This document shows, in pieces, positions 1 to 64,000 of a stretch of 64,000 nucleotides of DNA. Source of the stretch: Salinibacterium sp. (GTDB lineage Bacteria; Actinomycetota; Actinomycetes; Actinomycetales; Microbacteriaceae); the NCBI GenBank assembly GCA_019638845.1, contig JAHBSZ010000008.1:11790-75789 (forward strand), in the 5' to 3' direction. The position numbers were made by a program, and so were the translations under genes. The notes below the pieces were generated by a model. The model had not been told where the DNA came from and searched no databases. It was given only the letters and a program-made list of their open reading frames with translations. Each line of letters begins with the position of its first letter. Position 1 is the stretch's first letter.

Positions 1-241
1 TGGCGATGAGCTCATCTGGACGTCGAAAGATTGCCAGACCGATTCGGTGGCGGCCACGACGGTACTCATGCCAGGCGTCCCGAAGGCGGGCCCGCAACTC
101 ACCTGGGACCGCACTCGATCGTCGACGGACACCTGCAACTCGACTCGTGACCCGGTGATCGCGGGTGGCGCGAGCTATCACCTGACCGTCATCGTCGGGA
201 CGCTCATGTCAGCCAACGACCGGCAGTTCCTGCTCTATTGA
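1..241 (+). CDS. 3' end of a conserved hypothetical protein (5'-truncated by window edge)
   Basis: Frame open from position 2 to TGA 239-241 (GDELIWTSKDCQ...WDRTRSSTDTC...GGASYHL...QFLLY); stop overlaps the start of the next gene. Confidence 0.6.
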   Translation, partial: GDELIWTSKDCQTDSVAATTVLMPGVPKAGPQLTWDRTRSSTDTCNSTRDPVIAGGASYHLTVIVGTLMSANDRQFLLY

Positions 242-594
242 TGTCGGATCTCGGCGACGCGCTCGAAGCGCAGGACGCCGTGCGTGTGGCCTTCGCGCTG
301 CGCAACGGCACGGTGACTGTTCCGCTGCTGCCGGTGGATGGTCCACCCCAGGTACGGGTGTTCCGACGGGGTGACGCCGACAAGTACATGCTCCTGTTGT
401 TCTCGTCGCCCGAGACCTATGCCGCGATGCTCCCGGAGGAGCACGAGCATCCGGTCGCTGAGTACGACGCGGCGACTCTGAAGGACTTCCTCACGACCAA
501 CCTCGGGGTTCTCGAAGCCGTGTGGTTCGACGTCGCGGGCCCTTATGCGATGCAGGCAGCCCCAACGGACGTGCTCGACGCGCTCGAGCTCTAG
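241..594 (+). CDS. SseB-like family protein
   Basis: 117-aa ORF coupled to the upstream stop; LLLFSS..T and WFDVAGP segments resemble SseB N-terminal domains. Confidence 0.5.
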   Translation: MSDLGDALEAQDAVRVAFALRNGTVTVPLLPVDGPPQVRVFRRGDADKYMLLLFSSPETYAAMLPEEHEHPVAEYDAATLKDFLTTNLGVLEAVWFDVAGPYAMQAAPTDVLDALEL

Positions 595-623
595 TGTCCC
601 GACGGGCGGAGTAAAGTCGGGGA

Positions 624-2105
624 GTGGCATCTGCAGCGTCCGGCGACGATCAGGGTTCGCTGACACCGCGGCAGCGCAGGGCACTGACAAGGGTTCGCAG
701 CGACCGCACAATGATCACCACTCTCGCGGCGACCGGCCTGATCGCGGCTTTCATGCAGACGGTGGTCACCCCGATCATTCCCGAACTGCCGACCCTGCTC
801 AGCACCACGAGTGCGGACGCGTCGTGGGTCCTGACCGCGACGTTGTTGGCCGCGGCGATCTCCACACCGATCAGTGGTCGGCTTGGCGACATGTACGGCA
901 AGCGTCGGATCATGCTCGGGCTGCTCATGATCATGACGGTCGGCTGTGTGATCGCTGCAGTGGCCAACACCCTCATTCCGATGGTGATCGGCCGCGTGTT
1001 CCAAGGGGTCGGTCTCGGCGTGATCGCGTTGGGTATCAGTATTCTTCGGGATGTCATCCACCCGAAGAATCTTGGAGGTGCGGTCGCCCTGGTAAGTGCG
1101 ACGTTGGGCGTCGGCGGTGCTCTCGGCCTGCCGCTTGCGGCGACCATTGCGCAATATCTCGACTGGCACTTCCTGTTCTGGCTTTCGACGATGTTCAGCG
1201 TCATTGCGATCATCACTGTGGCGACGATCATCCCGGTGAGCACCTTGCGTTCGGGTGGTCGATTCGATTTAGTGGGCGCCCTTGGCCTCGCGGTGGGCCT
1301 CGTGAGCATCCTGCTCGCGGTGTCGAAGGGAACCGAGTGGGGCTGGGCGAGCCCGCTCACTCTGGGGTTGCTCGGGGGTGGTCTGGCTGTTCTCGTCGCG
1401 TGGGGGTTCTTCGAATTGCGCATCAGCAACCCGCTCGTCGACTTGCGGGTGGCCACGCGACGCACAGTTCTGCTGACGAACCTCGCATCGATCTCGGTGG
1501 GGTTCAGCTTCTTCGTGTGCACCGCCTCCCTGCCGATCGTGCTGGAATCCCCGGTGGCTAGCGAGGTTGGCCTCGGCCTTCCGCTCATCCTTGCGAGCCT
1601 GTGCCTCATGCCGCTGGGGCTCGTGATGTTCTTGTTCTCGCCGATTGCGGCGAGGCTGTCCCAGGCGCGCGGTCCCCGCACGAGTCTGATTCTGGGTGGC
1701 CTGATCATCACGGTCGGATTCACGCTCGCGGTGTTCTTCCTCGACGAGGTCTGGCACGTCATCCTGGTGTCGACGATCACCGGCATCGGGGTGGGCTTCG
1801 CGTACGCGGCGATGCCGACACTCATCATGCGGGCGGTTCCACCGCGGGAGACGGCTGCAGCGAATGGTCTCAACTCGGTAATGCGCACCCTCGGCTCGAC
1901 GATCTCTGCCACCGTTGCGGGGATCATCCTTTCCTCGCACGTTATCGTGACCAATGGCGTGGGCACCCCGTCCCGTGACGCGTTCGCCTACGTGTTCATG
2001 CTGGGTGCGGCGGTGGTGCTCGTGGGGGTCGTGCTTGCGTTGTTCATCCCGCGCCGCTTCCCGACCTACGACACGCAAAGCATCCCGGTGCAAAGCATCT
2101 CCTGA
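624..2105 (+). CDS. MFS transporter (DHA2-like, about 14 TM)
   Basis: MFS motif A (GRLGDMYGKRR), many hydrophobic helices, C-terminal half with AAANGLNSVMRTLG. Confidence 0.9.
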   Translation: MASAASGDDQGSLTPRQRRALTRVRSDRTMITTLAATGLIAAFMQTVVTPIIPELPTLLSTTSADASWVLTATLLAAAISTPISGRLGDMYGKRRIMLGLLMIMTVGCVIAAVANTLIPMVIGRVFQGVGLGVIALGISILRDVIHPKNLGGAVALVSATLGVGGALGLPLAATIAQYLDWHFLFWLSTMFSVIAIITVATIIPVSTLRSGGRFDLVGALGLAVGLVSILLAVSKGTEWGWASPLTLGLLGGGLAVLVAWGFFELRISNPLVDLRVATRRTVLLTNLASISVGFSFFVCTASLPIVLESPVASEVGLGLPLILASLCLMPLGLVMFLFSPIAARLSQARGPRTSLILGGLIITVGFTLAVFFLDEVWHVILVSTITGIGVGFAYAAMPTLIMRAVPPRETAAANGLNSVMRTLGSTISATVAGIILSSHVIVTNGVGTPSRDAFAYVFMLGAAVVLVGVVLALFIPRRFPTYDTQSIPVQSIS

Positions 2106-2118
2106 GAGGATGTCCCTG

Positions 2119-3003
2119 ATGTCAGTTCTTGCGATACTCAACCGCCCGTCGAGGGATGCCCCGGCTCACGCCCCCGCTTCGCCGCCGTTCCACTTCGCCG
2201 ACGCCGCCGAGCCGCAGTTGAGCGTTCTCGATCTCGGCGCGACCCGTGGCGACGGAATCTTCGAAACCGTCAGTGTCGGTTACGGAAGGCCGCAGGCACT
2301 CGAGCACCACCTTCGCCGTTTCGCAGCCTCGGCGCGCACCCTCGATTTGCCAGCACCCGACCTCGATGCGTGGCGAGCGGCGATCTTGGCCGTGGTGGCA
2401 GAGCTGGGCGATGTTGACGAGGGATATGTCAAGACGGTGATGACGCGCGGTATCGAGGGCGACGACAAGCCGACCGGTTGGGTTTACGGGTCACCGTCGC
2501 CCGACCACTCGCGCGCTCGACGGGAGGGCGTGCGCATCGTGCTGCTTGACCGCGGTTACCGGCATGACATCGAGGCCACGGCGCCGTGGCTACTGGCGGG
2601 AGCGAAGACCCTGAGCTACGCCGTAAACCGGGCGGTCGCGCGGGAGGCAGCGCGACGGGAAGCGGACGACGTCGTGTTCGTGTCGAGCGATGGGATCTTG
2701 CTCGAAGGCCCGACGTCGACCCTCGTGTTCCGGCGCGGCAACCAATTGCTGACGCCCGGCACCGGGTTGGGCATCCTTGACGGAACAACGCAAGCAAATG
2801 TCTTCCGGTATGCAGAGTCGGTGGGGATGTCCACGGGATTCGAACTCGCCGGTCCCGATGCACTGCGAGCAGCGGATGCCGCGTGGTTGGTGTCGAGCGT
2901 GCGCCTCGCGGCGCCGATCCGTGCTGTCGACGGTGTTGACATCGAAATCGATCACGAATTCACCGCAGCACTCAACGAGTATCTGAAGCGGCTCGAGGAG
3001 TAA
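2119..3003 (+). CDS. PLP-dependent class IV aminotransferase / aminodeoxychorismate lyase-like
   Basis: RGDGIFET, AKTLSYAVN (PLP lysine), LEGPTST and ILDGTT motifs; GAGAGG RBS upstream of ATG 2119. Confidence 0.85.
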   Translation: MSVLAILNRPSRDAPAHAPASPPFHFADAAEPQLSVLDLGATRGDGIFETVSVGYGRPQALEHHLRRFAASARTLDLPAPDLDAWRAAILAVVAELGDVDEGYVKTVMTRGIEGDDKPTGWVYGSPSPDHSRARREGVRIVLLDRGYRHDIEATAPWLLAGAKTLSYAVNRAVAREAARREADDVVFVSSDGILLEGPTSTLVFRRGNQLLTPGTGLGILDGTTQANVFRYAESVGMSTGFELAGPDALRAADAAWLVSSVRLAAPIRAVDGVDIEIDHEFTAALNEYLKRLEE

Positions 3004-3092
3004 GGCTCGCGGCGAGAACCTCCCGTAACTATTGCGTGTCGATGGGTAGAACGGGTCTTCTACAGGCGGCCTCATCCGATTAGTCTGTTTGG

Positions 3093-4190
3093 GTGAACGA
3101 CGAAAAGTTCGGTGTGCCGGCGGGCTGGTATCCAGACCCGCTCGGGCTTCCCCAGCTGCGCTGGTGGGACGCTCAAGCCTGGACCGAACACACGTCGGAG
3201 GCGCGCGCACCCATCGTTGTGCAGCCCGCGGCGCGGGTCGCTGTCCGCGAAGAGGCGCTCCCGTCGAGGCGCGACCTGCGCGAGCGCGAGCGACGCGAGA
3301 GCGGGGAGCCGAACGTTGGCGCCTCCGAGATCCCGGGGCAGCACCGCATGAGCCAAGACCTCATTGACGCGGAGCTCGATACCGATGTCGAGCAGGGTGA
3401 GCTCAGCGCCCAACCCCTACTGGCGATGACGTTGCGCGAACTCGAACCGCCGCTCGAAGACACGGTCGATCAGGAAACTCCCGGTCCGCGTCGGGCCACC
3501 TCGCACACCAACGCCGCGCCTGCTGCATCGGCGTTGAGCCCGCTCGCCGAAGAGTTAGCCCCGCTCCGTGTGGTCAAGACCATGCAGACCTATTCGAGCG
3601 CGTCGTGGGTGATCGCTCTCATGCCAGCGATCCAGCTTGCCGTGCTTGCCCTCATCGTGCTCACGGGTCTCGGCGGCAACCTTCCGCTCGTTCTTGCCGT
3701 CGTGTTTGCGCCATACCTGCTTGTCATCGGCTTTGCCGCCTACGACAAGCTGCTGTTGCAAGTGTGGGGTCACGAGAAGCCGGCTCGCGCACGTTGGGCC
3801 TTGCTTACCGCCCCCGGATATCTCGTCGCTCGCGCAGTGAGCACGGTGAAGCAGACCGGCCGTGGATTCGCCCCGATTGCCGTTTTCGGTTCGGCCGCGA
3901 CTGCGGTTCTTGCCGGAGTGCTCATTCTCCCGGGGCTCCTGATTTCGGTTTTCCCCGCCAGCTTCGCGGACGAGGTGGAGCGCTCGGTGAGCGCGGATGC
4001 CGCAGCCCTCGGTACGACCCTGACCGTCAGTTGCCCAGCCCCACCGCTACGCATCGGCGATACCGTGACGTGCATTGCGACGAAGCCGTCGGGCGCAACG
4101 GACTCGATCGTCGTCAGCCTTGAGCGCCAAAACGGGTGGATTGCGTGGAAGGTTCAAGACTGGGGCAACTGGGTCCTGACCGCGCCGTAG
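3093..4190 (+). CDS. DUF2510 domain membrane protein
   Basis: N-terminal PAGWYPDP...LRWWD..WT motif, three TM segments, C-terminal Cys pair domain. Confidence 0.8.
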   Translation: MNDEKFGVPAGWYPDPLGLPQLRWWDAQAWTEHTSEARAPIVVQPAARVAVREEALPSRRDLRERERRESGEPNVGASEIPGQHRMSQDLIDAELDTDVEQGELSAQPLLAMTLRELEPPLEDTVDQETPGPRRATSHTNAAPAASALSPLAEELAPLRVVKTMQTYSSASWVIALMPAIQLAVLALIVLTGLGGNLPLVLAVVFAPYLLVIGFAAYDKLLLQVWGHEKPARARWALLTAPGYLVARAVSTVKQTGRGFAPIAVFGSAATAVLAGVLILPGLLISVFPASFADEVERSVSADAAALGTTLTVSCPAPPLRIGDTVTCIATKPSGATDSIVVSLERQNGWIAWKVQDWGNWVLTAP

Positions 4191-4202
4191 CAGCCCTTGA
4201 GC

Positions 4203-5543
4203 TCAGAAGTCGGGGATATCGACCCGGTCGGTCGTCGAGCTTGCGAATGCGAGCCGCACTGCCTCGCGGAGGTGGATCGCGTCTGAGTCGATGACCGTCG
4301 AGAAGCCGAGTCGCTTCGCTTCGGCCACCCGTTGCTTCGCGTTCGAGGCTGGGCGAATCTCACCTGCGAGGCTGATCTCGCCGATGACCGCCTGGGTCAC
4401 CGGGAACGCCTTGTCTTTGTAGGCGCTGGCGATGGCGAGCGCGATGGCGAGGTCGGCTCCCGGTTCGGTGATACGGATGCCGCCTACGGTGGAGACGTAC
4501 ACGTCGTAGCCGCTCAGGGGTAGCCCCGCACGGCGTTCGAGTACGGCGAGCAGCATGGCCACGCGTGAGCTGTCCACCCCGTTGACCACGCGTCGCGGCT
4601 GGGGGGCCTGTGACTTCACGATGAGCGCCTGCACTTCGACTGGCAGGGCGCGACGACCTTCCACGGCGATCGTCACACAGGTGCCGCTGGTGGGTGTGCG
4701 CGCGCGAGAGAGGAAGAGGCCGCTGGGGTCGGCGACTTCGGCGATTCCGTCACCGGTCATCTCGAAGCATCCAACTTCATCGGTAGGGCCGAACCGGTTC
4801 TTGTGGGCGCGCACGAATCGTAGCGAGGTCTGCCGGTCGCCCTCGAACTGAAGCACGACATCGACGAGGTGCTCGAGCAGCCGGGGGCCCGCGATCGTGC
4901 CGTCTTTCGTGACGTGGCCGACGAGGAGCACGGGGAGGTTGCGGTCTTTGCTGATTCGGATGAGCGTCGACGCCACTTCGCGCACTTGCGACGGCCCGCC
5001 CGCGAGCCCGTCGGTGAGGCCGGATGCCACGGTCTGCACGCTGTCGACGATGACGAGTTGTGGCTGCACTTCGTCGATCTGCCCGAGTATCGTCGCGAGG
5101 TCGGTTTCCGCGGCGAGGTAGAGGGAAGGTTGGAGAGCCCCCGTCCGCTCCGCCCTGAGGCGCACCTGGCTCACGGACTCTTCAGCACTCACGTAGAGAA
5201 CGCGCTGCCCGGATGCCGCGGCTCGGCTGGCGACCTCCAGCAGGAGTGTCGACTTGCCGACGCCGGGCTCTCCGCTGAGCAGGATCGCGGCACCCGGCAC
5301 GATGCCGCCGCCGAGCACCCGGTCGAACTCGGCGATTCCGCTGGGCCAGTGGGCGACGGATTCCGCACCGACCTCCGTGATCGCGCGCGCGCCGCGGGCT
5401 GGCGCAACTGCGGTCACGCGTGAGGCGGGGGCTGTGGCATCCACAACCGTGTTCCACTGCTGACATTCGCCGCAGCGGCCCACCCACTTGAGATTGGTCC
5501 AGCCACACTCGGTGCAGCGGAACTGGGTGGTGGGGCGTGCCAT
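4203..5543 (-). CDS. radA: DNA repair protein RadA/Sms
   Basis: C4 zinc finger (CTECG...CGECQQW), Walker A GEPGVGKS, KNRFG motif, Lon-like C-terminus. Confidence 0.97.
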   Translation of the reverse strand: MARPTTQFRCTECGWTNLKWVGRCGECQQWNTVVDATAPASRVTAVAPARGARAITEVGAESVAHWPSGIAEFDRVLGGGIVPGAAILLSGEPGVGKSTLLLEVASRAAASGQRVLYVSAEESVSQVRLRAERTGALQPSLYLAAETDLATILGQIDEVQPQLVIVDSVQTVASGLTDGLAGGPSQVREVASTLIRISKDRNLPVLLVGHVTKDGTIAGPRLLEHLVDVVLQFEGDRQTSLRFVRAHKNRFGPTDEVGCFEMTGDGIAEVADPSGLFLSRARTPTSGTCVTIAVEGRRALPVEVQALIVKSQAPQPRRVVNGVDSSRVAMLLAVLERRAGLPLSGYDVYVSTVGGIRITEPGADLAIALAIASAYKDKAFPVTQAVIGEISLAGEIRPASNAKQRVAEAKRLGFSTVIDSDAIHLREAVRLAFASSTTDRVDIPDF

Positions 5544-5606
5544 GCGGCAAGCATAGGGTCGGGCGGTGACAACGGCGTCCCGGCACATCGTGAGCCGGGG
5601 GTGTAC

Positions 5607-5612
5607 TAAACT
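5607..5612 (+). promoter_or_regulatory. Putative -10 element (TAAACT) of tRNA-Ser
   Basis: TAnnnT hexamer 7 nt before the tRNA 5' end. Confidence 0.55.
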
Positions 5613-5619
5613 CTCTCCC

Positions 5620-5706
5620 GGAACCGTGTCCGAGCGGCCGAAGGTGCAACTCTCGAAAAGTTGTGTGGGTGAGAGCCCACCGTGGGTTCAAATCCCACCG
5701 GTTCCG
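5620..5706 (+). tRNA. tRNA-Ser(CGA), CCA not encoded; integration site of the element
   Basis: Acceptor stem GGAACCG/CGGTTCC, anticodon arm CAACT-CTCGAAA-AGTTG, long variable arm, T-loop GGTTCAAATCC, discriminator G. Confidence 0.96.
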
Positions 5707-5716
5707 CTCTGAGAAT

Positions 5717-5748
5717 GCCCCGGAATATCAATGATTCCGGGGCCTTTT
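5717..5748 (+). terminator. Intrinsic terminator-like hairpin after the tRNA
   Basis: GCCCCGGAAT (5717-5726) / ATTCCGGGGC (5734-5743) perfect 10-bp stem followed by CTTTT. Confidence 0.7.
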
Positions 5749-5768
5749 CGTTCCTGCCCGGTTCGAAA

Positions 5769-5787
5769 CCCTACAAAATCCCTACAA
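5769..5787 (+). repeat. Tandem CCCTACAA direct repeat, candidate integrase arm-type sites
   Basis: CCCTACAA at 5769-5776 and 5780-5787 (11-bp period), overlapping the integrase stop next to attL. Confidence 0.5.
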
Positions 5788-6868
5788 GTGTTTTCGCGCG
5801 CATCTCATCGAGCCGCGCTGAGACCTCGTCCAGGTCGTCCTCGAAGAGGTCGGTGTAGGTGTCCAAGGTCATAGCGGCGGATGCATGCCCGAGCATGCGC
5901 TGAACAGCCTTAACGTTGGCTCCCGCCGAGATCGCGAGGCTCGCTGCAGTGTGTCGAAGGTCATGAGGCGTGACTCGCAAGAACGTCGGATCCAACTGCT
6001 GCGATCGCATCACTGCTTGCACGAACCACCCGGTCACGCTGTGGGGAGTCTTGAGATGCGTGACGCCATCACCGAACAGAACGTCACCGTCGTTCCGTCC
6101 AACGCACAGCTCGGCCATGGCTTCGTCCAAGAAGGCGGGGTAGGGGACGCTGCGCTTTTCGTGCGTCTTCGGGGTGCCGACGTGGACCGTTCCCGCGACC
6201 ATGACTGCATTCTCTTCCACGAGCAGTCGCCGACGCTTGCGGTCGACCGATCCGACCCGAAGGCCTGTAGCTTCGCCCCAACGCATCCCCGTGTACGCGA
6301 GGACGTAGGTAAGAACCTTGTGTTCGCGGACTTGTGCGACCAGCAATTCGACCTGCACCATGGTCAGGTACTTGTGTTTTGATTTTGGCTTGCGGGGCAG
6401 CTTCACGTCGCGAGCAGGGTTCACAGCAATGCGTCTGTCCCGGACCGCGACATCAAGAATTCCGGCTAAGACGCCGTACGCACGAAGAACCGTAGTCGCG
6501 GATCGCCCATTGCCCCAGATGGTTATCCATGACTGGACGTCTGAGTGAAGGATTTCGGAAACTCGACGGCTTCCCCAAGAGGGTTCGACGTGGACGCGCC
6601 AAGCGATCTCCACTGGCTTATGCGAAGAGGGTTTTAGATGCGACTGGTTTGCGAGCCATTCGTTGCCCAAGTCTCGAATGGTCGCCTTGCCTTGACTTGG
6701 GTCGACATACTCCCCGCGGAGCGATGTAACCACTACGCCAGCCAGAAACTCCTCGGCATCACGCTTTCGAGTAAACCCTGCCTTTTCCCGATTGCGTCGG
6801 TCCGGATCCCGGTAATGCGCGCGGTAACGCTTGCCGTCCTTCGTCTCATAGCTAGAGATACTTGCCAC
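5771..6868 (-). CDS. int: Tyrosine recombinase / integrase
   Basis: TGMRWGE (R), PK (K), HDLRH, LGH and TLDTY catalytic motifs; N-terminal arm-binding domain; GTG start with AAGGGGG RBS. Confidence 0.95.
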   Translation of the reverse strand: MASISSYETKDGKRYRAHYRDPDRRNREKAGFTRKRDAEEFLAGVVVTSLRGEYVDPSQGKATIRDLGNEWLANQSHLKPSSHKPVEIAWRVHVEPSWGSRRVSEILHSDVQSWITIWGNGRSATTVLRAYGVLAGILDVAVRDRRIAVNPARDVKLPRKPKSKHKYLTMVQVELLVAQVREHKVLTYVLAYTGMRWGEATGLRVGSVDRKRRRLLVEENAVMVAGTVHVGTPKTHEKRSVPYPAFLDEAMAELCVGRNDGDVLFGDGVTHLKTPHSVTGWFVQAVMRSQQLDPTFLRVTPHDLRHTAASLAISAGANVKAVQRMLGHASAAMTLDTYTDLFEDDLDEVSARLDEMRAKTLVGIL

Positions 6869-7240
6869 GTAGGCCCCCTTCAAGAAGATCGTAAACAATG
6901 ACGGCGTCACGGGTTGTTCGCAATAATTGCTCACGACTGCCGTCGCCTTTGCGATGCGGTGTGACGGACATCTCACGATGCGCACGCCAGAGTCCGGAAC
7001 GGTTCACGATTACTCGGCCAAGAACCTGCCGATGGCGTACACGCTCGAACCGACGGCATCACATTCCTAGCGGTTGTCGTCGGCGCCATCGGACCTAAAG
7101 TCTCCTCCTTAACTTCCCTCGTCTTGGCCTGCATGCGCTATCACGGCACCGCACGAGATTAGTTCGACCAGCCGTTCGCCGCGACGACGAGCCCTGTCGC
7201 GCCGCGAAGTGAGCATTCTCCGAGCTGCGGGGTCTGTCTT

Positions 7241-8533
7241 TCAGGTGTTCGCTCGTGCTCGAACCCGAACCCGAACCACAATCACTTGGGCGACAACTAT
7301 CGCGCCCGCGACGCCAAAGGCGACGATGATAGTCACAATGTCCGACTGAACCTTTAGGACAAGGAACGGGACGAGAACTAGCAGGTCTAGTGCGATCGCC
7401 AGAACCGGAATCCATCGACGCGCGCGCACTTTGTCGCCGAGGCGCCGGGCTAGCCCCCATTGCACGGCGATGTCCATGCTCAGATAGAGAAGCGCGCCCA
7501 TAGATGCGATCTGGGTCAGGTCGAGCGCGACGGTCACAATGATTGCGAGCCCGGCCGTGATGAGCAGAGGCTGATGGGGAATGCGGGCGGGTAGCGACGG
7601 TGTTTGACGCATGCTCTGCAGCATTCCGTACAGCCGGGAGACCGAGTAGAGACTCGCGAGCAAGCCCGAGAGAGTAGCGATTACGGCGATGGCAACGGTC
7701 AAGCCGACACCCCATGCGCCGAATAGTGGCTCGGCCGCCTTCGCGAGCGCGAAGTCTCTTGCCTCCACTGCGCCTTTGGCGCCTAGGCTCGACTCCACGG
7801 ACGCGGTGATGAGCAAATAGAGAACGGTACAGATCGCAATAGAGATCATGATTGACCGTCCGATGTTCCGCTGGGGATCGCGGATATCGTCGCCCTGATT
7901 GGTGATCGTCGTAAAGCCCTTGTAGGCAAGAACGCAGAGCGTGGTTCCCGCAAGAACGCCGACGATGTCTGGCGGCTGGCCGGAAGTGTTCGCCAGCAGC
8001 CCGTCCCCGGAAAGCGATGTTCCAATGAGGCCGACGATAGCAAGTATCGCAATGCCCACGATCTTGAGGATGGCCGTCACCGTCGCCGAGCCCTCGACAA
8101 CACGATTGCCGATCAGATTCACCATCGCCGCGACAGTGATCGCGAAGACGCCCAAAAGAGGAACCAGCACGACAGAGCCTTGGAGTCCGAATGGAGTAAG
8201 GAGATATGTACCGAAAGTCCGAGCGAGCAGACTCTCGGCAACGACCATCGACACGTACATAAACAAGGAGAACGAGCCGGCCACCACCCCCGGGCCGTAC
8301 GCATCCTTAAGCAGCATCGCGATCCCGCCGGCCGACGGATTGACACTTGAGTAGCGGACGTACGCGTACGAGCTGACCCCCGCAACGACCGCGCCACCTA
8401 AGAATGCGACAGGGAACCAGTCTCCCGCGAACCCCGCGACCTGACCGACGAGGGCGAAAATGCCCGCACCGATCATCACCCCTGCGCCCAAGGAGACTGA
8501 ACCGCCGAGGGTAAGCTTTACTTTGTCGGCCAT
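7241..8533 (-). CDS. APC family amino acid permease
   Basis: GVMIGAGIF, PSAGG and AYKGF motifs; about 12 TM. Confidence 0.88.
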   Translation of the reverse strand: MADKVKLTLGGSVSLGAGVMIGAGIFALVGQVAGFAGDWFPVAFLGGAVVAGVSSYAYVRYSSVNPSAGGIAMLLKDAYGPGVVAGSFSLFMYVSMVVAESLLARTFGTYLLTPFGLQGSVVLVPLLGVFAITVAAMVNLIGNRVVEGSATVTAILKIVGIAILAIVGLIGTSLSGDGLLANTSGQPPDIVGVLAGTTLCVLAYKGFTTITNQGDDIRDPQRNIGRSIMISIAICTVLYLLITASVESSLGAKGAVEARDFALAKAAEPLFGAWGVGLTVAIAVIATLSGLLASLYSVSRLYGMLQSMRQTPSLPARIPHQPLLITAGLAIIVTVALDLTQIASMGALLYLSMDIAVQWGLARRLGDKVRARRWIPVLAIALDLLVLVPFLVLKVQSDIVTIIVAFGVAGAIVVAQVIVVRVRVRARANT

Positions 8534-8615
8534 CGATTCCACTCTACGTCGCGGGCTACGTGTGCAGGGGGTGCGCTACTGCCGGGTCGCCCGCCAGTCT
8601 TCCGAGGGGTCCGCA

Positions 8616-10079
8616 CTATTGGACGGCGATTACTCCCATCATGCCGTTGTCCTCATGGTCGAGGATGTGGCAGTGGTAGACGGTCTTCCCACTGAAGTCC
8701 TCGAAGGCGATCCGCACCATCGAGGTGCTCCGGGCCGGAACGTTGACTACGTCCTGCCAGGTCGCCCCAACCGTATGTTGTGACCCGACACTGAGCACCT
8801 GCATGGGCCAAACGTGGAGGTGAAAAGGATGATCCATAGGGCTGGTATTGACAATCGTCCACTCCTCGATTGTGCCTGCGGCAACGTGTTGGTCGACAGT
8901 AGTGGGATCGAATACCTTCCCATCGATCGTGAAGTCCATCATGCCGCCGCCCATCCCGCCCATCCCCATCGCCATGGTGAGTGTGCGATTCACGGTGACC
9001 GCCTCCGTTCGCAGGTCGCGAGGCGGCGAAGTCTGCGGTAGTGCGAGCGCAGCGGATGTCCTCTCGCCCGTGACGACGACGGTGGCCAAGTTGACGACCG
9101 CCGAACCGACACTGCCACCCATCATCCCTGAGGTGCCGCGATCCACCGGGACTGCCTTCAGCTCCGACGTACCTTCTGCCATCGTCACGATCACGTCGGC
9201 GCGGTTCCCTGGCACTAGTCGAAGTTCAGTGACATCCATGGGTGCGGCGAAGCGGCCCGAGTCGTTGCCGAGTAGCTGCATGTGCTGCCCGTCCAGACGC
9301 AAATCGAGGTAGCGGGACGAACAAGCGTTCACGATTCGCCAGCGCTCACTCTCGCCGGGCCGTGCGGTCAGGGTGGGGCCGACTTGGCCATTGACCAGAA
9401 CAGTCGTGCCCTCGCGACCGTTCATTCGGTCGAATTGCGATGCCTGCGCGATTTGGCCAGACGAGTTAAAGGTCGTGTCGGAAATTATGATGAGCCGCTC
9501 TGAACTTACGTCGATCGGAATGGGATCCTCGACGACAATCGCACCGTAAAGCCCTCCAAACACCTGATCGGCTGCCACCCCATGGTGGTGCGGGTGGTAC
9601 CAATACACGCCCGGCGGGTGATTTTCGGGAATCTCGTAGCGGTATTCCGCCGACGCGCCCGGGTCGATTCGCAGGAACACGTTGTCGCTCGAGCCCTCAG
9701 GTGAGACATGCAACCCGTGGGTGTGCAGGTTGGTAGGGTCCTGGAGATTGTTTTGCATCACTATCGAAAGCACGTCGCCGGGATGCACAATCAAGGTCGG
9801 ACCGGGCAGCCCATCGTTGTAGGTCAAGGCGTGGACTGCAGCACCGCCAATTGTGACGGTCGATTCGGCAGCGATCAGTGTCACCTCAAGCATCCCGTTG
9901 ACGCTTCGGAGAACTTCAGGCTCAATAAATTCATCGCCCCCCACGGCGCCGCCATTTGGCAACGTCGAACCGGGCACGTTGGTTTGGCTGCCCCACAACA
10001 GTCCCGCCCCGCCCGCGGCCGTGAGAGCAACACCGAGCCCACCGAGGGTGAGCGCCGTGCGCCGAGTGATGGGTTCCAC
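8616..10079 (-). CDS. Tat-exported three-domain multicopper oxidase
   Basis: ITRRTAL twin-arginine signal; HTHG, WYHPH, HPFHLH and HCHILDHEDNGM copper motifs. Confidence 0.93.
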   Translation of the reverse strand: MEPITRRTALTLGGLGVALTAAGGAGLLWGSQTNVPGSTLPNGGAVGGDEFIEPEVLRSVNGMLEVTLIAAESTVTIGGAAVHALTYNDGLPGPTLIVHPGDVLSIVMQNNLQDPTNLHTHGLHVSPEGSSDNVFLRIDPGASAEYRYEIPENHPPGVYWYHPHHHGVAADQVFGGLYGAIVVEDPIPIDVSSERLIIISDTTFNSSGQIAQASQFDRMNGREGTTVLVNGQVGPTLTARPGESERWRIVNACSSRYLDLRLDGQHMQLLGNDSGRFAAPMDVTELRLVPGNRADVIVTMAEGTSELKAVPVDRGTSGMMGGSVGSAVVNLATVVVTGERTSAALALPQTSPPRDLRTEAVTVNRTLTMAMGMGGMGGGMMDFTIDGKVFDPTTVDQHVAAGTIEEWTIVNTSPMDHPFHLHVWPMQVLSVGSQHTVGATWQDVVNVPARSTSMVRIAFEDFSGKTVYHCHILDHEDNGMMGVIAVQ

Positions 10080-10327
10080 TACGGCATCAAACCCAAGGTG
10101 GCGAGTCGTTCACGGTACTCCTCGGATGTAAGTTCACCCTTCGCATACCGCTCATCCAGGATCTGCTTCGGGGACAAACTGTTTGCGCCGAGAGTGGACA
10201 CGGGTAGCCGCCGACGAGAACCGGCGAACACTCGAACCAGCACGATGACGAGGATTACTACTCCTACGAGAACTAAGGTGCCGAAGGCCCACCCCCACGA
10301 TCCCATTCCGTAATTGCCCCACATCAT
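10079..10327 (-). CDS. SHOCT domain small membrane protein
   Basis: One TM helix plus ILDERYAKGELTSEEY; stop overlaps the MCO start. Confidence 0.85.
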   Translation of the reverse strand: MMWGNYGMGSWGWAFGTLVLVGVVILVIVLVRVFAGSRRRLPVSTLGANSLSPKQILDERYAKGELTSEEYRERLATLGLMP

Positions 10328-10398
10328 GATGCCTCCTCAGGAACCGTGCAGCCGTTTGGCGCTTCCTCCAGTATCCGCACTCTGAGAACGAAAGGATC

Positions 10399-10412
10399 GG
10401 GACTTAGGTCCC
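10399..10412. promoter_or_regulatory. GGGAC-N4-GTCCC palindrome (DosR/NarL-type box candidate)
   Basis: GGGACTTAGGTCCC about 70 bp upstream of the SHOCT-MCO operon. Confidence 0.45.
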
Positions 10413-10499
10413 ACGGAGCCCAATCTCCTGCCGGGCTGCTCATGGCCGACCGGTCACTGGTCGAGCATGACCTCGTCAAATGTGGTCCTTTTCTGCGTA

Positions 10500-10832
10500 T
10501 CAAATGTCCTTCACGACTGTGAGCAGGAACGCACAGTCCTCCACGGCTGTCAGTGCATGTCGCCCGTCAGGTATGACGAGGAGGTCGCCAACCCAGCCGC
10601 TCCAGCTGTCGTCGCCTGCGCTGAGAAGTATCCGTCCGTGCAGCACGTGGATGGTGGCCTCGCCAGGGCTTTCATGCTCGGACTGGCTTTCGCCTTCGCG
10701 AAGGGCGATCACGGTTTGCCGCAATTGATGTTCGTGGCCCCCGAAGACAGTTCGGGCGCTGCGACCGCTGGGCAACGTTACGGCGTGCGCAAGTTCTTCA
10801 CGTGCAAGGGCGGTCAGTGAGGTTTTCTGCAT
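10500..10832 (-). CDS. Cupin domain protein
   Basis: EHESPGEATIHVLHGR and RHALTA cupin motifs; GAGGAGGAG RBS. Confidence 0.8.
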   Translation of the reverse strand: MQKTSLTALAREELAHAVTLPSGRSARTVFGGHEHQLRQTVIALREGESQSEHESPGEATIHVLHGRILLSAGDDSWSGWVGDLLVIPDGRHALTAVEDCAFLLTVVKDI

Positions 10833-10889
10833 GCGGTTGGCTCCTCCTCGTTGCCGGGTGCCACTCGCTCTGGTTGGCCCCCGTTGCGA

Positions 10890-12725
10890 TCACTCTGTGA
10901 CGGTGATGATCATGGTCAACCCGCCAGCCCCGTCCATTTCGACGTTGTTGTTGGTGGTGTGGTGGTTGATGTGACAGTGGATGAGCCATTGCCCTGGTTC
11001 GAGAGCGGTCCAGATCACGTCGTATCGCTGCCCCGGACCGACGTTGACGGTGTCGGCCTTGTAGCGTTGATCGACGTCGAGTGAGTTGCCGTCGACGGCC
11101 ACGACAGTGAACGGGCCGCCATGGATGTGCATCGGGTGTATGTCGACGGAGTCCGTGCCGATGAACCTGACCTTGACGGTTTCGCCGACCTTCATGTTGA
11201 TGGTCTCGGTAGCTGGGTATGACTTGCCGTTGATGGTGAAGTAGTTGGCTAGTCCACCTTCCATCGGCATCGCGGGGTAGGTGAGCCCTTCACGTTCGAG
11301 CCATTGGCCGAGCTGGATCGTGTAGTCGTGGTCCGCAACCACCTCCTGGCTTGGGTCGGCCGGGGTGATGACTATCGCCCCGTACAGTCCCAGTGTCTGC
11401 TGGCGGTCGGCGTGGTCGTGGGAGTGGTAAAAGTAGGTGCCCCACTGCTTTACGGTGTATTCGTAGATATAGGTCTCCCCTGGCTTGATCGGGTCTTGGG
11501 TGATCCCGGCTGGGCCGTCCATGTCGTTGGGTACGTCGAGGCCGTGCCAGTGTACGGTCGTCGTCTCGTCGAGTTCGTTGGTGACCTCGACGCGGACTCG
11601 GTCGCCTTGGGTGAACTCGAGTCGTGGTCCGGGGATCTGGCCGTTGTACGCGTACGCGTCGACAGTCTGGCCGGGGTAAATCTCCCACCGGACCATCGAC
11701 ACGGTGAGCTTGAACACCTTCACACCGTTCTCAATAGTGGGCGCCAGGACCTGGTCGCCACGGTCGGATGACCCGTAGCTTGCGGTGACACTGTTGGGAT
11801 CCACCGCAGCCATGTCGACCATCGCCTCGGCCGGGGTGTCACGGGTCATGATCATGCCTGGCGGCATGATCAGTCCACCGACGTCGCGAGCGCTTAGCGT
11901 CATGTTGACCGAGTTCGCCGGCGCAATCATCCCAACCGTGAGGGCGAGGGTAGCGATGCCGGCAACCGCGACCAACTGGGAACGGGTGACCCCGGACCGG
12001 GACATGGAGTGCTCGGCCTTCGGCTCCGGATGGCCTTGATGCTGCTTCGTCGAGACGGGTGCGCGCTGGGTCATTAGACCGTGCTTGAGCCCGTTGCGCA
12101 CCAGCCACACATTCGCCGGATAGGCGAGAGCGAATCCGGCCGCGACCCCAACGGACATGACGCCCCAGAAGATCAGCTCCGTGGGGTCCATGGCGCGCAT
12201 GTCGCGCCCCATCATGAGAAAAGTCATCACTGGCGCCATCCCGGCCATCATGAAGTTCATGCTGATGAACTCCGGCAGAAAGGACCGTCGGACGTTCTGC
12301 AGGAAGCTGCCACCCATGACGTTCTTCATGAACAGCGCCTGGAAAATCAGCAGACCGAAGGTGAAGCCGGCGAGGTATTCAATGATCAGGTCCAGCCACA
12401 TCGGAAGGCCGAGCGCGGCGGTGATAACGGCGGCGGCGATGATGCCGGTGGCATCGCCGGCCACACAGTGAATGGTGGACCCGATTCCTTGCTTCCAGAG
12501 GGGTTTGATGAACTCCTCGTGCTCGCCCGGGCGTGGCTCCTTGTCGGCGAGCACATAGAGCAGCAGCCCGATCGGCCCTAGGTACAGGGTGACGAGGATG
12601 AAACCCCACTTCATCACCGCAGGTTCGGGGTTGTTGCGGAACTGATCGACGCCTACGTAGATGGTGCTGGCAAGCGCCAATACGAACCATGCCGCGAGGA
12701 AATAGTCGATCGGCTGGATGAACAT
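10890..12725 (-). CDS. DUF4396 membrane domain fused to a two-domain multicopper oxidase
   Basis: About 7 TM N-terminus with HCVAG and MNFMMAGM; C-terminal HWHG, YHSH, HPMHIHG and HCHINHH motifs. Confidence 0.82.
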   Translation of the reverse strand: MFIQPIDYFLAAWFVLALASTIYVGVDQFRNNPEPAVMKWGFILVTLYLGPIGLLLYVLADKEPRPGEHEEFIKPLWKQGIGSTIHCVAGDATGIIAAAVITAALGLPMWLDLIIEYLAGFTFGLLIFQALFMKNVMGGSFLQNVRRSFLPEFISMNFMMAGMAPVMTFLMMGRDMRAMDPTELIFWGVMSVGVAAGFALAYPANVWLVRNGLKHGLMTQRAPVSTKQHQGHPEPKAEHSMSRSGVTRSQLVAVAGIATLALTVGMIAPANSVNMTLSARDVGGLIMPPGMIMTRDTPAEAMVDMAAVDPNSVTASYGSSDRGDQVLAPTIENGVKVFKLTVSMVRWEIYPGQTVDAYAYNGQIPGPRLEFTQGDRVRVEVTNELDETTTVHWHGLDVPNDMDGPAGITQDPIKPGETYIYEYTVKQWGTYFYHSHDHADRQQTLGLYGAIVITPADPSQEVVADHDYTIQLGQWLEREGLTYPAMPMEGGLANYFTINGKSYPATETINMKVGETVKVRFIGTDSVDIHPMHIHGGPFTVVAVDGNSLDVDQRYKADTVNVGPGQRYDVIWTALEPGQWLIHCHINHHTTNNNVEMDGAGGLTMIITVTE

Positions 12726-12770
12726 CAGATCCCTCTCACAGTGCGGAATGATCCCTACCACAGCCAACTT

Positions 12771-12787
12771 ATACCCCTAAGGGGTAT
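12771..12787. promoter_or_regulatory. CsoR operator in the divergent MCO / copA promoter
   Basis: Perfect palindrome ATACCCCT-A-AGGGGTAT (TAC/C-tract...G-tract/GTA CsoR pattern) overlapping TATGAT (12785-12790); csoR lies in the same operon. Confidence 0.85.
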
Positions 12788-12844
12788 GATCGTTCATGTT
12801 CCCCTCCGCGTCGCACGAAGGGCAAGACCAAGGAGCGCTCTGTC

Positions 12845-15589
<2,745 letters not shown>

Positions 15590-15607
15590 TTAGATACGGA
15601 AGGCGCG

Positions 15608-15889
15608 ATGAACGGCTACGTCGGCAACAAGAGCGCCCTGCTGGCGCGGCTGCGCCGAATTGAAGGACAGGTGAGGGGGTTGGCACGGATGGTCGATGAG
15701 GACACCTACTGCATCGACGTGCTCACCCAAGTATCAGCAACGACGAGAGCCCTCGAAGCTGTGGCGCTGTCACTCCTCGATGATCATCTGATGCACTGCG
15801 TCGCCGAAGCAACTGCACAAGGCGGTCAAGTCGCCGAGGACAAGCTCCACGAGGCAAGCGCAGCGATCGCGCGGCTGGTTCGGTCATAA
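15608..15889 (+). CDS. csoR: Copper-sensing repressor CsoR
   Basis: RLRRIEGQVRGL, YCIDVLTQ and HLMHC ligands. Confidence 0.92.
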   Translation: MNGYVGNKSALLARLRRIEGQVRGLARMVDEDTYCIDVLTQVSATTRALEAVALSLLDDHLMHCVAEATAQGGQVAEDKLHEASAAIARLVRS

Positions 15890-16178
15890 GGTGCGACCCT
15901 AGTTGACCTTGCAGCGCAAACGCAGGCGATTTCCTTTGAATCTCGACACTGGTGGGATGCGTCGGCTCGGGCTATTTCGCGCCAGGTGTCGCGCAACTCC
16001 TCGCGTATAGCCCCATGACTATCGGGCATCTAGCACAAGTCGGCCTACTATCGCAAAGCCTTGCCGCACAAATGCCTCCCGAGTATCTCTAGTTGAGAGC
16101 CTCACCAACGGGAATGTGTCGGCGGCAAACCCAGCACGAGAATGAGCGCTGATTCTGCAACGCGAAAGGGGCACCACC

Positions 16179-16763
16179 ATGGCATCTCAGGGCAAAAACG
16201 ACCAGAACGACGTGGCTGACAAGAAGAAGGGTGACCAGCCCGCTCAGCGGCGAATGTATCTTCTTTTTGGCGCAATGATTCTCACGTCAACGACCGTGAT
16301 GTTTCTTCTTACTTACACCAACGCCTTCAGTATCGATCACGTGCGGTGGAGCGAGGAACGTTTCTACATGGCCCTACTCATGGGTTCAGCGATGGCCATC
16401 ATCATGCTGTGTTTCATGTGGGCGATGATGTACCGCAATGTGAAAGTCAACGTCGCGATTATTGTGGCCGCATTGGTTCTCGGCGGTGCAGGCCTTGGTC
16501 TGTCCAGGTCGCAGATCCTTGTCGATGATGTGGCCTATATGGACGGGATGATTCCTCATCACTCGATCGCAATTCTCACCAGTGAGCGTGCCAACATCGA
16601 CGACCTTCGGGTTCGCAAGCTGGCTGACGGAATTATCGATGCACAGGTCAAGGAGATAGCCGAGATGAAGTGGCTGGTCGATGACATCGCCGCAAATGGC
16701 AAGGCGACCACCCAAGAGGAGGCAGACCGCCGACCCGTTCCCGAATTCGACGGTGCGCCCTGA
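16179..16763 (+). CDS. DUF305 (CopM-like) membrane protein
   Basis: Met-rich TM helices, MIPHHSIAI and QVKEIAEM motifs. Confidence 0.82.
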   Translation: MASQGKNDQNDVADKKKGDQPAQRRMYLLFGAMILTSTTVMFLLTYTNAFSIDHVRWSEERFYMALLMGSAMAIIMLCFMWAMMYRNVKVNVAIIVAALVLGGAGLGLSRSQILVDDVAYMDGMIPHHSIAILTSERANIDDLRVRKLADGIIDAQVKEIAEMKWLVDDIAANGKATTQEEADRRPVPEFDGAP

Positions 16764-16866
16764 GGCCGGCCTCACAGAGGGTCTGCATCACCCGCTTTGG
16801 AGGCTACGTCTGAGCGACGAGCGCCTCGGTCGACGATGTCTCTGGGTCCCCACGTATTGCGCCAGC

Positions 16867-16946
16867 TGACTCGTCCCGGTGTGTCCGAAACGTGATTCCC
16901 TGAAAGGATCAGTTTCATGGCAGGGCAACAACGACGTTCGCATGGT
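16867..16946 (+). mobile_element. IS3-family (IS6110-like) left-end relic
   Basis: TGACTCGTCCCGGTGTGTCCG resembles an IS3/IS51-group IRL, followed by GAAAGGAT RBS and ATGGCAGG orfA start; no transposase follows. Confidence 0.5.
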
Positions 16947-17101
16947 CCGGCTCCGGCGTTCCGCGGTCGACATGATTGCAATCCCCCGTGAGGAGGAGCG
17001 ACGCGGGTGCCGCGGTTACGGCAATGCCGTCGGCCAATTGACAGGTTCGAAGAACATCGAATCAAGTACCCTAAAGACATCGTGAAGCGGAGGGTGGCCA
17101 G

Positions 17102-17527
17102 GTGAATGCGATGTTGACGCTTTCGTCGCGTCCACGCTCTAGTTGGCGTCGCGTATTAATCGCACTGCTCGCTGTGCCCGCAATCCTTATCGGGCTGATC
17201 GCCATGCACTTCCTCGCTTCGGAGACGCTGGCGCCCGAGAGTCACTCCGTCAGCGTGTCAGTTGCCGATTCGCAGGCACTCTTGGTCACGCACAACGAGA
17301 CCCCCGCGCCTGTGGGCTGCAGTGAGGTATGCGCCCCCACCGACGACATGCTGGGGATGGCATGCGTGCTTGCGCTCTTGGTCTCGGCCGTCCTCCTCGT
17401 TATCCACGTCCTTCTTTTCCGGTACCACACTGTTGTTTCGGTCCTTCGCCGGATAGTCGCGCGTCTGTCCGCGCTAGCACCGCCATTGCCACCGTCCCTT
17501 CACGTCCTCTCTATTAGTCGAACCTGA
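17102..17527 (+). CDS. DUF6153-like two-TM Cys/His protein (leader paralog 1)
   Basis: AMH...CSEVC...ACVLAL; C-terminus PPSLHVLSISRT-stop. Confidence 0.72.
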   Translation: MNAMLTLSSRPRSSWRRVLIALLAVPAILIGLIAMHFLASETLAPESHSVSVSVADSQALLVTHNETPAPVGCSEVCAPTDDMLGMACVLALLVSAVLLVIHVLLFRYHTVVSVLRRIVARLSALAPPLPPSLHVLSISRT

Positions 17528-17608
17528 TTCGTTGTCGTCCGGTGATCCCGGGCGAAGGCCGCATGCGGCGAAGCGTTTCAATCATTCGACTAGTAGAAAG
17601 AATCTCAA

Positions 17609-18190
17609 TTGAAGATCCGCACAATCGCGCTCCTATCCGGTGCGCTTGCAACGACATTGGCCCTTGCCGGATGCTCGATGGTGGGCCCGAACACGGGAGA
17701 CGGCTCCTCGCCGACAACCTCCAGCTCATCTGAGTCGTCCAGCGCGAACAGCGCCGACATCACCTTCGCCATGCAAATGGTTGCCCATCACGAACAGGCG
17801 GTCGAGATGGCCCAGATGGTGCTGGACAAGGAGGGTGTGGACCCGAGGGTCACCAAGCTTGCACAGAATATCAAGGACGCCCAAGGTCCTGAGATCGACA
17901 CGATGAACCAGTGGCTGGATAGCTGGGGAGCCGGCGGCCCGATGGACGGTATGGACATGGGCGGAACCATGTCGGACGCGGACATGGCTGCTTTGGAGGC
18001 TGCCTCGGGTTCAGAAGCAAACAGGCTGTTCCTTGAGCAGATGACCGTGCACCATAAGGGCGCCATCGATATGGCCAAAACCGAACTGCAGGACGGCCAG
18101 AACGCTGATGCGCTCGCTCTCGCCCAGAAAATCGTCGACGACCAGACGGCAGAGATCGCCCGCATGAAGGACCTCCTCGGCACCCTGTAA
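17609..18190 (+). CDS. DUF305 (CopM-like) lipoprotein
   Basis: Lipobox LAGC; two MxxHH motifs (MVAHHEQA, MTVHHKGA); Met-rich linker. Confidence 0.88.
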   Translation: MKIRTIALLSGALATTLALAGCSMVGPNTGDGSSPTTSSSSESSSANSADITFAMQMVAHHEQAVEMAQMVLDKEGVDPRVTKLAQNIKDAQGPEIDTMNQWLDSWGAGGPMDGMDMGGTMSDADMAALEAASGSEANRLFLEQMTVHHKGAIDMAKTELQDGQNADALALAQKIVDDQTAEIARMKDLLGTL

Positions 18191-18210
18191 CACCTGCCAG
18201 GACCTAGTCC

Positions 18211-18244
18211 AGGGCCGTGGTGGCCTGTGTCCCGCCACGGCCCT
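18211..18244 (+). terminator. GC-rich hairpin after DUF305
   Basis: AGGGCCGTGG / CCACGGCCCT perfect 10-bp stem; no U-tract. Confidence 0.45.
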
Positions 18245-18291
18245 CCACTCGATCTCGTATGGCCGCCTCTTGGCGCCCAGTTTGGATTCCA

Positions 18292-19137
18292 ATGAATTAC
18301 CTATACCCGGATGCCCCGGCAACTCCTACCCGTCGCGAGAGTCTCCGGGCCGAAACGACAGCACGACTCTGGCAGCGCCGACGCGGCCAGCTGGCTCGCA
18401 GCGGCCTAGATCGCCTCCGTGCAACCGGACCTAGGGCATCGCGCACCTTTCGGAGTAGCGCGAAGGGGGCCGGCGCGATCGTTTTAGTGGCAATGCTGGT
18501 GGGTACCTACCTCCTGCCCGCCTATGCCACGTCGGAATTACCGACTTCCGCAAGAGTTTCCGACCAGCCCGTGCAACTTCAGTCCCTACGTGTCTCCGGC
18601 ACCAGCACGATGGATGCGGACGCCTCCGCCAACCGTGACGGCTTTACCGTTACCAAGACTGTCCCTGCGGGCGCGCCATATTCACGCACCGACGACACCT
18701 TCACGAATAACCCGAACTCGCCAATTCAATGGCCCTTCCTCGTCGGAGCACCGATCAGCAGCTGGTTCGGATACCGCGATTGCGACGGGTGTCCAACCTT
18801 CCACAAAGGCATCGACATCAACCCTGGGCTGGGTACCCCCATCCAGGCGATCGCCGACGGAGTGGTCACGGAAGTTGGTGCCGGTGGCTGGGACTACGGA
18901 ACCTACGTGATCATCACCCACCAGATCGACGGGCAAGTCATCGGCAGCCGCTATGCGCACATGATCGAAGGGTCATCCCCCTTGGTGGTGGGAGACGTTG
19001 TGAAGGTCGGCGCGTTCGTCGGTCAGGTCGGCAGCACCGGCAACAGCACCGGCGCGCACCTGCACCTCGAGATACTTCTCGACGGCGTAACTCCCACGGA
19101 TCCTTACGCCTGGATGAAAGCGAAGATCGGCTCATGA
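18292..19137 (+). CDS. M23 family peptidase
   Basis: HKGID and HLHLE zinc motifs; N-terminal TM ending LPAYA. Confidence 0.88.
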   Translation: MNYLYPDAPATPTRRESLRAETTARLWQRRRGQLARSGLDRLRATGPRASRTFRSSAKGAGAIVLVAMLVGTYLLPAYATSELPTSARVSDQPVQLQSLRVSGTSTMDADASANRDGFTVTKTVPAGAPYSRTDDTFTNNPNSPIQWPFLVGAPISSWFGYRDCDGCPTFHKGIDINPGLGTPIQAIADGVVTEVGAGGWDYGTYVIITHQIDGQVIGSRYAHMIEGSSPLVVGDVVKVGAFVGQVGSTGNSTGAHLHLEILLDGVTPTDPYAWMKAKIGS

Positions 19138-19736
19138 GCGGGCGTCGGCAGTCCGCTCGAGCGAATGCGATCCTGCGGACTGCAGCACTGTCCGCCGTCG
19201 TCGTGCTCGGCTTGAGTGCCTGCGTGGAAACCCCGTCGCTAGCGGGCAGTGCTGGCTCGGGCTACTCGTCCGTTGGCCCGGTGACGGAAATCGCTGCAGC
19301 CGAACGTGGTGACCCCATCGCGTTCTCGGGGACCTTTGACACAGGGATCAGCGGGTCGTCCGAAGACTGGCTCGGCAGCGTTGTGGTAGTCAACTTCTGG
19401 TACGCCGGGTGCGCCCCCTGTCGCGCCGAGGCACCCGATCTTGAGGCGCTGAACATCAAGTACCAGCCTGACGGCGTGCAGTTCGTCGGGGTAAACGTAA
19501 GAGATCAGGCCGGGACCGCCCAGTCCTTCGCTGACGCGTTCGGGATCACGTACCCGTCCTTCCTGGACGCTGACGGCGGCGAAATCCAGCTGGCCTTCGC
19601 CGGCGAAATTGCTCCGGATGCGGTGCCGACCACCCTTGTGCTTGACCGGCAGGGACGAATCGCGGCGCGCATCGTCGGACGGCTCGACAAGTCCGTTCTG
19701 AACACGCTAATCGGCGATGCGGTCGCCGAGCAATGA
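19134..19736 (+). CDS. TlpA/ResA-like thiol-disulfide oxidoreductase lipoprotein
   Basis: Lipobox LSAC; VNFWYAGCAPC and VPTT motifs. Confidence 0.9.
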   Translation: MSGRRQSARANAILRTAALSAVVVLGLSACVETPSLAGSAGSGYSSVGPVTEIAAAERGDPIAFSGTFDTGISGSSEDWLGSVVVVNFWYAGCAPCRAEAPDLEALNIKYQPDGVQFVGVNVRDQAGTAQSFADAFGITYPSFLDADGGEIQLAFAGEIAPDAVPTTLVLDRQGRIAARIVGRLDKSVLNTLIGDAVAEQ

Positions 19737-19788
19737 GACCCGCACACGAACGACGCACCCCACCCATCCGAAAGGTGAGAACCATTCC

Positions 19789-20655
19789 ATGCTCCCGATA
19801 GCGATCCCCAGTCCTGACATCAGTTTCATCGATATCGGGCCGTTACGGATTCACTTCTACGCACTATTCATGCTTGCCGCCATCGCCGCGGCAACGGCGA
19901 TCACTGGACGCCGAATGCGCCGACTCGACTTCCCCAGCGGTGCTGCCGTAGACATCGCGATCTGGGCTGTGCCTATCGGGATATTGGGCGGACGTCTGTA
20001 CCACGTGTTCACGCACCCGACCGATTATTTCTACGCGGGCGCGGACCTCTGGAGGGTGCTCTACGTGTGGGAGGGTGGGCTGGCCATCTTCGGCTCGATC
20101 ACATTCGGCGCGTTGGGGGCATGGATTGGCGCGCGGCGCCGCGGAGTGCCGTTCGTGGTCTTCGCCGATGCTCTTGCGCCCGGCCTTCTCTTGGCTCAGG
20201 CCATTGGGCGTATCGGCAACTACTTCAACCAAGAACTGTTCGGGACCCCAACTACCCTCCCGTGGGGACTCGAGATCAATCCGAACAGCCCTGCATTCCC
20301 GGACGGGCTCCCGGCGGGCACCCTCTTCCACCCTCTGTTTCTCTACGAGATGCTCTGGAACCTGGCCGGCATCATCGTCATCCTCGGAATAGAACGGCTC
20401 ACCCGACGTCGTCCCGGATTCGCCATCGGCACCTATTTCATCTGGTACGGCATCGGCAGGGCCTGGTTCGAATCCTTCCGTCTGGACCCCACCGAGCTCG
20501 AGCTGCTCGGCGTAAAGATCAACATCATCACCGCGGGCGCGGCCGCTGTGGTCGGTGCCTGCATCCTCGCCATCTACATGAATCGCAGGAACAGTCTGTC
20601 CGCTGCGGTCAGGGACCAGACCCTCGACCAACCCTCAAAGGTCAACCAGCAGTGA
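19789..20655 (+). CDS. lgt: Prolipoprotein diacylglyceryl transferase
   Basis: GGRLYHV, WEGGLAIFG, GRIGNYFNQELFG and HPLFLYE motifs. Confidence 0.93.
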   Translation: MLPIAIPSPDISFIDIGPLRIHFYALFMLAAIAAATAITGRRMRRLDFPSGAAVDIAIWAVPIGILGGRLYHVFTHPTDYFYAGADLWRVLYVWEGGLAIFGSITFGALGAWIGARRRGVPFVVFADALAPGLLLAQAIGRIGNYFNQELFGTPTTLPWGLEINPNSPAFPDGLPAGTLFHPLFLYEMLWNLAGIIVILGIERLTRRRPGFAIGTYFIWYGIGRAWFESFRLDPTELELLGVKINIITAGAAAVVGACILAIYMNRRNSLSAAVRDQTLDQPSKVNQQ

Positions 20656-22367
20656 CGCTCCGAATGGGCAGGGTCGAGGATGAAGCAGGCGAAGCCAGTG
20701 GTCGGCCCGACGACCATTTTGATCGCGGAGCACCTTCGACGGTCGTCTCCCCGCCGCTTAGCGTCATTGGGTGGGCCGGCTGGGCGTGGCGCCAACTCAC
20801 GAGTATGCGAACCGCGCTGCTGCTGCTTCTGCTGCTGGCACTGGCTGCAGTGCCCGGGTCGCTATTTCCCCAGCGTTCGTCCGACCCAAACGGGGTGGTT
20901 CAGTACTTCAAATCCAACCCATCTGGCGCGAAAACGATCGATGCGCTGCAGCTCTTCACCGTGTATACCTCCGTTTGGTTCTCGGCGATCTACCTCCTGC
21001 TCTTCATCTCCCTGATCGGGTGTGTCATACCCCGCACTCGACACCACTGGTCTGCTTTGCGGCAGTCCCCTCCACGAACCCCCCGAAACATGGCTCGGCT
21101 TCCCGCTTACGAGCGTCGAACGTTCACCTTCGCCGAGAACCAAGTCGAGCCGATGCCGGCCATTCGCGCGGCTGAACGCGTCCTTCGAGCACAGCGGTAC
21201 AGGACCCGCCTGTATGAAAACGACAACGCAGCCGACGGAGCCGACACAGTGTCCATCTCAGCAGAGCGCGGGTATCTGCGGGAAACCGGAAATCTGGTCT
21301 TCCACGTGGCACTGATCGGAATACTGCTGACGGTCGCGATCGGGGGCGGATTCACATATACCGGCCAGCGGGTCGTCGTCGAGGGCCAAACCTTCGTCAA
21401 CACGCGGTCCGCCTACGACTCCTTCACTCCGGGGCGATTCTTCAACGACTCCCAGCTCGAGCCCTACTCCCTGACCCTGAACGCGTTCTCCGTCACCTAC
21501 GTCGAAGACAACCCCTCCACCCTCGGATTCATCACCGACTACACGGCCTCCGTCAGCACACAAGAACAGAACGTACCCCAGGGCGTGCGCTCACAGGTTC
21601 GGGTCAACGAGCCGCTCACGATCGATTCCACCGAGGTCTACCTTCTGGGCAACGGCTACGCCCCCGAGATTGTCGTCAAAAATCCCGCAGGCGACGTCGT
21701 GTTCACGGACACCATCCCCTTCCTCCCCCAGGATGCAAACCTCACAAGCCTAGGCGTCATTAAAGTGCCCGACGGTCTCGCTGATCAGGTGGGAATGATC
21801 GGGTTCTTTTACCCGACGAAGGCCGCCTCGGCCAGCGGAGCATTCGCTTCCATCTATCCCGACCTGCAAAACCCCGTGCTTACCCTCAACGTGTACACGG
21901 GCGATCTTGGGCTCAGTGATGGAGACCCCAAGTCGGTCTACGCACTAGATACCTCCAAGATGACGCAGATCGCAGGGCGCGGGACCACAATCCCCGCGAT
22001 CGAGGTCCGGCCCGGCGAATCCGCACTGCTTCCCAACGGACTTGGCAGTGTCGAATTCGTGGATACGAAGCGGTTTGCGTCTTTCGACATCTCACACGAC
22101 CCGACGAAGGGCTTCATGTTGTTCTTTGCGATCTCGGTCGTCGCAGGTCTCGCCGCCGCCTTCTTCGTACCTCGGCGTCGCGTCTGGGTGCGAGCCAGCG
22201 GGGGCCCGCACAACCTCGCGGTCGAATACGGAGGGTTATCGCGTGGAGACGACCCAGCCCTTGAGGCGGTCATCGGGACCTTCGTCAGCCACCACGCCAA
22301 CGCACTCGAGCAACTATCCAGTCCCCTCAAAAGAAAGGTATCTCGACATCATGAACCCCAAGAATAA
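20652..22367 (+). CDS. resB: Cytochrome c biogenesis protein ResB/CcsB (copy 1)
   Basis: LTSMRTALLLL, VYTSVWF, GNLVFH and VNEPL motifs; C-terminal RRRVW. Confidence 0.9.
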   Translation: MTLRMGRVEDEAGEASGRPDDHFDRGAPSTVVSPPLSVIGWAGWAWRQLTSMRTALLLLLLLALAAVPGSLFPQRSSDPNGVVQYFKSNPSGAKTIDALQLFTVYTSVWFSAIYLLLFISLIGCVIPRTRHHWSALRQSPPRTPRNMARLPAYERRTFTFAENQVEPMPAIRAAERVLRAQRYRTRLYENDNAADGADTVSISAERGYLRETGNLVFHVALIGILLTVAIGGGFTYTGQRVVVEGQTFVNTRSAYDSFTPGRFFNDSQLEPYSLTLNAFSVTYVEDNPSTLGFITDYTASVSTQEQNVPQGVRSQVRVNEPLTIDSTEVYLLGNGYAPEIVVKNPAGDVVFTDTIPFLPQDANLTSLGVIKVPDGLADQVGMIGFFYPTKAASASGAFASIYPDLQNPVLTLNVYTGDLGLSDGDPKSVYALDTSKMTQIAGRGTTIPAIEVRPGESALLPNGLGSVEFVDTKRFASFDISHDPTKGFMLFFAISVVAGLAAAFFVPRRRVWVRASGGPHNLAVEYGGLSRGDDPALEAVIGTFVSHHANALEQLSSPLKRKVSRHHEPQE

Positions 22368-22623
22368 GAAGGCTCCCGCACCGTACGATGCAGAGAAGAG
22401 TTGGCGTCTGCACCGTCGGTTGGTGCGGGTCGGCCAGGCTCTCATGCTGGCCGGTGCCGTGGTCGCTATCACGCACTGGCTGGCGCACCTCGAGGCGTTT
22501 GGTCCGGGACAGCCTCCCGGGTGGCTGGACCTTGCGGCGGGCTACCCAATGGGCGGCATACTGCTTGTCTTCGGCGCGATCCTCGCTGGAAGAAAACGTC
22601 CCACATCCAACCCTCGAACATGA
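22351..22623 (+). CDS. Small two-TM hypothetical membrane protein
   Basis: 90-aa ORF with GAAAGG RBS, overlapping the resB end. Confidence 0.6.
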   Translation: MNPKNKKAPAPYDAEKSWRLHRRLVRVGQALMLAGAVVAITHWLAHLEAFGPGQPPGWLDLAAGYPMGGILLVFGAILAGRKRPTSNPRT

Positions 22624-22805
22624 TCGAGAACTTCTGGCTCAACGCATTATGGTCGCTGGCGCCCACAGTCATGGTCGGACTGATCTTCTGGTTAGTCATC
22701 AGGTCGATCATTCATGCGGACCGCAACGAGCGGAAAGCCCAAGCGAAGGTAGAGAGAGAGGAACGCGCGAAGTTCGCCGCTAGCAGGAAGGTAGCTGATG
22801 GGTGA
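22620..22805 (+). CDS. Small single-TM protein (paralog of 30778-30957)
   Basis: MIENFWLNALWSLAPTVMVGLIFW...ADRNERK; ATGA coupling on both sides. Confidence 0.75.
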   Translation: MIENFWLNALWSLAPTVMVGLIFWLVIRSIIHADRNERKAQAKVEREERAKFAASRKVADG

Positions 22806-23541
22806 CGGTGTGGTCGACACCATCGTCAATGGGCAGCTCGTGCTGGCCATCCTGCTTGCCACCCTTGCGGGTTTGATCTCGTTCGCGTCGCCTTGCGTTC
22901 TTCCCCTGATCCCCGGCTACCTCGCTTACGTCGGTGGCATGGCGACAACGGACGGGCGTGCATCAAGAAGACGAACCGTCATCGGAGTTGCCCTCTTCGT
23001 TCTCGGATTCGCGATGGTTTTCGTTGCCTACGGTGCCGCATTCGGCTCCATCGGACTGTGGCTCCTGCGGTGGGAAGATCTGCTCACCCGCGTGATGGGA
23101 GCGTTCCTGATCGTGATGGGGGCGGTGTTCGTTGGCGCGATTCCCTGGATGCAGCGCACAGCGCGAATCCCGCTGTCACCCCGTGTGGGGTTGGCCGGTG
23201 CTCCACTGCTTGGCATCGTCTTCGGATTTGGTTGGACACCATGCCTCGGCCCCACGCTTGCCGCCATCTCCGTCCTCAGTTTGAATTCAGGCTCACCGTG
23301 GCGCGGTGCCTTACTTGCCTTCTTCTACTGCGTTGGCCTTGGCGTGCCCTTCATGCTGTCCGCACTTGGGCTGGGATGGGCCGCCTCGGCGATTGGATTC
23401 CTCAAACGCCACGTGCGCGTCATCAATATCATCGGCGGCGCAACGCTGGCCCTGATAGGTGTGCTGATGCTTACTGGCCTCTGGACAGCACTGATGTCCC
23501 AACTGCAATACATCATCGGCGGCACCGTTCTTCCCATCTGA
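22798..23541 (+). CDS. ccdA: Cytochrome c biogenesis protein CcdA (copy 1)
   Basis: SPCVLP and WTPCLGP Cys motifs; 6 TM. Confidence 0.92.
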   Translation: MGDGVVDTIVNGQLVLAILLATLAGLISFASPCVLPLIPGYLAYVGGMATTDGRASRRRTVIGVALFVLGFAMVFVAYGAAFGSIGLWLLRWEDLLTRVMGAFLIVMGAVFVGAIPWMQRTARIPLSPRVGLAGAPLLGIVFGFGWTPCLGPTLAAISVLSLNSGSPWRGALLAFFYCVGLGVPFMLSALGLGWAASAIGFLKRHVRVINIIGGATLALIGVLMLTGLWTALMSQLQYIIGGTVLPI

Positions 23542-23559
23542 CTGAGCAAAGGATCGGCC

Positions 23560-23625
23560 ATGTTTATCCACCCCCCACCGACTACTTCCTCACCGCGTGG
23601 TTTGCGTTGGCGATCGTGTCCAGCT
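23560..23625 (+). pseudogene. Frameshifted 5' remnant of a DUF4396-MCO gene
   Basis: MFIHP/TDYFLTAWFALAI matches MFIQPIDYFLAAWFVLAL of the 12725 gene; own AAAGGA RBS. Confidence 0.7.
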
Positions 23626-23643
23626 TTAGCGAGAGCAAATTTC

Positions 23644-24900
23644 ATGTCTACTGATAAGTCATCCCGCTTCCACTGGCGTAGCCCTTTCAGAACAAGCTGG
23701 GTCACAAGACACGGGACCGTCCCGCGGAAAATGTTTGCTGTGATCGCGATAGTCGCTACGGCTAGCTTCTCACTGATGCCGACGATGGGAGCTCATGCCA
23801 CTGAGTACCCAACCTGGGATGATGTTGCCGCTGCCCGCAATGACGAGGCGGCCACGCAAGCGCGCATTGCTGAAATTCAAGGATTGCTCGCCGGGTTACA
23901 AGCCGAAGCAAACAGGGCGGCCACCGAATCTGAGGCAAAAGCAGCACTCTGGGCGGTCGCCGATACAAAGTTCCAAGAGTCCGCGTCCAGGGCGCAGACG
24001 CTTCAAGACCAAGCCGATACAGCCAATGCCAGCGCCGACGCGTCACTGCAGCGCGCGGGTCAGGTGGCCGCCCAACTCATGCGTGCCGGGGGCACCGAAA
24101 CCACAATGAAGCTCCTGCTGAACCCGGGCACCGCGGATGACCTGCTCTACGGGCTAGGAATGTCGCAAAAGGTCGCCGAACAGGCTAACGCCATCTACGA
24201 GCGGGCTCGGGTGGACCAGAACACCGCACAAGCGCTCACCGACCAGGCGAACGTTGCACAGGAGCAGCTCGCTGAGCTTCGCGTGGTCGCCGAGAAGGCT
24301 TTCACCCAGGCGCAGGCTGCGTCGGAGGCTGCCGCAACCGCGCTAAACGAGCAGATGAACAACGAGGCCACGCTTCGACAGCAGCTTGTGGTCTTGTCCG
24401 AACGCCGGGCCGCTACTGAAACGGACTATCTCGCAGGGGTGCGTGAGAGAGTCGGAAGCGGCGCAAGCCTCGATGCGGGCGAGATCAGCCTGAGCGGGTG
24501 GGCGCGGCCCGCTCCTGGCTACATTACCTCTGTCTATGGGTGGAGTGAGCAGTACGGTACGAGTTTCCACAAAGGAATTGACCTTGGTTTCGCGTGCGGC
24601 CAAAACGTCTATGCGGCGTCGAGCGGCACAGTCGTCTTCGCGGCTGAAGGGTGGAATGGGGGATATGGCAACTACATCATTCTGGAGCATGCCAACGGCG
24701 TGCGCACCGCATACGCGCATCTAATAGCCGGTGGTGTGCTCGTCTCGGCGGGACAGCAAGTGGATGTCGGGCAGAACATTGCGCGGGGAGGCACCACCGG
24801 CAACTCCACAGGGTGTCACCTGCACTTCGAGGTCCGGATCAACGGTGAGACCGTCAACCCGGCCACTTTCATGTCAAACGAAGGGATAACGGTGGGATGA
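23644..24900 (+). CDS. Coiled-coil M23 peptidase (copy 1)
   Basis: Signal peptide, YPTWDDV, long coiled coil, HKGID and HLHFE motifs; start uncertain. Confidence 0.85.
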   Translation: MSTDKSSRFHWRSPFRTSWVTRHGTVPRKMFAVIAIVATASFSLMPTMGAHATEYPTWDDVAAARNDEAATQARIAEIQGLLAGLQAEANRAATESEAKAALWAVADTKFQESASRAQTLQDQADTANASADASLQRAGQVAAQLMRAGGTETTMKLLLNPGTADDLLYGLGMSQKVAEQANAIYERARVDQNTAQALTDQANVAQEQLAELRVVAEKAFTQAQAASEAAATALNEQMNNEATLRQQLVVLSERRAATETDYLAGVRERVGSGASLDAGEISLSGWARPAPGYITSVYGWSEQYGTSFHKGIDLGFACGQNVYAASSGTVVFAAEGWNGGYGNYIILEHANGVRTAYAHLIAGGVLVSAGQQVDVGQNIARGGTTGNSTGCHLHFEVRINGETVNPATFMSNEGITVG

Positions 24901-24997
24901 AATTCGGCATGAGGGCATCGATCACGACCAGCGGTACCGTCAACCGCCAACAAAGGACGGCAGTTTCTGCAATCTCAACTCATGGAACGGAACTACC

Positions 24998-25927
24998 TTG
25001 AAAACACGAAATGACGCCTCTCCCTCCGTCACAATCAACGGAACGAGGGTTCTCGCTTTGACCTCCGCTGCTGCAGCCATCGTCGCTGGGACGATGCTCC
25101 TGACAGGCTGCTCCCCCGCAGCAATTCCCGGTACTGGTTCGACGGGAGTACCAGCGACGGTCTTCGAGCACATCCACGAGCTCGTTCTGGACCCAAATGA
25201 CGGCACGATATTGTTGGCCACTCACGAGGGCTTGTACCGGCTCACTATCGGCGTCGAGGGCGCTACCGCAGTCGTCGGGCCGATCGCTGGCTTGGACTTC
25301 GACCCAATGGGGTTCACGCTCGCCGACGGAATCGCGTACGCATCAGGCCACCCCGGACCGACTACACCGGTCACCTTCGGCCGCCCGAGCCTAGGGCTGA
25401 TCACGAGTGCTGACGGTGGGAAGACCTGGACCAATGTGTCGCTCACAGGGCAGACCGACTTCCACGGGCTGACAGTGATGACAGACGGTGATGGTCCCCC
25501 TCGAGTGTTCGGGTACGACGCATCCGCTGGTCGCATCGAACGCAGCGTCGACGGAGGAGTTACCTGGAGTTCCGGTGCAGTGGTGAGCGCCCGCGACATA
25601 CTCGCGGTAGGAAATCAGCTCTTTGCCACCACCCCTGACGGGCTAGCCATCAGCGATGACGGAAGCGCGACGTTCACCGTCGATCCCGACGCACCTGGCC
25701 TCTATGTCATCGCTGGCGACGGCTCCGGCACGCTGGCCGGCGTCGACACTACCGGCACGATATGGACCCGAGTCGTGGGCGAAGGCTGGGTTCACGGCCA
25801 CACTATAGATGGGACCGCGCAAGCAATCGCTGTCGACGGAGCACGCCTCTACATCGCTGATGATCGCGGCATCGCCTACACCGACGATGCCGGCGCGACT
25901 TGGGTTGTACTTCAGCTACACACGTGA
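24998..25927 (+). CDS. BNR/sialidase-like beta-propeller lipoprotein (F510_1955-like)
   Basis: Lipobox LTGC; HIHEL, ATHEGL, DPMGF, SGHP and DFH motifs; SxDGGxTW Asp-box repeats. Confidence 0.75.
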   Translation: MKTRNDASPSVTINGTRVLALTSAAAAIVAGTMLLTGCSPAAIPGTGSTGVPATVFEHIHELVLDPNDGTILLATHEGLYRLTIGVEGATAVVGPIAGLDFDPMGFTLADGIAYASGHPGPTTPVTFGRPSLGLITSADGGKTWTNVSLTGQTDFHGLTVMTDGDGPPRVFGYDASAGRIERSVDGGVTWSSGAVVSARDILAVGNQLFATTPDGLAISDDGSATFTVDPDAPGLYVIAGDGSGTLAGVDTTGTIWTRVVGEGWVHGHTIDGTAQAIAVDGARLYIADDRGIAYTDDAGATWVVLQLHT

Positions 25928-26027
25928 TCTGACCGGATGCTGCAACGCCGGCCGCGACTCCTCCACTCGAGTCTGACTGCGGACTTGGGTGGCGCATGCA
26001 TTGGCCAACGAGCGAAGCGCCCGCCGT

Positions 26028-26102
26028 GTTGGCCGAATGCTCGGTCACGCGTCCGCGACTATGACCCTAGACGGGTACGCAGATCTCTTCGACGACGATT
26101 TT
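26028..26102 (+). pseudogene. C-terminal tyrosine integrase remnant
   Basis: RMLGHASATMTLDGYADLFDDD versus RMLGHASAAMTLDTYTDLFEDD in the intact integrase. Confidence 0.85.
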
Positions 26103-26106
26103 TCGA

Positions 26107-26163
26107 TGGTGGCTCCGACGGGCGTCGATCCCGTGACCTCACGTGGCAGTGTGATGTCACGGG
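26107..26163 (-). repeat. att-like site: tRNA 3' half (probably tRNA-Phe) plus 13-bp inverted repeat core
   Basis: Minus strand CGTG-AGGTC-ACGGG-ATCGACG-CCCGT-CGGAGCC-ACCA (26143-26107); inverted repeat 26130-26142 / 26151-26163 around an 8-bp spacer. Confidence 0.8.
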
Positions 26164-26229
26164 ACATCGGAAGCGTTTCTGGTTCAGGACACAGGTAACA
26201 CTTAGTCGGTGGTGCGGGGTCGGCGGGGT

Positions 26230-26313
26230 CCTGGGCGTCAGCGCCGGGACGGGAACTGCGCAGGTGTCGCCCTTCCATGCCTCGAGTCCTTCCTTGATGG
26301 CGAAGCCCGCGGC
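26230..26313 (-). pseudogene. 3' remnant of an actinobacterial cation (CDF-type) transporter
   Basis: AAGFAIKEGLEAWKGDTCAVPV resembles the C-terminus of these transporters; no upstream body. Confidence 0.5.
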
Positions 26314-26355
26314 GTGCCCGTCCCGACTTCCAGTCAATTCGGATCAGAACTTCAT

Positions 26356-26826
26356 ATGGTTGGCCGCATGCCGATGAACAGTCGCGAGACTTCCGCAACG
26401 CACCTGACTTCGAACTTGCGGGCAAGGACGGCAGGTGTTCTCGTGCTCGCCACGTTCGCCGGGGCGGTACTGACGGGATGCTCGGCGGTTTCCGACATCG
26501 TCGCCGGCGAGGTGAACAATGCCGCATGCGCAGTCGGATCGGGGGCGATCGAGCAAGTCGCCAGCGACGTGACCACCGCTATCGGCGACATTGCGGTCGA
26601 TCCCGCGGCCTCGCTGGCCGCGCTTACTGCTGCTGAGGGGGCGCTCGGCGTCGCTGCAGTCGGGCTCACGGCCGAACCGGCGGCCAGCGCCATCGAGGAC
26701 GCCAAGGCGACTCTGGGGGAGCTAGTTGCGTTGGCGCGCGACGCCTCCGATGGCATTCAAGTTGACGAGAAGGAGATAGCCGCTCTCTTGAAGCAGTTCA
26801 GCGCAGATCTTTCGGGAGTCTGCTGA
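26356..26826 (+). CDS. Hypothetical lipoprotein
   Basis: Lipobox LTGC, Ala-rich helical body; start uncertain. Confidence 0.65.
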   Translation: MVGRMPMNSRETSATHLTSNLRARTAGVLVLATFAGAVLTGCSAVSDIVAGEVNNAACAVGSGAIEQVASDVTTAIGDIAVDPAASLAALTAAEGALGVAAVGLTAEPAASAIEDAKATLGELVALARDASDGIQVDEKEIAALLKQFSADLSGVC

Positions 26827-26893
26827 ACAGCCGCGCATACCGATTAGGGGATGTTCTCCAGGTTCGAACGGACGCCGCCTCGTATCGTGGAGT

Positions 26894-27757
26894 GTGGATA
26901 TATCCTTCTCACCTGACCTCATCGTCGCGTTCCTTACCCTCTTTGTCCTCGAGATCGTGCTCGGCGTCGACAACGTCATCTTCATCTCGATCCTGGCCAG
27001 TAAGCTTCCGGTCAGTCAGCAGGCGAAGGCCCGCAATCTGGGTTTGAGCCTCGCGATGCTCATCAGGATCGGACTGCTCTTCGTGGCATCGTGGATCATT
27101 TCGCTGACCAACGACCTGTTCGCGCTGTTCGGGATGGGATTCTCCGGCCGGGACCTGATCCTCATCGTCGGTGGGCTCTTCCTCATCTACAAGGCTGTCC
27201 GGGAGATTCACGAGAAGTTGGAGGGCGCTGAGTCCGGGGGCTCCTCGGACGGCAAGGCTGTCTCATTCGGTGCAGTTATCGTTCAGATCCTGTTGCTCGA
27301 CATCGTCTTTTCCTTCGATTCCGTCATTACAGCGGTCGGCATGGTCGACAACCTCGTGGTGATTATCGCCGCCGTGGTGCTGTCGTTCGGCGTGATGCTG
27401 TTCTCTTCGAAGTTCATCTTCACGTTCGTGAACCGCCATCCGACCGTGAAGATGCTCGCCCTCGCTTTCCTCGTCTTGATCGGTGTGACCCTCGTGGCGG
27501 ATGGTTTTGAGGTGAAGATCGACAAGGCGCTCATCTACGTGCCGATTGCCTTCGCGATTGTCGTAGAGGCGCTCAACTTGACCTACAAGGCCCGCCAGGA
27601 GAAGAGGAAGGGTCGGGCGGCGGATCCGGTCAAACTCCGGACCAGCTATGCGAACACTCCGGGAGACGTGGCGCTGGCGGCCTCTATCTCCCGCGATGCG
27701 AAGAGCGGGTCAGTTTCCCTGTCGAGGAAGCCCGTGTCAGGTCCGGACGTGCAGTAG
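26894..27757 (+). CDS. TerC family integral membrane protein
   Basis: LEIVLGVDNVIFISIL, LDIVFSFDSVITAVG and HPTVKMLALAFL motifs. Confidence 0.92.
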   Translation: MDISFSPDLIVAFLTLFVLEIVLGVDNVIFISILASKLPVSQQAKARNLGLSLAMLIRIGLLFVASWIISLTNDLFALFGMGFSGRDLILIVGGLFLIYKAVREIHEKLEGAESGGSSDGKAVSFGAVIVQILLLDIVFSFDSVITAVGMVDNLVVIIAAVVLSFGVMLFSSKFIFTFVNRHPTVKMLALAFLVLIGVTLVADGFEVKIDKALIYVPIAFAIVVEALNLTYKARQEKRKGRAADPVKLRTSYANTPGDVALAASISRDAKSGSVSLSRKPVSGPDVQ

Positions 27758-27761
27758 CTGA

Positions 27762-28388
27762 CTACGGCAGCCAGCTGTACGGATCGACGCGCGACCCATC
27801 AACATAAACCTCGAAGTGGAGATGGAAGAACGTCACGTAGCCCGTGTCGCCCACCGACCCGATCACTTGCCCTGCACTGACTGTCTGGCCCTCGACGACG
27901 GTCGGTGAGCCCGAGATCATGTGTGCGTAGAGGGTGGCCACCCCATTGCCGTGGTCGATCTTGACGTACTGGCCCCAGCCGTTGTCTTCGGTGACTGTCG
28001 TCACGACGCCTGCCGACGCGGCCACGATCGGTGAGCCGTAGTCGGCCATAATGTCGATTCCGTTGTGGAACTCGCCGCCGTCCCGCCAACCATACCCATC
28101 GTTGACAGGGGCGTTCGACGGCCACACCTCTAGAACCCCGGTCCGGGCCGCGACGGCAATTTCCAGTGGTGAAACAGTCTCGACCCCGAAGGCATCTCGC
28201 GGCGTCGGAGAAGCGGGGAACTCGGCGACGTAGAGGCTCTGGGGTTCGGGAGGTAGTTCCTCCCAGGGCGCCGGGGTGAGCGTAGAGGGCTGCTGCTCGG
28301 GTGTTGCCACGGCAGCGGCGGGAACGGTGAGGCCGATCATGAGAGCGCCGGCAGCGCAGAACGTCAGGGGGCGTATCAAGACAATCAC
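27762..28388 (-). CDS. M23 family peptidase
   Basis: Signal peptide, HNGID and HLHFE motifs. Confidence 0.88.
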   Translation of the reverse strand: MIVLIRPLTFCAAGALMIGLTVPAAAVATPEQQPSTLTPAPWEELPPEPQSLYVAEFPASPTPRDAFGVETVSPLEIAVAARTGVLEVWPSNAPVNDGYGWRDGGEFHNGIDIMADYGSPIVAASAGVVTTVTEDNGWGQYVKIDHGNGVATLYAHMISGSPTVVEGQTVSAGQVIGSVGDTGYVTFFHLHFEVYVDGSRVDPYSWLP

Positions 28389-28628
28389 TTTCGGAGGGCG
28401 GCCGGTTGAGACGGAAGTCTCGCCAGTGACCGACCAATCGTGGTCGTGTCAGACACCGGCCGAGCGAGACATCAGACGATGACCCGCACGGGCTCTGGAA
28501 GCACTCAAACTAGACACCGAGTCTGGGTAAGACCCGAGAGAGCTACAACACTCTACGGACTCTCCCAGAGTTCGAAACAGGTCGGCTGCTACCCTCGGGG
28601 CAGTTCGTGAAGTGAAGGAGGTGGAGCT

Positions 28629-29057
28629 ATGTCGTTGTCAGGTGCGCAATCGTCAGTTCGCTTCACTCCCTGGAAGCGCGCACTGCTGGCGCTCGTCGGG
28701 ATCCCGGCGCTGCTTCTCGGGTTCATGGCGATGCACGCGCTGAGCTCCGAGTCCGCGATCTCTCCTGACTCCCACGTCATCGCCCAAGCGCTCACCGCCC
28801 CGACCACCACGGCAAACGACGCGGGTGCCGAAGCATCGGGTGGCATCACGTGCGACCGGTCGTGTGGAACCCTTCACGACATCATCACGGTCGCGTGCGT
28901 CTTCGGCCTCGTAGTCGGGCTGTTCTTCCTCCTTCCGCTGCTCGCACCCCGGTATGGGCTGCTCACACGCAGGCCCACCCGAGGCCTGCTTCTAGCGCGC
29001 AGCCAACTGCCGTTGCAGCAGACCTCTCTCGACCTTCTCTCGATTAGCCGAACCTGA
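28629..29057 (+). CDS. DUF6153-like two-TM Cys/His protein (leader paralog 2)
   Basis: AMH...CDRSC...ACVFGL; C-terminus SLDLLSISRT-stop; AAGGAGG RBS. Confidence 0.75.
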   Translation: MSLSGAQSSVRFTPWKRALLALVGIPALLLGFMAMHALSSESAISPDSHVIAQALTAPTTTANDAGAEASGGITCDRSCGTLHDIITVACVFGLVVGLFFLLPLLAPRYGLLTRRPTRGLLLARSQLPLQQTSLDLLSISRT

Positions 29058-29104
29058 TTCGACCGCCAGCAGACCCGCAACCGCGGGTCTGGTGGTGTGT
29101 CAAT

Positions 29105-30781
29105 TTGTCGACCGATCGAGAGAACAGGCAGGGAATCTCGTTGCGCACAGCTACGCACACACCGGACGTCCGCCCGGACGACCACTTCGACCAAGATCCG
29201 ACAAGCGAGGTACGTTCTCCTCGTCTGGGGCTGGTGGGGTGGCTTCGTTGGGGCTGGCGACTGCTCACGAGCATGCGCACCGCCCTGCTGCTGCTTCTGC
29301 TTCTGGCGATCGCCGCGATCCCCGGCTCTTTGGTCCCGCAGCGCACGGCTGACCCCAACGGGGTGGCCCTGATCTACCGCGAAGATCCAGCCCGGGCGCA
29401 AGTGCTCGAGTCGCTCCAGCTCTTCACCGTGTACACCTCGGTGTGGTTCTCCGCCGTGTACCTCCTCCTCTTCGTCTCCCTTATCGGATGCGTGATCCCA
29501 CGCACCCGTCACCACTGGGCTGCTCTTCGCCAGGCGCCTCCTCGCACCCCTGCCCGATTTTCGCGCCTTCCCGCAAGCGAGATCGCGAGCCTCCCCAAGC
29601 GCGACCGGAACGTGCGTGAACTCGCAGAAGACGCAGCCCTGGTGCTTCGGGCGGCCCGCTACCGGATCGCGTTCTACGACACCCCTGGCGGCGCCTCATC
29701 CGTGGCAGGCGAGCGCGGCTATCTGCGCGAGACCGGCAACCTGCTCTTCCACGTGTCCCTCATCGGTGTCCTCGTGTCCATCGCGGTGGGAGGCGGTTAC
29801 CGGTACGCGGGCCAGAGAGTCATCGTCGAGGGCGAGACATTCGTGAACGCGCGCGGCGCCTACGACACCTTCACCGCGGGACAGCTCTTCTCCGAATCTG
29901 CCCTGCCGGCGTTCTCCCTGAGCCTCGAGAACTTCGCGGTGAGCTACCTCGAGGGAGACCCCTCCAACCTGGGATTCATCACCGACTACACAGCCACCGT
30001 CCAGACCCGCACGGCCGGATCATCCGACCCGGCTTCCTCGACGATCCGAGTCAACGAGCCCCTGGCGATGGCGGGCACCGAGATCTACCTCCTCGGCAAC
30101 GGATACGCACCTACAATCGTGTTCCGCGATCCCGACGGGCAAGTAGTGCTCCGTGAAGAAATACCGTTCCTGCCGCAAGATTCGAACCTGACCAGCTTGG
30201 GTGTCGTCAAAGTTCCCGATGGACTCCGCACCCAGGTCGGCGCCATCGGATTCTTCTACCCCACACAGTCGAACCTCGAGTCGGGCGCATACACCTCCGT
30301 CTACCCCGACCTCCTCAACCCCGTCCTCACCCTGAACATCTTCACCGGCGACCTCGGCATCGACGACGGCACCCCACGATCGGTCTACTCCTTGGACACC
30401 TCAGAGATGACGCAACTCACCGGCGGGGACACCGGCACAGACTCAGTCGAGCTGCGACCGGGCGAAAGAGCAGACCTGCCCGACGGCCTCGGATCCGTGG
30501 AGCTAGTCGATGTCAAACGATTCGCGTCATTCGACATCGCCTACGACCCGACCAAACTCCCCGTCCTCGTCTTCACGCTGCTCGCGGTGCTCGGCCTCGG
30601 TCTGGGCCTGTTCGTGCCTCGTCGACGGGTGTGGTTCCGCTTCTCGTCATCCAGCGAAACCCAGGTCACCCTCGAAGCGGGCGCACTCTCCCGCGGTGAC
30701 GACCCCCAGCTCGAAGACTCACTACGCAAACTGACCCAGCTCATCGCAGACCCCCAAACCACGACGAGAGAGAAAAAATGA
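29105..30781 (+). CDS. resB: Cytochrome c biogenesis protein ResB/CcsB (copy 2)
   Basis: Colinear paralog of 20652-22367 (LTSMRTALL, GNLLFH, VNEPL). Confidence 0.9.
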   Translation: MSTDRENRQGISLRTATHTPDVRPDDHFDQDPTSEVRSPRLGLVGWLRWGWRLLTSMRTALLLLLLLAIAAIPGSLVPQRTADPNGVALIYREDPARAQVLESLQLFTVYTSVWFSAVYLLLFVSLIGCVIPRTRHHWAALRQAPPRTPARFSRLPASEIASLPKRDRNVRELAEDAALVLRAARYRIAFYDTPGGASSVAGERGYLRETGNLLFHVSLIGVLVSIAVGGGYRYAGQRVIVEGETFVNARGAYDTFTAGQLFSESALPAFSLSLENFAVSYLEGDPSNLGFITDYTATVQTRTAGSSDPASSTIRVNEPLAMAGTEIYLLGNGYAPTIVFRDPDGQVVLREEIPFLPQDSNLTSLGVVKVPDGLRTQVGAIGFFYPTQSNLESGAYTSVYPDLLNPVLTLNIFTGDLGIDDGTPRSVYSLDTSEMTQLTGGDTGTDSVELRPGERADLPDGLGSVELVDVKRFASFDIAYDPTKLPVLVFTLLAVLGLGLGLFVPRRRVWFRFSSSSETQVTLEAGALSRGDDPQLEDSLRKLTQLIADPQTTTREKK

Positions 30782-30957
30782 ACCTCGACAACTGGTGGCT
30801 CAACGCCCTCTGGTCGTTGTTGCCGACCGTTCTGGTGGGGCTGATCTTCTGGTTCGTCATCCGCGCGATCATCAACGCCGACCGCAACGAACGGAAGATG
30901 CTGGCCAAGGTGGAAGCCGAGGAGCGAGCCAAGCTGGCGAAGGAGGCCGAGAAGTGA
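30778..30957 (+). CDS. Small single-TM protein (59 aa, paralog of 22620-22805)
   Basis: MNLDNWWLNALWSLLPTVLVGLIFW...ADRNERK; coupled to the resB stop. Confidence 0.78.
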   Translation: MNLDNWWLNALWSLLPTVLVGLIFWFVIRAIINADRNERKMLAKVEAEERAKLAKEAEK

Positions 30958-31748
30958 GCAGCAACCCTGCCGAGGAAACCCGACGACAGGCGCGGGCGCG
31001 CGAGGCGGCGGAGCGTCATTCCGCTCGGCTCAGGAGCGCGTTCGGACCCAAAAGGAGCAACCCCTCACCCGGTGCGCGCGGCCGCCATCCAGCAAGCGTC
31101 CTGGTGACCATGGCAGTCGTCGGCGGACTCTTCGCGGTGGCGGCACTACCCGCGTATGCAACAGTCGATGCGAGCGCCCCGTCGACGGGACCTGCGGGAA
31201 AGCCTCAAAGTTTCGAGGTGAGCGCCGACGCGGCGGCGGCGGTCGGCCCGCCTCGCGACACTTTCCGCGCGACAAGCCCTGAGCAATTGGCTGAGTTGGT
31301 GCGCCAGCAGACCTACCTCGCTTCCGGCGCGCAGGCCCAGGGCGACGACTACCCATGGCCATACGAGGCGACGGATGACGAGGGCGGCCCACTCTCACCG
31401 CTGAACTACTACTACCGAGAGTGCGTGGACTTCGTCGCCTGGCGGCTCAACCGGGACGCCGGATACCCCACCGCACCCTTCAAGTGGAAATGGGCCGACC
31501 TCACCCCCACCGGTGGAGACGGAAGCCAGTGGCTCAGCGCCTGGCAGTCCAACGGCTGGCCCGTAAGCGACACGCCGATCGTGGGCTCCGTCGCTTACAC
31601 CGGCGGCAATCACGTCGCCTACGTCAAGCAAGTCCTGGACGGCGGGTACGTCGTTCTCGAGGAGTACAACTTCGTGCCGCACGTCTACAGCCAACGCACC
31701 GTAGCGACGTCGTCCGTCGTTGCGTTCCTCTACCCACCCCCCGCATAA
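30954..31748 (+). CDS. CHAP domain peptidoglycan hydrolase
   Basis: RECVDFVAWR (Cys), GNHVAYV (His), EEYN. Confidence 0.85.
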   Translation: MSSNPAEETRRQARAREAAERHSARLRSAFGPKRSNPSPGARGRHPASVLVTMAVVGGLFAVAALPAYATVDASAPSTGPAGKPQSFEVSADAAAAVGPPRDTFRATSPEQLAELVRQQTYLASGAQAQGDDYPWPYEATDDEGGPLSPLNYYYRECVDFVAWRLNRDAGYPTAPFKWKWADLTPTGGDGSQWLSAWQSNGWPVSDTPIVGSVAYTGGNHVAYVKQVLDGGYVVLEEYNFVPHVYSQRTVATSSVVAFLYPPPA

Positions 31749-31777
31749 ATCACGACCCTCAGAAGGAGAACCACACC

Positions 31778-32062
31778 ATGAAATGCCCCATCGACGAGAC
31801 GCAACTCGTAATGTCCGAGAGATCGGGCATCGAGATCGATTACTGCCCCCAATGCCGCGGCGTCTGGCTAGATCGAGGCGAGCTCGACAAGATCATCGAC
31901 CGATCAGTCGACGTCTCAGCCGGGACAAGCAGCCAGCCAATTCCGCCGTCGCAGCAGCCCCAGTCGATGTTCGGCCGCGGGGGTGGCCACCACGGCAACA
32001 GCACTGACAAGTACGGTCGACCGCGAAAAAAGGAGAGCTGGCTCAGCGAACTCTTCGACTAG
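31778..32062 (+). CDS. zf-TFIIB-like zinc-ribbon protein
   Basis: MKCPID...IDYCPQCRGVWLDRGELDK; AAGGAG RBS. Confidence 0.85.
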   Translation: MKCPIDETQLVMSERSGIEIDYCPQCRGVWLDRGELDKIIDRSVDVSAGTSSQPIPPSQQPQSMFGRGGGHHGNSTDKYGRPRKKESWLSELFD

Positions 32063-32077
32063 ACCGACACATTAAAG

Positions 32078-32106
32078 TATGTATGCTTGTTCATATGAAC
32101 ACATAT
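32078..32106. promoter_or_regulatory. ArsR/SmtB (CzrA-type) operator upstream of czcD
   Basis: Perfect 14-bp palindrome TGTTCAT-ATGAACA (32088-32101) containing TGAA/TTCA cores in an AT-rich patch. Confidence 0.65.
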
Positions 32107-32126
32107 AGAGCCAATGGAGGGCTGTG

Positions 32127-33029
32127 ATGGGCGAAGGACACTCGCACCCGACGGCGGCTAGCGCCGGGGGCCGGCACCGCCGGCCCCTAGTGATCGCCTT
32201 CATCCTCACGGCGTCGTACATGGTGGTGGAGTTCGTGGTTGGCTTCTCCGTCAACTCGCTAGCCCTCATCTCCGACGCCGCCCACATGGGCACCGACGTG
32301 CTCGGGCTAGGGATGGCCCTCGCCGCGATCACTCTCGCCAGCAGGCCGGCAACCCAGCAACGCACCTACGGCCTCTATCGGCTCGAAGTGCTCGCCGCAC
32401 TCGCGAACGGCATCCTGCTATTCGCCGTCGCAGGGTACGTGCTCTACGAAGCCATCCAGAGATTCAGCGAACCGCCAGACGTCCCGGGTCTTCCGCTGCT
32501 CATCACGGCGGTCATTGGCCTGATCATCAACCTCATCAGCTTCCGCCTCCTCACGGCGGGGTCGAAGGAGAGCCTCAACGTCAAGGGCGCCTACCTCGAG
32601 GTGATGGGAGACCTGCTCGGGTCGATAGGTGTCATCGCCGCGGCGATCATTCTGTTCACTACCGGATGGGCCTACGCAGACCCGATCATCGGTGTGGGGA
32701 TCGGACTGTTCATTCTGCCGAGAACGTTCAAGCTCACCCGGCAAGCGCTGCGCATCCTGCTGGAAGTCGCGCCGCCGGAGATCGACATGGACGCCGTTCG
32801 TGCAGACGTGCTGGCAGTGGAGGGTGTGGAAGAGATTCACGACCTGCACGTCTGGACCATCACCTCCGGCATGGAAAGCGCAAGCGGACACATCGTTCTG
32901 AAAGAAGGGGCCGAATACGGACCAGTCCTCGACGGCGTCCTCGCTGTGCTTCGAGAGAAGCACCACATCGACCACGCCACCATCCAGTGCGAGCCCCGTG
33001 AATTCGACGAAACCAAGAACGCGATCTAG
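32127..33029 (+). CDS. czcD: CDF family Zn/Co/Cd efflux protein
   Basis: N-terminal HSH, SDAAHMGTD, EVMGD and HDLHVW motifs. Confidence 0.92.
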   Translation: MGEGHSHPTAASAGGRHRRPLVIAFILTASYMVVEFVVGFSVNSLALISDAAHMGTDVLGLGMALAAITLASRPATQQRTYGLYRLEVLAALANGILLFAVAGYVLYEAIQRFSEPPDVPGLPLLITAVIGLIINLISFRLLTAGSKESLNVKGAYLEVMGDLLGSIGVIAAAIILFTTGWAYADPIIGVGIGLFILPRTFKLTRQALRILLEVAPPEIDMDAVRADVLAVEGVEEIHDLHVWTITSGMESASGHIVLKEGAEYGPVLDGVLAVLREKHHIDHATIQCEPREFDETKNAI

Positions 33030-33040
33030 GTGGATATCGT

Positions 33041-33514
33041 ATGACGATGAGCGAACGCAAGGTATTCGACGACCACTCGGGCCCCCGCACAGTGAACGCC
33101 GCCCAAGTCTGGGAAGCGAAGGCCGCGATGCCCGCCAACAATGACATTGACGACCTGGCAGATGTCTTCCATCTGCTGGGAGATCCGAATCGCGTCAAGA
33201 TCCTCATCGCCCTCTCCGGCGGACGAATGGCAGTACGGGATCTGGCCGCAGTGGTCGAATTGAGCGAGTCGGCCGTATCCCACGCGCTACGACTGCTCAG
33301 GGCGCACCGAGTAGTCGGCGTCGAACGCGAAGGGCGGATGGCGTACTACGCCCTCGCCGACCTCCACGTTCGCGAGCTGCTCCGGCTCGCCCTCGAGCAC
33401 ATCGGCCACAGCGTCCTGCTGCACCCGGCCGAGCAACTCTCCTCAACCTCCCTCCTCGCAACCGAAGAATGCGACCGACCGCACGACTCCGCACGCTGGA
33501 AGGAAGATCCTTGA
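33041..33514 (+). CDS. ArsR/SmtB repressor with alpha5 (CzrA-like) metal site
   Basis: LGDPNRVKIL, AVSHALRLLR; D-x-H-x10-H-x2-H (DLH...EHIGH). Confidence 0.88.
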   Translation: MTMSERKVFDDHSGPRTVNAAQVWEAKAAMPANNDIDDLADVFHLLGDPNRVKILIALSGGRMAVRDLAAVVELSESAVSHALRLLRAHRVVGVEREGRMAYYALADLHVRELLRLALEHIGHSVLLHPAEQLSSTSLLATEECDRPHDSARWKEDP

Positions 33515-34104
33515 TCTCAGTACGCTCGAAAGTAGTACTCCGCAGCGCCGTCCTTGCCGTCACTCTCGCAGGCATCCTCACCGTCGCCACAGCAACCGCT
33601 GCCAACGCGCACGATGGACTGGTCGACAGCTCGCCCGCGGCCGACTCCACGGTCACCACGGAGTTGACCAGCATCGACCTCGAGTTCAGCGAGGACTTCC
33701 TCGACCTCGGAACCGCGACTTCGGCGTTCGCTATCCAGGTCTCGGGTCCCGATGGCAAGTTCTACAACACCGGCTGCGTCACCCTTGACGGAGCGACAAT
33801 CACCACCAGCGCGGCGCTGGGAGCCTCAGGGGACTACGAGGTCGTCTGGCAGGTCGTGTCCTCCGACGGTCACCCCACCTCCGACTCGTTCGGATTCCGC
33901 TATGTGCAACCCGACGGCGCGACCGCTGCTGAGGGTGCTGAGAGCGGCGTCACCTGCGCCGACGCCATCGTCGCGGACGACCAGGAGGCCGCCAATGCAG
34001 GTCCCGGGTGGATCTGGATTGTTGTCGTCGTGATCGTCGCACTCATCGCCATTGCGGTCCTCGCGGTCGTACTGGTCCGGCGCGGCAAGCGCGCAACGAG
34101 CTAG
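33511..34104 (+). CDS. copC: Membrane-anchored CopC copper-binding protein
   Basis: Signal peptide then AHDGLVDSSP; SSDGHP; C-terminal TM anchor. Confidence 0.88.
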   Translation: MISVRSKVVLRSAVLAVTLAGILTVATATAANAHDGLVDSSPAADSTVTTELTSIDLEFSEDFLDLGTATSAFAIQVSGPDGKFYNTGCVTLDGATITTSAALGASGDYEVVWQVVSSDGHPTSDSFGFRYVQPDGATAAEGAESGVTCADAIVADDQEAANAGPGWIWIVVVVIVALIAIAVLAVVLVRRGKRATS

Positions 34105-34123
34105 TCCCCCCGAAGATATAGGT

Positions 34124-34543
34124 ATGCAGAAGTCCGTGGAGTCCGCTCGCACCACACGCGTGCGCAGACTCTACGGCGCCCGCCAGATATTGGTAGGGCT
34201 GATCATCGTGGTGACGGCACTGCTGGCATCCATGGCCGTTCACCACTCGGATGCCTCCGAGTCCAACGACTCCGGCGGGCTAACCGAGATCGTCCACATC
34301 ACCCAGAATGTCGACGAAGCCCCAGCAATCAGCTCCTCGCCCGGGTCGGTGCTCCTTACCGGGTGCGCCATCTTCGTGCTGTGCTGCGTCATCGCACTGA
34401 CTGTGCTTCTCGTCCTTCGCGCGGTAGCCCGTGTCCTGCCCGGCGTCTTCCGGCACCTGCGGCTCTCTCTCGCCGTCGCGTTGGCGCGGAGTGCTCTCAC
34501 CCCTCGTCCCAGCCTCACCGTTCTCTCCATCAGCCGCACTTAG
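34124..34543 (+). CDS. DUF6153-like two-TM Cys/His protein (leader paralog 3)
   Basis: MAVHH...GCAIFVLCC; C-terminus PRPSLTVLSISRT-stop. Confidence 0.68.
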   Translation: MQKSVESARTTRVRRLYGARQILVGLIIVVTALLASMAVHHSDASESNDSGGLTEIVHITQNVDEAPAISSSPGSVLLTGCAIFVLCCVIALTVLLVLRAVARVLPGVFRHLRLSLAVALARSALTPRPSLTVLSISRT

Positions 34544-34633
34544 GCGAAGCTCGCGAGCCTTGGCTCGCCCACTTCCCCCGAACGCAACGGGACAGGTGCC
34601 CATCCGCGCCTCTCCCCGATTTGGAGAGACCTC

Positions 34634-35299
34634 ATGAATACGAACACGAAAGTCGCCCTGTCCTTTGCCGGCGTGCTGGTCGCGGGCGTGATCGCCTTCG
34701 GCGCGATCGCCGTTGTCCAGAACTCCGGCCCCAAGGCCGCCCCTGAAGTGAACGAGACCACAGGCCTCGCGTCCACCGTCGAAGCAAACAGCTACCGGCT
34801 CGATGACGTCCCTGAATCTCCAGTGACCGTTGTCGAGTTCCTAGACTTCGAATGCGAAGCGTGCGGCGCCTTCTACCCGGTGGTGGAAGACCTGCGCGAA
34901 AAGTATGACGGCCAGATCACCTACATCATTCGATACTTCCCGATCCCTTCTCACGGGAACGCGCAGAATGCGGCTCTTGCCGTGGAGGCCGCCGCGCAAC
35001 AGGGCCAAATCGAGGCCATGTACAACCGCATGTTCGAGACGCAGACGAGCTGGGGAGAAAGCAGCGAGTCCAAGGCCGACCTGTTCCGCACCTATGCCGA
35101 AGACCTTGGATTGGACATGGTCCAGTACGACGCCTCCGTCGCCGACCCTAAGTCGCTCGAGCGGATCATGTTCGACTTCGAAGCTGGCCGGGCGCTCGGC
35201 GTCAGCGGCACACCAACCTTCTTCATTAATGACAAGAAGGTGGAACTCTCGAACATCGATGACCTCGATAGGGCCATCGCAGACGAGCTCGGGACGTGA
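34634..35299 (+). CDS. DsbA/BdbD family oxidoreductase
   Basis: FLDFECEAC and GTPTF motifs; N-terminal TM anchor. Confidence 0.9.
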   Translation: MNTNTKVALSFAGVLVAGVIAFGAIAVVQNSGPKAAPEVNETTGLASTVEANSYRLDDVPESPVTVVEFLDFECEACGAFYPVVEDLREKYDGQITYIIRYFPIPSHGNAQNAALAVEAAAQQGQIEAMYNRMFETQTSWGESSESKADLFRTYAEDLGLDMVQYDASVADPKSLERIMFDFEAGRALGVSGTPTFFINDKKVELSNIDDLDRAIADELGT

Positions 35300-35892
35300 G
35301 GTCGAACCGGAACACCGTGATGGGACGCCTGACTGCGGTCGGCGTGGGCCTGACGGTGTTGCTGAGCCTGACGGCATGCACTCCGGCTGCCAGTGATGCG
35401 GCGGGTCAGAACTACGTCTCCGGGGACGGAACCGTGACGGAGTTCGATGAGCTCGACCGCGGCGAGCCTATCGACTTCGCGGGTACCACCGACCTGGGGG
35501 AGACAACCTCAAGCGACGACTATCGAGGAACTGTCGTCGTCGTGAACTTCTGGTACGCATCCTGTCCTCCTTGCCGAAAGGAAGCGCCCGACCTCCAGGC
35601 GCTGAACGACGAGTTCGCCAACGACGACGTCCAGTTCCTCGGGGTGAACCTGCGCGACGGCGCCGACACTTCGCTCACCTTCGCGAAGAAGTTTGGGATC
35701 TCCTACCCCTCGATCGTCGACACCGACGGGCAGGTCGCCCTTGCTTTCACGGGCATTGCGTCCCCGGCCGCCGTACCCACCACCGTGGTGCTAGACCGGA
35801 CCGGACGGCCAGCCTCCCGAATCGTCGGCCTGCTCGACAAGAGCACCCTGCGCGCCCTCATCCAAACGGCACTGGACGAGGGAGCGCAGTGA
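35296..35892 (+). CDS. TlpA/ResA-like oxidoreductase lipoprotein (copy 2)
   Basis: Lipobox LTAC; VNFWYASCPPC and VPTT motifs. Confidence 0.9.
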   Translation: MRSNRNTVMGRLTAVGVGLTVLLSLTACTPAASDAAGQNYVSGDGTVTEFDELDRGEPIDFAGTTDLGETTSSDDYRGTVVVVNFWYASCPPCRKEAPDLQALNDEFANDDVQFLGVNLRDGADTSLTFAKKFGISYPSIVDTDGQVALAFTGIASPAAVPTTVVLDRTGRPASRIVGLLDKSTLRALIQTALDEGAQ

Positions 35893-36638
35893 ACCCGCTC
35901 GGGGAGTTCTTTGCGCAGACAGCGATGTCTGGTGCTCTCCTGCTTGCCATTCCGGTCGCCGCCGTTGCAGGCCTCGTGTCGTTCCTGTCGCCCTGCGTCC
36001 TGCCGCTAGCCCCAGGGTTTCTCGGATACGTCTCCGGGATGACCAGCACCAATGCGCCTGACAGGCGCAAAGTCGTGCTTGGAACCGTGCTCTTCATCCT
36101 CGGCTTCTCTCTGGTGTTCATCGCCTACGGTGCGGCATTCGGCGCCATCGGTGCATGGCTCACGCAGTGGCAAGATCTGCTCATCCGAATTCTCGGCGGC
36201 GTCGTGATCGTCATGGGTATCGCGATGCTTGGTGCCATCCCGATCCTGCAGCGCACAGCTAAACCGACTTGGAAACCTCGGCTCGGCCTCGCGGGCGCGC
36301 CACTGCTTGGACTCGTATTCGGGCTGGGCTGGACGCCCTGTATCGGCCCGACCCTCAGTGCCGTGGTTGCGCTCAGCCTCACGGGCGGATCCAGCGTCCG
36401 CGGCGCCGTTCTCGGCCTCGCATACTGCATAGGTCTCGGCTTGCCATTTCTTGCTCTGGCCCTGGGTTGGCAATCAGCCACGTCAGCGATCGCTGCACTT
36501 CGGCGCCATGTCCGCCTCATCAACACCATCGGAGGTGCCATCTTGATCACGCTCGGAATCCTGATGATCAGCGGCCTGTGGGGCAGCCTCATCCGAGCAG
36601 TGCAAGGCCTCATCGGATCATTCGCGGTGATCCTATGA
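35889..36638 (+). CDS. ccdA: Cytochrome c biogenesis protein CcdA (copy 2)
   Basis: SPCVLP and WTPCIGP motifs. Confidence 0.92.
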   Translation: MNPLGEFFAQTAMSGALLLAIPVAAVAGLVSFLSPCVLPLAPGFLGYVSGMTSTNAPDRRKVVLGTVLFILGFSLVFIAYGAAFGAIGAWLTQWQDLLIRILGGVVIVMGIAMLGAIPILQRTAKPTWKPRLGLAGAPLLGLVFGLGWTPCIGPTLSAVVALSLTGGSSVRGAVLGLAYCIGLGLPFLALALGWQSATSAIAALRRHVRLINTIGGAILITLGILMISGLWGSLIRAVQGLIGSFAVIL

Positions 36639-36964
36639 GCAAGAAGAACACCACTTCCGCGGAAACAGTAGACAGTCCGAGCAGCACCCGGAAGCTGGCC
36701 ATCCTCGGCCTCGTACTGTCCCTGACGATCTCCGTCGCGGGGCTGGTCGTCTCTGTGGTCGCGCTGGTCAAGGCCCGCAGGGCCGGACGCTGGGACCCCG
36801 CCGCGATAGCGGGAATCATCGTCGGAGTCATCGGCATCGGCGTCTTCTTCCTCGCGCTTTGGTACGTGCTGCAGCTACTCGAGGGGCAGGTCGGACCCTG
36901 CCAGGGTCTCGAGCCCGGCACCTACGGCGAGGGACGATTCACCTACGAATGCGGTCCGGCATGA
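36635..36964 (+). CDS. Small membrane protein (DUF4190-like) with C-terminal Cys pair
   Basis: Two TM helices, CQGLEPGTY...YEC; ATGA coupling on both sides. Confidence 0.65.
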   Translation: MSKKNTTSAETVDSPSSTRKLAILGLVLSLTISVAGLVVSVVALVKARRAGRWDPAAIAGIIVGVIGIGVFFLALWYVLQLLEGQVGPCQGLEPGTYGEGRFTYECGPA

Positions 36965-37953
36965 TGCTCGCCGACGACCCCACATGGCTGCCCACCGAGC
37001 CACCTTCGCTTGCCGAGTTCCTCGCCCTGAACCTGCAACCGTTCCCGCTGCTTCCGGCGATCGCGATCGCCATGACGGCCCTCTACCTCGTTGGCGCAAT
37101 ACGTCTATGGGCGGCAGGGCGGCGATGGCCGATCTGGCGCACCGTGCTATTCCTTCTCGGGTGCCTGGCGATCCTCGCGACCACCGGACTCGGCGTCGAG
37201 GGCTACGGATTCGAACTCTTCTCCGTCTTCATGTTCCAGCAGCTCACACTCATGATGGCCGTGCCCCCGCTGCTGGTCCTGGGCTCCCCGGGCACTCTGC
37301 TTCTGCGCTCCCTGCCTCACAACGTCGTCGGGGGCCTCATTCATCGGGGATCGATCCGCCTACTGCGGTCGCGCGTCAGCCGCTTCCTCATCCACCCCGG
37401 CTTCACCCTCCCGGTCTTTCTGATCAGCTTCTACGGGCTCTACCTGGGCGGTCTGGCCGACTTCTTCCTTGCCACCTGGATCGGCCATCTCGGGCTCGAG
37501 GTGTTCTTCCTCGCCTCCGGAATCCTGTTCACCATCCCCATCCTGAGCGCCGACCCACTACCTCGTCGACAGACGTACGCCGGCCGTCTCATGGACCTCT
37601 TCGGCGAGATGGCCCTCCACGCCTTCTTCGGCGTCATCATCATGATGGCGCCCGCTCCGCTGGTACGGACCTTCACCACCCCGCCCGCGTCCTGGGGTGT
37701 GGACCTCGTCTACGACCAGCAGATCGCCGGCGCACTCTCCTGGTCGTACGGAGAACTGCCGACGGTGATCATCCTGCTGTTCCTACTCCCGCGGTGGTTC
37801 CGGGACGACACCCGCAAGGCCAAGGCTGCCGATCGCCAAGCGGATCGTTTCGGAGACCCGGAACTGGACGCCTACAACGAGTACCTCGCTGGACTGCGCA
37901 AACGAGACGAGCGCTACGGAATCACAGCGCCCACAACCGAAAAGGAGTCCTGA
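36961..37953 (+). CDS. ctaG: CtaG/Caa3-type cytochrome c oxidase assembly factor, His-depleted variant
   Basis: PPLLVLG.P, LHAFFG, DQQIAG..W.YGE.P and ELDAYNEYL motifs. Confidence 0.82.
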   Translation: MMLADDPTWLPTEPPSLAEFLALNLQPFPLLPAIAIAMTALYLVGAIRLWAAGRRWPIWRTVLFLLGCLAILATTGLGVEGYGFELFSVFMFQQLTLMMAVPPLLVLGSPGTLLLRSLPHNVVGGLIHRGSIRLLRSRVSRFLIHPGFTLPVFLISFYGLYLGGLADFFLATWIGHLGLEVFFLASGILFTIPILSADPLPRRQTYAGRLMDLFGEMALHAFFGVIIMMAPAPLVRTFTTPPASWGVDLVYDQQIAGALSWSYGELPTVIILLFLLPRWFRDDTRKAKAADRQADRFGDPELDAYNEYLAGLRKRDERYGITAPTTEKES

Positions 37954-38051
37954 TGTGGCTTTATCCCATCCTGATGATCGCGGTGTTGATCGGCATAGGC
38001 GTCTGGGCCCACATCACGTTCCGCAACTACGGCAAGCGGTTCGACAAGTGA
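37953..38051 (+). CDS. 32-aa single-TM small protein
   Basis: AAGGAG RBS; start overlaps the ctaG stop and stop overlaps the next GTG; MWLYPILMIAVLIGIGVWAHITFRNYGKRFDK. Confidence 0.65.
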   Translation: MWLYPILMIAVLIGIGVWAHITFRNYGKRFDK

Positions 38052-39238
38052 ACGCCGTGACACGCCGACTCATCGCCGCGACCGCTGTGCTGCTGGTGGT
38101 CACGACGACCATCATCGGCGCTCCCGCAGCGAGAGCCGATGACTACCCGACGTGGGACGACGTCGCCGCCGTGCGCGGCGACGAGGCGGCGACCCAGCAG
38201 AAGATCGCCGAAATCGAGGCACTAGTGTCCCGGCTGCAGAGCGCCGCCGCTAGCGCCCAGCAGGAGTCAGACGCCAAAGCGGCCGTTTGGGTTGAGGCCG
38301 ACACTCTGTTCCAAGAGGCGTACAGCCGAACTCAGAAGTTGCTCGCCCAAGCGGATGAGGCGAGCGTCAAAGCCACCGAATCCGGCAGACAGGCAGGGCA
38401 GATCGCCGCGCAGATGGGCCGGGCCGGCGGCGGCGACATCACCATGATCCTGTTCTCCGACTCCAAGAACGCCGACTCACTGCTATACGCACTCGGTGCA
38501 TGGGCGAAAGTGGGAGAGATGGCTAGCCGCATCTCCGACAAGGCCATCCAGGATCGCAACACCGCCCAAGCCCTCACGGATCAGGCCGAGGTCGCGCAGG
38601 ACCAGCTGGAGGCACTCAAAGCAGACGCCGAGGCGGCCTTCCTCGCCGCGCAAGCCGCCGCAACCGCTGCCCAGACCGCCCTGGACGCCCAGCTCTCCAA
38701 CCAGGCGACCCTCCAACAGCAGCTCGCGGTGCTCACCGAGAGGCGGGCCGCCACCGAGGCCGACTACCTCGCGGGGGTCGAGGCCAGAATCGGCACCGGG
38801 GCCAGCCTCGACGCAGGCGAGATCAGTCTCGCGGGATGGGCGCGGCCGGCCTCCGGATACATTAACTCGGTCTACGGGTGGAGCGCGCAATACGGTTCCA
38901 GCTTCCACAAAGGCGTAGACCTCGGTGCAGGCTGCGGCCAGAACATCTATGCCGGCTCCAGCGGAACCGTCGTATACGCCGCAGGCGGGTGGAACGGCGG
39001 GTACGGGAACTACATCATCATCGACCATGGCAACGGTGTTCAGACTGCCTATGCCCACATCATCGACGACGGCATCCTCGTCTCCGCAGGACAGCAGATC
39101 GTGGTGGGACAGAACATCGCCCGCGCCGGAACGACAGGCAACTCGACCGGATGCCACCTCCACTACGAAGTCCGCCTGGACGGGGTCACCACCGACCCAG
39201 TGCGCTACATGTCCGACCGCGGAATCCAAGTCGGATGA
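38048..39238 (+). CDS. Coiled-coil M23 peptidase (copy 2)
   Basis: Paralog of 23644-24900 (YPTWDDV, HKGVD, HLHYE). Confidence 0.88.
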   Translation: MNAVTRRLIAATAVLLVVTTTIIGAPAARADDYPTWDDVAAVRGDEAATQQKIAEIEALVSRLQSAAASAQQESDAKAAVWVEADTLFQEAYSRTQKLLAQADEASVKATESGRQAGQIAAQMGRAGGGDITMILFSDSKNADSLLYALGAWAKVGEMASRISDKAIQDRNTAQALTDQAEVAQDQLEALKADAEAAFLAAQAAATAAQTALDAQLSNQATLQQQLAVLTERRAATEADYLAGVEARIGTGASLDAGEISLAGWARPASGYINSVYGWSAQYGSSFHKGVDLGAGCGQNIYAGSSGTVVYAAGGWNGGYGNYIIIDHGNGVQTAYAHIIDDGILVSAGQQIVVGQNIARAGTTGNSTGCHLHYEVRLDGVTTDPVRYMSDRGIQVG

Positions 39239-41220
39239 TGGTGCGAGTACTTCGTGGGCCGATCCTCCTCATCGTGGTCTCGGTCATCGCCCTGCTGATC
39301 GCCCTTGCGTTCGGCGGTGGCGCCGACGCACCACTGCTGCTCGATCCCGGCGCCGCGACGCGCTACGGACTACCGATCTCCAAAATGGTCGTCAATCTTG
39401 CAAGCGCGATGACCATCGGCGCCCTCCTGCTCGCTTGTCTGGCGATTCCCCCGACATCCACGGCCTTCGCCAAAGCCCTCGACGTATCGTCCGTCTCCGC
39501 CGCTGTCTGGACCTTGGCAGCGGGCGCGACGGGGTTCTTCAGCTTCGTCAGCGCGTACAACCAGCCGGTCACCTTCGACGCGACGTTCGGCAACATCCTC
39601 GGGATGTTCCTGACGGCCTCGGAACTCGGCCAAGCCTGGTTGGCGACCGTGCTCATCGCTGCAACTCTCACCGTCGCCTGCTTTGCTGTCCGGAACGTGA
39701 CGGCAATCGCGTTCCTCACGGCTCTCGCGGTAGCAGGGCTCGTGCCCATGTCGCTGCAGGGGCACCAAGGCGGAACGGCCGATCACGACTCGGCGACGAT
39801 GGCGGTGTTCCTCCACGTCCTCTTCGCTGGGATCTGGCTGGGCGGACTACTTACCATCGTGGTCGTTCATCGCACCCTCGACCGTCCCGCGCTGGGGGTG
39901 CTGCTGGGACGCTATTCCACCATCGCTCTCATTTCCTTCCTGGTCGTTGCCGCCTCCGGCTACCTGAGCGCGCAGATCCGAGTCGATGGGTGGCAGAACC
40001 TCGCGTCGCCCTACGGCGTACTGGTCATCGTGAAGGTCATCGCCCTAGTAGCCCTGGGAGGCCTTGGGGCGACCTGGAGACGCACGGCGATCGCACGAGC
40101 GGGGGCATCGGCGCGATGGTTCTGGGGAGTGGTCGGAGCCGAGATCATCTTCATGGGGATCGCCTCAGGGGTTGCGGCCGCCTTGGCACGCACCGCGACA
40201 CCGGTTCCGGAATTCGTCCCCAGTATCCCGACACCCGCTGAGATCCTCACCGGCAGCCCGCTTCCACCGCCCCCGTCATTCACGAACTATTTCACGCTGT
40301 GGAACTTCGACCTGCTGTGGATGCTGGTCTGCGCCTTCGCCATCTTCTTCTACGTGGCCGGAGTCGTGCGGCTCAAGCGACGTGGAGACATGTGGCCCTG
40401 GTATCGCACCGCACTGTGGATCGCGGGGATCTGCCTACTCTTCTACATCACCAATGGCGGAATCAACCTCTACCAGAAGTACCTCTTCTCCTCCCACATG
40501 CTCGGCCACATGGCACTCGGCATGGTGGTGCCGATCCTGCTCGTCCCGGCGGCGCCGATCACCCTCGCGCTTCGCACCATCACCAAGCGCGCGGACGGCA
40601 GCCGCGGTCCACGGGAATGGATCATGCTCGTCGTGCACTCGCGACTGTTCGGGATACTCGGGAACCCGCTCGTCGCGGCGGGCCTATTCGTCGGATCCCT
40701 CTGGGCGTTCTACTACACCCCGCTCTTCGACTGGGCTACGTCCAACCACATCGGGCACCAGTGGATGATCGTGCACTTCCTGCTGACCGGGTACCTGTTC
40801 GTGCAGTCCCTGATCGGCGTCGACCCCTCCCCGAACCGCGCGCCCTACCCCATGCGGCTGCTCACCCTGCTAGCGACTATGGCCTTCCACGCGTTCTTCG
40901 GGCTCGCCCTACTGAGCGGAACCGCCATGCTCCTGCCCGACTGGTACGGCGCCATGGGCTGGCCCACCATAGACGCACTGGCCGACCAACAGGCCGCCGG
41001 CGGAATCGCGTGGAGCGTCGGCGAGATCCCGACAGTCGCCCTGGCGATCATCGTCGTCTTCCTCTGGTCGCGCAGCGATGGCCGAGAGAGTAAACGCTAC
41101 GACCGCCAAGCCGACCGTGACGGCGACGCCGGGCTCGAGGAATACAACCGGATGCTCTCCGCGCGTGCGGCCGCCGCCATCCTCACCCGGCCCAAGCTTC
41201 CCGGGCGCCGCGATGAGTAG
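39235..41220 (+). CDS. CopD-CtaG fusion protein
   Basis: CopD half (GHQGG..DH, HVLFAGIWLGG, RYS..AL) plus CtaG half (SHMLGHM, GHQWMIVHF, FHAFFG, DQQAAG). Confidence 0.88.
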   Translation: MMVRVLRGPILLIVVSVIALLIALAFGGGADAPLLLDPGAATRYGLPISKMVVNLASAMTIGALLLACLAIPPTSTAFAKALDVSSVSAAVWTLAAGATGFFSFVSAYNQPVTFDATFGNILGMFLTASELGQAWLATVLIAATLTVACFAVRNVTAIAFLTALAVAGLVPMSLQGHQGGTADHDSATMAVFLHVLFAGIWLGGLLTIVVVHRTLDRPALGVLLGRYSTIALISFLVVAASGYLSAQIRVDGWQNLASPYGVLVIVKVIALVALGGLGATWRRTAIARAGASARWFWGVVGAEIIFMGIASGVAAALARTATPVPEFVPSIPTPAEILTGSPLPPPPSFTNYFTLWNFDLLWMLVCAFAIFFYVAGVVRLKRRGDMWPWYRTALWIAGICLLFYITNGGINLYQKYLFSSHMLGHMALGMVVPILLVPAAPITLALRTITKRADGSRGPREWIMLVVHSRLFGILGNPLVAAGLFVGSLWAFYYTPLFDWATSNHIGHQWMIVHFLLTGYLFVQSLIGVDPSPNRAPYPMRLLTLLATMAFHAFFGLALLSGTAMLLPDWYGAMGWPTIDALADQQAAGGIAWSVGEIPTVALAIIVVFLWSRSDGRESKRYDRQADRDGDAGLEEYNRMLSARAAAAILTRPKLPGRRDE

Positions 41221-42136
41221 ATCGTCGCCCGACGGCAACCTCGTGGAAGTCCGGCGATGGCTGCAAACCGAACCGAAGCTCGCCGAACTCATCGCGCGGT
41301 ACCCGGCCGAATGGACCCGTGCACGCGCAGACATGCTCGCCGCGAGCAAATCCGGGAACACCTCATCACTGCTGGCGAGCATCGCGGGTGCGCACAGCGG
41401 ACCCCGAGACAGAGTGAAACCTGAGCGACAGCAGCTCGCGGATCTCGTCCGTGGCCAGATGATTCTGCGTGCACTGCGCGCGGCTGGACTCCGCGCAGAG
41501 ACCGGCGTCGACAGCGGGCCCGTGAAGTTCAGCAAGCTCGACGGAACCATCCTCCAGCACCTGTTCTTCTCACAAGGGCTGACCCGCAAACCCGTGTCGA
41601 TGGCCCTCTACTGCCTGGTGTGGCCTCTGGCGCGACAACGTCGCCGACTGCTTCCTCTCGTGCGCCCGCAGGGCATCTACTGCTTCTACTCGAAGCATCT
41701 CATCCGCGAGATCGCCACTCTCGCAGCAGGTCGCCCCGTCCTCGAGATCGCAGCAGGCGACGGCACCCTCTCCCGCTTCCTCCGCGACGCGGGCGTGGAC
41801 GCTCGGGCCACAGATGACTTCAGCTGGGCGAACTCCATCGACTACGGCGACGACGTCGAACGCATGGACGCCCGAACGGCACTACGACGCTCACAGCCAA
41901 GCGTTGTCATCTGCTCGTGGCCGCCACCAGGCAACCCGTTCGAGCGATCCGTTTTCGCCACCGCGTCCGTCGATCACTACATCGTGATCACCAGTGCGAA
42001 CAACAACGACGCCAGCGACTGGCAGGGCTACCTGGCACAGAACTTCTTCGACATGATCGGTGATGAGAGGCTCAGCCGAATGGTGCTCCCGCAAGGGGCC
42101 AGTCGCGTACTCATCTTCACGAGGCGGCGAAGGTGA
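41213..42136 (+). CDS. Class I SAM-dependent methyltransferase-like protein
   Basis: VLEIAAGDG motif I, DARATD, CSWPP; uncharacterised N-terminal half. Confidence 0.72.
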   Translation: MSRSSPDGNLVEVRRWLQTEPKLAELIARYPAEWTRARADMLAASKSGNTSSLLASIAGAHSGPRDRVKPERQQLADLVRGQMILRALRAAGLRAETGVDSGPVKFSKLDGTILQHLFFSQGLTRKPVSMALYCLVWPLARQRRRLLPLVRPQGIYCFYSKHLIREIATLAAGRPVLEIAAGDGTLSRFLRDAGVDARATDDFSWANSIDYGDDVERMDARTALRRSQPSVVICSWPPPGNPFERSVFATASVDHYIVITSANNNDASDWQGYLAQNFFDMIGDERLSRMVLPQGASRVLIFTRRRR

Positions 42137-43671
42137 AGAATTTATCGCCGCTACCCCTGTGGGCGGCAGTCCCCGTCGCAGCTTCGGCCGGAATCATCCT
42201 CGACGCCGCCTTCCCTGACCGGGGCTGGTGGCCTCTCGCGTTCGTGGGCATCGCACTGAACCTAGCGGTGCTCATCGGACGTCGACTTGGTGCAGCCTTC
42301 CTCGTGGGCTTCGTCGCAGGCGGGACGTTCTACCTTGCGCATATCGAATGGGCGTCCCTGTTTCTCGGTCCGTTGCCCATGGCCGCTCTAGTGGTACTGC
42401 AGGCTCTCTTCTTCGGCGTCGGCGGGATGGCGATCACGCTGGCCTACCGATGGGTGCCCCTGGCGTACGCCACGCTCTCGGGACGGCTGGCTGTGCTGCC
42501 GATCACGGTTGCAGGGCTCTGGGTTTTCCGCGAAGGGGTAGCAAGCACCTGGCCGTACGGCGGATTCTCGTGGGGACGCGTCGCCATGTCCCAGTCGGAC
42601 AGTCCGATCACCTCACTCTTCGGCTGGTTGGGCGTTTCCGGTGTGAGCTTCGCCATGGTCCTCTTGGTCGCGATCTGCGTAGAAGCAGTCCGCTACCAAG
42701 GCTCACCTCAACTTGGTCGGGCCATTGCGCCCCTCGCGCTGGCCGCAGTGATGACCGGGGTGCCCAGCTGGCCGACCCCCACCATCGGAACCCTTCGGGT
42801 CGCCGCTGTCCAGGGCAACGGACCTGCTGGCTACTTCGACTCGCGCGAGCCCGGCGACCTCACCGCCGCCCAGCTCGGCGCCACCCGACCACTCTTCGGG
42901 GAACGGGCCGACGTGGTGCTCTGGCCCGAAGGTTCCACCGATGACAGCCCTCTCACCGACCCGTACACCGCCGCAGTGTTCGACGAGGTGTCCCGCCAGA
43001 TGGGCGCGCCCTTGGTGGGATGGGCGGTCACTGAACGCAACGATCGCACGTACAACACCGAGATTCTGTGGACTGCTGAGGATGGCGCTACCGACTACTA
43101 CGACAAGAAGCATCCTGTGCCGTTCGGGGAGTATGTCCCGAATCGAGACTTCTGGCGACCATTCGCGCCCGACCTCATCGACCTCGTCCAGCGCGACTAC
43201 ACCCCTGGCACGACAGACCCGATCTTCGACATCGGGGGCGTGCTGGTAGGGATCAACATCTGCTTCGACGTCGTGGACGACCGAGTACTCCGAGCCTCCG
43301 TGCTCCAAGGCGCGACAGCAATCTTCTCGTCGTCTAACAACGCCGATTTCGGAAGGTCCGACCAAAGCGCTCAACAACTCGCCATCGCCCGCATACGCGC
43401 CATGGAGCTGGGCCGCTCAGTCGTAAACGTCTCAACCGTCGGCCTCACCGCGGCCATCGGCCCGGACGGCGAGATCCTCCAACAGCTTCCCTGGTTCACC
43501 GCCGCCAGCCTCGTTCAGGACGTCTCCCTGATCCAGACGGTCACACCAGCAGCCCTGTTCGGAGGACAGATCGAGTTCGCTCTCGCCGGTGTGGCGATGG
43601 CCCTGCTCGTCGGATCAGCCTCTTATCCCGCTTCGAGAAGGAAGCTTATTGATTCAGTGGACGCTGTATAG
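42133..43671 (+). CDS. lnt: Apolipoprotein N-acyltransferase
   Basis: Nitrilase triad WPE / YDKKHPVPFGEY / NICFD; QGN motif; multiple TM. Confidence 0.92.
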   Translation: MKNLSPLPLWAAVPVAASAGIILDAAFPDRGWWPLAFVGIALNLAVLIGRRLGAAFLVGFVAGGTFYLAHIEWASLFLGPLPMAALVVLQALFFGVGGMAITLAYRWVPLAYATLSGRLAVLPITVAGLWVFREGVASTWPYGGFSWGRVAMSQSDSPITSLFGWLGVSGVSFAMVLLVAICVEAVRYQGSPQLGRAIAPLALAAVMTGVPSWPTPTIGTLRVAAVQGNGPAGYFDSREPGDLTAAQLGATRPLFGERADVVLWPEGSTDDSPLTDPYTAAVFDEVSRQMGAPLVGWAVTERNDRTYNTEILWTAEDGATDYYDKKHPVPFGEYVPNRDFWRPFAPDLIDLVQRDYTPGTTDPIFDIGGVLVGINICFDVVDDRVLRASVLQGATAIFSSSNNADFGRSDQSAQQLAIARIRAMELGRSVVNVSTVGLTAAIGPDGEILQQLPWFTAASLVQDVSLIQTVTPAALFGGQIEFALAGVAMALLVGSASYPASRRKLIDSVDAV

Positions 43672-43672
43672 T
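43652..43672 (+). promoter_or_regulatory. CmtR-type operator with -10 TATAGT (leaderless cmtR promoter)
   Basis: ATTCAG-N6-CTGTAT imperfect inverted repeat; TATAGT at 43667-43672, 6 nt before ATG 43679; no SD. Confidence 0.6.
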
Positions 43673-43678
43673 CATTGG

Positions 43679-44032
43679 ATGCTGACTATTGCTTCGCGCC
43701 TTGACGTCATGAATCGGTTGGGCCGGGCCATGGCCGACCCCACTCGTTCCCGGATCCTGCTCAGCCTCCTCGACGGACCCGGCTACCCGGCTCAACTTTC
43801 GCGCGAACTAGAGCTCACGCGCTCCAACGTGTCAAACCACCTCACCTGCCTGCGCGGATGCGGCATCGTCGTCGCAACGCCGGAAGGTCGGCAGACCCGC
43901 TACGAGATCGCCGACGCCCACCTCACTTGCGCACTGACAGCGCTCTTGGAGACAGTGCTCGCCGTTGACGATGGATTCGATTGCACGGACGAGAACTGCG
44001 ACGTGCCGCTGTGCTGCGGGGTGGACGCATGA
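43679..44032 (+). CDS. cmtR: Cd/Pb-sensing ArsR/SmtB repressor, CmtR type
   Basis: ADPTRSRIL, SNHLTCLRGCG (alpha4 Cys pair), C-terminal Cys residues. Confidence 0.85.
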   Translation: MLTIASRLDVMNRLGRAMADPTRSRILLSLLDGPGYPAQLSRELELTRSNVSNHLTCLRGCGIVVATPEGRQTRYEIADAHLTCALTALLETVLAVDDGFDCTDENCDVPLCCGVDA

Positions 44033-46101
44033 GCAAGGAATGCTGCGGTCCCGACGAGGCTGCGGAGCCCCGGAAGCTCATGCTTACTCGCCGCCCCGGC
44101 GACAGCGAAGTTGCCGCCGCCGTCCGGCCTCACGATCACGATGATGCGGCACATGAGCACGATGACGATGATGACGAACACGACCATGGCGGCGCCGAGG
44201 AGTTGGTCCCCTGGTGGCGCGACCGGCATCTCCTGCTGCCGATCGCATCCGGGATTCTCCTCGCAGTCGGCTATGCCCTCGAGTGGTCCGGTGTGGGACT
44301 GGTCGCGACGATCATCCTCGGCCTCAGCCTCATCACCGGTGCGCTGACCTTCGTTCCTAACGCCATCAAACGCCTGATCCATCGCAAGCTCGGCGTCGGC
44401 CTTCTCATGACGATCGCCGCCATGGGCGCCGTGCTCTTGGGGCACGTGGGAGAGGCCGCAGCACTCGCCTTCCTGTTCTCGATAGCTGAGGCACTGGAGG
44501 ACCGCGCGATGGACAAAGCCAAGAACGGATTGCGCGCACTTCTGTCACTGATCCCTGACACGGCAGTGATCTCCAAACTTGCCGGGAACGTCTCGATCCC
44601 TGCGAGCGACCTTCGGGAACTCGACATCCTCGTGATCCGCCCGGGGGATCGCGTCGCCACTGACGGCGTCGTGGTCACCGGCCGCAGCAGCATCGACACC
44701 TCGGCGATCACCGGAGAATCCATCCCCGTGGAGGTGGGCCCGGGCGACGCGGTGCCCGCCGGCTCCATCAACGGCGGCGGAGCTCTGCAGATCGAGGCGA
44801 CCGCTGACGGCCGCGACAACTCCCTGACGAAGATCGTAGAGCTCGTCGAGCAAGCCAGCGCTCGCAAGGGCGAGCGAGCACGCCTGGCGGACCGAATCGC
44901 CAAACCGCTCGTACCGGTGGTGCTCATCCTCGCGGGCCTCATTATCGTCTTCGGGTTCCTCATCGGCGACCCCCTGACCTGGACCGAGCGAGCGCTGGTG
45001 GTGCTGGTCGCGGCGTCCCCGTGCGCACTTGCGATCGCGGTGCCGGTCACCGTCATCTCCGCGATCGGATCCGCCAGCAAGTTCGGGGTGGTCATCAAGT
45101 CCGGCCAAGCCTTCGAGCAACTAGGCACCATCAAGCTTGTCGCCTTCGACAAGACGGGGACACTCACCCGCGGACTCCCAGAGGTAGTAACCGTCATGGG
45201 CTCCGCAAGCAATGAGCGAGCCCGTGTACTCGGCATCGCGGCCGGACTCGAGGCACACAGCACCCACCCGCTCGGAGCAGCGATCATCGCCGCATCGACG
45301 ACACCCGCCGCGGTGACTGAGGTCACGGAAGAGCCCGGTCTTGGAATCTCGGGTCTCGTCGACGGCCAGCGTGCCCGCGTCGGCAGCCCACGATGGGTCA
45401 ACGCAGACGGGCTGGCCGCAGACGCCTCGCGGCTCGAGGACGAAGGCATGACAGTGGTCGTCGTCGAGGTCGACGATAAGGTCGTGGGAATCATCGGCAT
45501 CCGTGACGAACTGAAGCCCGAGGCAGTCGAAACGGTGGAGCAGCTCGCCGCCGCGGGTATCGGTACGGTCATGCTCACCGGCGACAACGAGCGCACGGCT
45601 CGCGCCCTTGCCGCGCAGGTGGGTATCACCGACGTGCGGGCGCAACTTCTTCCTGCTGACAAGGCGGCAGCAATTGAGTCGTTCGTCGCGATTCAGCGCA
45701 CCGCGATGGTTGGCGACGGGATCAACGACGCTCCCGCCCTTGCGGCTGCGGATGTAGGCATCGCGATGGGGGTCACCGGATCCGACGCGGCCATCGAGTC
45801 CGCGTCCGTCGCGTTCACCGGCAACGACCTTCGACTGCTACCCGCTGCGCTCCTGCACGCCCGCCGCGGCCGGCGGATCATGACGGGCAACATCGTGCTG
45901 TCCCTCGGCATCATCATCTTGCTGTTCCCGTTGGCCCTCCTCGGCGTGCTCGGGCTTGCGGGCGTCGTGCTCGTGCACGAGATCGCGGAGCTGATCGTCA
46001 TCCTCAACGGCGTGCGAGCCGCGCGCCGACCCAAGTCGATCACGGCGCTTGATTCCCGCGCTGCGGTGTCGCCTCCGCCCACAGTCGACGAGTCGGTATG
46101 A
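44029..46101 (+). CDS. Heavy-metal (Cd/Zn/Co/Pb) P1B-ATPase, SPC / HE type
   Basis: SPCAL, DKTGT, HP, GDGIND and VHEIAE motifs; N-terminal CC plus His/Asp-rich tract. Confidence 0.92.
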   Translation: MSKECCGPDEAAEPRKLMLTRRPGDSEVAAAVRPHDHDDAAHEHDDDDDEHDHGGAEELVPWWRDRHLLLPIASGILLAVGYALEWSGVGLVATIILGLSLITGALTFVPNAIKRLIHRKLGVGLLMTIAAMGAVLLGHVGEAAALAFLFSIAEALEDRAMDKAKNGLRALLSLIPDTAVISKLAGNVSIPASDLRELDILVIRPGDRVATDGVVVTGRSSIDTSAITGESIPVEVGPGDAVPAGSINGGGALQIEATADGRDNSLTKIVELVEQASARKGERARLADRIAKPLVPVVLILAGLIIVFGFLIGDPLTWTERALVVLVAASPCALAIAVPVTVISAIGSASKFGVVIKSGQAFEQLGTIKLVAFDKTGTLTRGLPEVVTVMGSASNERARVLGIAAGLEAHSTHPLGAAIIAASTTPAAVTEVTEEPGLGISGLVDGQRARVGSPRWVNADGLAADASRLEDEGMTVVVVEVDDKVVGIIGIRDELKPEAVETVEQLAAAGIGTVMLTGDNERTARALAAQVGITDVRAQLLPADKAAAIESFVAIQRTAMVGDGINDAPALAAADVGIAMGVTGSDAAIESASVAFTGNDLRLLPAALLHARRGRRIMTGNIVLSLGIIILLFPLALLGVLGLAGVVLVHEIAELIVILNGVRAARRPKSITALDSRAAVSPPPTVDESV

Positions 46102-46219
46102 CCGTGCCCTGAACGCCCGGACCCGCGGCAGCAATTCGTCGAGGTGAAGCGATTTGGTCAGGCGGTCTTCGGTTCCCGCGCCCAGACCCTGGACTTCGAA
46201 GTGGATCGCACAGACACGA

Positions 46220-46789
46220 CTACTTGACCGGCCACCCTGCGGACCGAAGAAGACGGGCAAGCCGCTCGACTTCTCGCCTGGACTCGGTCAATCGCTCCTC
46301 GGTCGAACGAAGGTAGAGCCCTTCGGTACTATTCAGCGCGGATCGCTCAAGCTCCAGCATGGTCTCGAGTCTTGAGGTTTCGGCCGTTCTCGTCCTCCAC
46401 TCGCGCAGAGCCTGAAGCTCCGCGAAGGCGTTGCGCTCGTCGAGGGAGGTCGGGATCCTCGACCCGTCCGAGATTCCTGATAGCCATGCATCGAACTCAA
46501 TTGCCGACATCGAACTGAATTCTTTGCTCAATCCGGGCAAGTCCAAGGGGGCATCTGGATTTCCGATCGGTGCGAGCAAATAGCTCAACGGAACGCGAAG
46601 CGCCATCGCGATATTCAATAGCTGCACGACGTCGATCGCCGCCTTCCGTCCCAGTTCGATGTTCTCGATCGTCGACTGGCTCGGTACTCCACCGATGGCT
46701 TCAGCCAGCTCGCGCGCACTCATCCCTCGGGCCTTGCGCGCTCCTTGAATGCGCTCTCCGAGTGAGCGCGCCGACCGGTAATCCGTCAC
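46220..46789 (-). CDS. XRE family transcriptional regulator
   Basis: LGERIQGARKARGMSARELA...QSTIENIELGR HTH; divergent from the xis-like gene. Confidence 0.85.
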   Translation of the reverse strand: MTDYRSARSLGERIQGARKARGMSARELAEAIGGVPSQSTIENIELGRKAAIDVVQLLNIAMALRVPLSYLLAPIGNPDAPLDLPGLSKEFSSMSAIEFDAWLSGISDGSRIPTSLDERNAFAELQALREWRTRTAETSRLETMLELERSALNSTEGLYLRSTEERLTESRREVERLARLLRSAGWPVK

Positions 46790-46809
46790 TTTGACAGGAT
46801 ACCGGGCAA

Positions 46810-46875
46810 TTCTCTTGCTAAAACAACGAGAATCGATTACCGTCAAAACAACGAGAAACAACCCATGTTTCTTGT
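46810..46875. promoter_or_regulatory. Operator array in the XRE/Xis divergent promoter
   Basis: AAAACAACGAGAA at 46820-46832 and 46845-46857; inverted partial copies TTCTCTTG (46810) and TTTCTTGT (46868). Confidence 0.55.
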
Positions 46876-46887
46876 GATTAGACGGGA

Positions 46888-47103
46888 GTGATCATGGAAG
46901 CTGATTTCATTCAGCCTGCCGCAGTGAGCGAGATGACGGGCATGTCCACCGGGGCATTGGCGCAGCTTCGCTACACCGGCACCGGTCCGCGGTTCTACAA
47001 GCCCACCCCGAAGACCGTCCTCTACCGGCGTTCGGAGGTCATCGCCTGGGTCGAGGCGAGCGCCCACGAGAGCACGTCGCGGGCTACTCCGAGCTTCGCC
47101 TGA
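46888..47103 (+). CDS. Excisionase/AlpA-like HTH protein
   Basis: LAQLRYTGTGPRFYK...VLYRRSEVIAW pattern; 71 aa. Confidence 0.82.
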   Translation: MIMEADFIQPAAVSEMTGMSTGALAQLRYTGTGPRFYKPTPKTVLYRRSEVIAWVEASAHESTSRATPSFA

Positions 47104-47105
47104 CG

Positions 47106-47522
47106 GTGATGGGGTTGTACGCCGCGAAGAATGCCGTGCTGGTGGCCATGCGCCTGAAGCTGGGCAACACTGCTGCGCGTCTGCTCAACCACATGGCCCT
47201 GGAGTGCTGGGACGAACCGCGCGGCGATCAGGCAGCGCGCCGCTACTTCGCCGGTCGGGAATCATCGGCGATCGCACTCGGGTTCGGTGCTCCGGGCAAC
47301 GCGACCGAGGCCGCGCACCGTGCCGTGAAGCGCGCGATCAAAGAGCTGATCGAGCGCGGAGCTATCCGCCGCGTACGGTTGGGCGGCCGCGGCGAGACCT
47401 CGGAGTATGAGCTGCTGCTCGACAGTTCGCGTCCACCAGCCGCTCGTCGGGGTGCCGATGAACCCATCCCGTTCCCCTCCCAGGGGACGACCGATTGGTC
47501 CCCACAGAGGGCCAATTTTTGA
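47106..47522 (+). CDS. Winged-helix replication-initiator-like protein
   Basis: AVKRAIKELIERGAIRRV wHTH; iteron-like repeats in and after its 3' end. Confidence 0.5.
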   Translation: MMGLYAAKNAVLVAMRLKLGNTAARLLNHMALECWDEPRGDQAARRYFAGRESSAIALGFGAPGNATEAAHRAVKRAIKELIERGAIRRVRLGGRGETSEYELLLDSSRPPAARRGADEPIPFPSQGTTDWSPQRANF

Positions 47523-47573
47523 GCCCCTTAGGGGACCGAAAAGTTGTCGATTAGGGGACCACTGAGTGGCCCC
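47482..47573. repeat. Iteron-like repeats, about 23-bp period
   Basis: AGGGGAC/GTCCCC-type units; exact TTAGGGGACC at 47528-47537 and 47551-47560. Confidence 0.55.
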
Positions 47574-47673
47574 GTTAACAGGAAGAACAGGAATGAACAG
47601 AACAGGACCAGTACGCGCGAGGCGCGACGGGCCGGATGTTCGTGAGTCCGCTTCTGCGGTTCTTCCGATGTCA

Positions 47674-47821
47674 CGAACTTCCGAAGTTCGGGAGCAGGGT
47701 TTCTCTCTTCCCTTAGTGCCGAACTTCGGAACCCCCGTAGAGCCGAAGTACCTGCCTGCGGAATTTACAGAGTCCGGAACGCCCGGACTGTGGACAAACC
47801 CAACCCCGAAAGGACCGAAGT
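47674..47821. repeat. CCGAAGT/ACTTCGG repeats upstream of parA (centromere-like)
   Basis: Palindromes CGAACTTC-C-GAAGTTCG (47674-47690) and CCGAA-C-TTCGG (47719-47729); CCGAAGT at 47743 and 47815. Confidence 0.5.
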
Positions 47822-47822
47822 C

Positions 47823-48467
47823 TTGAAGCTCGTAGCAGTCACCAACCAGAAGGGTGGCGCTGGGAAGACGACCACCACCATGAACCTTGCCGCGATCGCA
47901 GCCGAGAACTCGCGGGTGCTCGTGGTCGACGTCGACCCGCAGCAGTCGACCACGTGGTGGGCCTCCACCGCCGACGACACTCTGCCGTTTGACTTTGCCG
48001 CCAACACCGACGCGAGCATGCTGGGGCGGTTGCGTGACTTACCGTTCGACGTGATCTTCGTCGACACCCCCGGCAACCTCACCGACTCGAAAATCCTCGC
48101 TTCCGTGCTCTCGGTGGCGGACTTCGCCATCATCCCGACTGAACCTGAGGCGTTGTGCATCCCGCCGATGGTGCGCACGATCCGCACTCTGGTCGAGCCG
48201 TCCGGGACTCCCTATCGAGTGCTGCTGTCCAAGATCGACATGCGCGTGCCCGGCCAGCTTGACGACGCCGAAGCTCTCATCGACAGCCTGAACCTGCCTC
48301 GCTTCAACCGGCCCATCCGTAAGTACAAAGTTCATGCAGATGCACCCATCGAGGGCAAGGTCGTGACCCAGTACGCGGAGTCGCGGCAGACCGCGAAGGC
48401 CATCGACGACTACCGCGCGGTCGCCCTCGAGCTCATGACCATCTGGGCGCACGCCGGGGCGGCCTGA
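47823..48467 (+). CDS. parA: ParA family partition ATPase
   Basis: Deviant Walker A NQKGGAGKTT, VDVDPQ and VDTPG motifs; no N-terminal HTH. Confidence 0.92.
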   Translation: MKLVAVTNQKGGAGKTTTTMNLAAIAAENSRVLVVDVDPQQSTTWWASTADDTLPFDFAANTDASMLGRLRDLPFDVIFVDTPGNLTDSKILASVLSVADFAIIPTEPEALCIPPMVRTIRTLVEPSGTPYRVLLSKIDMRVPGQLDDAEALIDSLNLPRFNRPIRKYKVHADAPIEGKVVTQYAESRQTAKAIDDYRAVALELMTIWAHAGAA

Positions 48468-48880
48468 TGGCCCGCCAGAGCCTGGGTGACCTCCTCGGCA
48501 AGGTCGAAGAACCCACCCCACCGAAGGTGCTGGAGCCCGCGCCCGAACCCCAGATCGCGTCCGCTCCGATCGCAGATCCGCGACCCGAGCGAGTACCAGT
48601 CGCGCGTCCGTCGCGGCCGAAGACGGTCGCCGCCCCGCGCCCGGCAGACGAGCTGCCGACCTACCTGAAGCTCGTGCGCAAGGAGACCCGGCTGCGTGAA
48701 GACCAGCAGAACCAACTCACCCTGCAGGCCCGACGCCTCAATCGCGCGAAGTCTGCCGGCACCCCTCGAATTACGGACAACACCCTCATCCGTATCGCCG
48801 TCGACCTGCTCCTCGAGCGCATCGAGACCGCTCGCGGGGACGACGAATCAGCCATCCTCGCCAGCGTGCGGAAGCCCTGA
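48467..48880 (+). CDS. ParA partner (small DNA-binding adaptor, RHH-like)
   Basis: Coupled to parA; disordered N-terminus plus RKETRL...RITDNTLIRIAVD. Confidence 0.65.
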   Translation: MARQSLGDLLGKVEEPTPPKVLEPAPEPQIASAPIADPRPERVPVARPSRPKTVAAPRPADELPTYLKLVRKETRLREDQQNQLTLQARRLNRAKSAGTPRITDNTLIRIAVDLLLERIETARGDDESAILASVRKP

Positions 48881-49027
48881 CGATGAGCCAGCCGACTGCT
48901 CCTCGAGCGCCGATTGGTCAAGCGCAACACTTTCGACCAAAGGTTGAGACGACTTTGGATTTCGTTTTTGCGACACGCGCACGGGCGTTCTACCCCCATT
49001 CGTGGGCCCCGCTTATTTTCGAGGAGA

Positions 49028-49200
49028 CCGTTCGTTTGGGTACTCACCCATCGCGACCACCCAAACGAACGGAAATGCCCTGTTTTCCCCTGTCCCCCCG
49101 CCAATGCCTGGCAGAGCCAGCTTCCCAACCTCCCGCACCCAACAAGTTGTCCACGGGAGGTTGGGAAGTAAAGCAGTGGCGGGGGGACAGGGAAAAACAG
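49028..49200. repeat. Tandem long inverted repeats, oriT candidate
   Basis: 14-bp perfect IR 49028-49041 / 49059-49072; nested 28-bp (2 mismatches) IR 49080-49107 / 49173-49200 and 15-bp perfect IR 49121-49135 / 49154-49168. Confidence 0.6.
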
Positions 49201-49266
49201 AAGAAGAACAGAACAAGAAACAAAGACAGGAAGCCGGGGAAACAGGGATGCGAGGTCGTTGAAGTG

Positions 49267-49989
49267 GTGCAGATCACGAGGCGAGATGAGCAGCTGGTGG
49301 AGTGGCTGAACGTCGTGCGCATGGCAGACATGCGCTCGATTCGTTGGGCGATGGCCGGTCTGAACGGAGTCACCGAACCGGTGAGCCTCCGCGTCGCGCA
49401 GAAGTGGGTATCACGCCTCGTCGAGGTCGGGTTGGTCGATCGGGAACGGCTGACCTACCAGGAAGGGCAGATCGTGTGGGCGACCCACACGGCCACCGGC
49501 CGGGTCGCCCCGAACCTCTACCGGCAGACCACCCGGCACGAGCTCGCCGTCGCGCACGTGTCCGCCCGCTATCTTGCCCGCGGGTATGAGTGGTTCCGCG
49601 ACCGTCGTCCCCAGTCGCTGCAGGACCACCAGGTCGACGGTGTCGCGGTGAAGGGGAACTTGGTCGAGCTGATCGAGGTGGAGCTGACGCCGAAGGCGTT
49701 GAAGCGGTACCAGCAGATCTACAACCACCACGGCCAGCGGCTCGCCACCGAGGGCGTCTCGAGGGTCGTGTACTTGTGCACGCGGGATGCCGCGAAGACC
49801 GTCGCGCGGGAGGCGGACAAGTTCATCTTCCGCGACCAACGCCATCGCCTGGTCGCGCTGCCGATGTTCGACGAGAAGGGCCGATGGGTCGGCAACGACA
49901 CCGACCTCTGGGAGGGTGCCCCCGAGCCGGTCGAGTCGGCGGCGGAGATTCCGACACCGCCGCTGTGGGGCAGCGAGGTGGTCTCGTGA
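49267..49989 (+). CDS. MOBC-type (Replic_Relax) relaxase
   Basis: D-x12-E-V-E-L-x2-K-x3-R-Y fits the MOBC signature; RHELAV; adjacent to the coupling protein. Confidence 0.78.
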   Translation: MQITRRDEQLVEWLNVVRMADMRSIRWAMAGLNGVTEPVSLRVAQKWVSRLVEVGLVDRERLTYQEGQIVWATHTATGRVAPNLYRQTTRHELAVAHVSARYLARGYEWFRDRRPQSLQDHQVDGVAVKGNLVELIEVELTPKALKRYQQIYNHHGQRLATEGVSRVVYLCTRDAAKTVAREADKFIFRDQRHRLVALPMFDEKGRWVGNDTDLWEGAPEPVESAAEIPTPPLWGSEVVS

Positions 49990-51860
49990 GCGTCGACCAG
50001 CGCACCGTGGCGATGCCCTCGGCGGACCCGATGGGCGATGCCCTGTCTCGGCTTCTTGGTGCCGTCCTTCTTCTGATCGTCGCCCTATCAATCGCGCCAC
50101 TGATCATCCCGATCGCGGCCAACCGGCTAGTCCCGGACATCGTCGCCACCAAGACCGGCTTCTGGATGGTCCACCGCCTGCAGTGGGTGGCCAACACGAT
50201 CGGCATCCTCCTCGTCGTCGCCCTCCTCGCCATCGAGACCGTGCTAGTTACCGGCTGGGTCCAGTCGGGGCAGGCGGCCGCGTTCGTCGACGGCGACTGG
50301 GTCGGACAGTTCCTGCCGACCTTCGGCGGCTGGCTGCTCACCAACTTCCTCTCCGGGATCCTGCTGCTGCCGACGTTGTGGTCGCACAAGCGGCGCACGA
50401 TCGCTGAACGCGTGCGCACGCGCCGGATCACGAACGTGCTCGTGCAAGAGCGCATCGAGTCCGCCCGCAAGCGCGCCGCCGACGCGGCCGCCGCGAAGCG
50501 CATCGGCGTGAAGCTCGACATCACCACGGGTCGGATCGCCGGCACTACCGCCGACGTCCTCACCGCACCCCACACCGTGGCGGGGCGTCACGGGTTCGGG
50601 TTCACGAACCTCGCCACCGTGCGGCTGCTCGCTGATCGGTTCCACGACACCCGCACCGTGCGGGACTGGGTCGACTCCTCCGGCCAATTCCTGGTGCTGC
50701 CCGAGACCTCGTCGGCGGCGCGGGTGCTGATCGTCGCTGAGTCCGGCTCCGGCAAGACCGTCCTCATCAACGACCTCGTCCTTTGCGCTCTCGAATCCGG
50801 CTGGCCCGTTTTCGTCCTAGATGCGAAGGGCGACCCGGCCGACGCCGAGCACCTCACCGCCCTGGCCCGCACCCACGGGCACACCGCCGCCATTGCCGAC
50901 GGGTGGGACCTGTTCAATGGGACCGCCGAGCAGGTCACCGCCAAGCTCATGCGCCTCATGCCCCCGGCCGACGGCGCGAACCAGCACTACCTCGACGAGA
51001 TCCGCGGATGCCTTCAGGCCATCCAAGCCCTCGAACCCCTGCGGTCCGTGGGCGACCTGCGCGAGCGGCTGACGAACCCGAACCCGCACGTGCGGGACCA
51101 GTTCGACCTGATGATCGTCAACACCACCATCGACCGCAACGGCACCACCGCCGGAGCGCGCGCCCTGCACTCACTGCTCGTCGCCTTGCGCCCGCTCGAG
51201 CGCTACATCGACGAGCACGGCTGGTCCTACGCCAACGCACCCGCCGACGTCACCGTCGTGCCCCTCTCGCCGGTCGACGACGCGCAGGCCAAGCTCGGCG
51301 ACTTACTCATGCTCGACCTGCGCAATTACCTCGCCGCACGACTTCTCGCCCGCGACAAGTCGCCGGTCGTCGTCATCGTCGACGAGTTCCCCCAACTTGT
51401 CACCGCAGGCCAAGATCCTGGCGACACCGCAGGGTCGCTGTTCGAGACCGCCCGCTCCGCCGGTGTCGGACTCGTCCTCGCCACCCAGAGCCCGGCGGGC
51501 TTGTCGAACGACGAGACCCGCAGGCGCCGTGCACTGACCTCGGGTGCCGCGCTGATCTTCGGCCGGTCGAAGGATCCCGAGGATGTCGTCAAGTACGCAG
51601 GCACCGTGCTGCGGATGGAAGCATCCACCCAATCGGGCGGGGAGGCGCAGGGCACGGCCAGAGCGCAGCACACGTTCGTGATCCCGCCGCAGGATGTTCG
51701 CGAGGCCGCGGACGGTGCATTCTGGATGGTGCAGGCCGGCGCGATCGCCGCCTTCCGGGCCCTGCCGCACCAGACCGTCACGGTCACCCCCGCACCGCCC
51801 CTCGAAGAATTCGTCCCGGATCGGTTCGACGCGCTCGAGTCGACGGAGGTGACCCCGTGA
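49986..51860 (+). CDS. Type IV coupling protein (VirD4/TraD-like)
   Basis: N-terminal TM helices, Walker A AESGSGKT, Walker B VVIVDEF, LATQS. Confidence 0.85.
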   Translation: MSVDQRTVAMPSADPMGDALSRLLGAVLLLIVALSIAPLIIPIAANRLVPDIVATKTGFWMVHRLQWVANTIGILLVVALLAIETVLVTGWVQSGQAAAFVDGDWVGQFLPTFGGWLLTNFLSGILLLPTLWSHKRRTIAERVRTRRITNVLVQERIESARKRAADAAAAKRIGVKLDITTGRIAGTTADVLTAPHTVAGRHGFGFTNLATVRLLADRFHDTRTVRDWVDSSGQFLVLPETSSAARVLIVAESGSGKTVLINDLVLCALESGWPVFVLDAKGDPADAEHLTALARTHGHTAAIADGWDLFNGTAEQVTAKLMRLMPPADGANQHYLDEIRGCLQAIQALEPLRSVGDLRERLTNPNPHVRDQFDLMIVNTTIDRNGTTAGARALHSLLVALRPLERYIDEHGWSYANAPADVTVVPLSPVDDAQAKLGDLLMLDLRNYLAARLLARDKSPVVVIVDEFPQLVTAGQDPGDTAGSLFETARSAGVGLVLATQSPAGLSNDETRRRRALTSGAALIFGRSKDPEDVVKYAGTVLRMEASTQSGGEAQGTARAQHTFVIPPQDVREAADGAFWMVQAGAIAAFRALPHQTVTVTPAPPLEEFVPDRFDALESTEVTP

Positions 51861-51862
51861 CC

Positions 51863-52750
51863 TCAGCGCAGGCGGTCGGCATCCTTGATCGACGTCACCA
51901 AGGACACGTAGTGCTGCTGGGCGAGCCGGTGGCAGCCGGCACTGAACGGCGAGGTGATCGGACCCGGCACGACGCCGACCGGACGGTCCATCGCGTGCGC
52001 GGCCTCCGCCGTGCGCAGGGCACCGGAGGACAGGCCGGCCTCGACGACGATCGTCTTCACCGTCAGGGCGGCGAGCAGGTACTTCGCCCGACGCTGCGCA
52101 CGGACGGTCAGCTGACCGCCGGGCGGCAGCTCGGAGACGGCGACACCCTTCGTGACACGGTTGCGGGGCTTGTCGAGCGACGCAGCGGCGACGGTGATGC
52201 CGCGACCGCGCATCGCGTCGGCCCCGCGCAGGGCGAGCTGATCGATGCCCGATCCGGCGCCGGCGGCGATGACCCAGCCGCGCTGCGCCAGCCCCGTCGA
52301 CAGTTCGATGCCCATATGGATCCCGTACCCGGTGGGGCTCGCCGTGCCGGTAAGCGCGACCGATGGGTTGAGCAGGATGCCGGGGTCGCCGTCCACCCAC
52401 AGGACGGTGGGGGCGATGCCGCGCAGGGACTCGAGCTGTGTGGGCCACAGCTCGCACTCCGGGGTCAGGATCCCGAAGCCGTGCGCCGCGGTGCCCTCGA
52501 GCACCCGCGCCACCCGGCTCCCGATGGCGAACGCGCGAATGCGCTGCCGCACCAGGTTCGACAGCGCCAGCGCCTGGTCGTTGCCGGCGTGGACCGCCGC
52601 GACGAACTGGGCCGCACCACCCAGTGCGTGGATGCCGACGTGCACGGAGGGTTCCCCGCTGACCCCGGCGCACGCCAGGGCCACTCGCGCGGCAGTGTCG
52701 TCGTCCACCCGAGTCGAGGTGGTCGCGATGGTTGGAAGTGAACTGGTCAT
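51863..52750 (-). CDS. dprA: DprA/Smf-like ssDNA-binding protein
   Basis: PTVLWVDGD, GID, VVEAGLSSGALRTA and VPGPITSPFSAGCHRL motifs; no C-terminal wHTH. Confidence 0.82.
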   Translation of the reverse strand: MTSSLPTIATTSTRVDDDTAARVALACAGVSGEPSVHVGIHALGGAAQFVAAVHAGNDQALALSNLVRQRIRAFAIGSRVARVLEGTAAHGFGILTPECELWPTQLESLRGIAPTVLWVDGDPGILLNPSVALTGTASPTGYGIHMGIELSTGLAQRGWVIAAGAGSGIDQLALRGADAMRGRGITVAAASLDKPRNRVTKGVAVSELPPGGQLTVRAQRRAKYLLAALTVKTIVVEAGLSSGALRTAEAAHAMDRPVGVVPGPITSPFSAGCHRLAQQHYVSLVTSIKDADRLR

Positions 52751-52776
52751 GGTCGTGCAGTCCTCTCAGAGCGATC

Positions 52777-52919
52777 GTTTTGTTTGCCTTCCGGCAGAGA
52801 GATCGAGTGCGAGAGGACGAGGCGTAGTGCGCAGAATTTCGGGCGAAATAAGCCCGCAGGGCGCGTCAGAGAATCTGCGAACGCAGCAGAGGACAGAGCT
52901 ACGATCGGCAGCCGGAAAG
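52777..52919 (-). promoter_or_regulatory. Structured upstream element copy A (ssDNA-promoter-like)
   Basis: CTTTCCGGC...GATCTCTCTGCCGGAAGGCAAACAAAAC upstream of dprA; homologous to copies B and C. Confidence 0.6.
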
Positions 52920-53089
52920 TTCAAACAAACATCCAGAAACACCGCCGCGCAGCGGCGTCCCACATGGCGCCGACCTGTCGGCGCTCACCACGCGCAGCGC
53001 CTACCGCTGACTTCTCTTCCGCGACCCGCACCCGACAGCCGCACCTTCCCCACGGACCAGGACGCACTCAACGGAAAGGAATCGCGCCC

Positions 53090-54214
53090 ATGACAACCAG
53101 CACCCCCACCAAGCAAGAACCCCGCGCCTTCGCCGGCGCAGCCCGCGCCGCCTCCTACATCGAGGCCAACGACGCCCCGGCAGTCACGGAGACCACTCCG
53201 TCGGCTCCGCCCGCCGTCACCGCGATCGAACCCGAGCCGATCCTCGAGACCGACCCCGTTATGGAGTTCAAGCAGGAGGAGGACATCGACCTCGGTGCCC
53301 TCTCCGTCGCCGCCCCACCCCGCACCGCCCAGAGGGGCCTGCGGGGGCTGCTCGGGAAGGTCGGCGTGAAGGTCGCGCCCGGCGCTGCTGAGACCGCGGA
53401 GCTTCAGACCGCGCAGGAGCTGGCGCGGTTCGAGGAGACCGTGCGACAGGCGACCTGGATCCGCGCGGTGTCGGTGCTCGTCGCGAACCCGAAGGGCGGG
53501 GTGGGCAAGACCCCGACATCCTTGATGCTCGGCGGGACGCTCGCCGCGATCCGCGGCGGGTCCGTCGCCATCATCGAAGTCTCCGACGACCCCGGCGCCC
53601 TCACCTTCCGCAGCGAAGGCTCACCCAACCGAGGCCTCGGCGAGCTCGTCGCCGACGCCGAGACGATCTCGTCGGCCGGGCAACTCGCCGGCTACACCGC
53701 CCCGCAGTCGTCGTTCGCGGCCGTCATCGGCTCTGTCGGATGGCGACCGCGCCTCGACGACACCGCCGTCCGCAACGTGGCCAAGGTGGTCGACGACTAC
53801 TTCGGCATCCGCGTCATGGACTCTGGCAACCAGCCCTCGTCGCCAGCGTTCGGCGCCGCAGTGATGACCGCGGACGTGCTCGTCGTGCCGATCTTCGACG
53901 CCGGCGATGCCGCCCTCGAGGCAGCGCAGCTGCTCGAGGGACTGAAGGCGGCAGGCGGGCACGCCGCGGAGCTCGCGGCGAACGCCATCGTGCTGCGACT
54001 GCACGACGGACGCCCCGAGCACCCGCAGGTCGTCGCCCGCGTCGACCGCATCCTCACCTCCCACGGAATCAGCCACCAGCACACCATCCCATTCGACGCT
54101 CACATCGCCGAGCGCGGCCAACTCACCTTGGCCAAGCTGCACCCCGCCGCCCGGCACGCCCTCACCGGCGCTGCCGCCGACGTGGTCCGCACCCTCCAGA
54201 ACACCGCACGCTGA
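53090..54214 (+). CDS. MinD/ParA-like ATPase heading the T4SS operon
   Basis: NPKGGVGKT and VMDSGN motifs; Pro/Thr-rich N-terminus. Confidence 0.8.
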   Translation: MTTSTPTKQEPRAFAGAARAASYIEANDAPAVTETTPSAPPAVTAIEPEPILETDPVMEFKQEEDIDLGALSVAAPPRTAQRGLRGLLGKVGVKVAPGAAETAELQTAQELARFEETVRQATWIRAVSVLVANPKGGVGKTPTSLMLGGTLAAIRGGSVAIIEVSDDPGALTFRSEGSPNRGLGELVADAETISSAGQLAGYTAPQSSFAAVIGSVGWRPRLDDTAVRNVAKVVDDYFGIRVMDSGNQPSSPAFGAAVMTADVLVVPIFDAGDAALEAAQLLEGLKAAGGHAAELAANAIVLRLHDGRPEHPQVVARVDRILTSHGISHQHTIPFDAHIAERGQLTLAKLHPAARHALTGAAADVVRTLQNTAR

Positions 54215-54234
54215 ACCGAAAGGACTAAGCAACC

Positions 54235-54552
54235 ATGAGCGTCATCGGTACCCTCGCGATCCTCCCCATGATCGACAACCCCCTCGACGGGATCCTGCCC
54301 GACTTCAACATCTTCGGAGTCGAGTTCACCCAGCTCTGGCAGAAACTCGTCGCCGGCCTCTGGGCCGTCGCGATCATCCTCGCCGTCATCTTCCTCATCA
54401 TCGGCGTCACCAACATGGCCACCGCCTCCTCCGGAGGCAGCCCCATGGCCTACAAGGACGCCCGCACCCAAGCGATGTGGGGCGGCATCTCCCTCGGGCT
54501 GCTGGCAGCCCTTGGCGTCATCGTGGGCGCAATCCTCGCCCTCTTCGGATAG
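54235..54552 (+). CDS. VirB2/pilin-like small membrane protein
   Basis: 105 aa with two hydrophobic helices, first membrane gene of the conjugation cluster. Confidence 0.55.
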   Translation: MSVIGTLAILPMIDNPLDGILPDFNIFGVEFTQLWQKLVAGLWAVAIILAVIFLIIGVTNMATASSGGSPMAYKDARTQAMWGGISLGLLAALGVIVGAILALFG

Positions 54553-54555
54553 GGA

Positions 54556-55236
54556 TTGAAGATGCGAGCACAAGCAACGCGCCCCCGGCGCACCTGGCCC
54601 TGGATCCTCCTGGCCGTCATCGTCCTCTCGGCGATCATTGCCGTGCTGACCGTGACCGTCTGGAATACGGGCGGCACCACACCGACCGCAGGACCCACCG
54701 AGACCACGAGCTCGACGCCCGCACCGGACGCCGAACCCACCGGATGCCTCGGCGGCGACCAGCGCGACGCGACGATGGTGCTCGCAGCCCAAGCCTCAGC
54801 TCCGCACACCTCGAATGGCGCGATCGAGGTCGCGACAGCCTTCGTGCGCTGGCTCAACCAGTACCCCTACCCGAGCGCGGACGACATCGCCGCGATTGCG
54901 AACGGGGCCATCGCATCCACGGCGCCCACCAAGGACGTCGCTGGATTCTTCGCTGGTAACCCGAACCTCTCAGGTGGACTGGTGCCTGACGGCACCGACT
55001 ACTACCTATCCACACTTCCAGGCGTCTACTACCTCGAGGCCACCGCGGCCGACGAGGTCACCGCCTCAATCGGCACCGCCCTCGTCATCGACGGCGAACT
55101 GAGCTCGACCCTCAAAGGCTCGATCACAGTCACCGTCATCTGGGAGGACAACGGCTGGAAGTTCGTGAGTTCCGAAGGAACTCGGTCGACCGAAGAGCTC
55201 TACTCGATCGGACGGCCATACACAGGAGGCTGCTAA
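54556..55236 (+). CDS. Single-TM conjugation protein (VirB8/TcpC-like position)
   Basis: N-terminal TM, Thr/Pro linker, C-terminal WEDNGWK; assigned by position only. Confidence 0.5.
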   Translation: MKMRAQATRPRRTWPWILLAVIVLSAIIAVLTVTVWNTGGTTPTAGPTETTSSTPAPDAEPTGCLGGDQRDATMVLAAQASAPHTSNGAIEVATAFVRWLNQYPYPSADDIAAIANGAIASTAPTKDVAGFFAGNPNLSGGLVPDGTDYYLSTLPGVYYLEATAADEVTASIGTALVIDGELSSTLKGSITVTVIWEDNGWKFVSSEGTRSTEELYSIGRPYTGGC

Positions 55237-56594
55237 TGGCCCACTTCGAAGACGGCGATGACGGCGGAGGAATCGGCTCGATCATCGGCGGGCTCGGCGA
55301 CGTCGTCAACGGTTTTACCGGTGCCGTGTCCTACTGGTCCGACCCGTGGGGCAACACCTTCAAAGCGCTGCAGGATGCCGCGAAGGGTCTGAGTAAAGAC
55401 GTGCTCCCGGCCCTCACCGACGCGACCCTGCCGGATCTGTCGACCGACTGGTTCCTGCGCGCATACGCGATCTCGTTCGCCGCGGCGATCTTCGTCGCCG
55501 TGGCGCTGCTCATCCCGCAGATCCTGCGCACCGCCCGCGGTGCGCAGGCCGGCCGCGACCTGGTCGACTCTGTCGGCCTCTACTTCGGGCTCTTCCTGCT
55601 CGGTGCCATGTTCGGGCCCGCGATTGGGATGCTGCTGGTCAACTTCTTCCACGCCCTCTCCAACGACATCGTCGAATGGGGACTGCGCGGCACCGTCACC
55701 GGTGTCATCGGCGACTTTCAGACGATGATCGCCGAGGCCGATCCCGTCGGCATCACCGGCGGACTTCCGATCGCAGTCCTGCTGATGCTGTGCATGCTCA
55801 TCGGTCTATTGCTGGTGTTCGCAATGCTGGTCGTGCAGCTGGTCACTCTCTACTTCACCGGGGTGCTGCTGCCGCTCGGCCTAGTGTGGATCATCGACCC
55901 GAACAAGCGCGGCTTCGGCACGAAGATCGTCTCCGTCTGGATCGGCATCCTCGCCGCCCACCCTCTGCTGTTCTTCCTGCTCGGGTTCTCGTTCATCATG
56001 ATGGCCAACTCCGTCTCCACCTTCGGCAACAACGCCAGCCTCCACTCCCTCGTGCAACTATCGGTCGCGGTAATCGCGCTGTTCCTGGCAGCGTGCTCAC
56101 CATTGCTGCTGATGAAGCTCGCCCCGGTGATCCCCACCGGGTTCGGCGGATCCAGCGGACCAGCAGTGGCCGCGGGATCGATCGGGCCGAGCAACATGAG
56201 CGAGGCCACCGCCCTTGTCGACCGCTCCGGCGGCAGCAAGTCCGGAAGCCGCGGCGCCAGCGGGTCCAGTTTGAGCACTCCGACGACGGCCGCTTCCGAG
56301 GGAGACTCGGTCACCCTCGCCGGGGCATCCGCCGCACGCGCCGGTACCAGCGCAGCCTCAGCCGGTGCGGCGACAGCGGGCGCCGCCGAAGGTACCGCGG
56401 CCGCCGCAGGCGGGACCCTGGCCGCGGCGGGAGCCGCTGAGACCGCGACTGGTGCGGGTGCCGCTATCGGCATCCCGACCCTGATTGCCGCAGCAGGCGT
56501 GATGGCGGCCTCGAAGGGTGTGCAGATGACCGAGGCCGCGGGCCACCAAGCGACCGCCGCGTTGGACGACACGATCGGAGCAGACCGACCATGA
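55236..56594 (+). CDS. VirB6/TrbL-like T4SS membrane protein
   Basis: Multi-TM core plus Ala/Gly/Ser-rich tail ending AAAG. Confidence 0.75.
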   Translation: MAHFEDGDDGGGIGSIIGGLGDVVNGFTGAVSYWSDPWGNTFKALQDAAKGLSKDVLPALTDATLPDLSTDWFLRAYAISFAAAIFVAVALLIPQILRTARGAQAGRDLVDSVGLYFGLFLLGAMFGPAIGMLLVNFFHALSNDIVEWGLRGTVTGVIGDFQTMIAEADPVGITGGLPIAVLLMLCMLIGLLLVFAMLVVQLVTLYFTGVLLPLGLVWIIDPNKRGFGTKIVSVWIGILAAHPLLFFLLGFSFIMMANSVSTFGNNASLHSLVQLSVAVIALFLAACSPLLLMKLAPVIPTGFGGSSGPAVAAGSIGPSNMSEATALVDRSGGSKSGSRGASGSSLSTPTTAASEGDSVTLAGASAARAGTSAASAGAATAGAAEGTAAAAGGTLAAAGAAETATGAGAAIGIPTLIAAAGVMAASKGVQMTEAAGHQATAALDDTIGADRP

Positions 56595-58258
56595 CCGAGA
56601 CGCAGACCCGCGCCACCGTCCGCTACCTGGGCGGCGAGACCGGGCACCGCTCGTTCTTCGGCGGCACCCACTCGAAGGCCCGCATCGCGCTGCTCGCGGT
56701 CTTCATCCTCGCCGGCCTGATCCTCACGCCGATCATCGGTTGGCCGGGACTTGCGATCGCCGCCGCCGGTGCAGGCGTCACCCTGATGGTGACGGCCCGC
56801 ACGCACCGCGGCACGGTCATGGAGCGCTCCACTCGCCGCTCGCGGTGGAAGGAGCGCGTGACCACAGGGGTCGACGCATTTGTCCCCTACGACATCGCCT
56901 CCTGGGATCAGGCCGAGCAGGCACTGCGTGACGCGCACATGCTGCGCGGCCGCGCGAAGAAGGACGCAATCTGGGAAGCGCAGCGAGTGTTGACCGCGAT
57001 GCGCGCCAACCCCGATGGTGCCGACGGCATGGGATGGCTGCAGCACGGCCGTCGCGAACCGGGTATCGCTTGGCACGCCCCGACCGGCGAGACCCAGTAC
57101 TTGTCGGCGACGTTCGTTGTCACGGGGCAGCTGCGCGGCATTGAATCCACCTCGGTCATGACCCGAGCCGCCGAAGGGTGGGGCACGTTCCTCGCCTCAA
57201 GAGCTGCTGCGTCGAACCTTGTCGGCCAAGTGCAGACGATGACCCGGGTGCTGCCCGCGGACACGGCGATGCAGGAGTTCTGGGTCGCCGGGTCCCTCGA
57301 CGAGGACGTGCCCGTCGAGGCGGTGACGTCCTATGAGGAGGTGCTACGGCTAACGGGCGAGGACGCGATGGTGCAGCGCCACTTCATCACCATCAGCTGG
57401 CCCATCACTGGGGCCTTCCGCGACACCGCCGCCAAATACGGCCACGCACGTGATGGGTGGCGTGGGCTCATGGTGCAGGAGATCGCCTCCACACAGCGCG
57501 GCCTCGAGGACGCGCGTCTCGGCACCGTCGAAATCCTCACCGCACGCCAGACGGTCGCGGTGGTGCTGCATCAGCAGAACCCGTCGCGGCCGATCGACTT
57601 CGTCGCCGACGTCGACCCCGCCCGGGCCGGCATCGCGTCGCATGACGAGTTCTCCGCCCACGTCGTCCAGGGCATCGACCCGATCACTGGGGGAGAGGTT
57701 GAGTGGTGGCATCGGACGGCGGCGATCCGCGCCGACGCGATGGCCACCGCACCCCGCACCCAGCTGTGGCTGCTGGATCTGCTGATCGGGCGGGACTTGG
57801 GCTTCATCCGCTCGGTGTCCTTCCATATCCACCTCATCCCCGCCGCGGACGCCAAGGCCGCAGCCCGGCAGGATCTGGTGCGCGATCAGGCCGAGGCGAT
57901 CTCGCGATCCGAGGCGGGCAAGTTCGACACGGACGACACCGAGGTGGCCATGACCGCCGCCCAACGTCGCCGCACCGACCTGACCGCCGGTTCCCACCAC
58001 CACGGTGCTGAGTGGATCGGCTACATCACCATCTCGACGACATCGCGGGACGAGCTCGCGAGGTCGTCGCGGCAGCTCGAGGAGACCTGCGCGGGATCTG
58101 CGGGCATCGACCACCTTGACTGGCAGGACTCGTTCCAGTCCGCCGCATCCGGCACCACTTGGCCCATCGGCCGCGGCCTCACCACGGGCGGCCGCACCCT
58201 GTCGTCCCGACTGCTCACAAGGCTCGCGGGCCGCACCGAGAAGGAGTCCCTGTCATGA
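56591..58258 (+). CDS. PrgI/SCO6880-like conjugation membrane protein
   Basis: Two N-terminal TM helices; GHHG/AEWIGY-like and Q.AA...T.P.GRG segments; upstream of VirB4. Confidence 0.65.
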   Translation: MTETQTRATVRYLGGETGHRSFFGGTHSKARIALLAVFILAGLILTPIIGWPGLAIAAAGAGVTLMVTARTHRGTVMERSTRRSRWKERVTTGVDAFVPYDIASWDQAEQALRDAHMLRGRAKKDAIWEAQRVLTAMRANPDGADGMGWLQHGRREPGIAWHAPTGETQYLSATFVVTGQLRGIESTSVMTRAAEGWGTFLASRAAASNLVGQVQTMTRVLPADTAMQEFWVAGSLDEDVPVEAVTSYEEVLRLTGEDAMVQRHFITISWPITGAFRDTAAKYGHARDGWRGLMVQEIASTQRGLEDARLGTVEILTARQTVAVVLHQQNPSRPIDFVADVDPARAGIASHDEFSAHVVQGIDPITGGEVEWWHRTAAIRADAMATAPRTQLWLLDLLIGRDLGFIRSVSFHIHLIPAADAKAAARQDLVRDQAEAISRSEAGKFDTDDTEVAMTAAQRRRTDLTAGSHHHGAEWIGYITISTTSRDELARSSRQLEETCAGSAGIDHLDWQDSFQSAASGTTWPIGRGLTTGGRTLSSRLLTRLAGRTEKESLS

Positions 58259-59700
58259 CCACTACCCAGCCCTTCCGCTCCAAGCTCTGGGACGCCCCCG
58301 TCCTGCGCGCCTTCGCACCGCCCGCCGAGCCCATGCTCGACGGCGACGAGACCCCGTTCGAAATCACCCCGTGGGGACGCCCAGGAACCCGCCTACGCAG
58401 CAAGCCGGGCGCTGCCCGTCGCGGCCGCTACGCGCCAGCGCTGGCCGGGGCACCCTCGACGACCCGGCAGGCCGAGATCCTCAACACCGCCCTCATCGGA
58501 CCGCCCACCGGCACCAAGGGTGTCGTGACCGGTCGCGACGTCCTGTCGCGGACGTCCATCGCCCACGACCCGATCACCGCCTACAACTCCACCCCGCGCG
58601 AGGTGTCCTCGCCAAACGTGATCATCATGGGCGACGTCGGCGCCGGCAAATCCACCCACACCAAGGCCAACCACGTCCTGCGCCCCCTGCTGCTCAAGAA
58701 CCGCCGGTGCGTGGTCTTCGACAAGAAGGACCAAGCCGGCGAAGGCGAGTACTCCCAGGTCGTGCGCCGCTACGGGTACGAGCCCATCAAGTTCACCCCC
58801 GACGGCACCGGCACCACGTTGAACCTGCTCGACCCGACCATCCTCAAGGGCACCGGCCTGCAGGGGCAGGCGCGCTTGCTGAACATCGTCACCCGCCTCG
58901 CCCGAGGCGACCAGCAGCTCGACTCCTGGGAAGAGGAAGCCCTGCGCGCGGCGCTGAAGATGACCGTCGAGCAGATGAAAGATGGGCGAGCCCCGGTGCT
59001 GGCGGATGCGCTGCCGAACCTCGGCCGGGTCGCCGATGACGGCGACTACGGAACTCTGTCAGTCTCCGCTCGCGACGACCTCCACAAGGCCGGCCTCTCC
59101 CTGCGGTGGACCCTCAACGGGCTCCTCGACGAATACGCGGGGCTCCTGGACGGCGAGACGTCGAAGTCGGTCGACCTCTCGGGCAAGCTCACCTCCTTCG
59201 ACATCTCACAACTCCCTGACGACGGACCCGCGGTCCCGGTCGTGATGGCGATCGGCAACATGTGGATGCTCGGCCGACTCAGGAGCGAGCGCGGCTGGGC
59301 GACCACCGTCGTCTACGAAGAGGGATGGCACATGATCGGCGGCCCCTCCGCCTCCCTGATCAAGGCCAACCAGAAGCTCTCCCGAGGCCTCGGCATCTCG
59401 AACGTGTTCGTGATGCACAAGGGCTCCGACATCCCCGCCGACTCACCCGGAATGGCCATCATCCAAGAAGCCCAGACCGTGTGCATCTACCGCCAGTCCC
59501 GGCCCGAAGACGCGGCCTGGTGCCAGCAGACCTTCGGCCTCGCCCCCGAAACCGCCGACACCATCGAACGGCTGCGTGACGGGCACTACATCTTCAAGTA
59601 CGGATCCCACCCCGAAACCCACGTGCAGCACATCCTCTCCCGGTGGGAAGCGCAGGTGACCAACACCGACGAAGCCCTAGCCGCCGCAGGACGCGTCTAG
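58255..59700 (+). CDS. VirB4-like conjugative ATPase
   Basis: Walker A GDVGAGKS, VFDKK, Walker B VYEEGWH, QKLSRGLG. Confidence 0.82.
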   Translation: MTTTQPFRSKLWDAPVLRAFAPPAEPMLDGDETPFEITPWGRPGTRLRSKPGAARRGRYAPALAGAPSTTRQAEILNTALIGPPTGTKGVVTGRDVLSRTSIAHDPITAYNSTPREVSSPNVIIMGDVGAGKSTHTKANHVLRPLLLKNRRCVVFDKKDQAGEGEYSQVVRRYGYEPIKFTPDGTGTTLNLLDPTILKGTGLQGQARLLNIVTRLARGDQQLDSWEEEALRAALKMTVEQMKDGRAPVLADALPNLGRVADDGDYGTLSVSARDDLHKAGLSLRWTLNGLLDEYAGLLDGETSKSVDLSGKLTSFDISQLPDDGPAVPVVMAIGNMWMLGRLRSERGWATTVVYEEGWHMIGGPSASLIKANQKLSRGLGISNVFVMHKGSDIPADSPGMAIIQEAQTVCIYRQSRPEDAAWCQQTFGLAPETADTIERLRDGHYIFKYGSHPETHVQHILSRWEAQVTNTDEALAAAGRV

Positions 59701-60737
59701 TGCTGAAAGCAATCGCCGTCGGCGTCACCGGCGTGCTGCTCTCACTCGTTGGCGCCGTTGTCATGTCGTCCGGCACCGGATGCACCGCCCAACCCGTCGA
59801 CGTCGACCAGGTCGCCGCCCTCGACACCGCCATCGCCGGTTACTCCGACGACCAGCTCGTCAACGCCGCCATCATCATGAACGTCGCCACCGCCCGCGGT
59901 CTCGGCCAACAGGCTCAGATCGTCGGCGTCACCACCGCCATCGCCCAGACCGGCCTGCGCAACCAAACCGCCACCGACGGCTCCACCGGGCTCGGCGTCT
60001 TCGCACAAGGGGCGGCGTGGGGAAGTGCCGAGCAGCGGCTCGACCCCGCCCACGCCGCACTCCTCTTCTATGCGCGACTCGAGCAGGTTCCGAATTGGCA
60101 GACCCTTACCCCTGCGGCCGCGGCGACCCAGATCACCGGCCACGGTGCGGCGGACTACACGGCCGCGCTGAAGCCGGCGACCGAGATTGTCTCGACGCTC
60201 ACCCCGACCGAAGGGCAGGGGTGCCAAGTATCGGGCGATTCGCAGGCTCTCGCCCTCGAGCTCGTGCAAGCGATGGACGGCGGTACCTTCACCGCGCTGA
60301 CCGATCCGGAGCAGCAGATCCGCTGGATCGCCGAGGGCCGGACCATCTCCGACTGCGGCATTGATGTGCGCACCCTGCAGGTCATGGTCCTCGCCACCCG
60401 CCAGTTCGACCGCGTCGGGGTCAGTTCAATCAACCGCCTCTGCACGCACGACGACGCAGGGGGCGGAACGCTCCCGCACGTGCGCGAAGGCGGCGGCAAG
60501 TCCGTCGACTTCTACATGCTCGACGACATACCTCTTACCGGAGCTGACGGCCTCACCCTCCGGCTCATCGGAATGCTCGACCCGATTGTCCCGGCAGAAT
60601 CCCGCATCGGCCAATCCAACTGCCGTGACGCCGACGGTGTGAATCTGGGCCTGCAGCACTTCACCGAGTTCACTGACACCTGCAATCACCTGCATGTCGA
60701 CTTCGCTGACACTGATGGAGCACTGACGGTCGGCTAG
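59700..60737 (+). CDS. Secreted cell-wall hydrolase-like protein (lysozyme-like plus putative zinc-peptidase domain)
   Basis: NAAII...TAIAQTGLRN...WG...DP...FY..L; C-terminal H...AVD-like and HLHV motifs. Confidence 0.65.
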   Translation: MLKAIAVGVTGVLLSLVGAVVMSSGTGCTAQPVDVDQVAALDTAIAGYSDDQLVNAAIIMNVATARGLGQQAQIVGVTTAIAQTGLRNQTATDGSTGLGVFAQGAAWGSAEQRLDPAHAALLFYARLEQVPNWQTLTPAAAATQITGHGAADYTAALKPATEIVSTLTPTEGQGCQVSGDSQALALELVQAMDGGTFTALTDPEQQIRWIAEGRTISDCGIDVRTLQVMVLATRQFDRVGVSSINRLCTHDDAGGGTLPHVREGGGKSVDFYMLDDIPLTGADGLTLRLIGMLDPIVPAESRIGQSNCRDADGVNLGLQHFTEFTDTCNHLHVDFADTDGALTVG

Positions 60738-60768
60738 CGCCGCCGCTTTTCCCCAAGAATCCTGCGGT

Positions 60769-60921
60769 CTTTCCGCCTCGCGATCGTAGTTCGCTTCACG
60801 CCGGCGACGAGGGCTTTCGCGGCATATCCTCCGCACTGCGTGCTGTCCGGTATTCCACGGTCCCTAGCTCGCCGTCGCTTCGCTCACCCCTGATCTCTCC
60901 TGCCGGAAAGGCCGAAGAAAC
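60769..60921 (+). promoter_or_regulatory. Structured upstream element copy B (ssDNA-promoter-like)
   Basis: CTTTCCG...GATCTCTCCTGCCGGAAAGG; 20-bp and 14-bp blocks identical to copy C. Confidence 0.62.
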
Positions 60922-60937
60922 GATCACCGGGAGAGAC

Positions 60938-61588
60938 ATGACCACCATCCACGCACGACCCGAACGCACCCCCACCGAGATTGCCGCAGACGCGGGCGCC
61001 GCTACCGAGTTCTGGCGATCATTGCAGTCGCCCGCTCGCCGAAAATGGCTCGTTCACCGTGAGAGCTACGACTACAAACTGCTCATGGCCGACAAGGAAG
61101 GCCGCGAATGGGCGCGCCGCCAGAACAAGAACGACATCGCAGGACGAGCCGCACGACGCGCTGCGCGCCTAGCGGCCGACCCCCTCGCCAACCGCCTCGA
61201 CGAGAACCTGCGCCACTATGTCGACGCCAACACCAAGGCACAGATGCCCCGAATTGCCCTGCACGGCAGGGCCAAGGGCGAGCGCGCCCTCAGCTTGCAG
61301 ACGACGTACACATGGTTCTACGGACTGAACACCCCGTCGCCTCAGCGCCGCACGCGTGTGCGCCGGGAAAGCGAGATGTTCTACGAACACTGGCTGCTGT
61401 GCAACCCGCAGTATGGGCCAGTGCGAGCCGGGGGCGAGTTGTTCGAGCACACCGTTCAGACGTGGAACTACATTCCCGGCCAGATCCGACCGGCAGGAAT
61501 GTCGCCCGAGCGCGCCCTGCAGATAGCCCTGTCCGTGCTCGACGAGAACAACGGCGTCTGGCCGGACAATCCTCCCCCATTGCTCTAA
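60938..61588 (+). CDS. Hypothetical protein
   Basis: 216-aa ORF with GGGAGA RBS directly after element copy B. Confidence 0.7.
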   Translation: MTTIHARPERTPTEIAADAGAATEFWRSLQSPARRKWLVHRESYDYKLLMADKEGREWARRQNKNDIAGRAARRAARLAADPLANRLDENLRHYVDANTKAQMPRIALHGRAKGERALSLQTTYTWFYGLNTPSPQRRTRVRRESEMFYEHWLLCNPQYGPVRAGGELFEHTVQTWNYIPGQIRPAGMSPERALQIALSVLDENNGVWPDNPPPLL

Positions 61589-61593
61589 CGGCC

Positions 61594-61627
61594 GCCGCGT
61601 CCGGAGGCTCACGCCCCCGGACGCGGC
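61594..61627 (+). terminator. GC-rich hairpin
   Basis: GCCGCGTCCGG / CCGGACGCGGC perfect 11-bp stem just after the stop; no U-tract. Confidence 0.5.
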
Positions 61628-61658
61628 TCGAACAGCCCTCCGAACCACAATCGAGCAC

Positions 61659-61997
61659 ATGGCACTCATCGCCCTTAACCTCGGTCGGCCCATCTGGCAG
61701 ATCGACCCGTGCCCACCCTGGTGCGAAGCCACACACTCGAGCGACGATCATCCCGACGACCGCGTGCACCGCAGCGAGGGAATTACAATCTCCACAACGA
61801 CCCGCCGACGCCACATCGACGGCGACCACCTCGGATCCATCGAGGAAGAAGTCGACCTCGAGGTCGGCATCGCCCGCGCCGACGGCGACACCGCGACCTG
61901 GCTCTACATCGGAGCCGGACCCGCATCCTCCGTCGAAGTACAGCTTGAAGCTGCGGACGAAATCGTAGCCGCGATCCTTCGACTCAGCGGCAGCTAG
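61659..61997 (+). CDS. DUF6907-like Cys/His small protein
   Basis: CPPWC..H...H...H motif typical of small actinobacterial mobile-element proteins. Confidence 0.6.
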   Translation: MALIALNLGRPIWQIDPCPPWCEATHSSDDHPDDRVHRSEGITISTTTRRRHIDGDHLGSIEEEVDLEVGIARADGDTATWLYIGAGPASSVEVQLEAADEIVAAILRLSGS

Positions 61998-62286
61998 ACG
62001 AATGCCATTAGCAGCGCCCACCCCGGTCAGGCCGCAGGCTGAAGCATCAGGGACTGCCGTGTGGGAAATGGCCCGCAACCGCCACCCGACGATAGGCGGC
62101 GACTGCGGAACGAATACCACCGCCTCATCCCTAAGCTGCGCCGAGGGGTCGGCTACGCGTTAGCTCACTCCCCGATCGACGATGCGCGCCGGCGCCCCGA
62201 TTGTCCAACACACCGCTAGACCCGCAGTATCGGATCCAGCTGGCCAACTGGAGCCGACGAAGGTCGGCGCGGAGCCTGTGGCTCTG

Positions 62287-62443
62287 TTGCCTTTCCGGCC
62301 GCCGACTGTAGTTCGCTCCCGGCCCTTCGTTCCCGGCTTTCGCGGCATATCCTCACTCGCTGCGCTCCCTCCGGTATTCCACGACCGGGCACTACGGCCC
62401 GTCCACTCTCAACAGATCTCTGTGCCGGAAAGGCAAACAAAAC
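62287..62443 (+). promoter_or_regulatory. Structured upstream element copy C (ssDNA-promoter-like)
   Basis: 13-bp perfect closing stem 62287-62299 / 62424-62436 with nested GTAGT/ACTAC and CCCGG/CCGGG pairs. Confidence 0.65.
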
Positions 62444-62469
62444 AGTCGATCAAAGAGAGAAGAACCAAA

Positions 62470-63900
62470 ATGACTGACACCAGCACCACCACCGGAACCA
62501 TCGAGCACGTCGACCCCACCACGGTGATCGTCGAAGCGAACGTGCGCACGACCGCGCCATTGGACAAAGAGTTCATTGCCAGCATCCGCGAGAACGGCGT
62601 ACTCACCCCCATCCTCGCCAGACGTGACGCCAGCGGGAACATCATCGTCCGCGCCGGTCAGCGCCGCACGCTCGCCGCACGCGAGGTCGGACTGGCCAGC
62701 ATCCCCGCCTTCGTAGTGGAGGCGTCCGAGGCGATCGCCGACCGCATCATTCAGCAGTTGGTCGAGAACGAGCACCGCACCGCCCTCACGGACGGCGACC
62801 GAGTGGCGGCGTTCCAGCAGCTGGCCTTAGAGGGACTCACCCCGCAAGTGATCGCCAAGCGGACCGCCACCAAACAGGTCGACGTCAAGCAGGGTCTGAA
62901 GGTAGCCGAGTCGCAGTTCGCAACGGCTGCGGTAGTCGAGCACCAGCTGACGTTCGATCAGGCGGCAACGCTGATCGAGTTCGAAGGTGACGACGAGCGG
63001 GTCGCCGACCTAATCGAGGTCGCCACGAGCCAGCCGGAGCAGTTCGCCCACGCCGCCCAGCGCGCACGAGACGATAAGGCGAGAGCGGAAGAGGTCGCCC
63101 GAATCAGCGTGGAGCTGCGCGAGCAGGGATACACGGTGCTCGACCGCGACCCCGGCTACTACGACGACACCTACATCCGCATCGGCGACCTCGTCACCGG
63201 CGAGGGCAAGCGGGTCAGCCCCGACGACCTGCCGACCGAGGGGGAGCGGTTCGTGTTCGTGCGCTCCTACATCTCCGGCAGCGTCGACGTGACCCACTTC
63301 ATCTCTGACTACAAGGCACACGGGTTCCGCAAGGACGGCAGCACCGCACCTTCCGGACCGATGACAAACGAGCAGAAGGCCGAACGCCGCGAGCTGATCG
63401 CCAACAACAAGGCATGGGCGTCAGCCGAGACAGTGCGCCGCGAATGGCTCACCGCGTTCCTAGGTCGCAAGACCCTGCCGAAGGACGCAGCCCAGTTCGT
63501 TGCCCGCGGACTTACCGGCAGCCGGAGCACAGTCGCGGACGCCATGAGCCGAGGCAACAGCCTCGCGCACACGCTGCTGGGCATCGAGCACGACGGAGGA
63601 ATGTGGAGCGGCGACAAGCTCGCGGCTCTCGTCGAAGCAAACCCCGGCAAGGCCGCAACCGTCAGCCTCGCCGTAGTGCTCGCCGGTATCGAGTCCCACA
63701 CCAGTAAGGACACATGGCATCACCCCACCCACGACATGAGTGCCTACTTCGGCCAGCTAGTCGCATGGGGCTACGCAGCCTCAGAAGTCGAGCAGATCGT
63801 GATCGATCACGATACGACCTCGACTGACGCGGACAGCGTGGACGACGTCGAGGAACACGACGACGACACCGTCGACGAGGCACCCACGGAGGACGACTAG
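62470..63900 (+). CDS. ParB/Spo0J N-terminal domain protein (plasmid leading-region type)
   Basis: SIRENGVLTPI, AGQRRTLAA, QLVENEHR and HTH segment; acidic tail. Confidence 0.88.
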   Translation: MTDTSTTTGTIEHVDPTTVIVEANVRTTAPLDKEFIASIRENGVLTPILARRDASGNIIVRAGQRRTLAAREVGLASIPAFVVEASEAIADRIIQQLVENEHRTALTDGDRVAAFQQLALEGLTPQVIAKRTATKQVDVKQGLKVAESQFATAAVVEHQLTFDQAATLIEFEGDDERVADLIEVATSQPEQFAHAAQRARDDKARAEEVARISVELREQGYTVLDRDPGYYDDTYIRIGDLVTGEGKRVSPDDLPTEGERFVFVRSYISGSVDVTHFISDYKAHGFRKDGSTAPSGPMTNEQKAERRELIANNKAWASAETVRREWLTAFLGRKTLPKDAAQFVARGLTGSRSTVADAMSRGNSLAHTLLGIEHDGGMWSGDKLAALVEANPGKAATVSLAVVLAGIESHTSKDTWHHPTHDMSAYFGQLVAWGYAASEVEQIVIDHDTTSTDADSVDDVEEHDDDTVDEAPTEDD

Positions 63901-63909
63901 ACCGTCCTC

Positions 63910-63967
63910 GGCCCCCGGCAACCGGCCGGGGGCCACCCCGCGGACGGCGCCCTTCGGGCGCGCGGGG
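63910..63967 (+). terminator. Tandem GC-rich hairpins after the ParB-like gene
   Basis: GGCCCCCGGC / GCCGGGGGCC 10-bp stem (63910-63934) followed by a GCGCCC-TTC-GGGCGC hairpin. Confidence 0.45.
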
Positions 63968-64000
63968 GAGCGGAGCCGGAACGGAGGCGGGCACAGCTCC

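What the first reader, a model, noticed from the sequence alone, without database searches (positions are those of the whole stretch)
52777..62443. Three copies of a ~150-nt fold-back element with single-stranded-DNA-promoter geometry upstream of establishment-type genes
Seen: copies at 52777-52919 (minus, before dprA), 60769-60921 (before a hypothetical gene) and 62287-62443 (before the ParB-like gene). All begin CTTTCCG and end GATCTCT-n-TGCCGGAA(A)GG plus an A-rich leader, so the ends pair (13 bp perfect in copy C). B and C share identical 20-bp and 14-bp internal blocks. Each has a -10-like hexamer (TACGAT 52900-52905, TACGAT 60788-60783, TACAGT 62310-62305) on the strand antisense to the gene, 5-6 nt from the closing stem. 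If that strand is single-stranded and folds, the hexamer becomes the non-template strand over a mismatched bubble, with transcription running into the gene; in dsDNA it points away. Established: F-plasmid Frpo promoters work this way for early leading-region genes, including a ParB-like gene. Inference: an actinobacterial ssDNA-promoter family driving zygotic expression. Caveats: no canonical -35 was seen, and copy A is in the opposite orientation to B and C, so they cannot all act on the same transferred strand; an RNA-level leader or attenuator is the alternative.
Basis: partly seen in the sequence, partly recalled or inferred. Interest (0 to 1): 0.86.

Follow-up and report, generated by a model that had tools for sequence, protein, structure and literature searches.

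The report
Single-strand-DNA promoter hairpins in an ICE
Four copies of a long DNA hairpin in an actinobacterial conjugative element belong to the same family as a single-strand-DNA promoter shown to work on E. coli F and IncI1 plasmids, so this element probably switches on its SSB, ParB-like and other establishment genes from incoming single-stranded DNA.

Summary
Three ~165-nt hairpin cassettes lie in the window, and a fourth lies just past its end, directly upstream of an ssb gene. These are the only copies in the 2.96-Mb genome. All four sit in a ~64-kb element integrated at tRNA-Ser that carries type IV secretion genes.

The strand that folds is the one antisense to the downstream gene:
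- G·T wobbles outnumber A·C 133 to 21 in the stems.
- C(GNA)G DNA triloops cap that strand in 73 of 123 family members, against 3 on the other strand.
- A TAnnnT -10 hexamer sits in the lower 3' arm of that strand in 70 members and in none on the other.
- 32 of 33 stem pairs covary.

Copies B, C and D carry a ~45-nt tip that is nearly identical in plasmids of many phyla. The F plasmid has the same tip, with two compensatory changes, directly 5' of its DNA methylase gene. That is where the published "class 3" ssDNA promoter (ssp3) lies.

Copy A carries a different conserved tip and faces the opposite way. The transferred strand of this element could not be determined. The reason for the tip's extreme conservation is unknown.

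The parts
62276..62448 (-). Copy C: full hairpin cassette. The folding strand is the window - strand. It lies upstream of the ParB-like gene.
   Evidence: CM R1 168 bits, E 1e-34. DNA fold of the - strand is -35.4 kcal/mol as one long imperfect hairpin. 13-bp perfect closing stem.
62337..62383 (-). Copy C tip-1: CGTGGAATACC - loop with a C(GCA)G triloop - GGATATGCCGCGAAAG
   Evidence: Boxes at 62383-62373 and 62352-62337. About 98% identical over ~50 nt to Pseudomonas, Stenotrophomonas and other plasmids. F has the same boxes with two compensatory changes.
62305..62310 (-). Copy C -10 hexamer TACAGT, on the 3' arm of the folded strand
   Evidence: In the seed alignment A2 of 32 close relatives, the second position (A) and the sixth (T) are invariant and the first (T) is at least 90%. 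In the wider alignment A3, 59 of 87 rows read TAnnnT at the aligned columns.
62470..63900 (+). ParB-like gene driven by copy C
   Evidence: Pfam ParB_N 1e-8; NCBIfam parB_part 9e-15. It is the commonest downstream gene in the family, 15 of 77.
60754..60926 (-). Copy B: full hairpin cassette with tip-1 (boxes 60859-60849 and 60829-60814) and -10 TACGAT at 60788-60783
   Evidence: CM 132 bits, E 8e-27; coordinates.
60938..61588 (+). 216-aa gene of unknown function downstream of copy B. A terminator-like GC hairpin (61594-61627) and a DUF6907 gene (61659-61997) follow.
   Evidence: No Pfam or NCBIfam family. A homologue follows the matching hairpin in L021. DUF6907 at 5e-10.
52772..52935 (+). Copy A: same scaffold, closing stem, leader and -10 (TACGAT 52900-52905), but with the alternative apex 'tip-2' (GGGCGAAATAAGCCCGCAGGGCGCG). 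The folding strand is the window + strand, opposite to B, C and D.
   Evidence: CM 63 bits, E 6e-12. Tip-2 is shared with L125:6199, L060:4854, L025:7321 and L106 copies. This type was found only in Micrococcales plasmids.
51863..52750 (-). DprA-family gene downstream of copy A
   Evidence: Pfam DNA_processg_A 1.3e-32.
53090..60737 (+). Conjugation gene cluster between A and B: CpaE/ParA-like ATPase, T4SS pilin, SCO6880-family protein, VirB4-like ATPase and unknowns
   Evidence: Pfam T4SS_pilin 4e-7 and AAA_10; NCBIfam SCO6880_fam 2.5e-22 and conju_CD1110 1e-7. The gene order matches that of Cryobacterium plasmid NZ_CP016283.
5620..5707 (+). tRNA-Ser(CGA), attachment site of the ~64-kb element that holds all four copies. 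Tyrosine integrase at 5771-6985 (-).
   Evidence: ARAGORN. The 21-bp repeat of the tRNA 3' end recurs at C12 81764-81784. Phage_integrase 2.5e-20.

Best explanation
The cassettes are single-strand-DNA promoters of the class 3 (ssp3) type, adapted to an actinobacterial host.

Proposed mechanism. When the element is transferred as a single strand, the strand antisense to the genes folds at each cassette into a ~70-bp imperfect hairpin. A hyperstable C(GNA)G triloop and a GC-rich conserved tip nucleate the fold. The 3' arm supplies the non-template strand of a promoter: a TAnnnT -10 whose T-A-C half lies in an internal loop, and only a weak -35-like GGAAC next to the tip. The 5' arm is the template. 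Host RNA polymerase with the principal sigma factor would start about 7 nt past the -10, inside the lower stem, and run out of the hairpin into the gene. Predicted mRNA 5' ends are near 62425 for C, 60905 for B and 52793 for A, each +/-3 nt. The mRNA would have an A-rich ~35-45-nt leader and a Shine-Dalgarno sequence. Once the complementary strand is made the hairpin is gone and the promoter is off. This would give a burst of ParB-like protein, SSB and the 216-aa protein in a new recipient. The same transcripts may prime complementary-strand synthesis, as shown for Frpo.

What is shown here: the repeat family, the folding strand, covariation, the strand-specific -10, homology of the tip to the F element, and the gene context. 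What is inferred: that RNA polymerase uses it, the start sites, which strand is transferred, and the timing.
For: Which strand folds:
- With DNA parameters the antisense strand is more stable than the sense strand in 105 of 123 non-redundant family members.
- In the stems there are 133 G·T pairs against 21 A·C pairs, leaving out the invariant tip wobble.
- A C(GNA)G triloop is present on the antisense strand in 73 of 123 members, against 3 on the sense strand.

Structure:
- 92% of cells are paired, against 75% in shuffles and 38-57% when the partners are slid.
- 32 of 33 pairs show compensatory changes across 86 distinct sequences.

Promoter:
- TAnnnT occurs in the lower 3' arm of the antisense strand in 70 members and of the sense strand in none.
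- In the seed alignment of 32 relatives the A and the last T are invariant.
- Non-actinobacterial members carry TTGACA directly beside the tip.

Homology to a tested promoter:
- F plasmid L131 6014-6060 reads GCGGCATATTC...GATATTCCACG, a C-G to T-A compensatory change, 107 nt 5' of the DNA methylase start.
- The F-type element is in 3430 of 5426 E. coli genomes.
- PMC12672017 places the class 3 ssDNA promoter 5' of M.EcoGIX and its F homologue, with start sites mapped by 5' RACE in transconjugants.
- In F the tip-bearing folding strand is the known transferred strand: the leading-region genes are on the + strand of L131, oriT lies to their right, and the leading region enters first.

Context:
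- The downstream genes are establishment genes. Here they are ParB-like, SSB and DprA. In relatives they are ParB-like 15, NrdH/Grx 14, ArdC 7 and SSB 3.
- B, C and D face the same way as the T4SS genes.
- Copies occur only in the mobile element. Within the family they are patchy: 21 of 151 genomes, 1-5 copies each.
Against: - Copy A faces the opposite way, so A and B-D cannot all be read from one transferred strand. An intact tip-1 copy in the opposite orientation also exists in Herbiconiux pL3i23, and convergent pairs recur in Leifsonia loci.
- No relaxase or nic site was identified. PF03432 is absent and the 756-aa protein is FtsK/T4CP-like. The transferred strand is therefore inferred only by homology with F.
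- There is no canonical -35 in the window's copies.
- Copy D has a degraded -10 (CATGTC).
- The alignment used for pair counts was fitted to the model and leans towards the structure.
- The ultra-conserved tip is not explained by a plain promoter model.
Confidence: 0.72

Rival explanations
1. The hairpins are mainly single-strand initiation or origin signals. RNA polymerase, or a primase, makes a short primer for complementary-strand synthesis on the incoming strand, or the structure paces that synthesis. Expression of the downstream gene would be secondary.
For: Frpo does both jobs, and ssDNA promoter transcripts prime conversion in vivo. Tip-1 hairpins also lie next to rolling-circle or other replication initiator genes in small viral contigs (phrog_3419 and phrog_3584). 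They also lie inside IS elements where no gene follows them.
Against: In 77 of 87 actinobacterial members an ORF with a Shine-Dalgarno sequence starts within ~150 nt of the hairpin base (window copies: 12-24 nt), on the strand the hairpin would transcribe. The F homologue drives methylase mRNA. The two roles are not exclusive.
Confidence: 0.12
2. The element acts as RNA: a structured 5' leader, attenuator or processing site on the sense transcript, made from a conventional upstream promoter.
For: The sense strand also folds, at -44 to -58 kcal/mol with RNA parameters. Copy B begins 30 nt after the stop of the upstream T4SS gene, so read-through would include it.
Against: Wobble pairs sit on the wrong strand for sense RNA (133 against 21). 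The invariant tip pair is T·G on the antisense strand and C·A on the sense strand. GNA triloops and TAnnnT are on the antisense strand only. There is no Rfam family. The homologue in F is an ssDNA promoter.
Confidence: 0.06
3. The element acts in duplex DNA. It would be an inverted-repeat operator or cruciform, or an ordinary promoter firing away from the adjacent gene. For copy A, TACGAT on the + strand would point into the T4SS operon.
For: Copy A, and the opposite-facing copy in Herbiconiux, each sit in a divergent intergenic region next to the transfer operon, with the -10 pointing into it in duplex form.
Against: For B, C and D a duplex promoter would fire antisense into the preceding genes. 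G·T against A·C asymmetry and mismatched bubbles have no meaning in duplex DNA. Cryobacterium's divergent region has no such copy.
Confidence: 0.06
4. It is a selfish miniature repeat (MITE-like) with no role for the host element.
For: Multi-copy, patchy distribution, and presence inside IS elements in Bacillota.
Against: There are no target-site duplications, and no copies outside the mobile element. Position and orientation relative to the start codons of establishment genes are fixed. Purifying selection on structure is strong.
Confidence: 0.03

Closest known systems
Class 3 ssDNA promoter of IncI1 pESBL (5' of M.EcoGIX) and its F-plasmid homologue, called ssp3 (Wen et al. NAR 2025, PMC12672017; bioRxiv 10.64898/2026.01.09.698686)
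   Same: Long imperfect hairpin on the strand that templates the downstream leading-region gene. The ~45-nt tip is the same apart from one compensatory pair change in F. It lies directly upstream of an establishment or anti-defence gene.
   Different: The host phylum differs. The lower stem is unrelated in sequence. The -10 is the actinobacterial TAnnnT type with no clear -35. The element is an integrated ICE, not a plasmid. There are several copies per element, some with alternative tips. I could not see the published ssp3 coordinates or structure, so I matched it by its position 5' of the methylase gene.
Frpo / ssi class 1 promoters (F Frpo1 and Frpo2, ColIb-P9 ssi1-3; Masai and Arai 1997)
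   Same: Same principle: a folded transferred strand recreates a promoter that is lost on conversion to duplex. It is also found before ssb and a ParB-like gene.
   Different: No sequence relationship. The model R1 found nothing at the Frpo loci of F. Wen et al. also state that class 3 shares no homology with class 1.
RNA-polymerase-dependent single-strand origins: the minus-strand origin of filamentous phage f1/M13 and ssoA/ssoU of rolling-circle plasmids (from my own knowledge)
   Same: Folded ssDNA that mimics a promoter and is used by host RNA polymerase. Tip-1 hairpins occur beside rolling-circle initiator genes in small viral contigs.
   Different: Those make short primers, not mRNA. Their defining motifs (RSB and CS-6 for ssoA) were not tested here. 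I did not show that the viral contigs are filamentous phages.

Membership tests
Class 3 ssDNA promoter (pESBL M.EcoGIX promoter / F ssp3) | Sequence homology with the hairpin 5' of the F/IncI1 methylase gene | tested here: met
   Tip boxes of B, C and D match F L131 6014-6060 with 2 compensatory substitutions. R1 hits F at 6008-6061, E 2e-4. Enterobacterial loci L020 and L030 have exact boxes, and L020 shares F's flank. Copy A does not meet this feature; it carries tip-2.
Class 3 ssDNA promoter (pESBL M.EcoGIX promoter / F ssp3) | Long imperfect stem-loop formed by the strand that is template for the downstream gene | tested here: met
Class 3 ssDNA promoter (pESBL M.EcoGIX promoter / F ssp3) | -35 and -10 boxes reconstituted in the stem and pointing into the gene | tested here: inconclusive
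   The -10 TAnnnT is present and strand-specific. The -35 is only GGAAC-like in the window, though it is TTGACA, TTGCAG or TTGCCG in other members. Copy D's -10 is degraded.
Class 3 ssDNA promoter (pESBL M.EcoGIX promoter / F ssp3) | Lies in the leading region on the transferred strand | not testable with these tools
   No relaxase or nic site was found. B, C and D are co-oriented with the T4SS genes, and A is opposite.
Class 3 ssDNA promoter (pESBL M.EcoGIX promoter / F ssp3) | Transcription starts at the hairpin base in transconjugants and stops after conversion to duplex | not testable with these tools
   Needs experiments.
Class 1 Frpo/ssi | Sequence similarity to Frpo1, Frpo2 or ssi1-3 | tested here: not met
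   R1 over the F leading region matched only the methylase-proximal hairpin, plus one weak hit at E 0.25 inside the ParB-family gene at L131 11539-13497.
Any Rfam RNA family | Covariance-model match | tested here: not met
   There was no hit at the gathering threshold in the window, and none up to E 10 in 60700-62500 overlapping the copies.
ssoA-type single-strand origin | RSB and CS-6 (TAGCGT) motifs | not tested
   Considered only by eye. The loops read GAGCGCAGCGAG, not the CS-6 consensus as I recall it.

The most novel reading that the evidence does not exclude
The ~45-nt tip (CGTGGAATACC - GNA-capped loop - GGATATGCCGCGAAAG) may be a portable single-strand-DNA module separate from the -35/-10 promoter. 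It would be recognised by something conserved in all bacteria, most simply RNA polymerase itself or another core ssDNA-handling factor. That would explain four observations: it is kept almost letter for letter from F in E. coli to Actinomycetota, Bacillota, Saccharibacteria, Spirochaetales and small rolling-circle elements; it always abuts the -35; it is either intact or replaced wholesale by one of at least two other conserved tips; and IS256-type and IS6-like elements carry it.
Probability: 0.3. Interest if true: 0.85.

Novelty: new member of a known kind. Interest (0 to 1): 0.72.

Why it matters
ssDNA promoters have been shown experimentally only on enterobacterial F and IncI1 plasmids. How conjugative elements of other phyla time their establishment genes is largely unknown. 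I found no paper on ssDNA promoters in Actinobacteria in the held library.

These cassettes give exact, testable promoter candidates in an actinobacterial ICE. The covariance model built here (R1) recovers full-length cassettes within Micrococcales, and the two-box tip pattern finds the tip across phyla.

The cassettes also predict which strand is transferred in elements whose relaxase is unrecognised.

A sequence element that stays nearly invariant across phyla in folded DNA points to a shared host interaction that could be found by pull-down.

The tip could also serve as a practical marker for leading regions and for single-strand replication signals.

Tried and rejected
- Rfam, at the gathering threshold and at E up to 10, gave nothing on the copies.
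- Literature search for the box sequences returned only unrelated primers.
- BLAST of the Pseudomonas version against E. coli genomes found only 6 plasmids, which first suggested no link to F. A relaxed pattern search then found the F copy with two substitutions.
- Relaxase search failed. PF03432 is absent. The unknown ICE proteins have no relaxase hit in Pfam or NCBIfam. The 756-aa protein, which another first-stage note called a MOBC relaxase, matches only FtsK/TraD/VirB4-type P-loop regions.
- The 650-aa protein next to the hairpins in related plasmids is primase-polymerase-like and has no homologue in this genome.
- Consensus sigma-70 scans found no promoter on either strand near the copies. 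This is uninformative for a high-GC actinobacterium.
- My first stop-to-stop ORF survey of gene orientation was unusable in high-GC DNA. I replaced it with a search for starts preceded by a Shine-Dalgarno sequence.
- I tested whether the ~290-aa genes after other tip-less copies are DprA homologues. They are not.


Full report
**1. Observation**

The shared ends, the 20-nt and 14-nt blocks common to B and C, the 13-bp perfect closing stem of C and the three hexamers all check out.

I built a covariance model (R1) from 32 related Microbacteriaceae sequences. Its scores are:

| Copy | Position | Score |
|---|---|---|
| C | 62276-62448 | 168 bits, E 1e-34 |
| B | 60754-60926 | 132 bits |
| A | 52772-52935 | 63 bits, E 6e-12 |
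| D | G000:C12:76858-77019 (window-equivalent 65069-65230) | 82 bits |

Copy D lies just beyond the window, 24 nt upstream of a TTG-started SSB gene. The whole 2.96-Mb genome holds only these four copies.

**2. Setting**

- The contig is chromosomal, with lysS and clpC upstream.
- A ~64-kb element sits at tRNA-Ser(CGA), window 5620-5707.
- A 21-bp repeat of the tRNA 3' end recurs at C12 81764-81784.
- From left to right the element carries:
  - a tyrosine integrase and copper-resistance cargo;
  - ParA and an FtsK/T4CP-like ATPase;
  - DprA on the minus strand;
  - a type IV secretion cluster with a pilin, an SCO6880-family protein and a VirB4-like ATPase;
  - copy B followed by a 216-aa unknown gene and DUF6907;
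  - copy C followed by a ParB-like gene;
  - an opposite-strand 331-aa unknown gene;
  - copy D followed by SSB;
  - defence-like cargo.

**3. Which strand folds**

The strand antisense to each gene folds into one long imperfect hairpin. The sense strand gives branched, weaker folds. Three independent strand-specific signals agree:
- Across 123 non-redundant family members, the antisense strand is more stable with DNA parameters in 105 (mean difference -4.3 kcal/mol).
- In an 87-member structural alignment, the stems hold 133 G·T pairs against 21 A·C pairs, leaving out an invariant T·G in the tip.
- The apex reads C(GNA)G on the antisense strand in 73 of 123 members, and on the sense strand in 3. 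From my own knowledge, this is the motif of the very stable d(GCGAAGC)-type DNA mini-hairpin.

These signals argue for folded DNA of one particular strand, not for a sense RNA leader.

**4. Structure**

RNAalifold on 32 sequences gives 33 pairs, 17 of them with compensatory changes. On the 87-member alignment:
- 92.2% of cells pair, against 75.1% in shuffles (0 of 500 shuffles reach the observed value).
- With slid partners the figure is 38-57%.
- 32 of 33 pairs show double changes.

The closing stem switches cleanly between CCGG/CCGG, CTGG/CCAG and GTGG/CCAC. The alignment was fitted to the model, so the figures lean towards the structure. The margin is nevertheless large.

**5. Promoter signals**

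T at position 1 is at least 90%. The middle positions vary: TACGAT, TACGGT, TATGAT, TACAGT, TACAAT, TAAGAT.
- In the wider 87-member alignment, 59 rows read TAnnnT at the aligned columns.
- TAnnnT occurs in the lower 3' arm of the antisense strand in 70 full-length members, and of the sense strand in none.
- In the consensus structure, the first half of the hexamer lies in an internal loop and the second half pairs with GATC on the other arm.
- The window's copies have no good -35, only GGAAC next to the tip. Members from other phyla have TTGACA, TTGCAG or TTGCCG at that position.
- Copy D's -10 is degraded (CATGTC).

By geometry, the 3' arm is the non-template strand and the 5' arm is the template. 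Polymerase therefore leaves the hairpin into the gene. Predicted 5' ends are near 62425 (C), 60905 (B) and 52793 (A). These positions are inference.

**6. Link to a tested promoter**

- BLAST of copy C against plasmids gave 242 records. The central ~50 nt is up to 98% identical in Pseudomonas, Burkholderia, Stenotrophomonas and other plasmids. It is always intergenic, for example before a hypothetical gene, ssb and DUF932 in a MOBF plasmid of P. mosselii.
- An exact two-box pattern hit more than 119 genome contigs from Actinomycetota, Pseudomonadota, Bacillota, Saccharibacteria, Bacteroidales, Spirochaetales and Desulfovibrionales. It also hit 48 viral contigs.
I tested this.
- F plasmid NC_002483 carries GCGGCATATTC-N25-GATATTCCACG at L131 6014-6060, 107 nt before the DNA methylase start. 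The differences from the consensus are a C-to-T and a G-to-A change that keep one pair.
- Enterobacterial loci with exact boxes: L020 shares F's flank exactly and L030 nearly.
- The F-type element is in 3430 of 5426 complete E. coli genomes, under or beside "DNA methylase".
- Wen et al. (PMC12672017) define class 3 as the hairpin 5' of M.EcoGIX. They state that it is conserved in F before the M.EcoGIX homologue, and they mapped its start site by 5' RACE in transconjugants. A 2026 preprint calls it ssp3.
- In F, the strand carrying the folding orientation of the tip is the known transferred strand. By homology this predicts that the window - strand is transferred here.
- I could not see the published coordinates, so the match rests on position and on the uniqueness of the hairpin there.

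**7. Gene context in relatives**

Of 87 actinobacterial members, 77 have an ORF with a Shine-Dalgarno sequence starting within ~150 nt of the hairpin base (window copies: 12-24 nt). The commonest are ParB-like (15), NrdH/glutaredoxin (14), a small HTH protein (8), ArdC (7) and SSB (3). Within the host family the model hits 21 of 151 genomes in 17 of 101 genera, with 1-5 clustered copies each. A same-genus genome has none. This is the pattern expected of a mobile-element feature.

**8. The tip is modular**

- Among full-length members, 61 match tip-1 with at most one mismatch.
- One member has a compensatory one-pair insertion.
- The other 16 differ at 10 or more positions.
- These 16 are not degenerate. 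Most of them carry one of two other conserved apices:
  - tip-2, GGGCGAAATAAGCCC-GCAGGGCGCG, carried by copy A and at least four others plus a variant form in two L106 copies;
  - tip-3, GCGGTTGCTAAGCG...GAGTCTGCAAATAGCG, carried by eight.
- The copy A type was found only in Micrococcales plasmids.

So copy A is a subclass, not a decayed copy. A simple promoter model does not explain why tip-1 is kept almost letter for letter across phyla, unpaired bases included. It lies just upstream of the -35.

**9. Unresolved: orientation**

- A faces the opposite way to B, C and D.
- This is not peculiar to this element:
  - Herbiconiux pL3i23 has two copies one way (before ParB...ArdC, and before Grx-SSB). 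It has one intact tip-1 copy the other way before nrdH, with TTGCCG-16-TATCAT.
  - Leifsonia loci repeatedly show convergent pairs.
  - Cryobacterium pP27867_1 has all four copies the same way.
- I found no relaxase or nic site in this ICE.
- Another first-stage note proposes an oriT at 49028-49200. A 28-nt inverted repeat is indeed there, but the adjacent protein is T4CP-like, not a recognisable relaxase.
- Three explanations remain possible and untested:
  - The opposite copies are silent after rearrangement.
  - They act on transiently single-stranded lagging-strand template.
  - They act in duplex form towards the transfer operon.

**10. Verdict**

The element is a new, actinobacterial and ICE-borne member of a known kind, the class 3 ssDNA promoter. 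The points of wider interest are the cross-phylum tip, its alternative tips, and its presence in IS elements and small rolling-circle elements.

Noticed in passing
G000:C12:76858-77019 (window-equivalent 65069-65230, outside the window): Fourth hairpin copy (D), with tip-1 and a very short apical loop, 24 nt upstream of a TTG-started SSB gene (Pfam SSB 1.5e-16). Its -10 is degraded to CATGTC.
   Followed up: yes
L036, L015, L043, L046/L087 (Lachnospiraceae); L050, L099, L105 (Anoxybacillus and relatives): In Bacillota the tip-1 hairpin, with a TTGACA-type -35 (some copies CTGACA or TTAACA), lies inside IS elements. It starts 3-29 nt after the transposase stop codon and ~150-250 nt from the IS end. 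The transposases are a Zn-finger DDE IS240/IS66-like type and the IS256/Mutator family. Two copies in one MAG are 100% identical from 253 nt on the far side of the hairpin across it and through the transposase gene (1299 nt).
   Followed up: partly
L153, L154 (7.1-7.3 kb viral contigs, GC 31%); L164, L147: Tip-1 hairpins sit next to a rolling-circle replication initiator (phrog_3419) plus an integrase, or next to a replication initiation protein (phrog_3584), in small viral contigs. This is consistent with use as a single-strand origin. I did not show that these are filamentous phages.
   Followed up: partly
window 52815-52885, and L125:6199, L060:4854, L025:7321, L025:2092, L019:3944 and others: The hairpin scaffold carries at least three alternative conserved apices (tip-1, tip-2, tip-3). 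They are either intact or exchanged wholesale, never intermediate.
   Followed up: partly
window 49080-49200: A 28-nt inverted repeat (93% complementary, 65-nt spacer) lies in the gap before the FtsK/T4CP-like gene. It is a possible oriT, as another first-stage note proposes, but no relaxase was recognisable beside it.
   Followed up: partly
window 5620-6985 and C12 81764-81784: The element is integrated at tRNA-Ser(CGA). It has a 21-bp direct repeat of the tRNA 3' end, and the contig ends one base after the second repeat. A tyrosine integrase lies next to the tRNA.
   Followed up: yes
window 20769-23258 vs 29237-30938 and 36090-36355: Diverged duplications (70-78% identity) occur within the copper/cytochrome-assembly cargo, including two Caa3_CtaG genes, two P-type ATPases and two multicopper oxidases.
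   Followed up: no
L138 12689-14638; L010 2964-4913; L187 32772-34784: In related plasmids a ~650-aa protein with a primase-polymerase-like N-terminus (weak Pfam AEP-TOTE hit; DxD and GGRHVW motifs by eye) sits immediately upstream of the first hairpin. This ICE has no homologue.
   Followed up: partly
window-equivalent 65783-69826 (outside the window): The end of the ICE carries what look like defence genes: a second ParB_N/DndB-like protein, a D12-type adenine methylase and a TIR-like nucleotide-binding protein. I read these from the sequences only and did not scan them.
   Followed up: no
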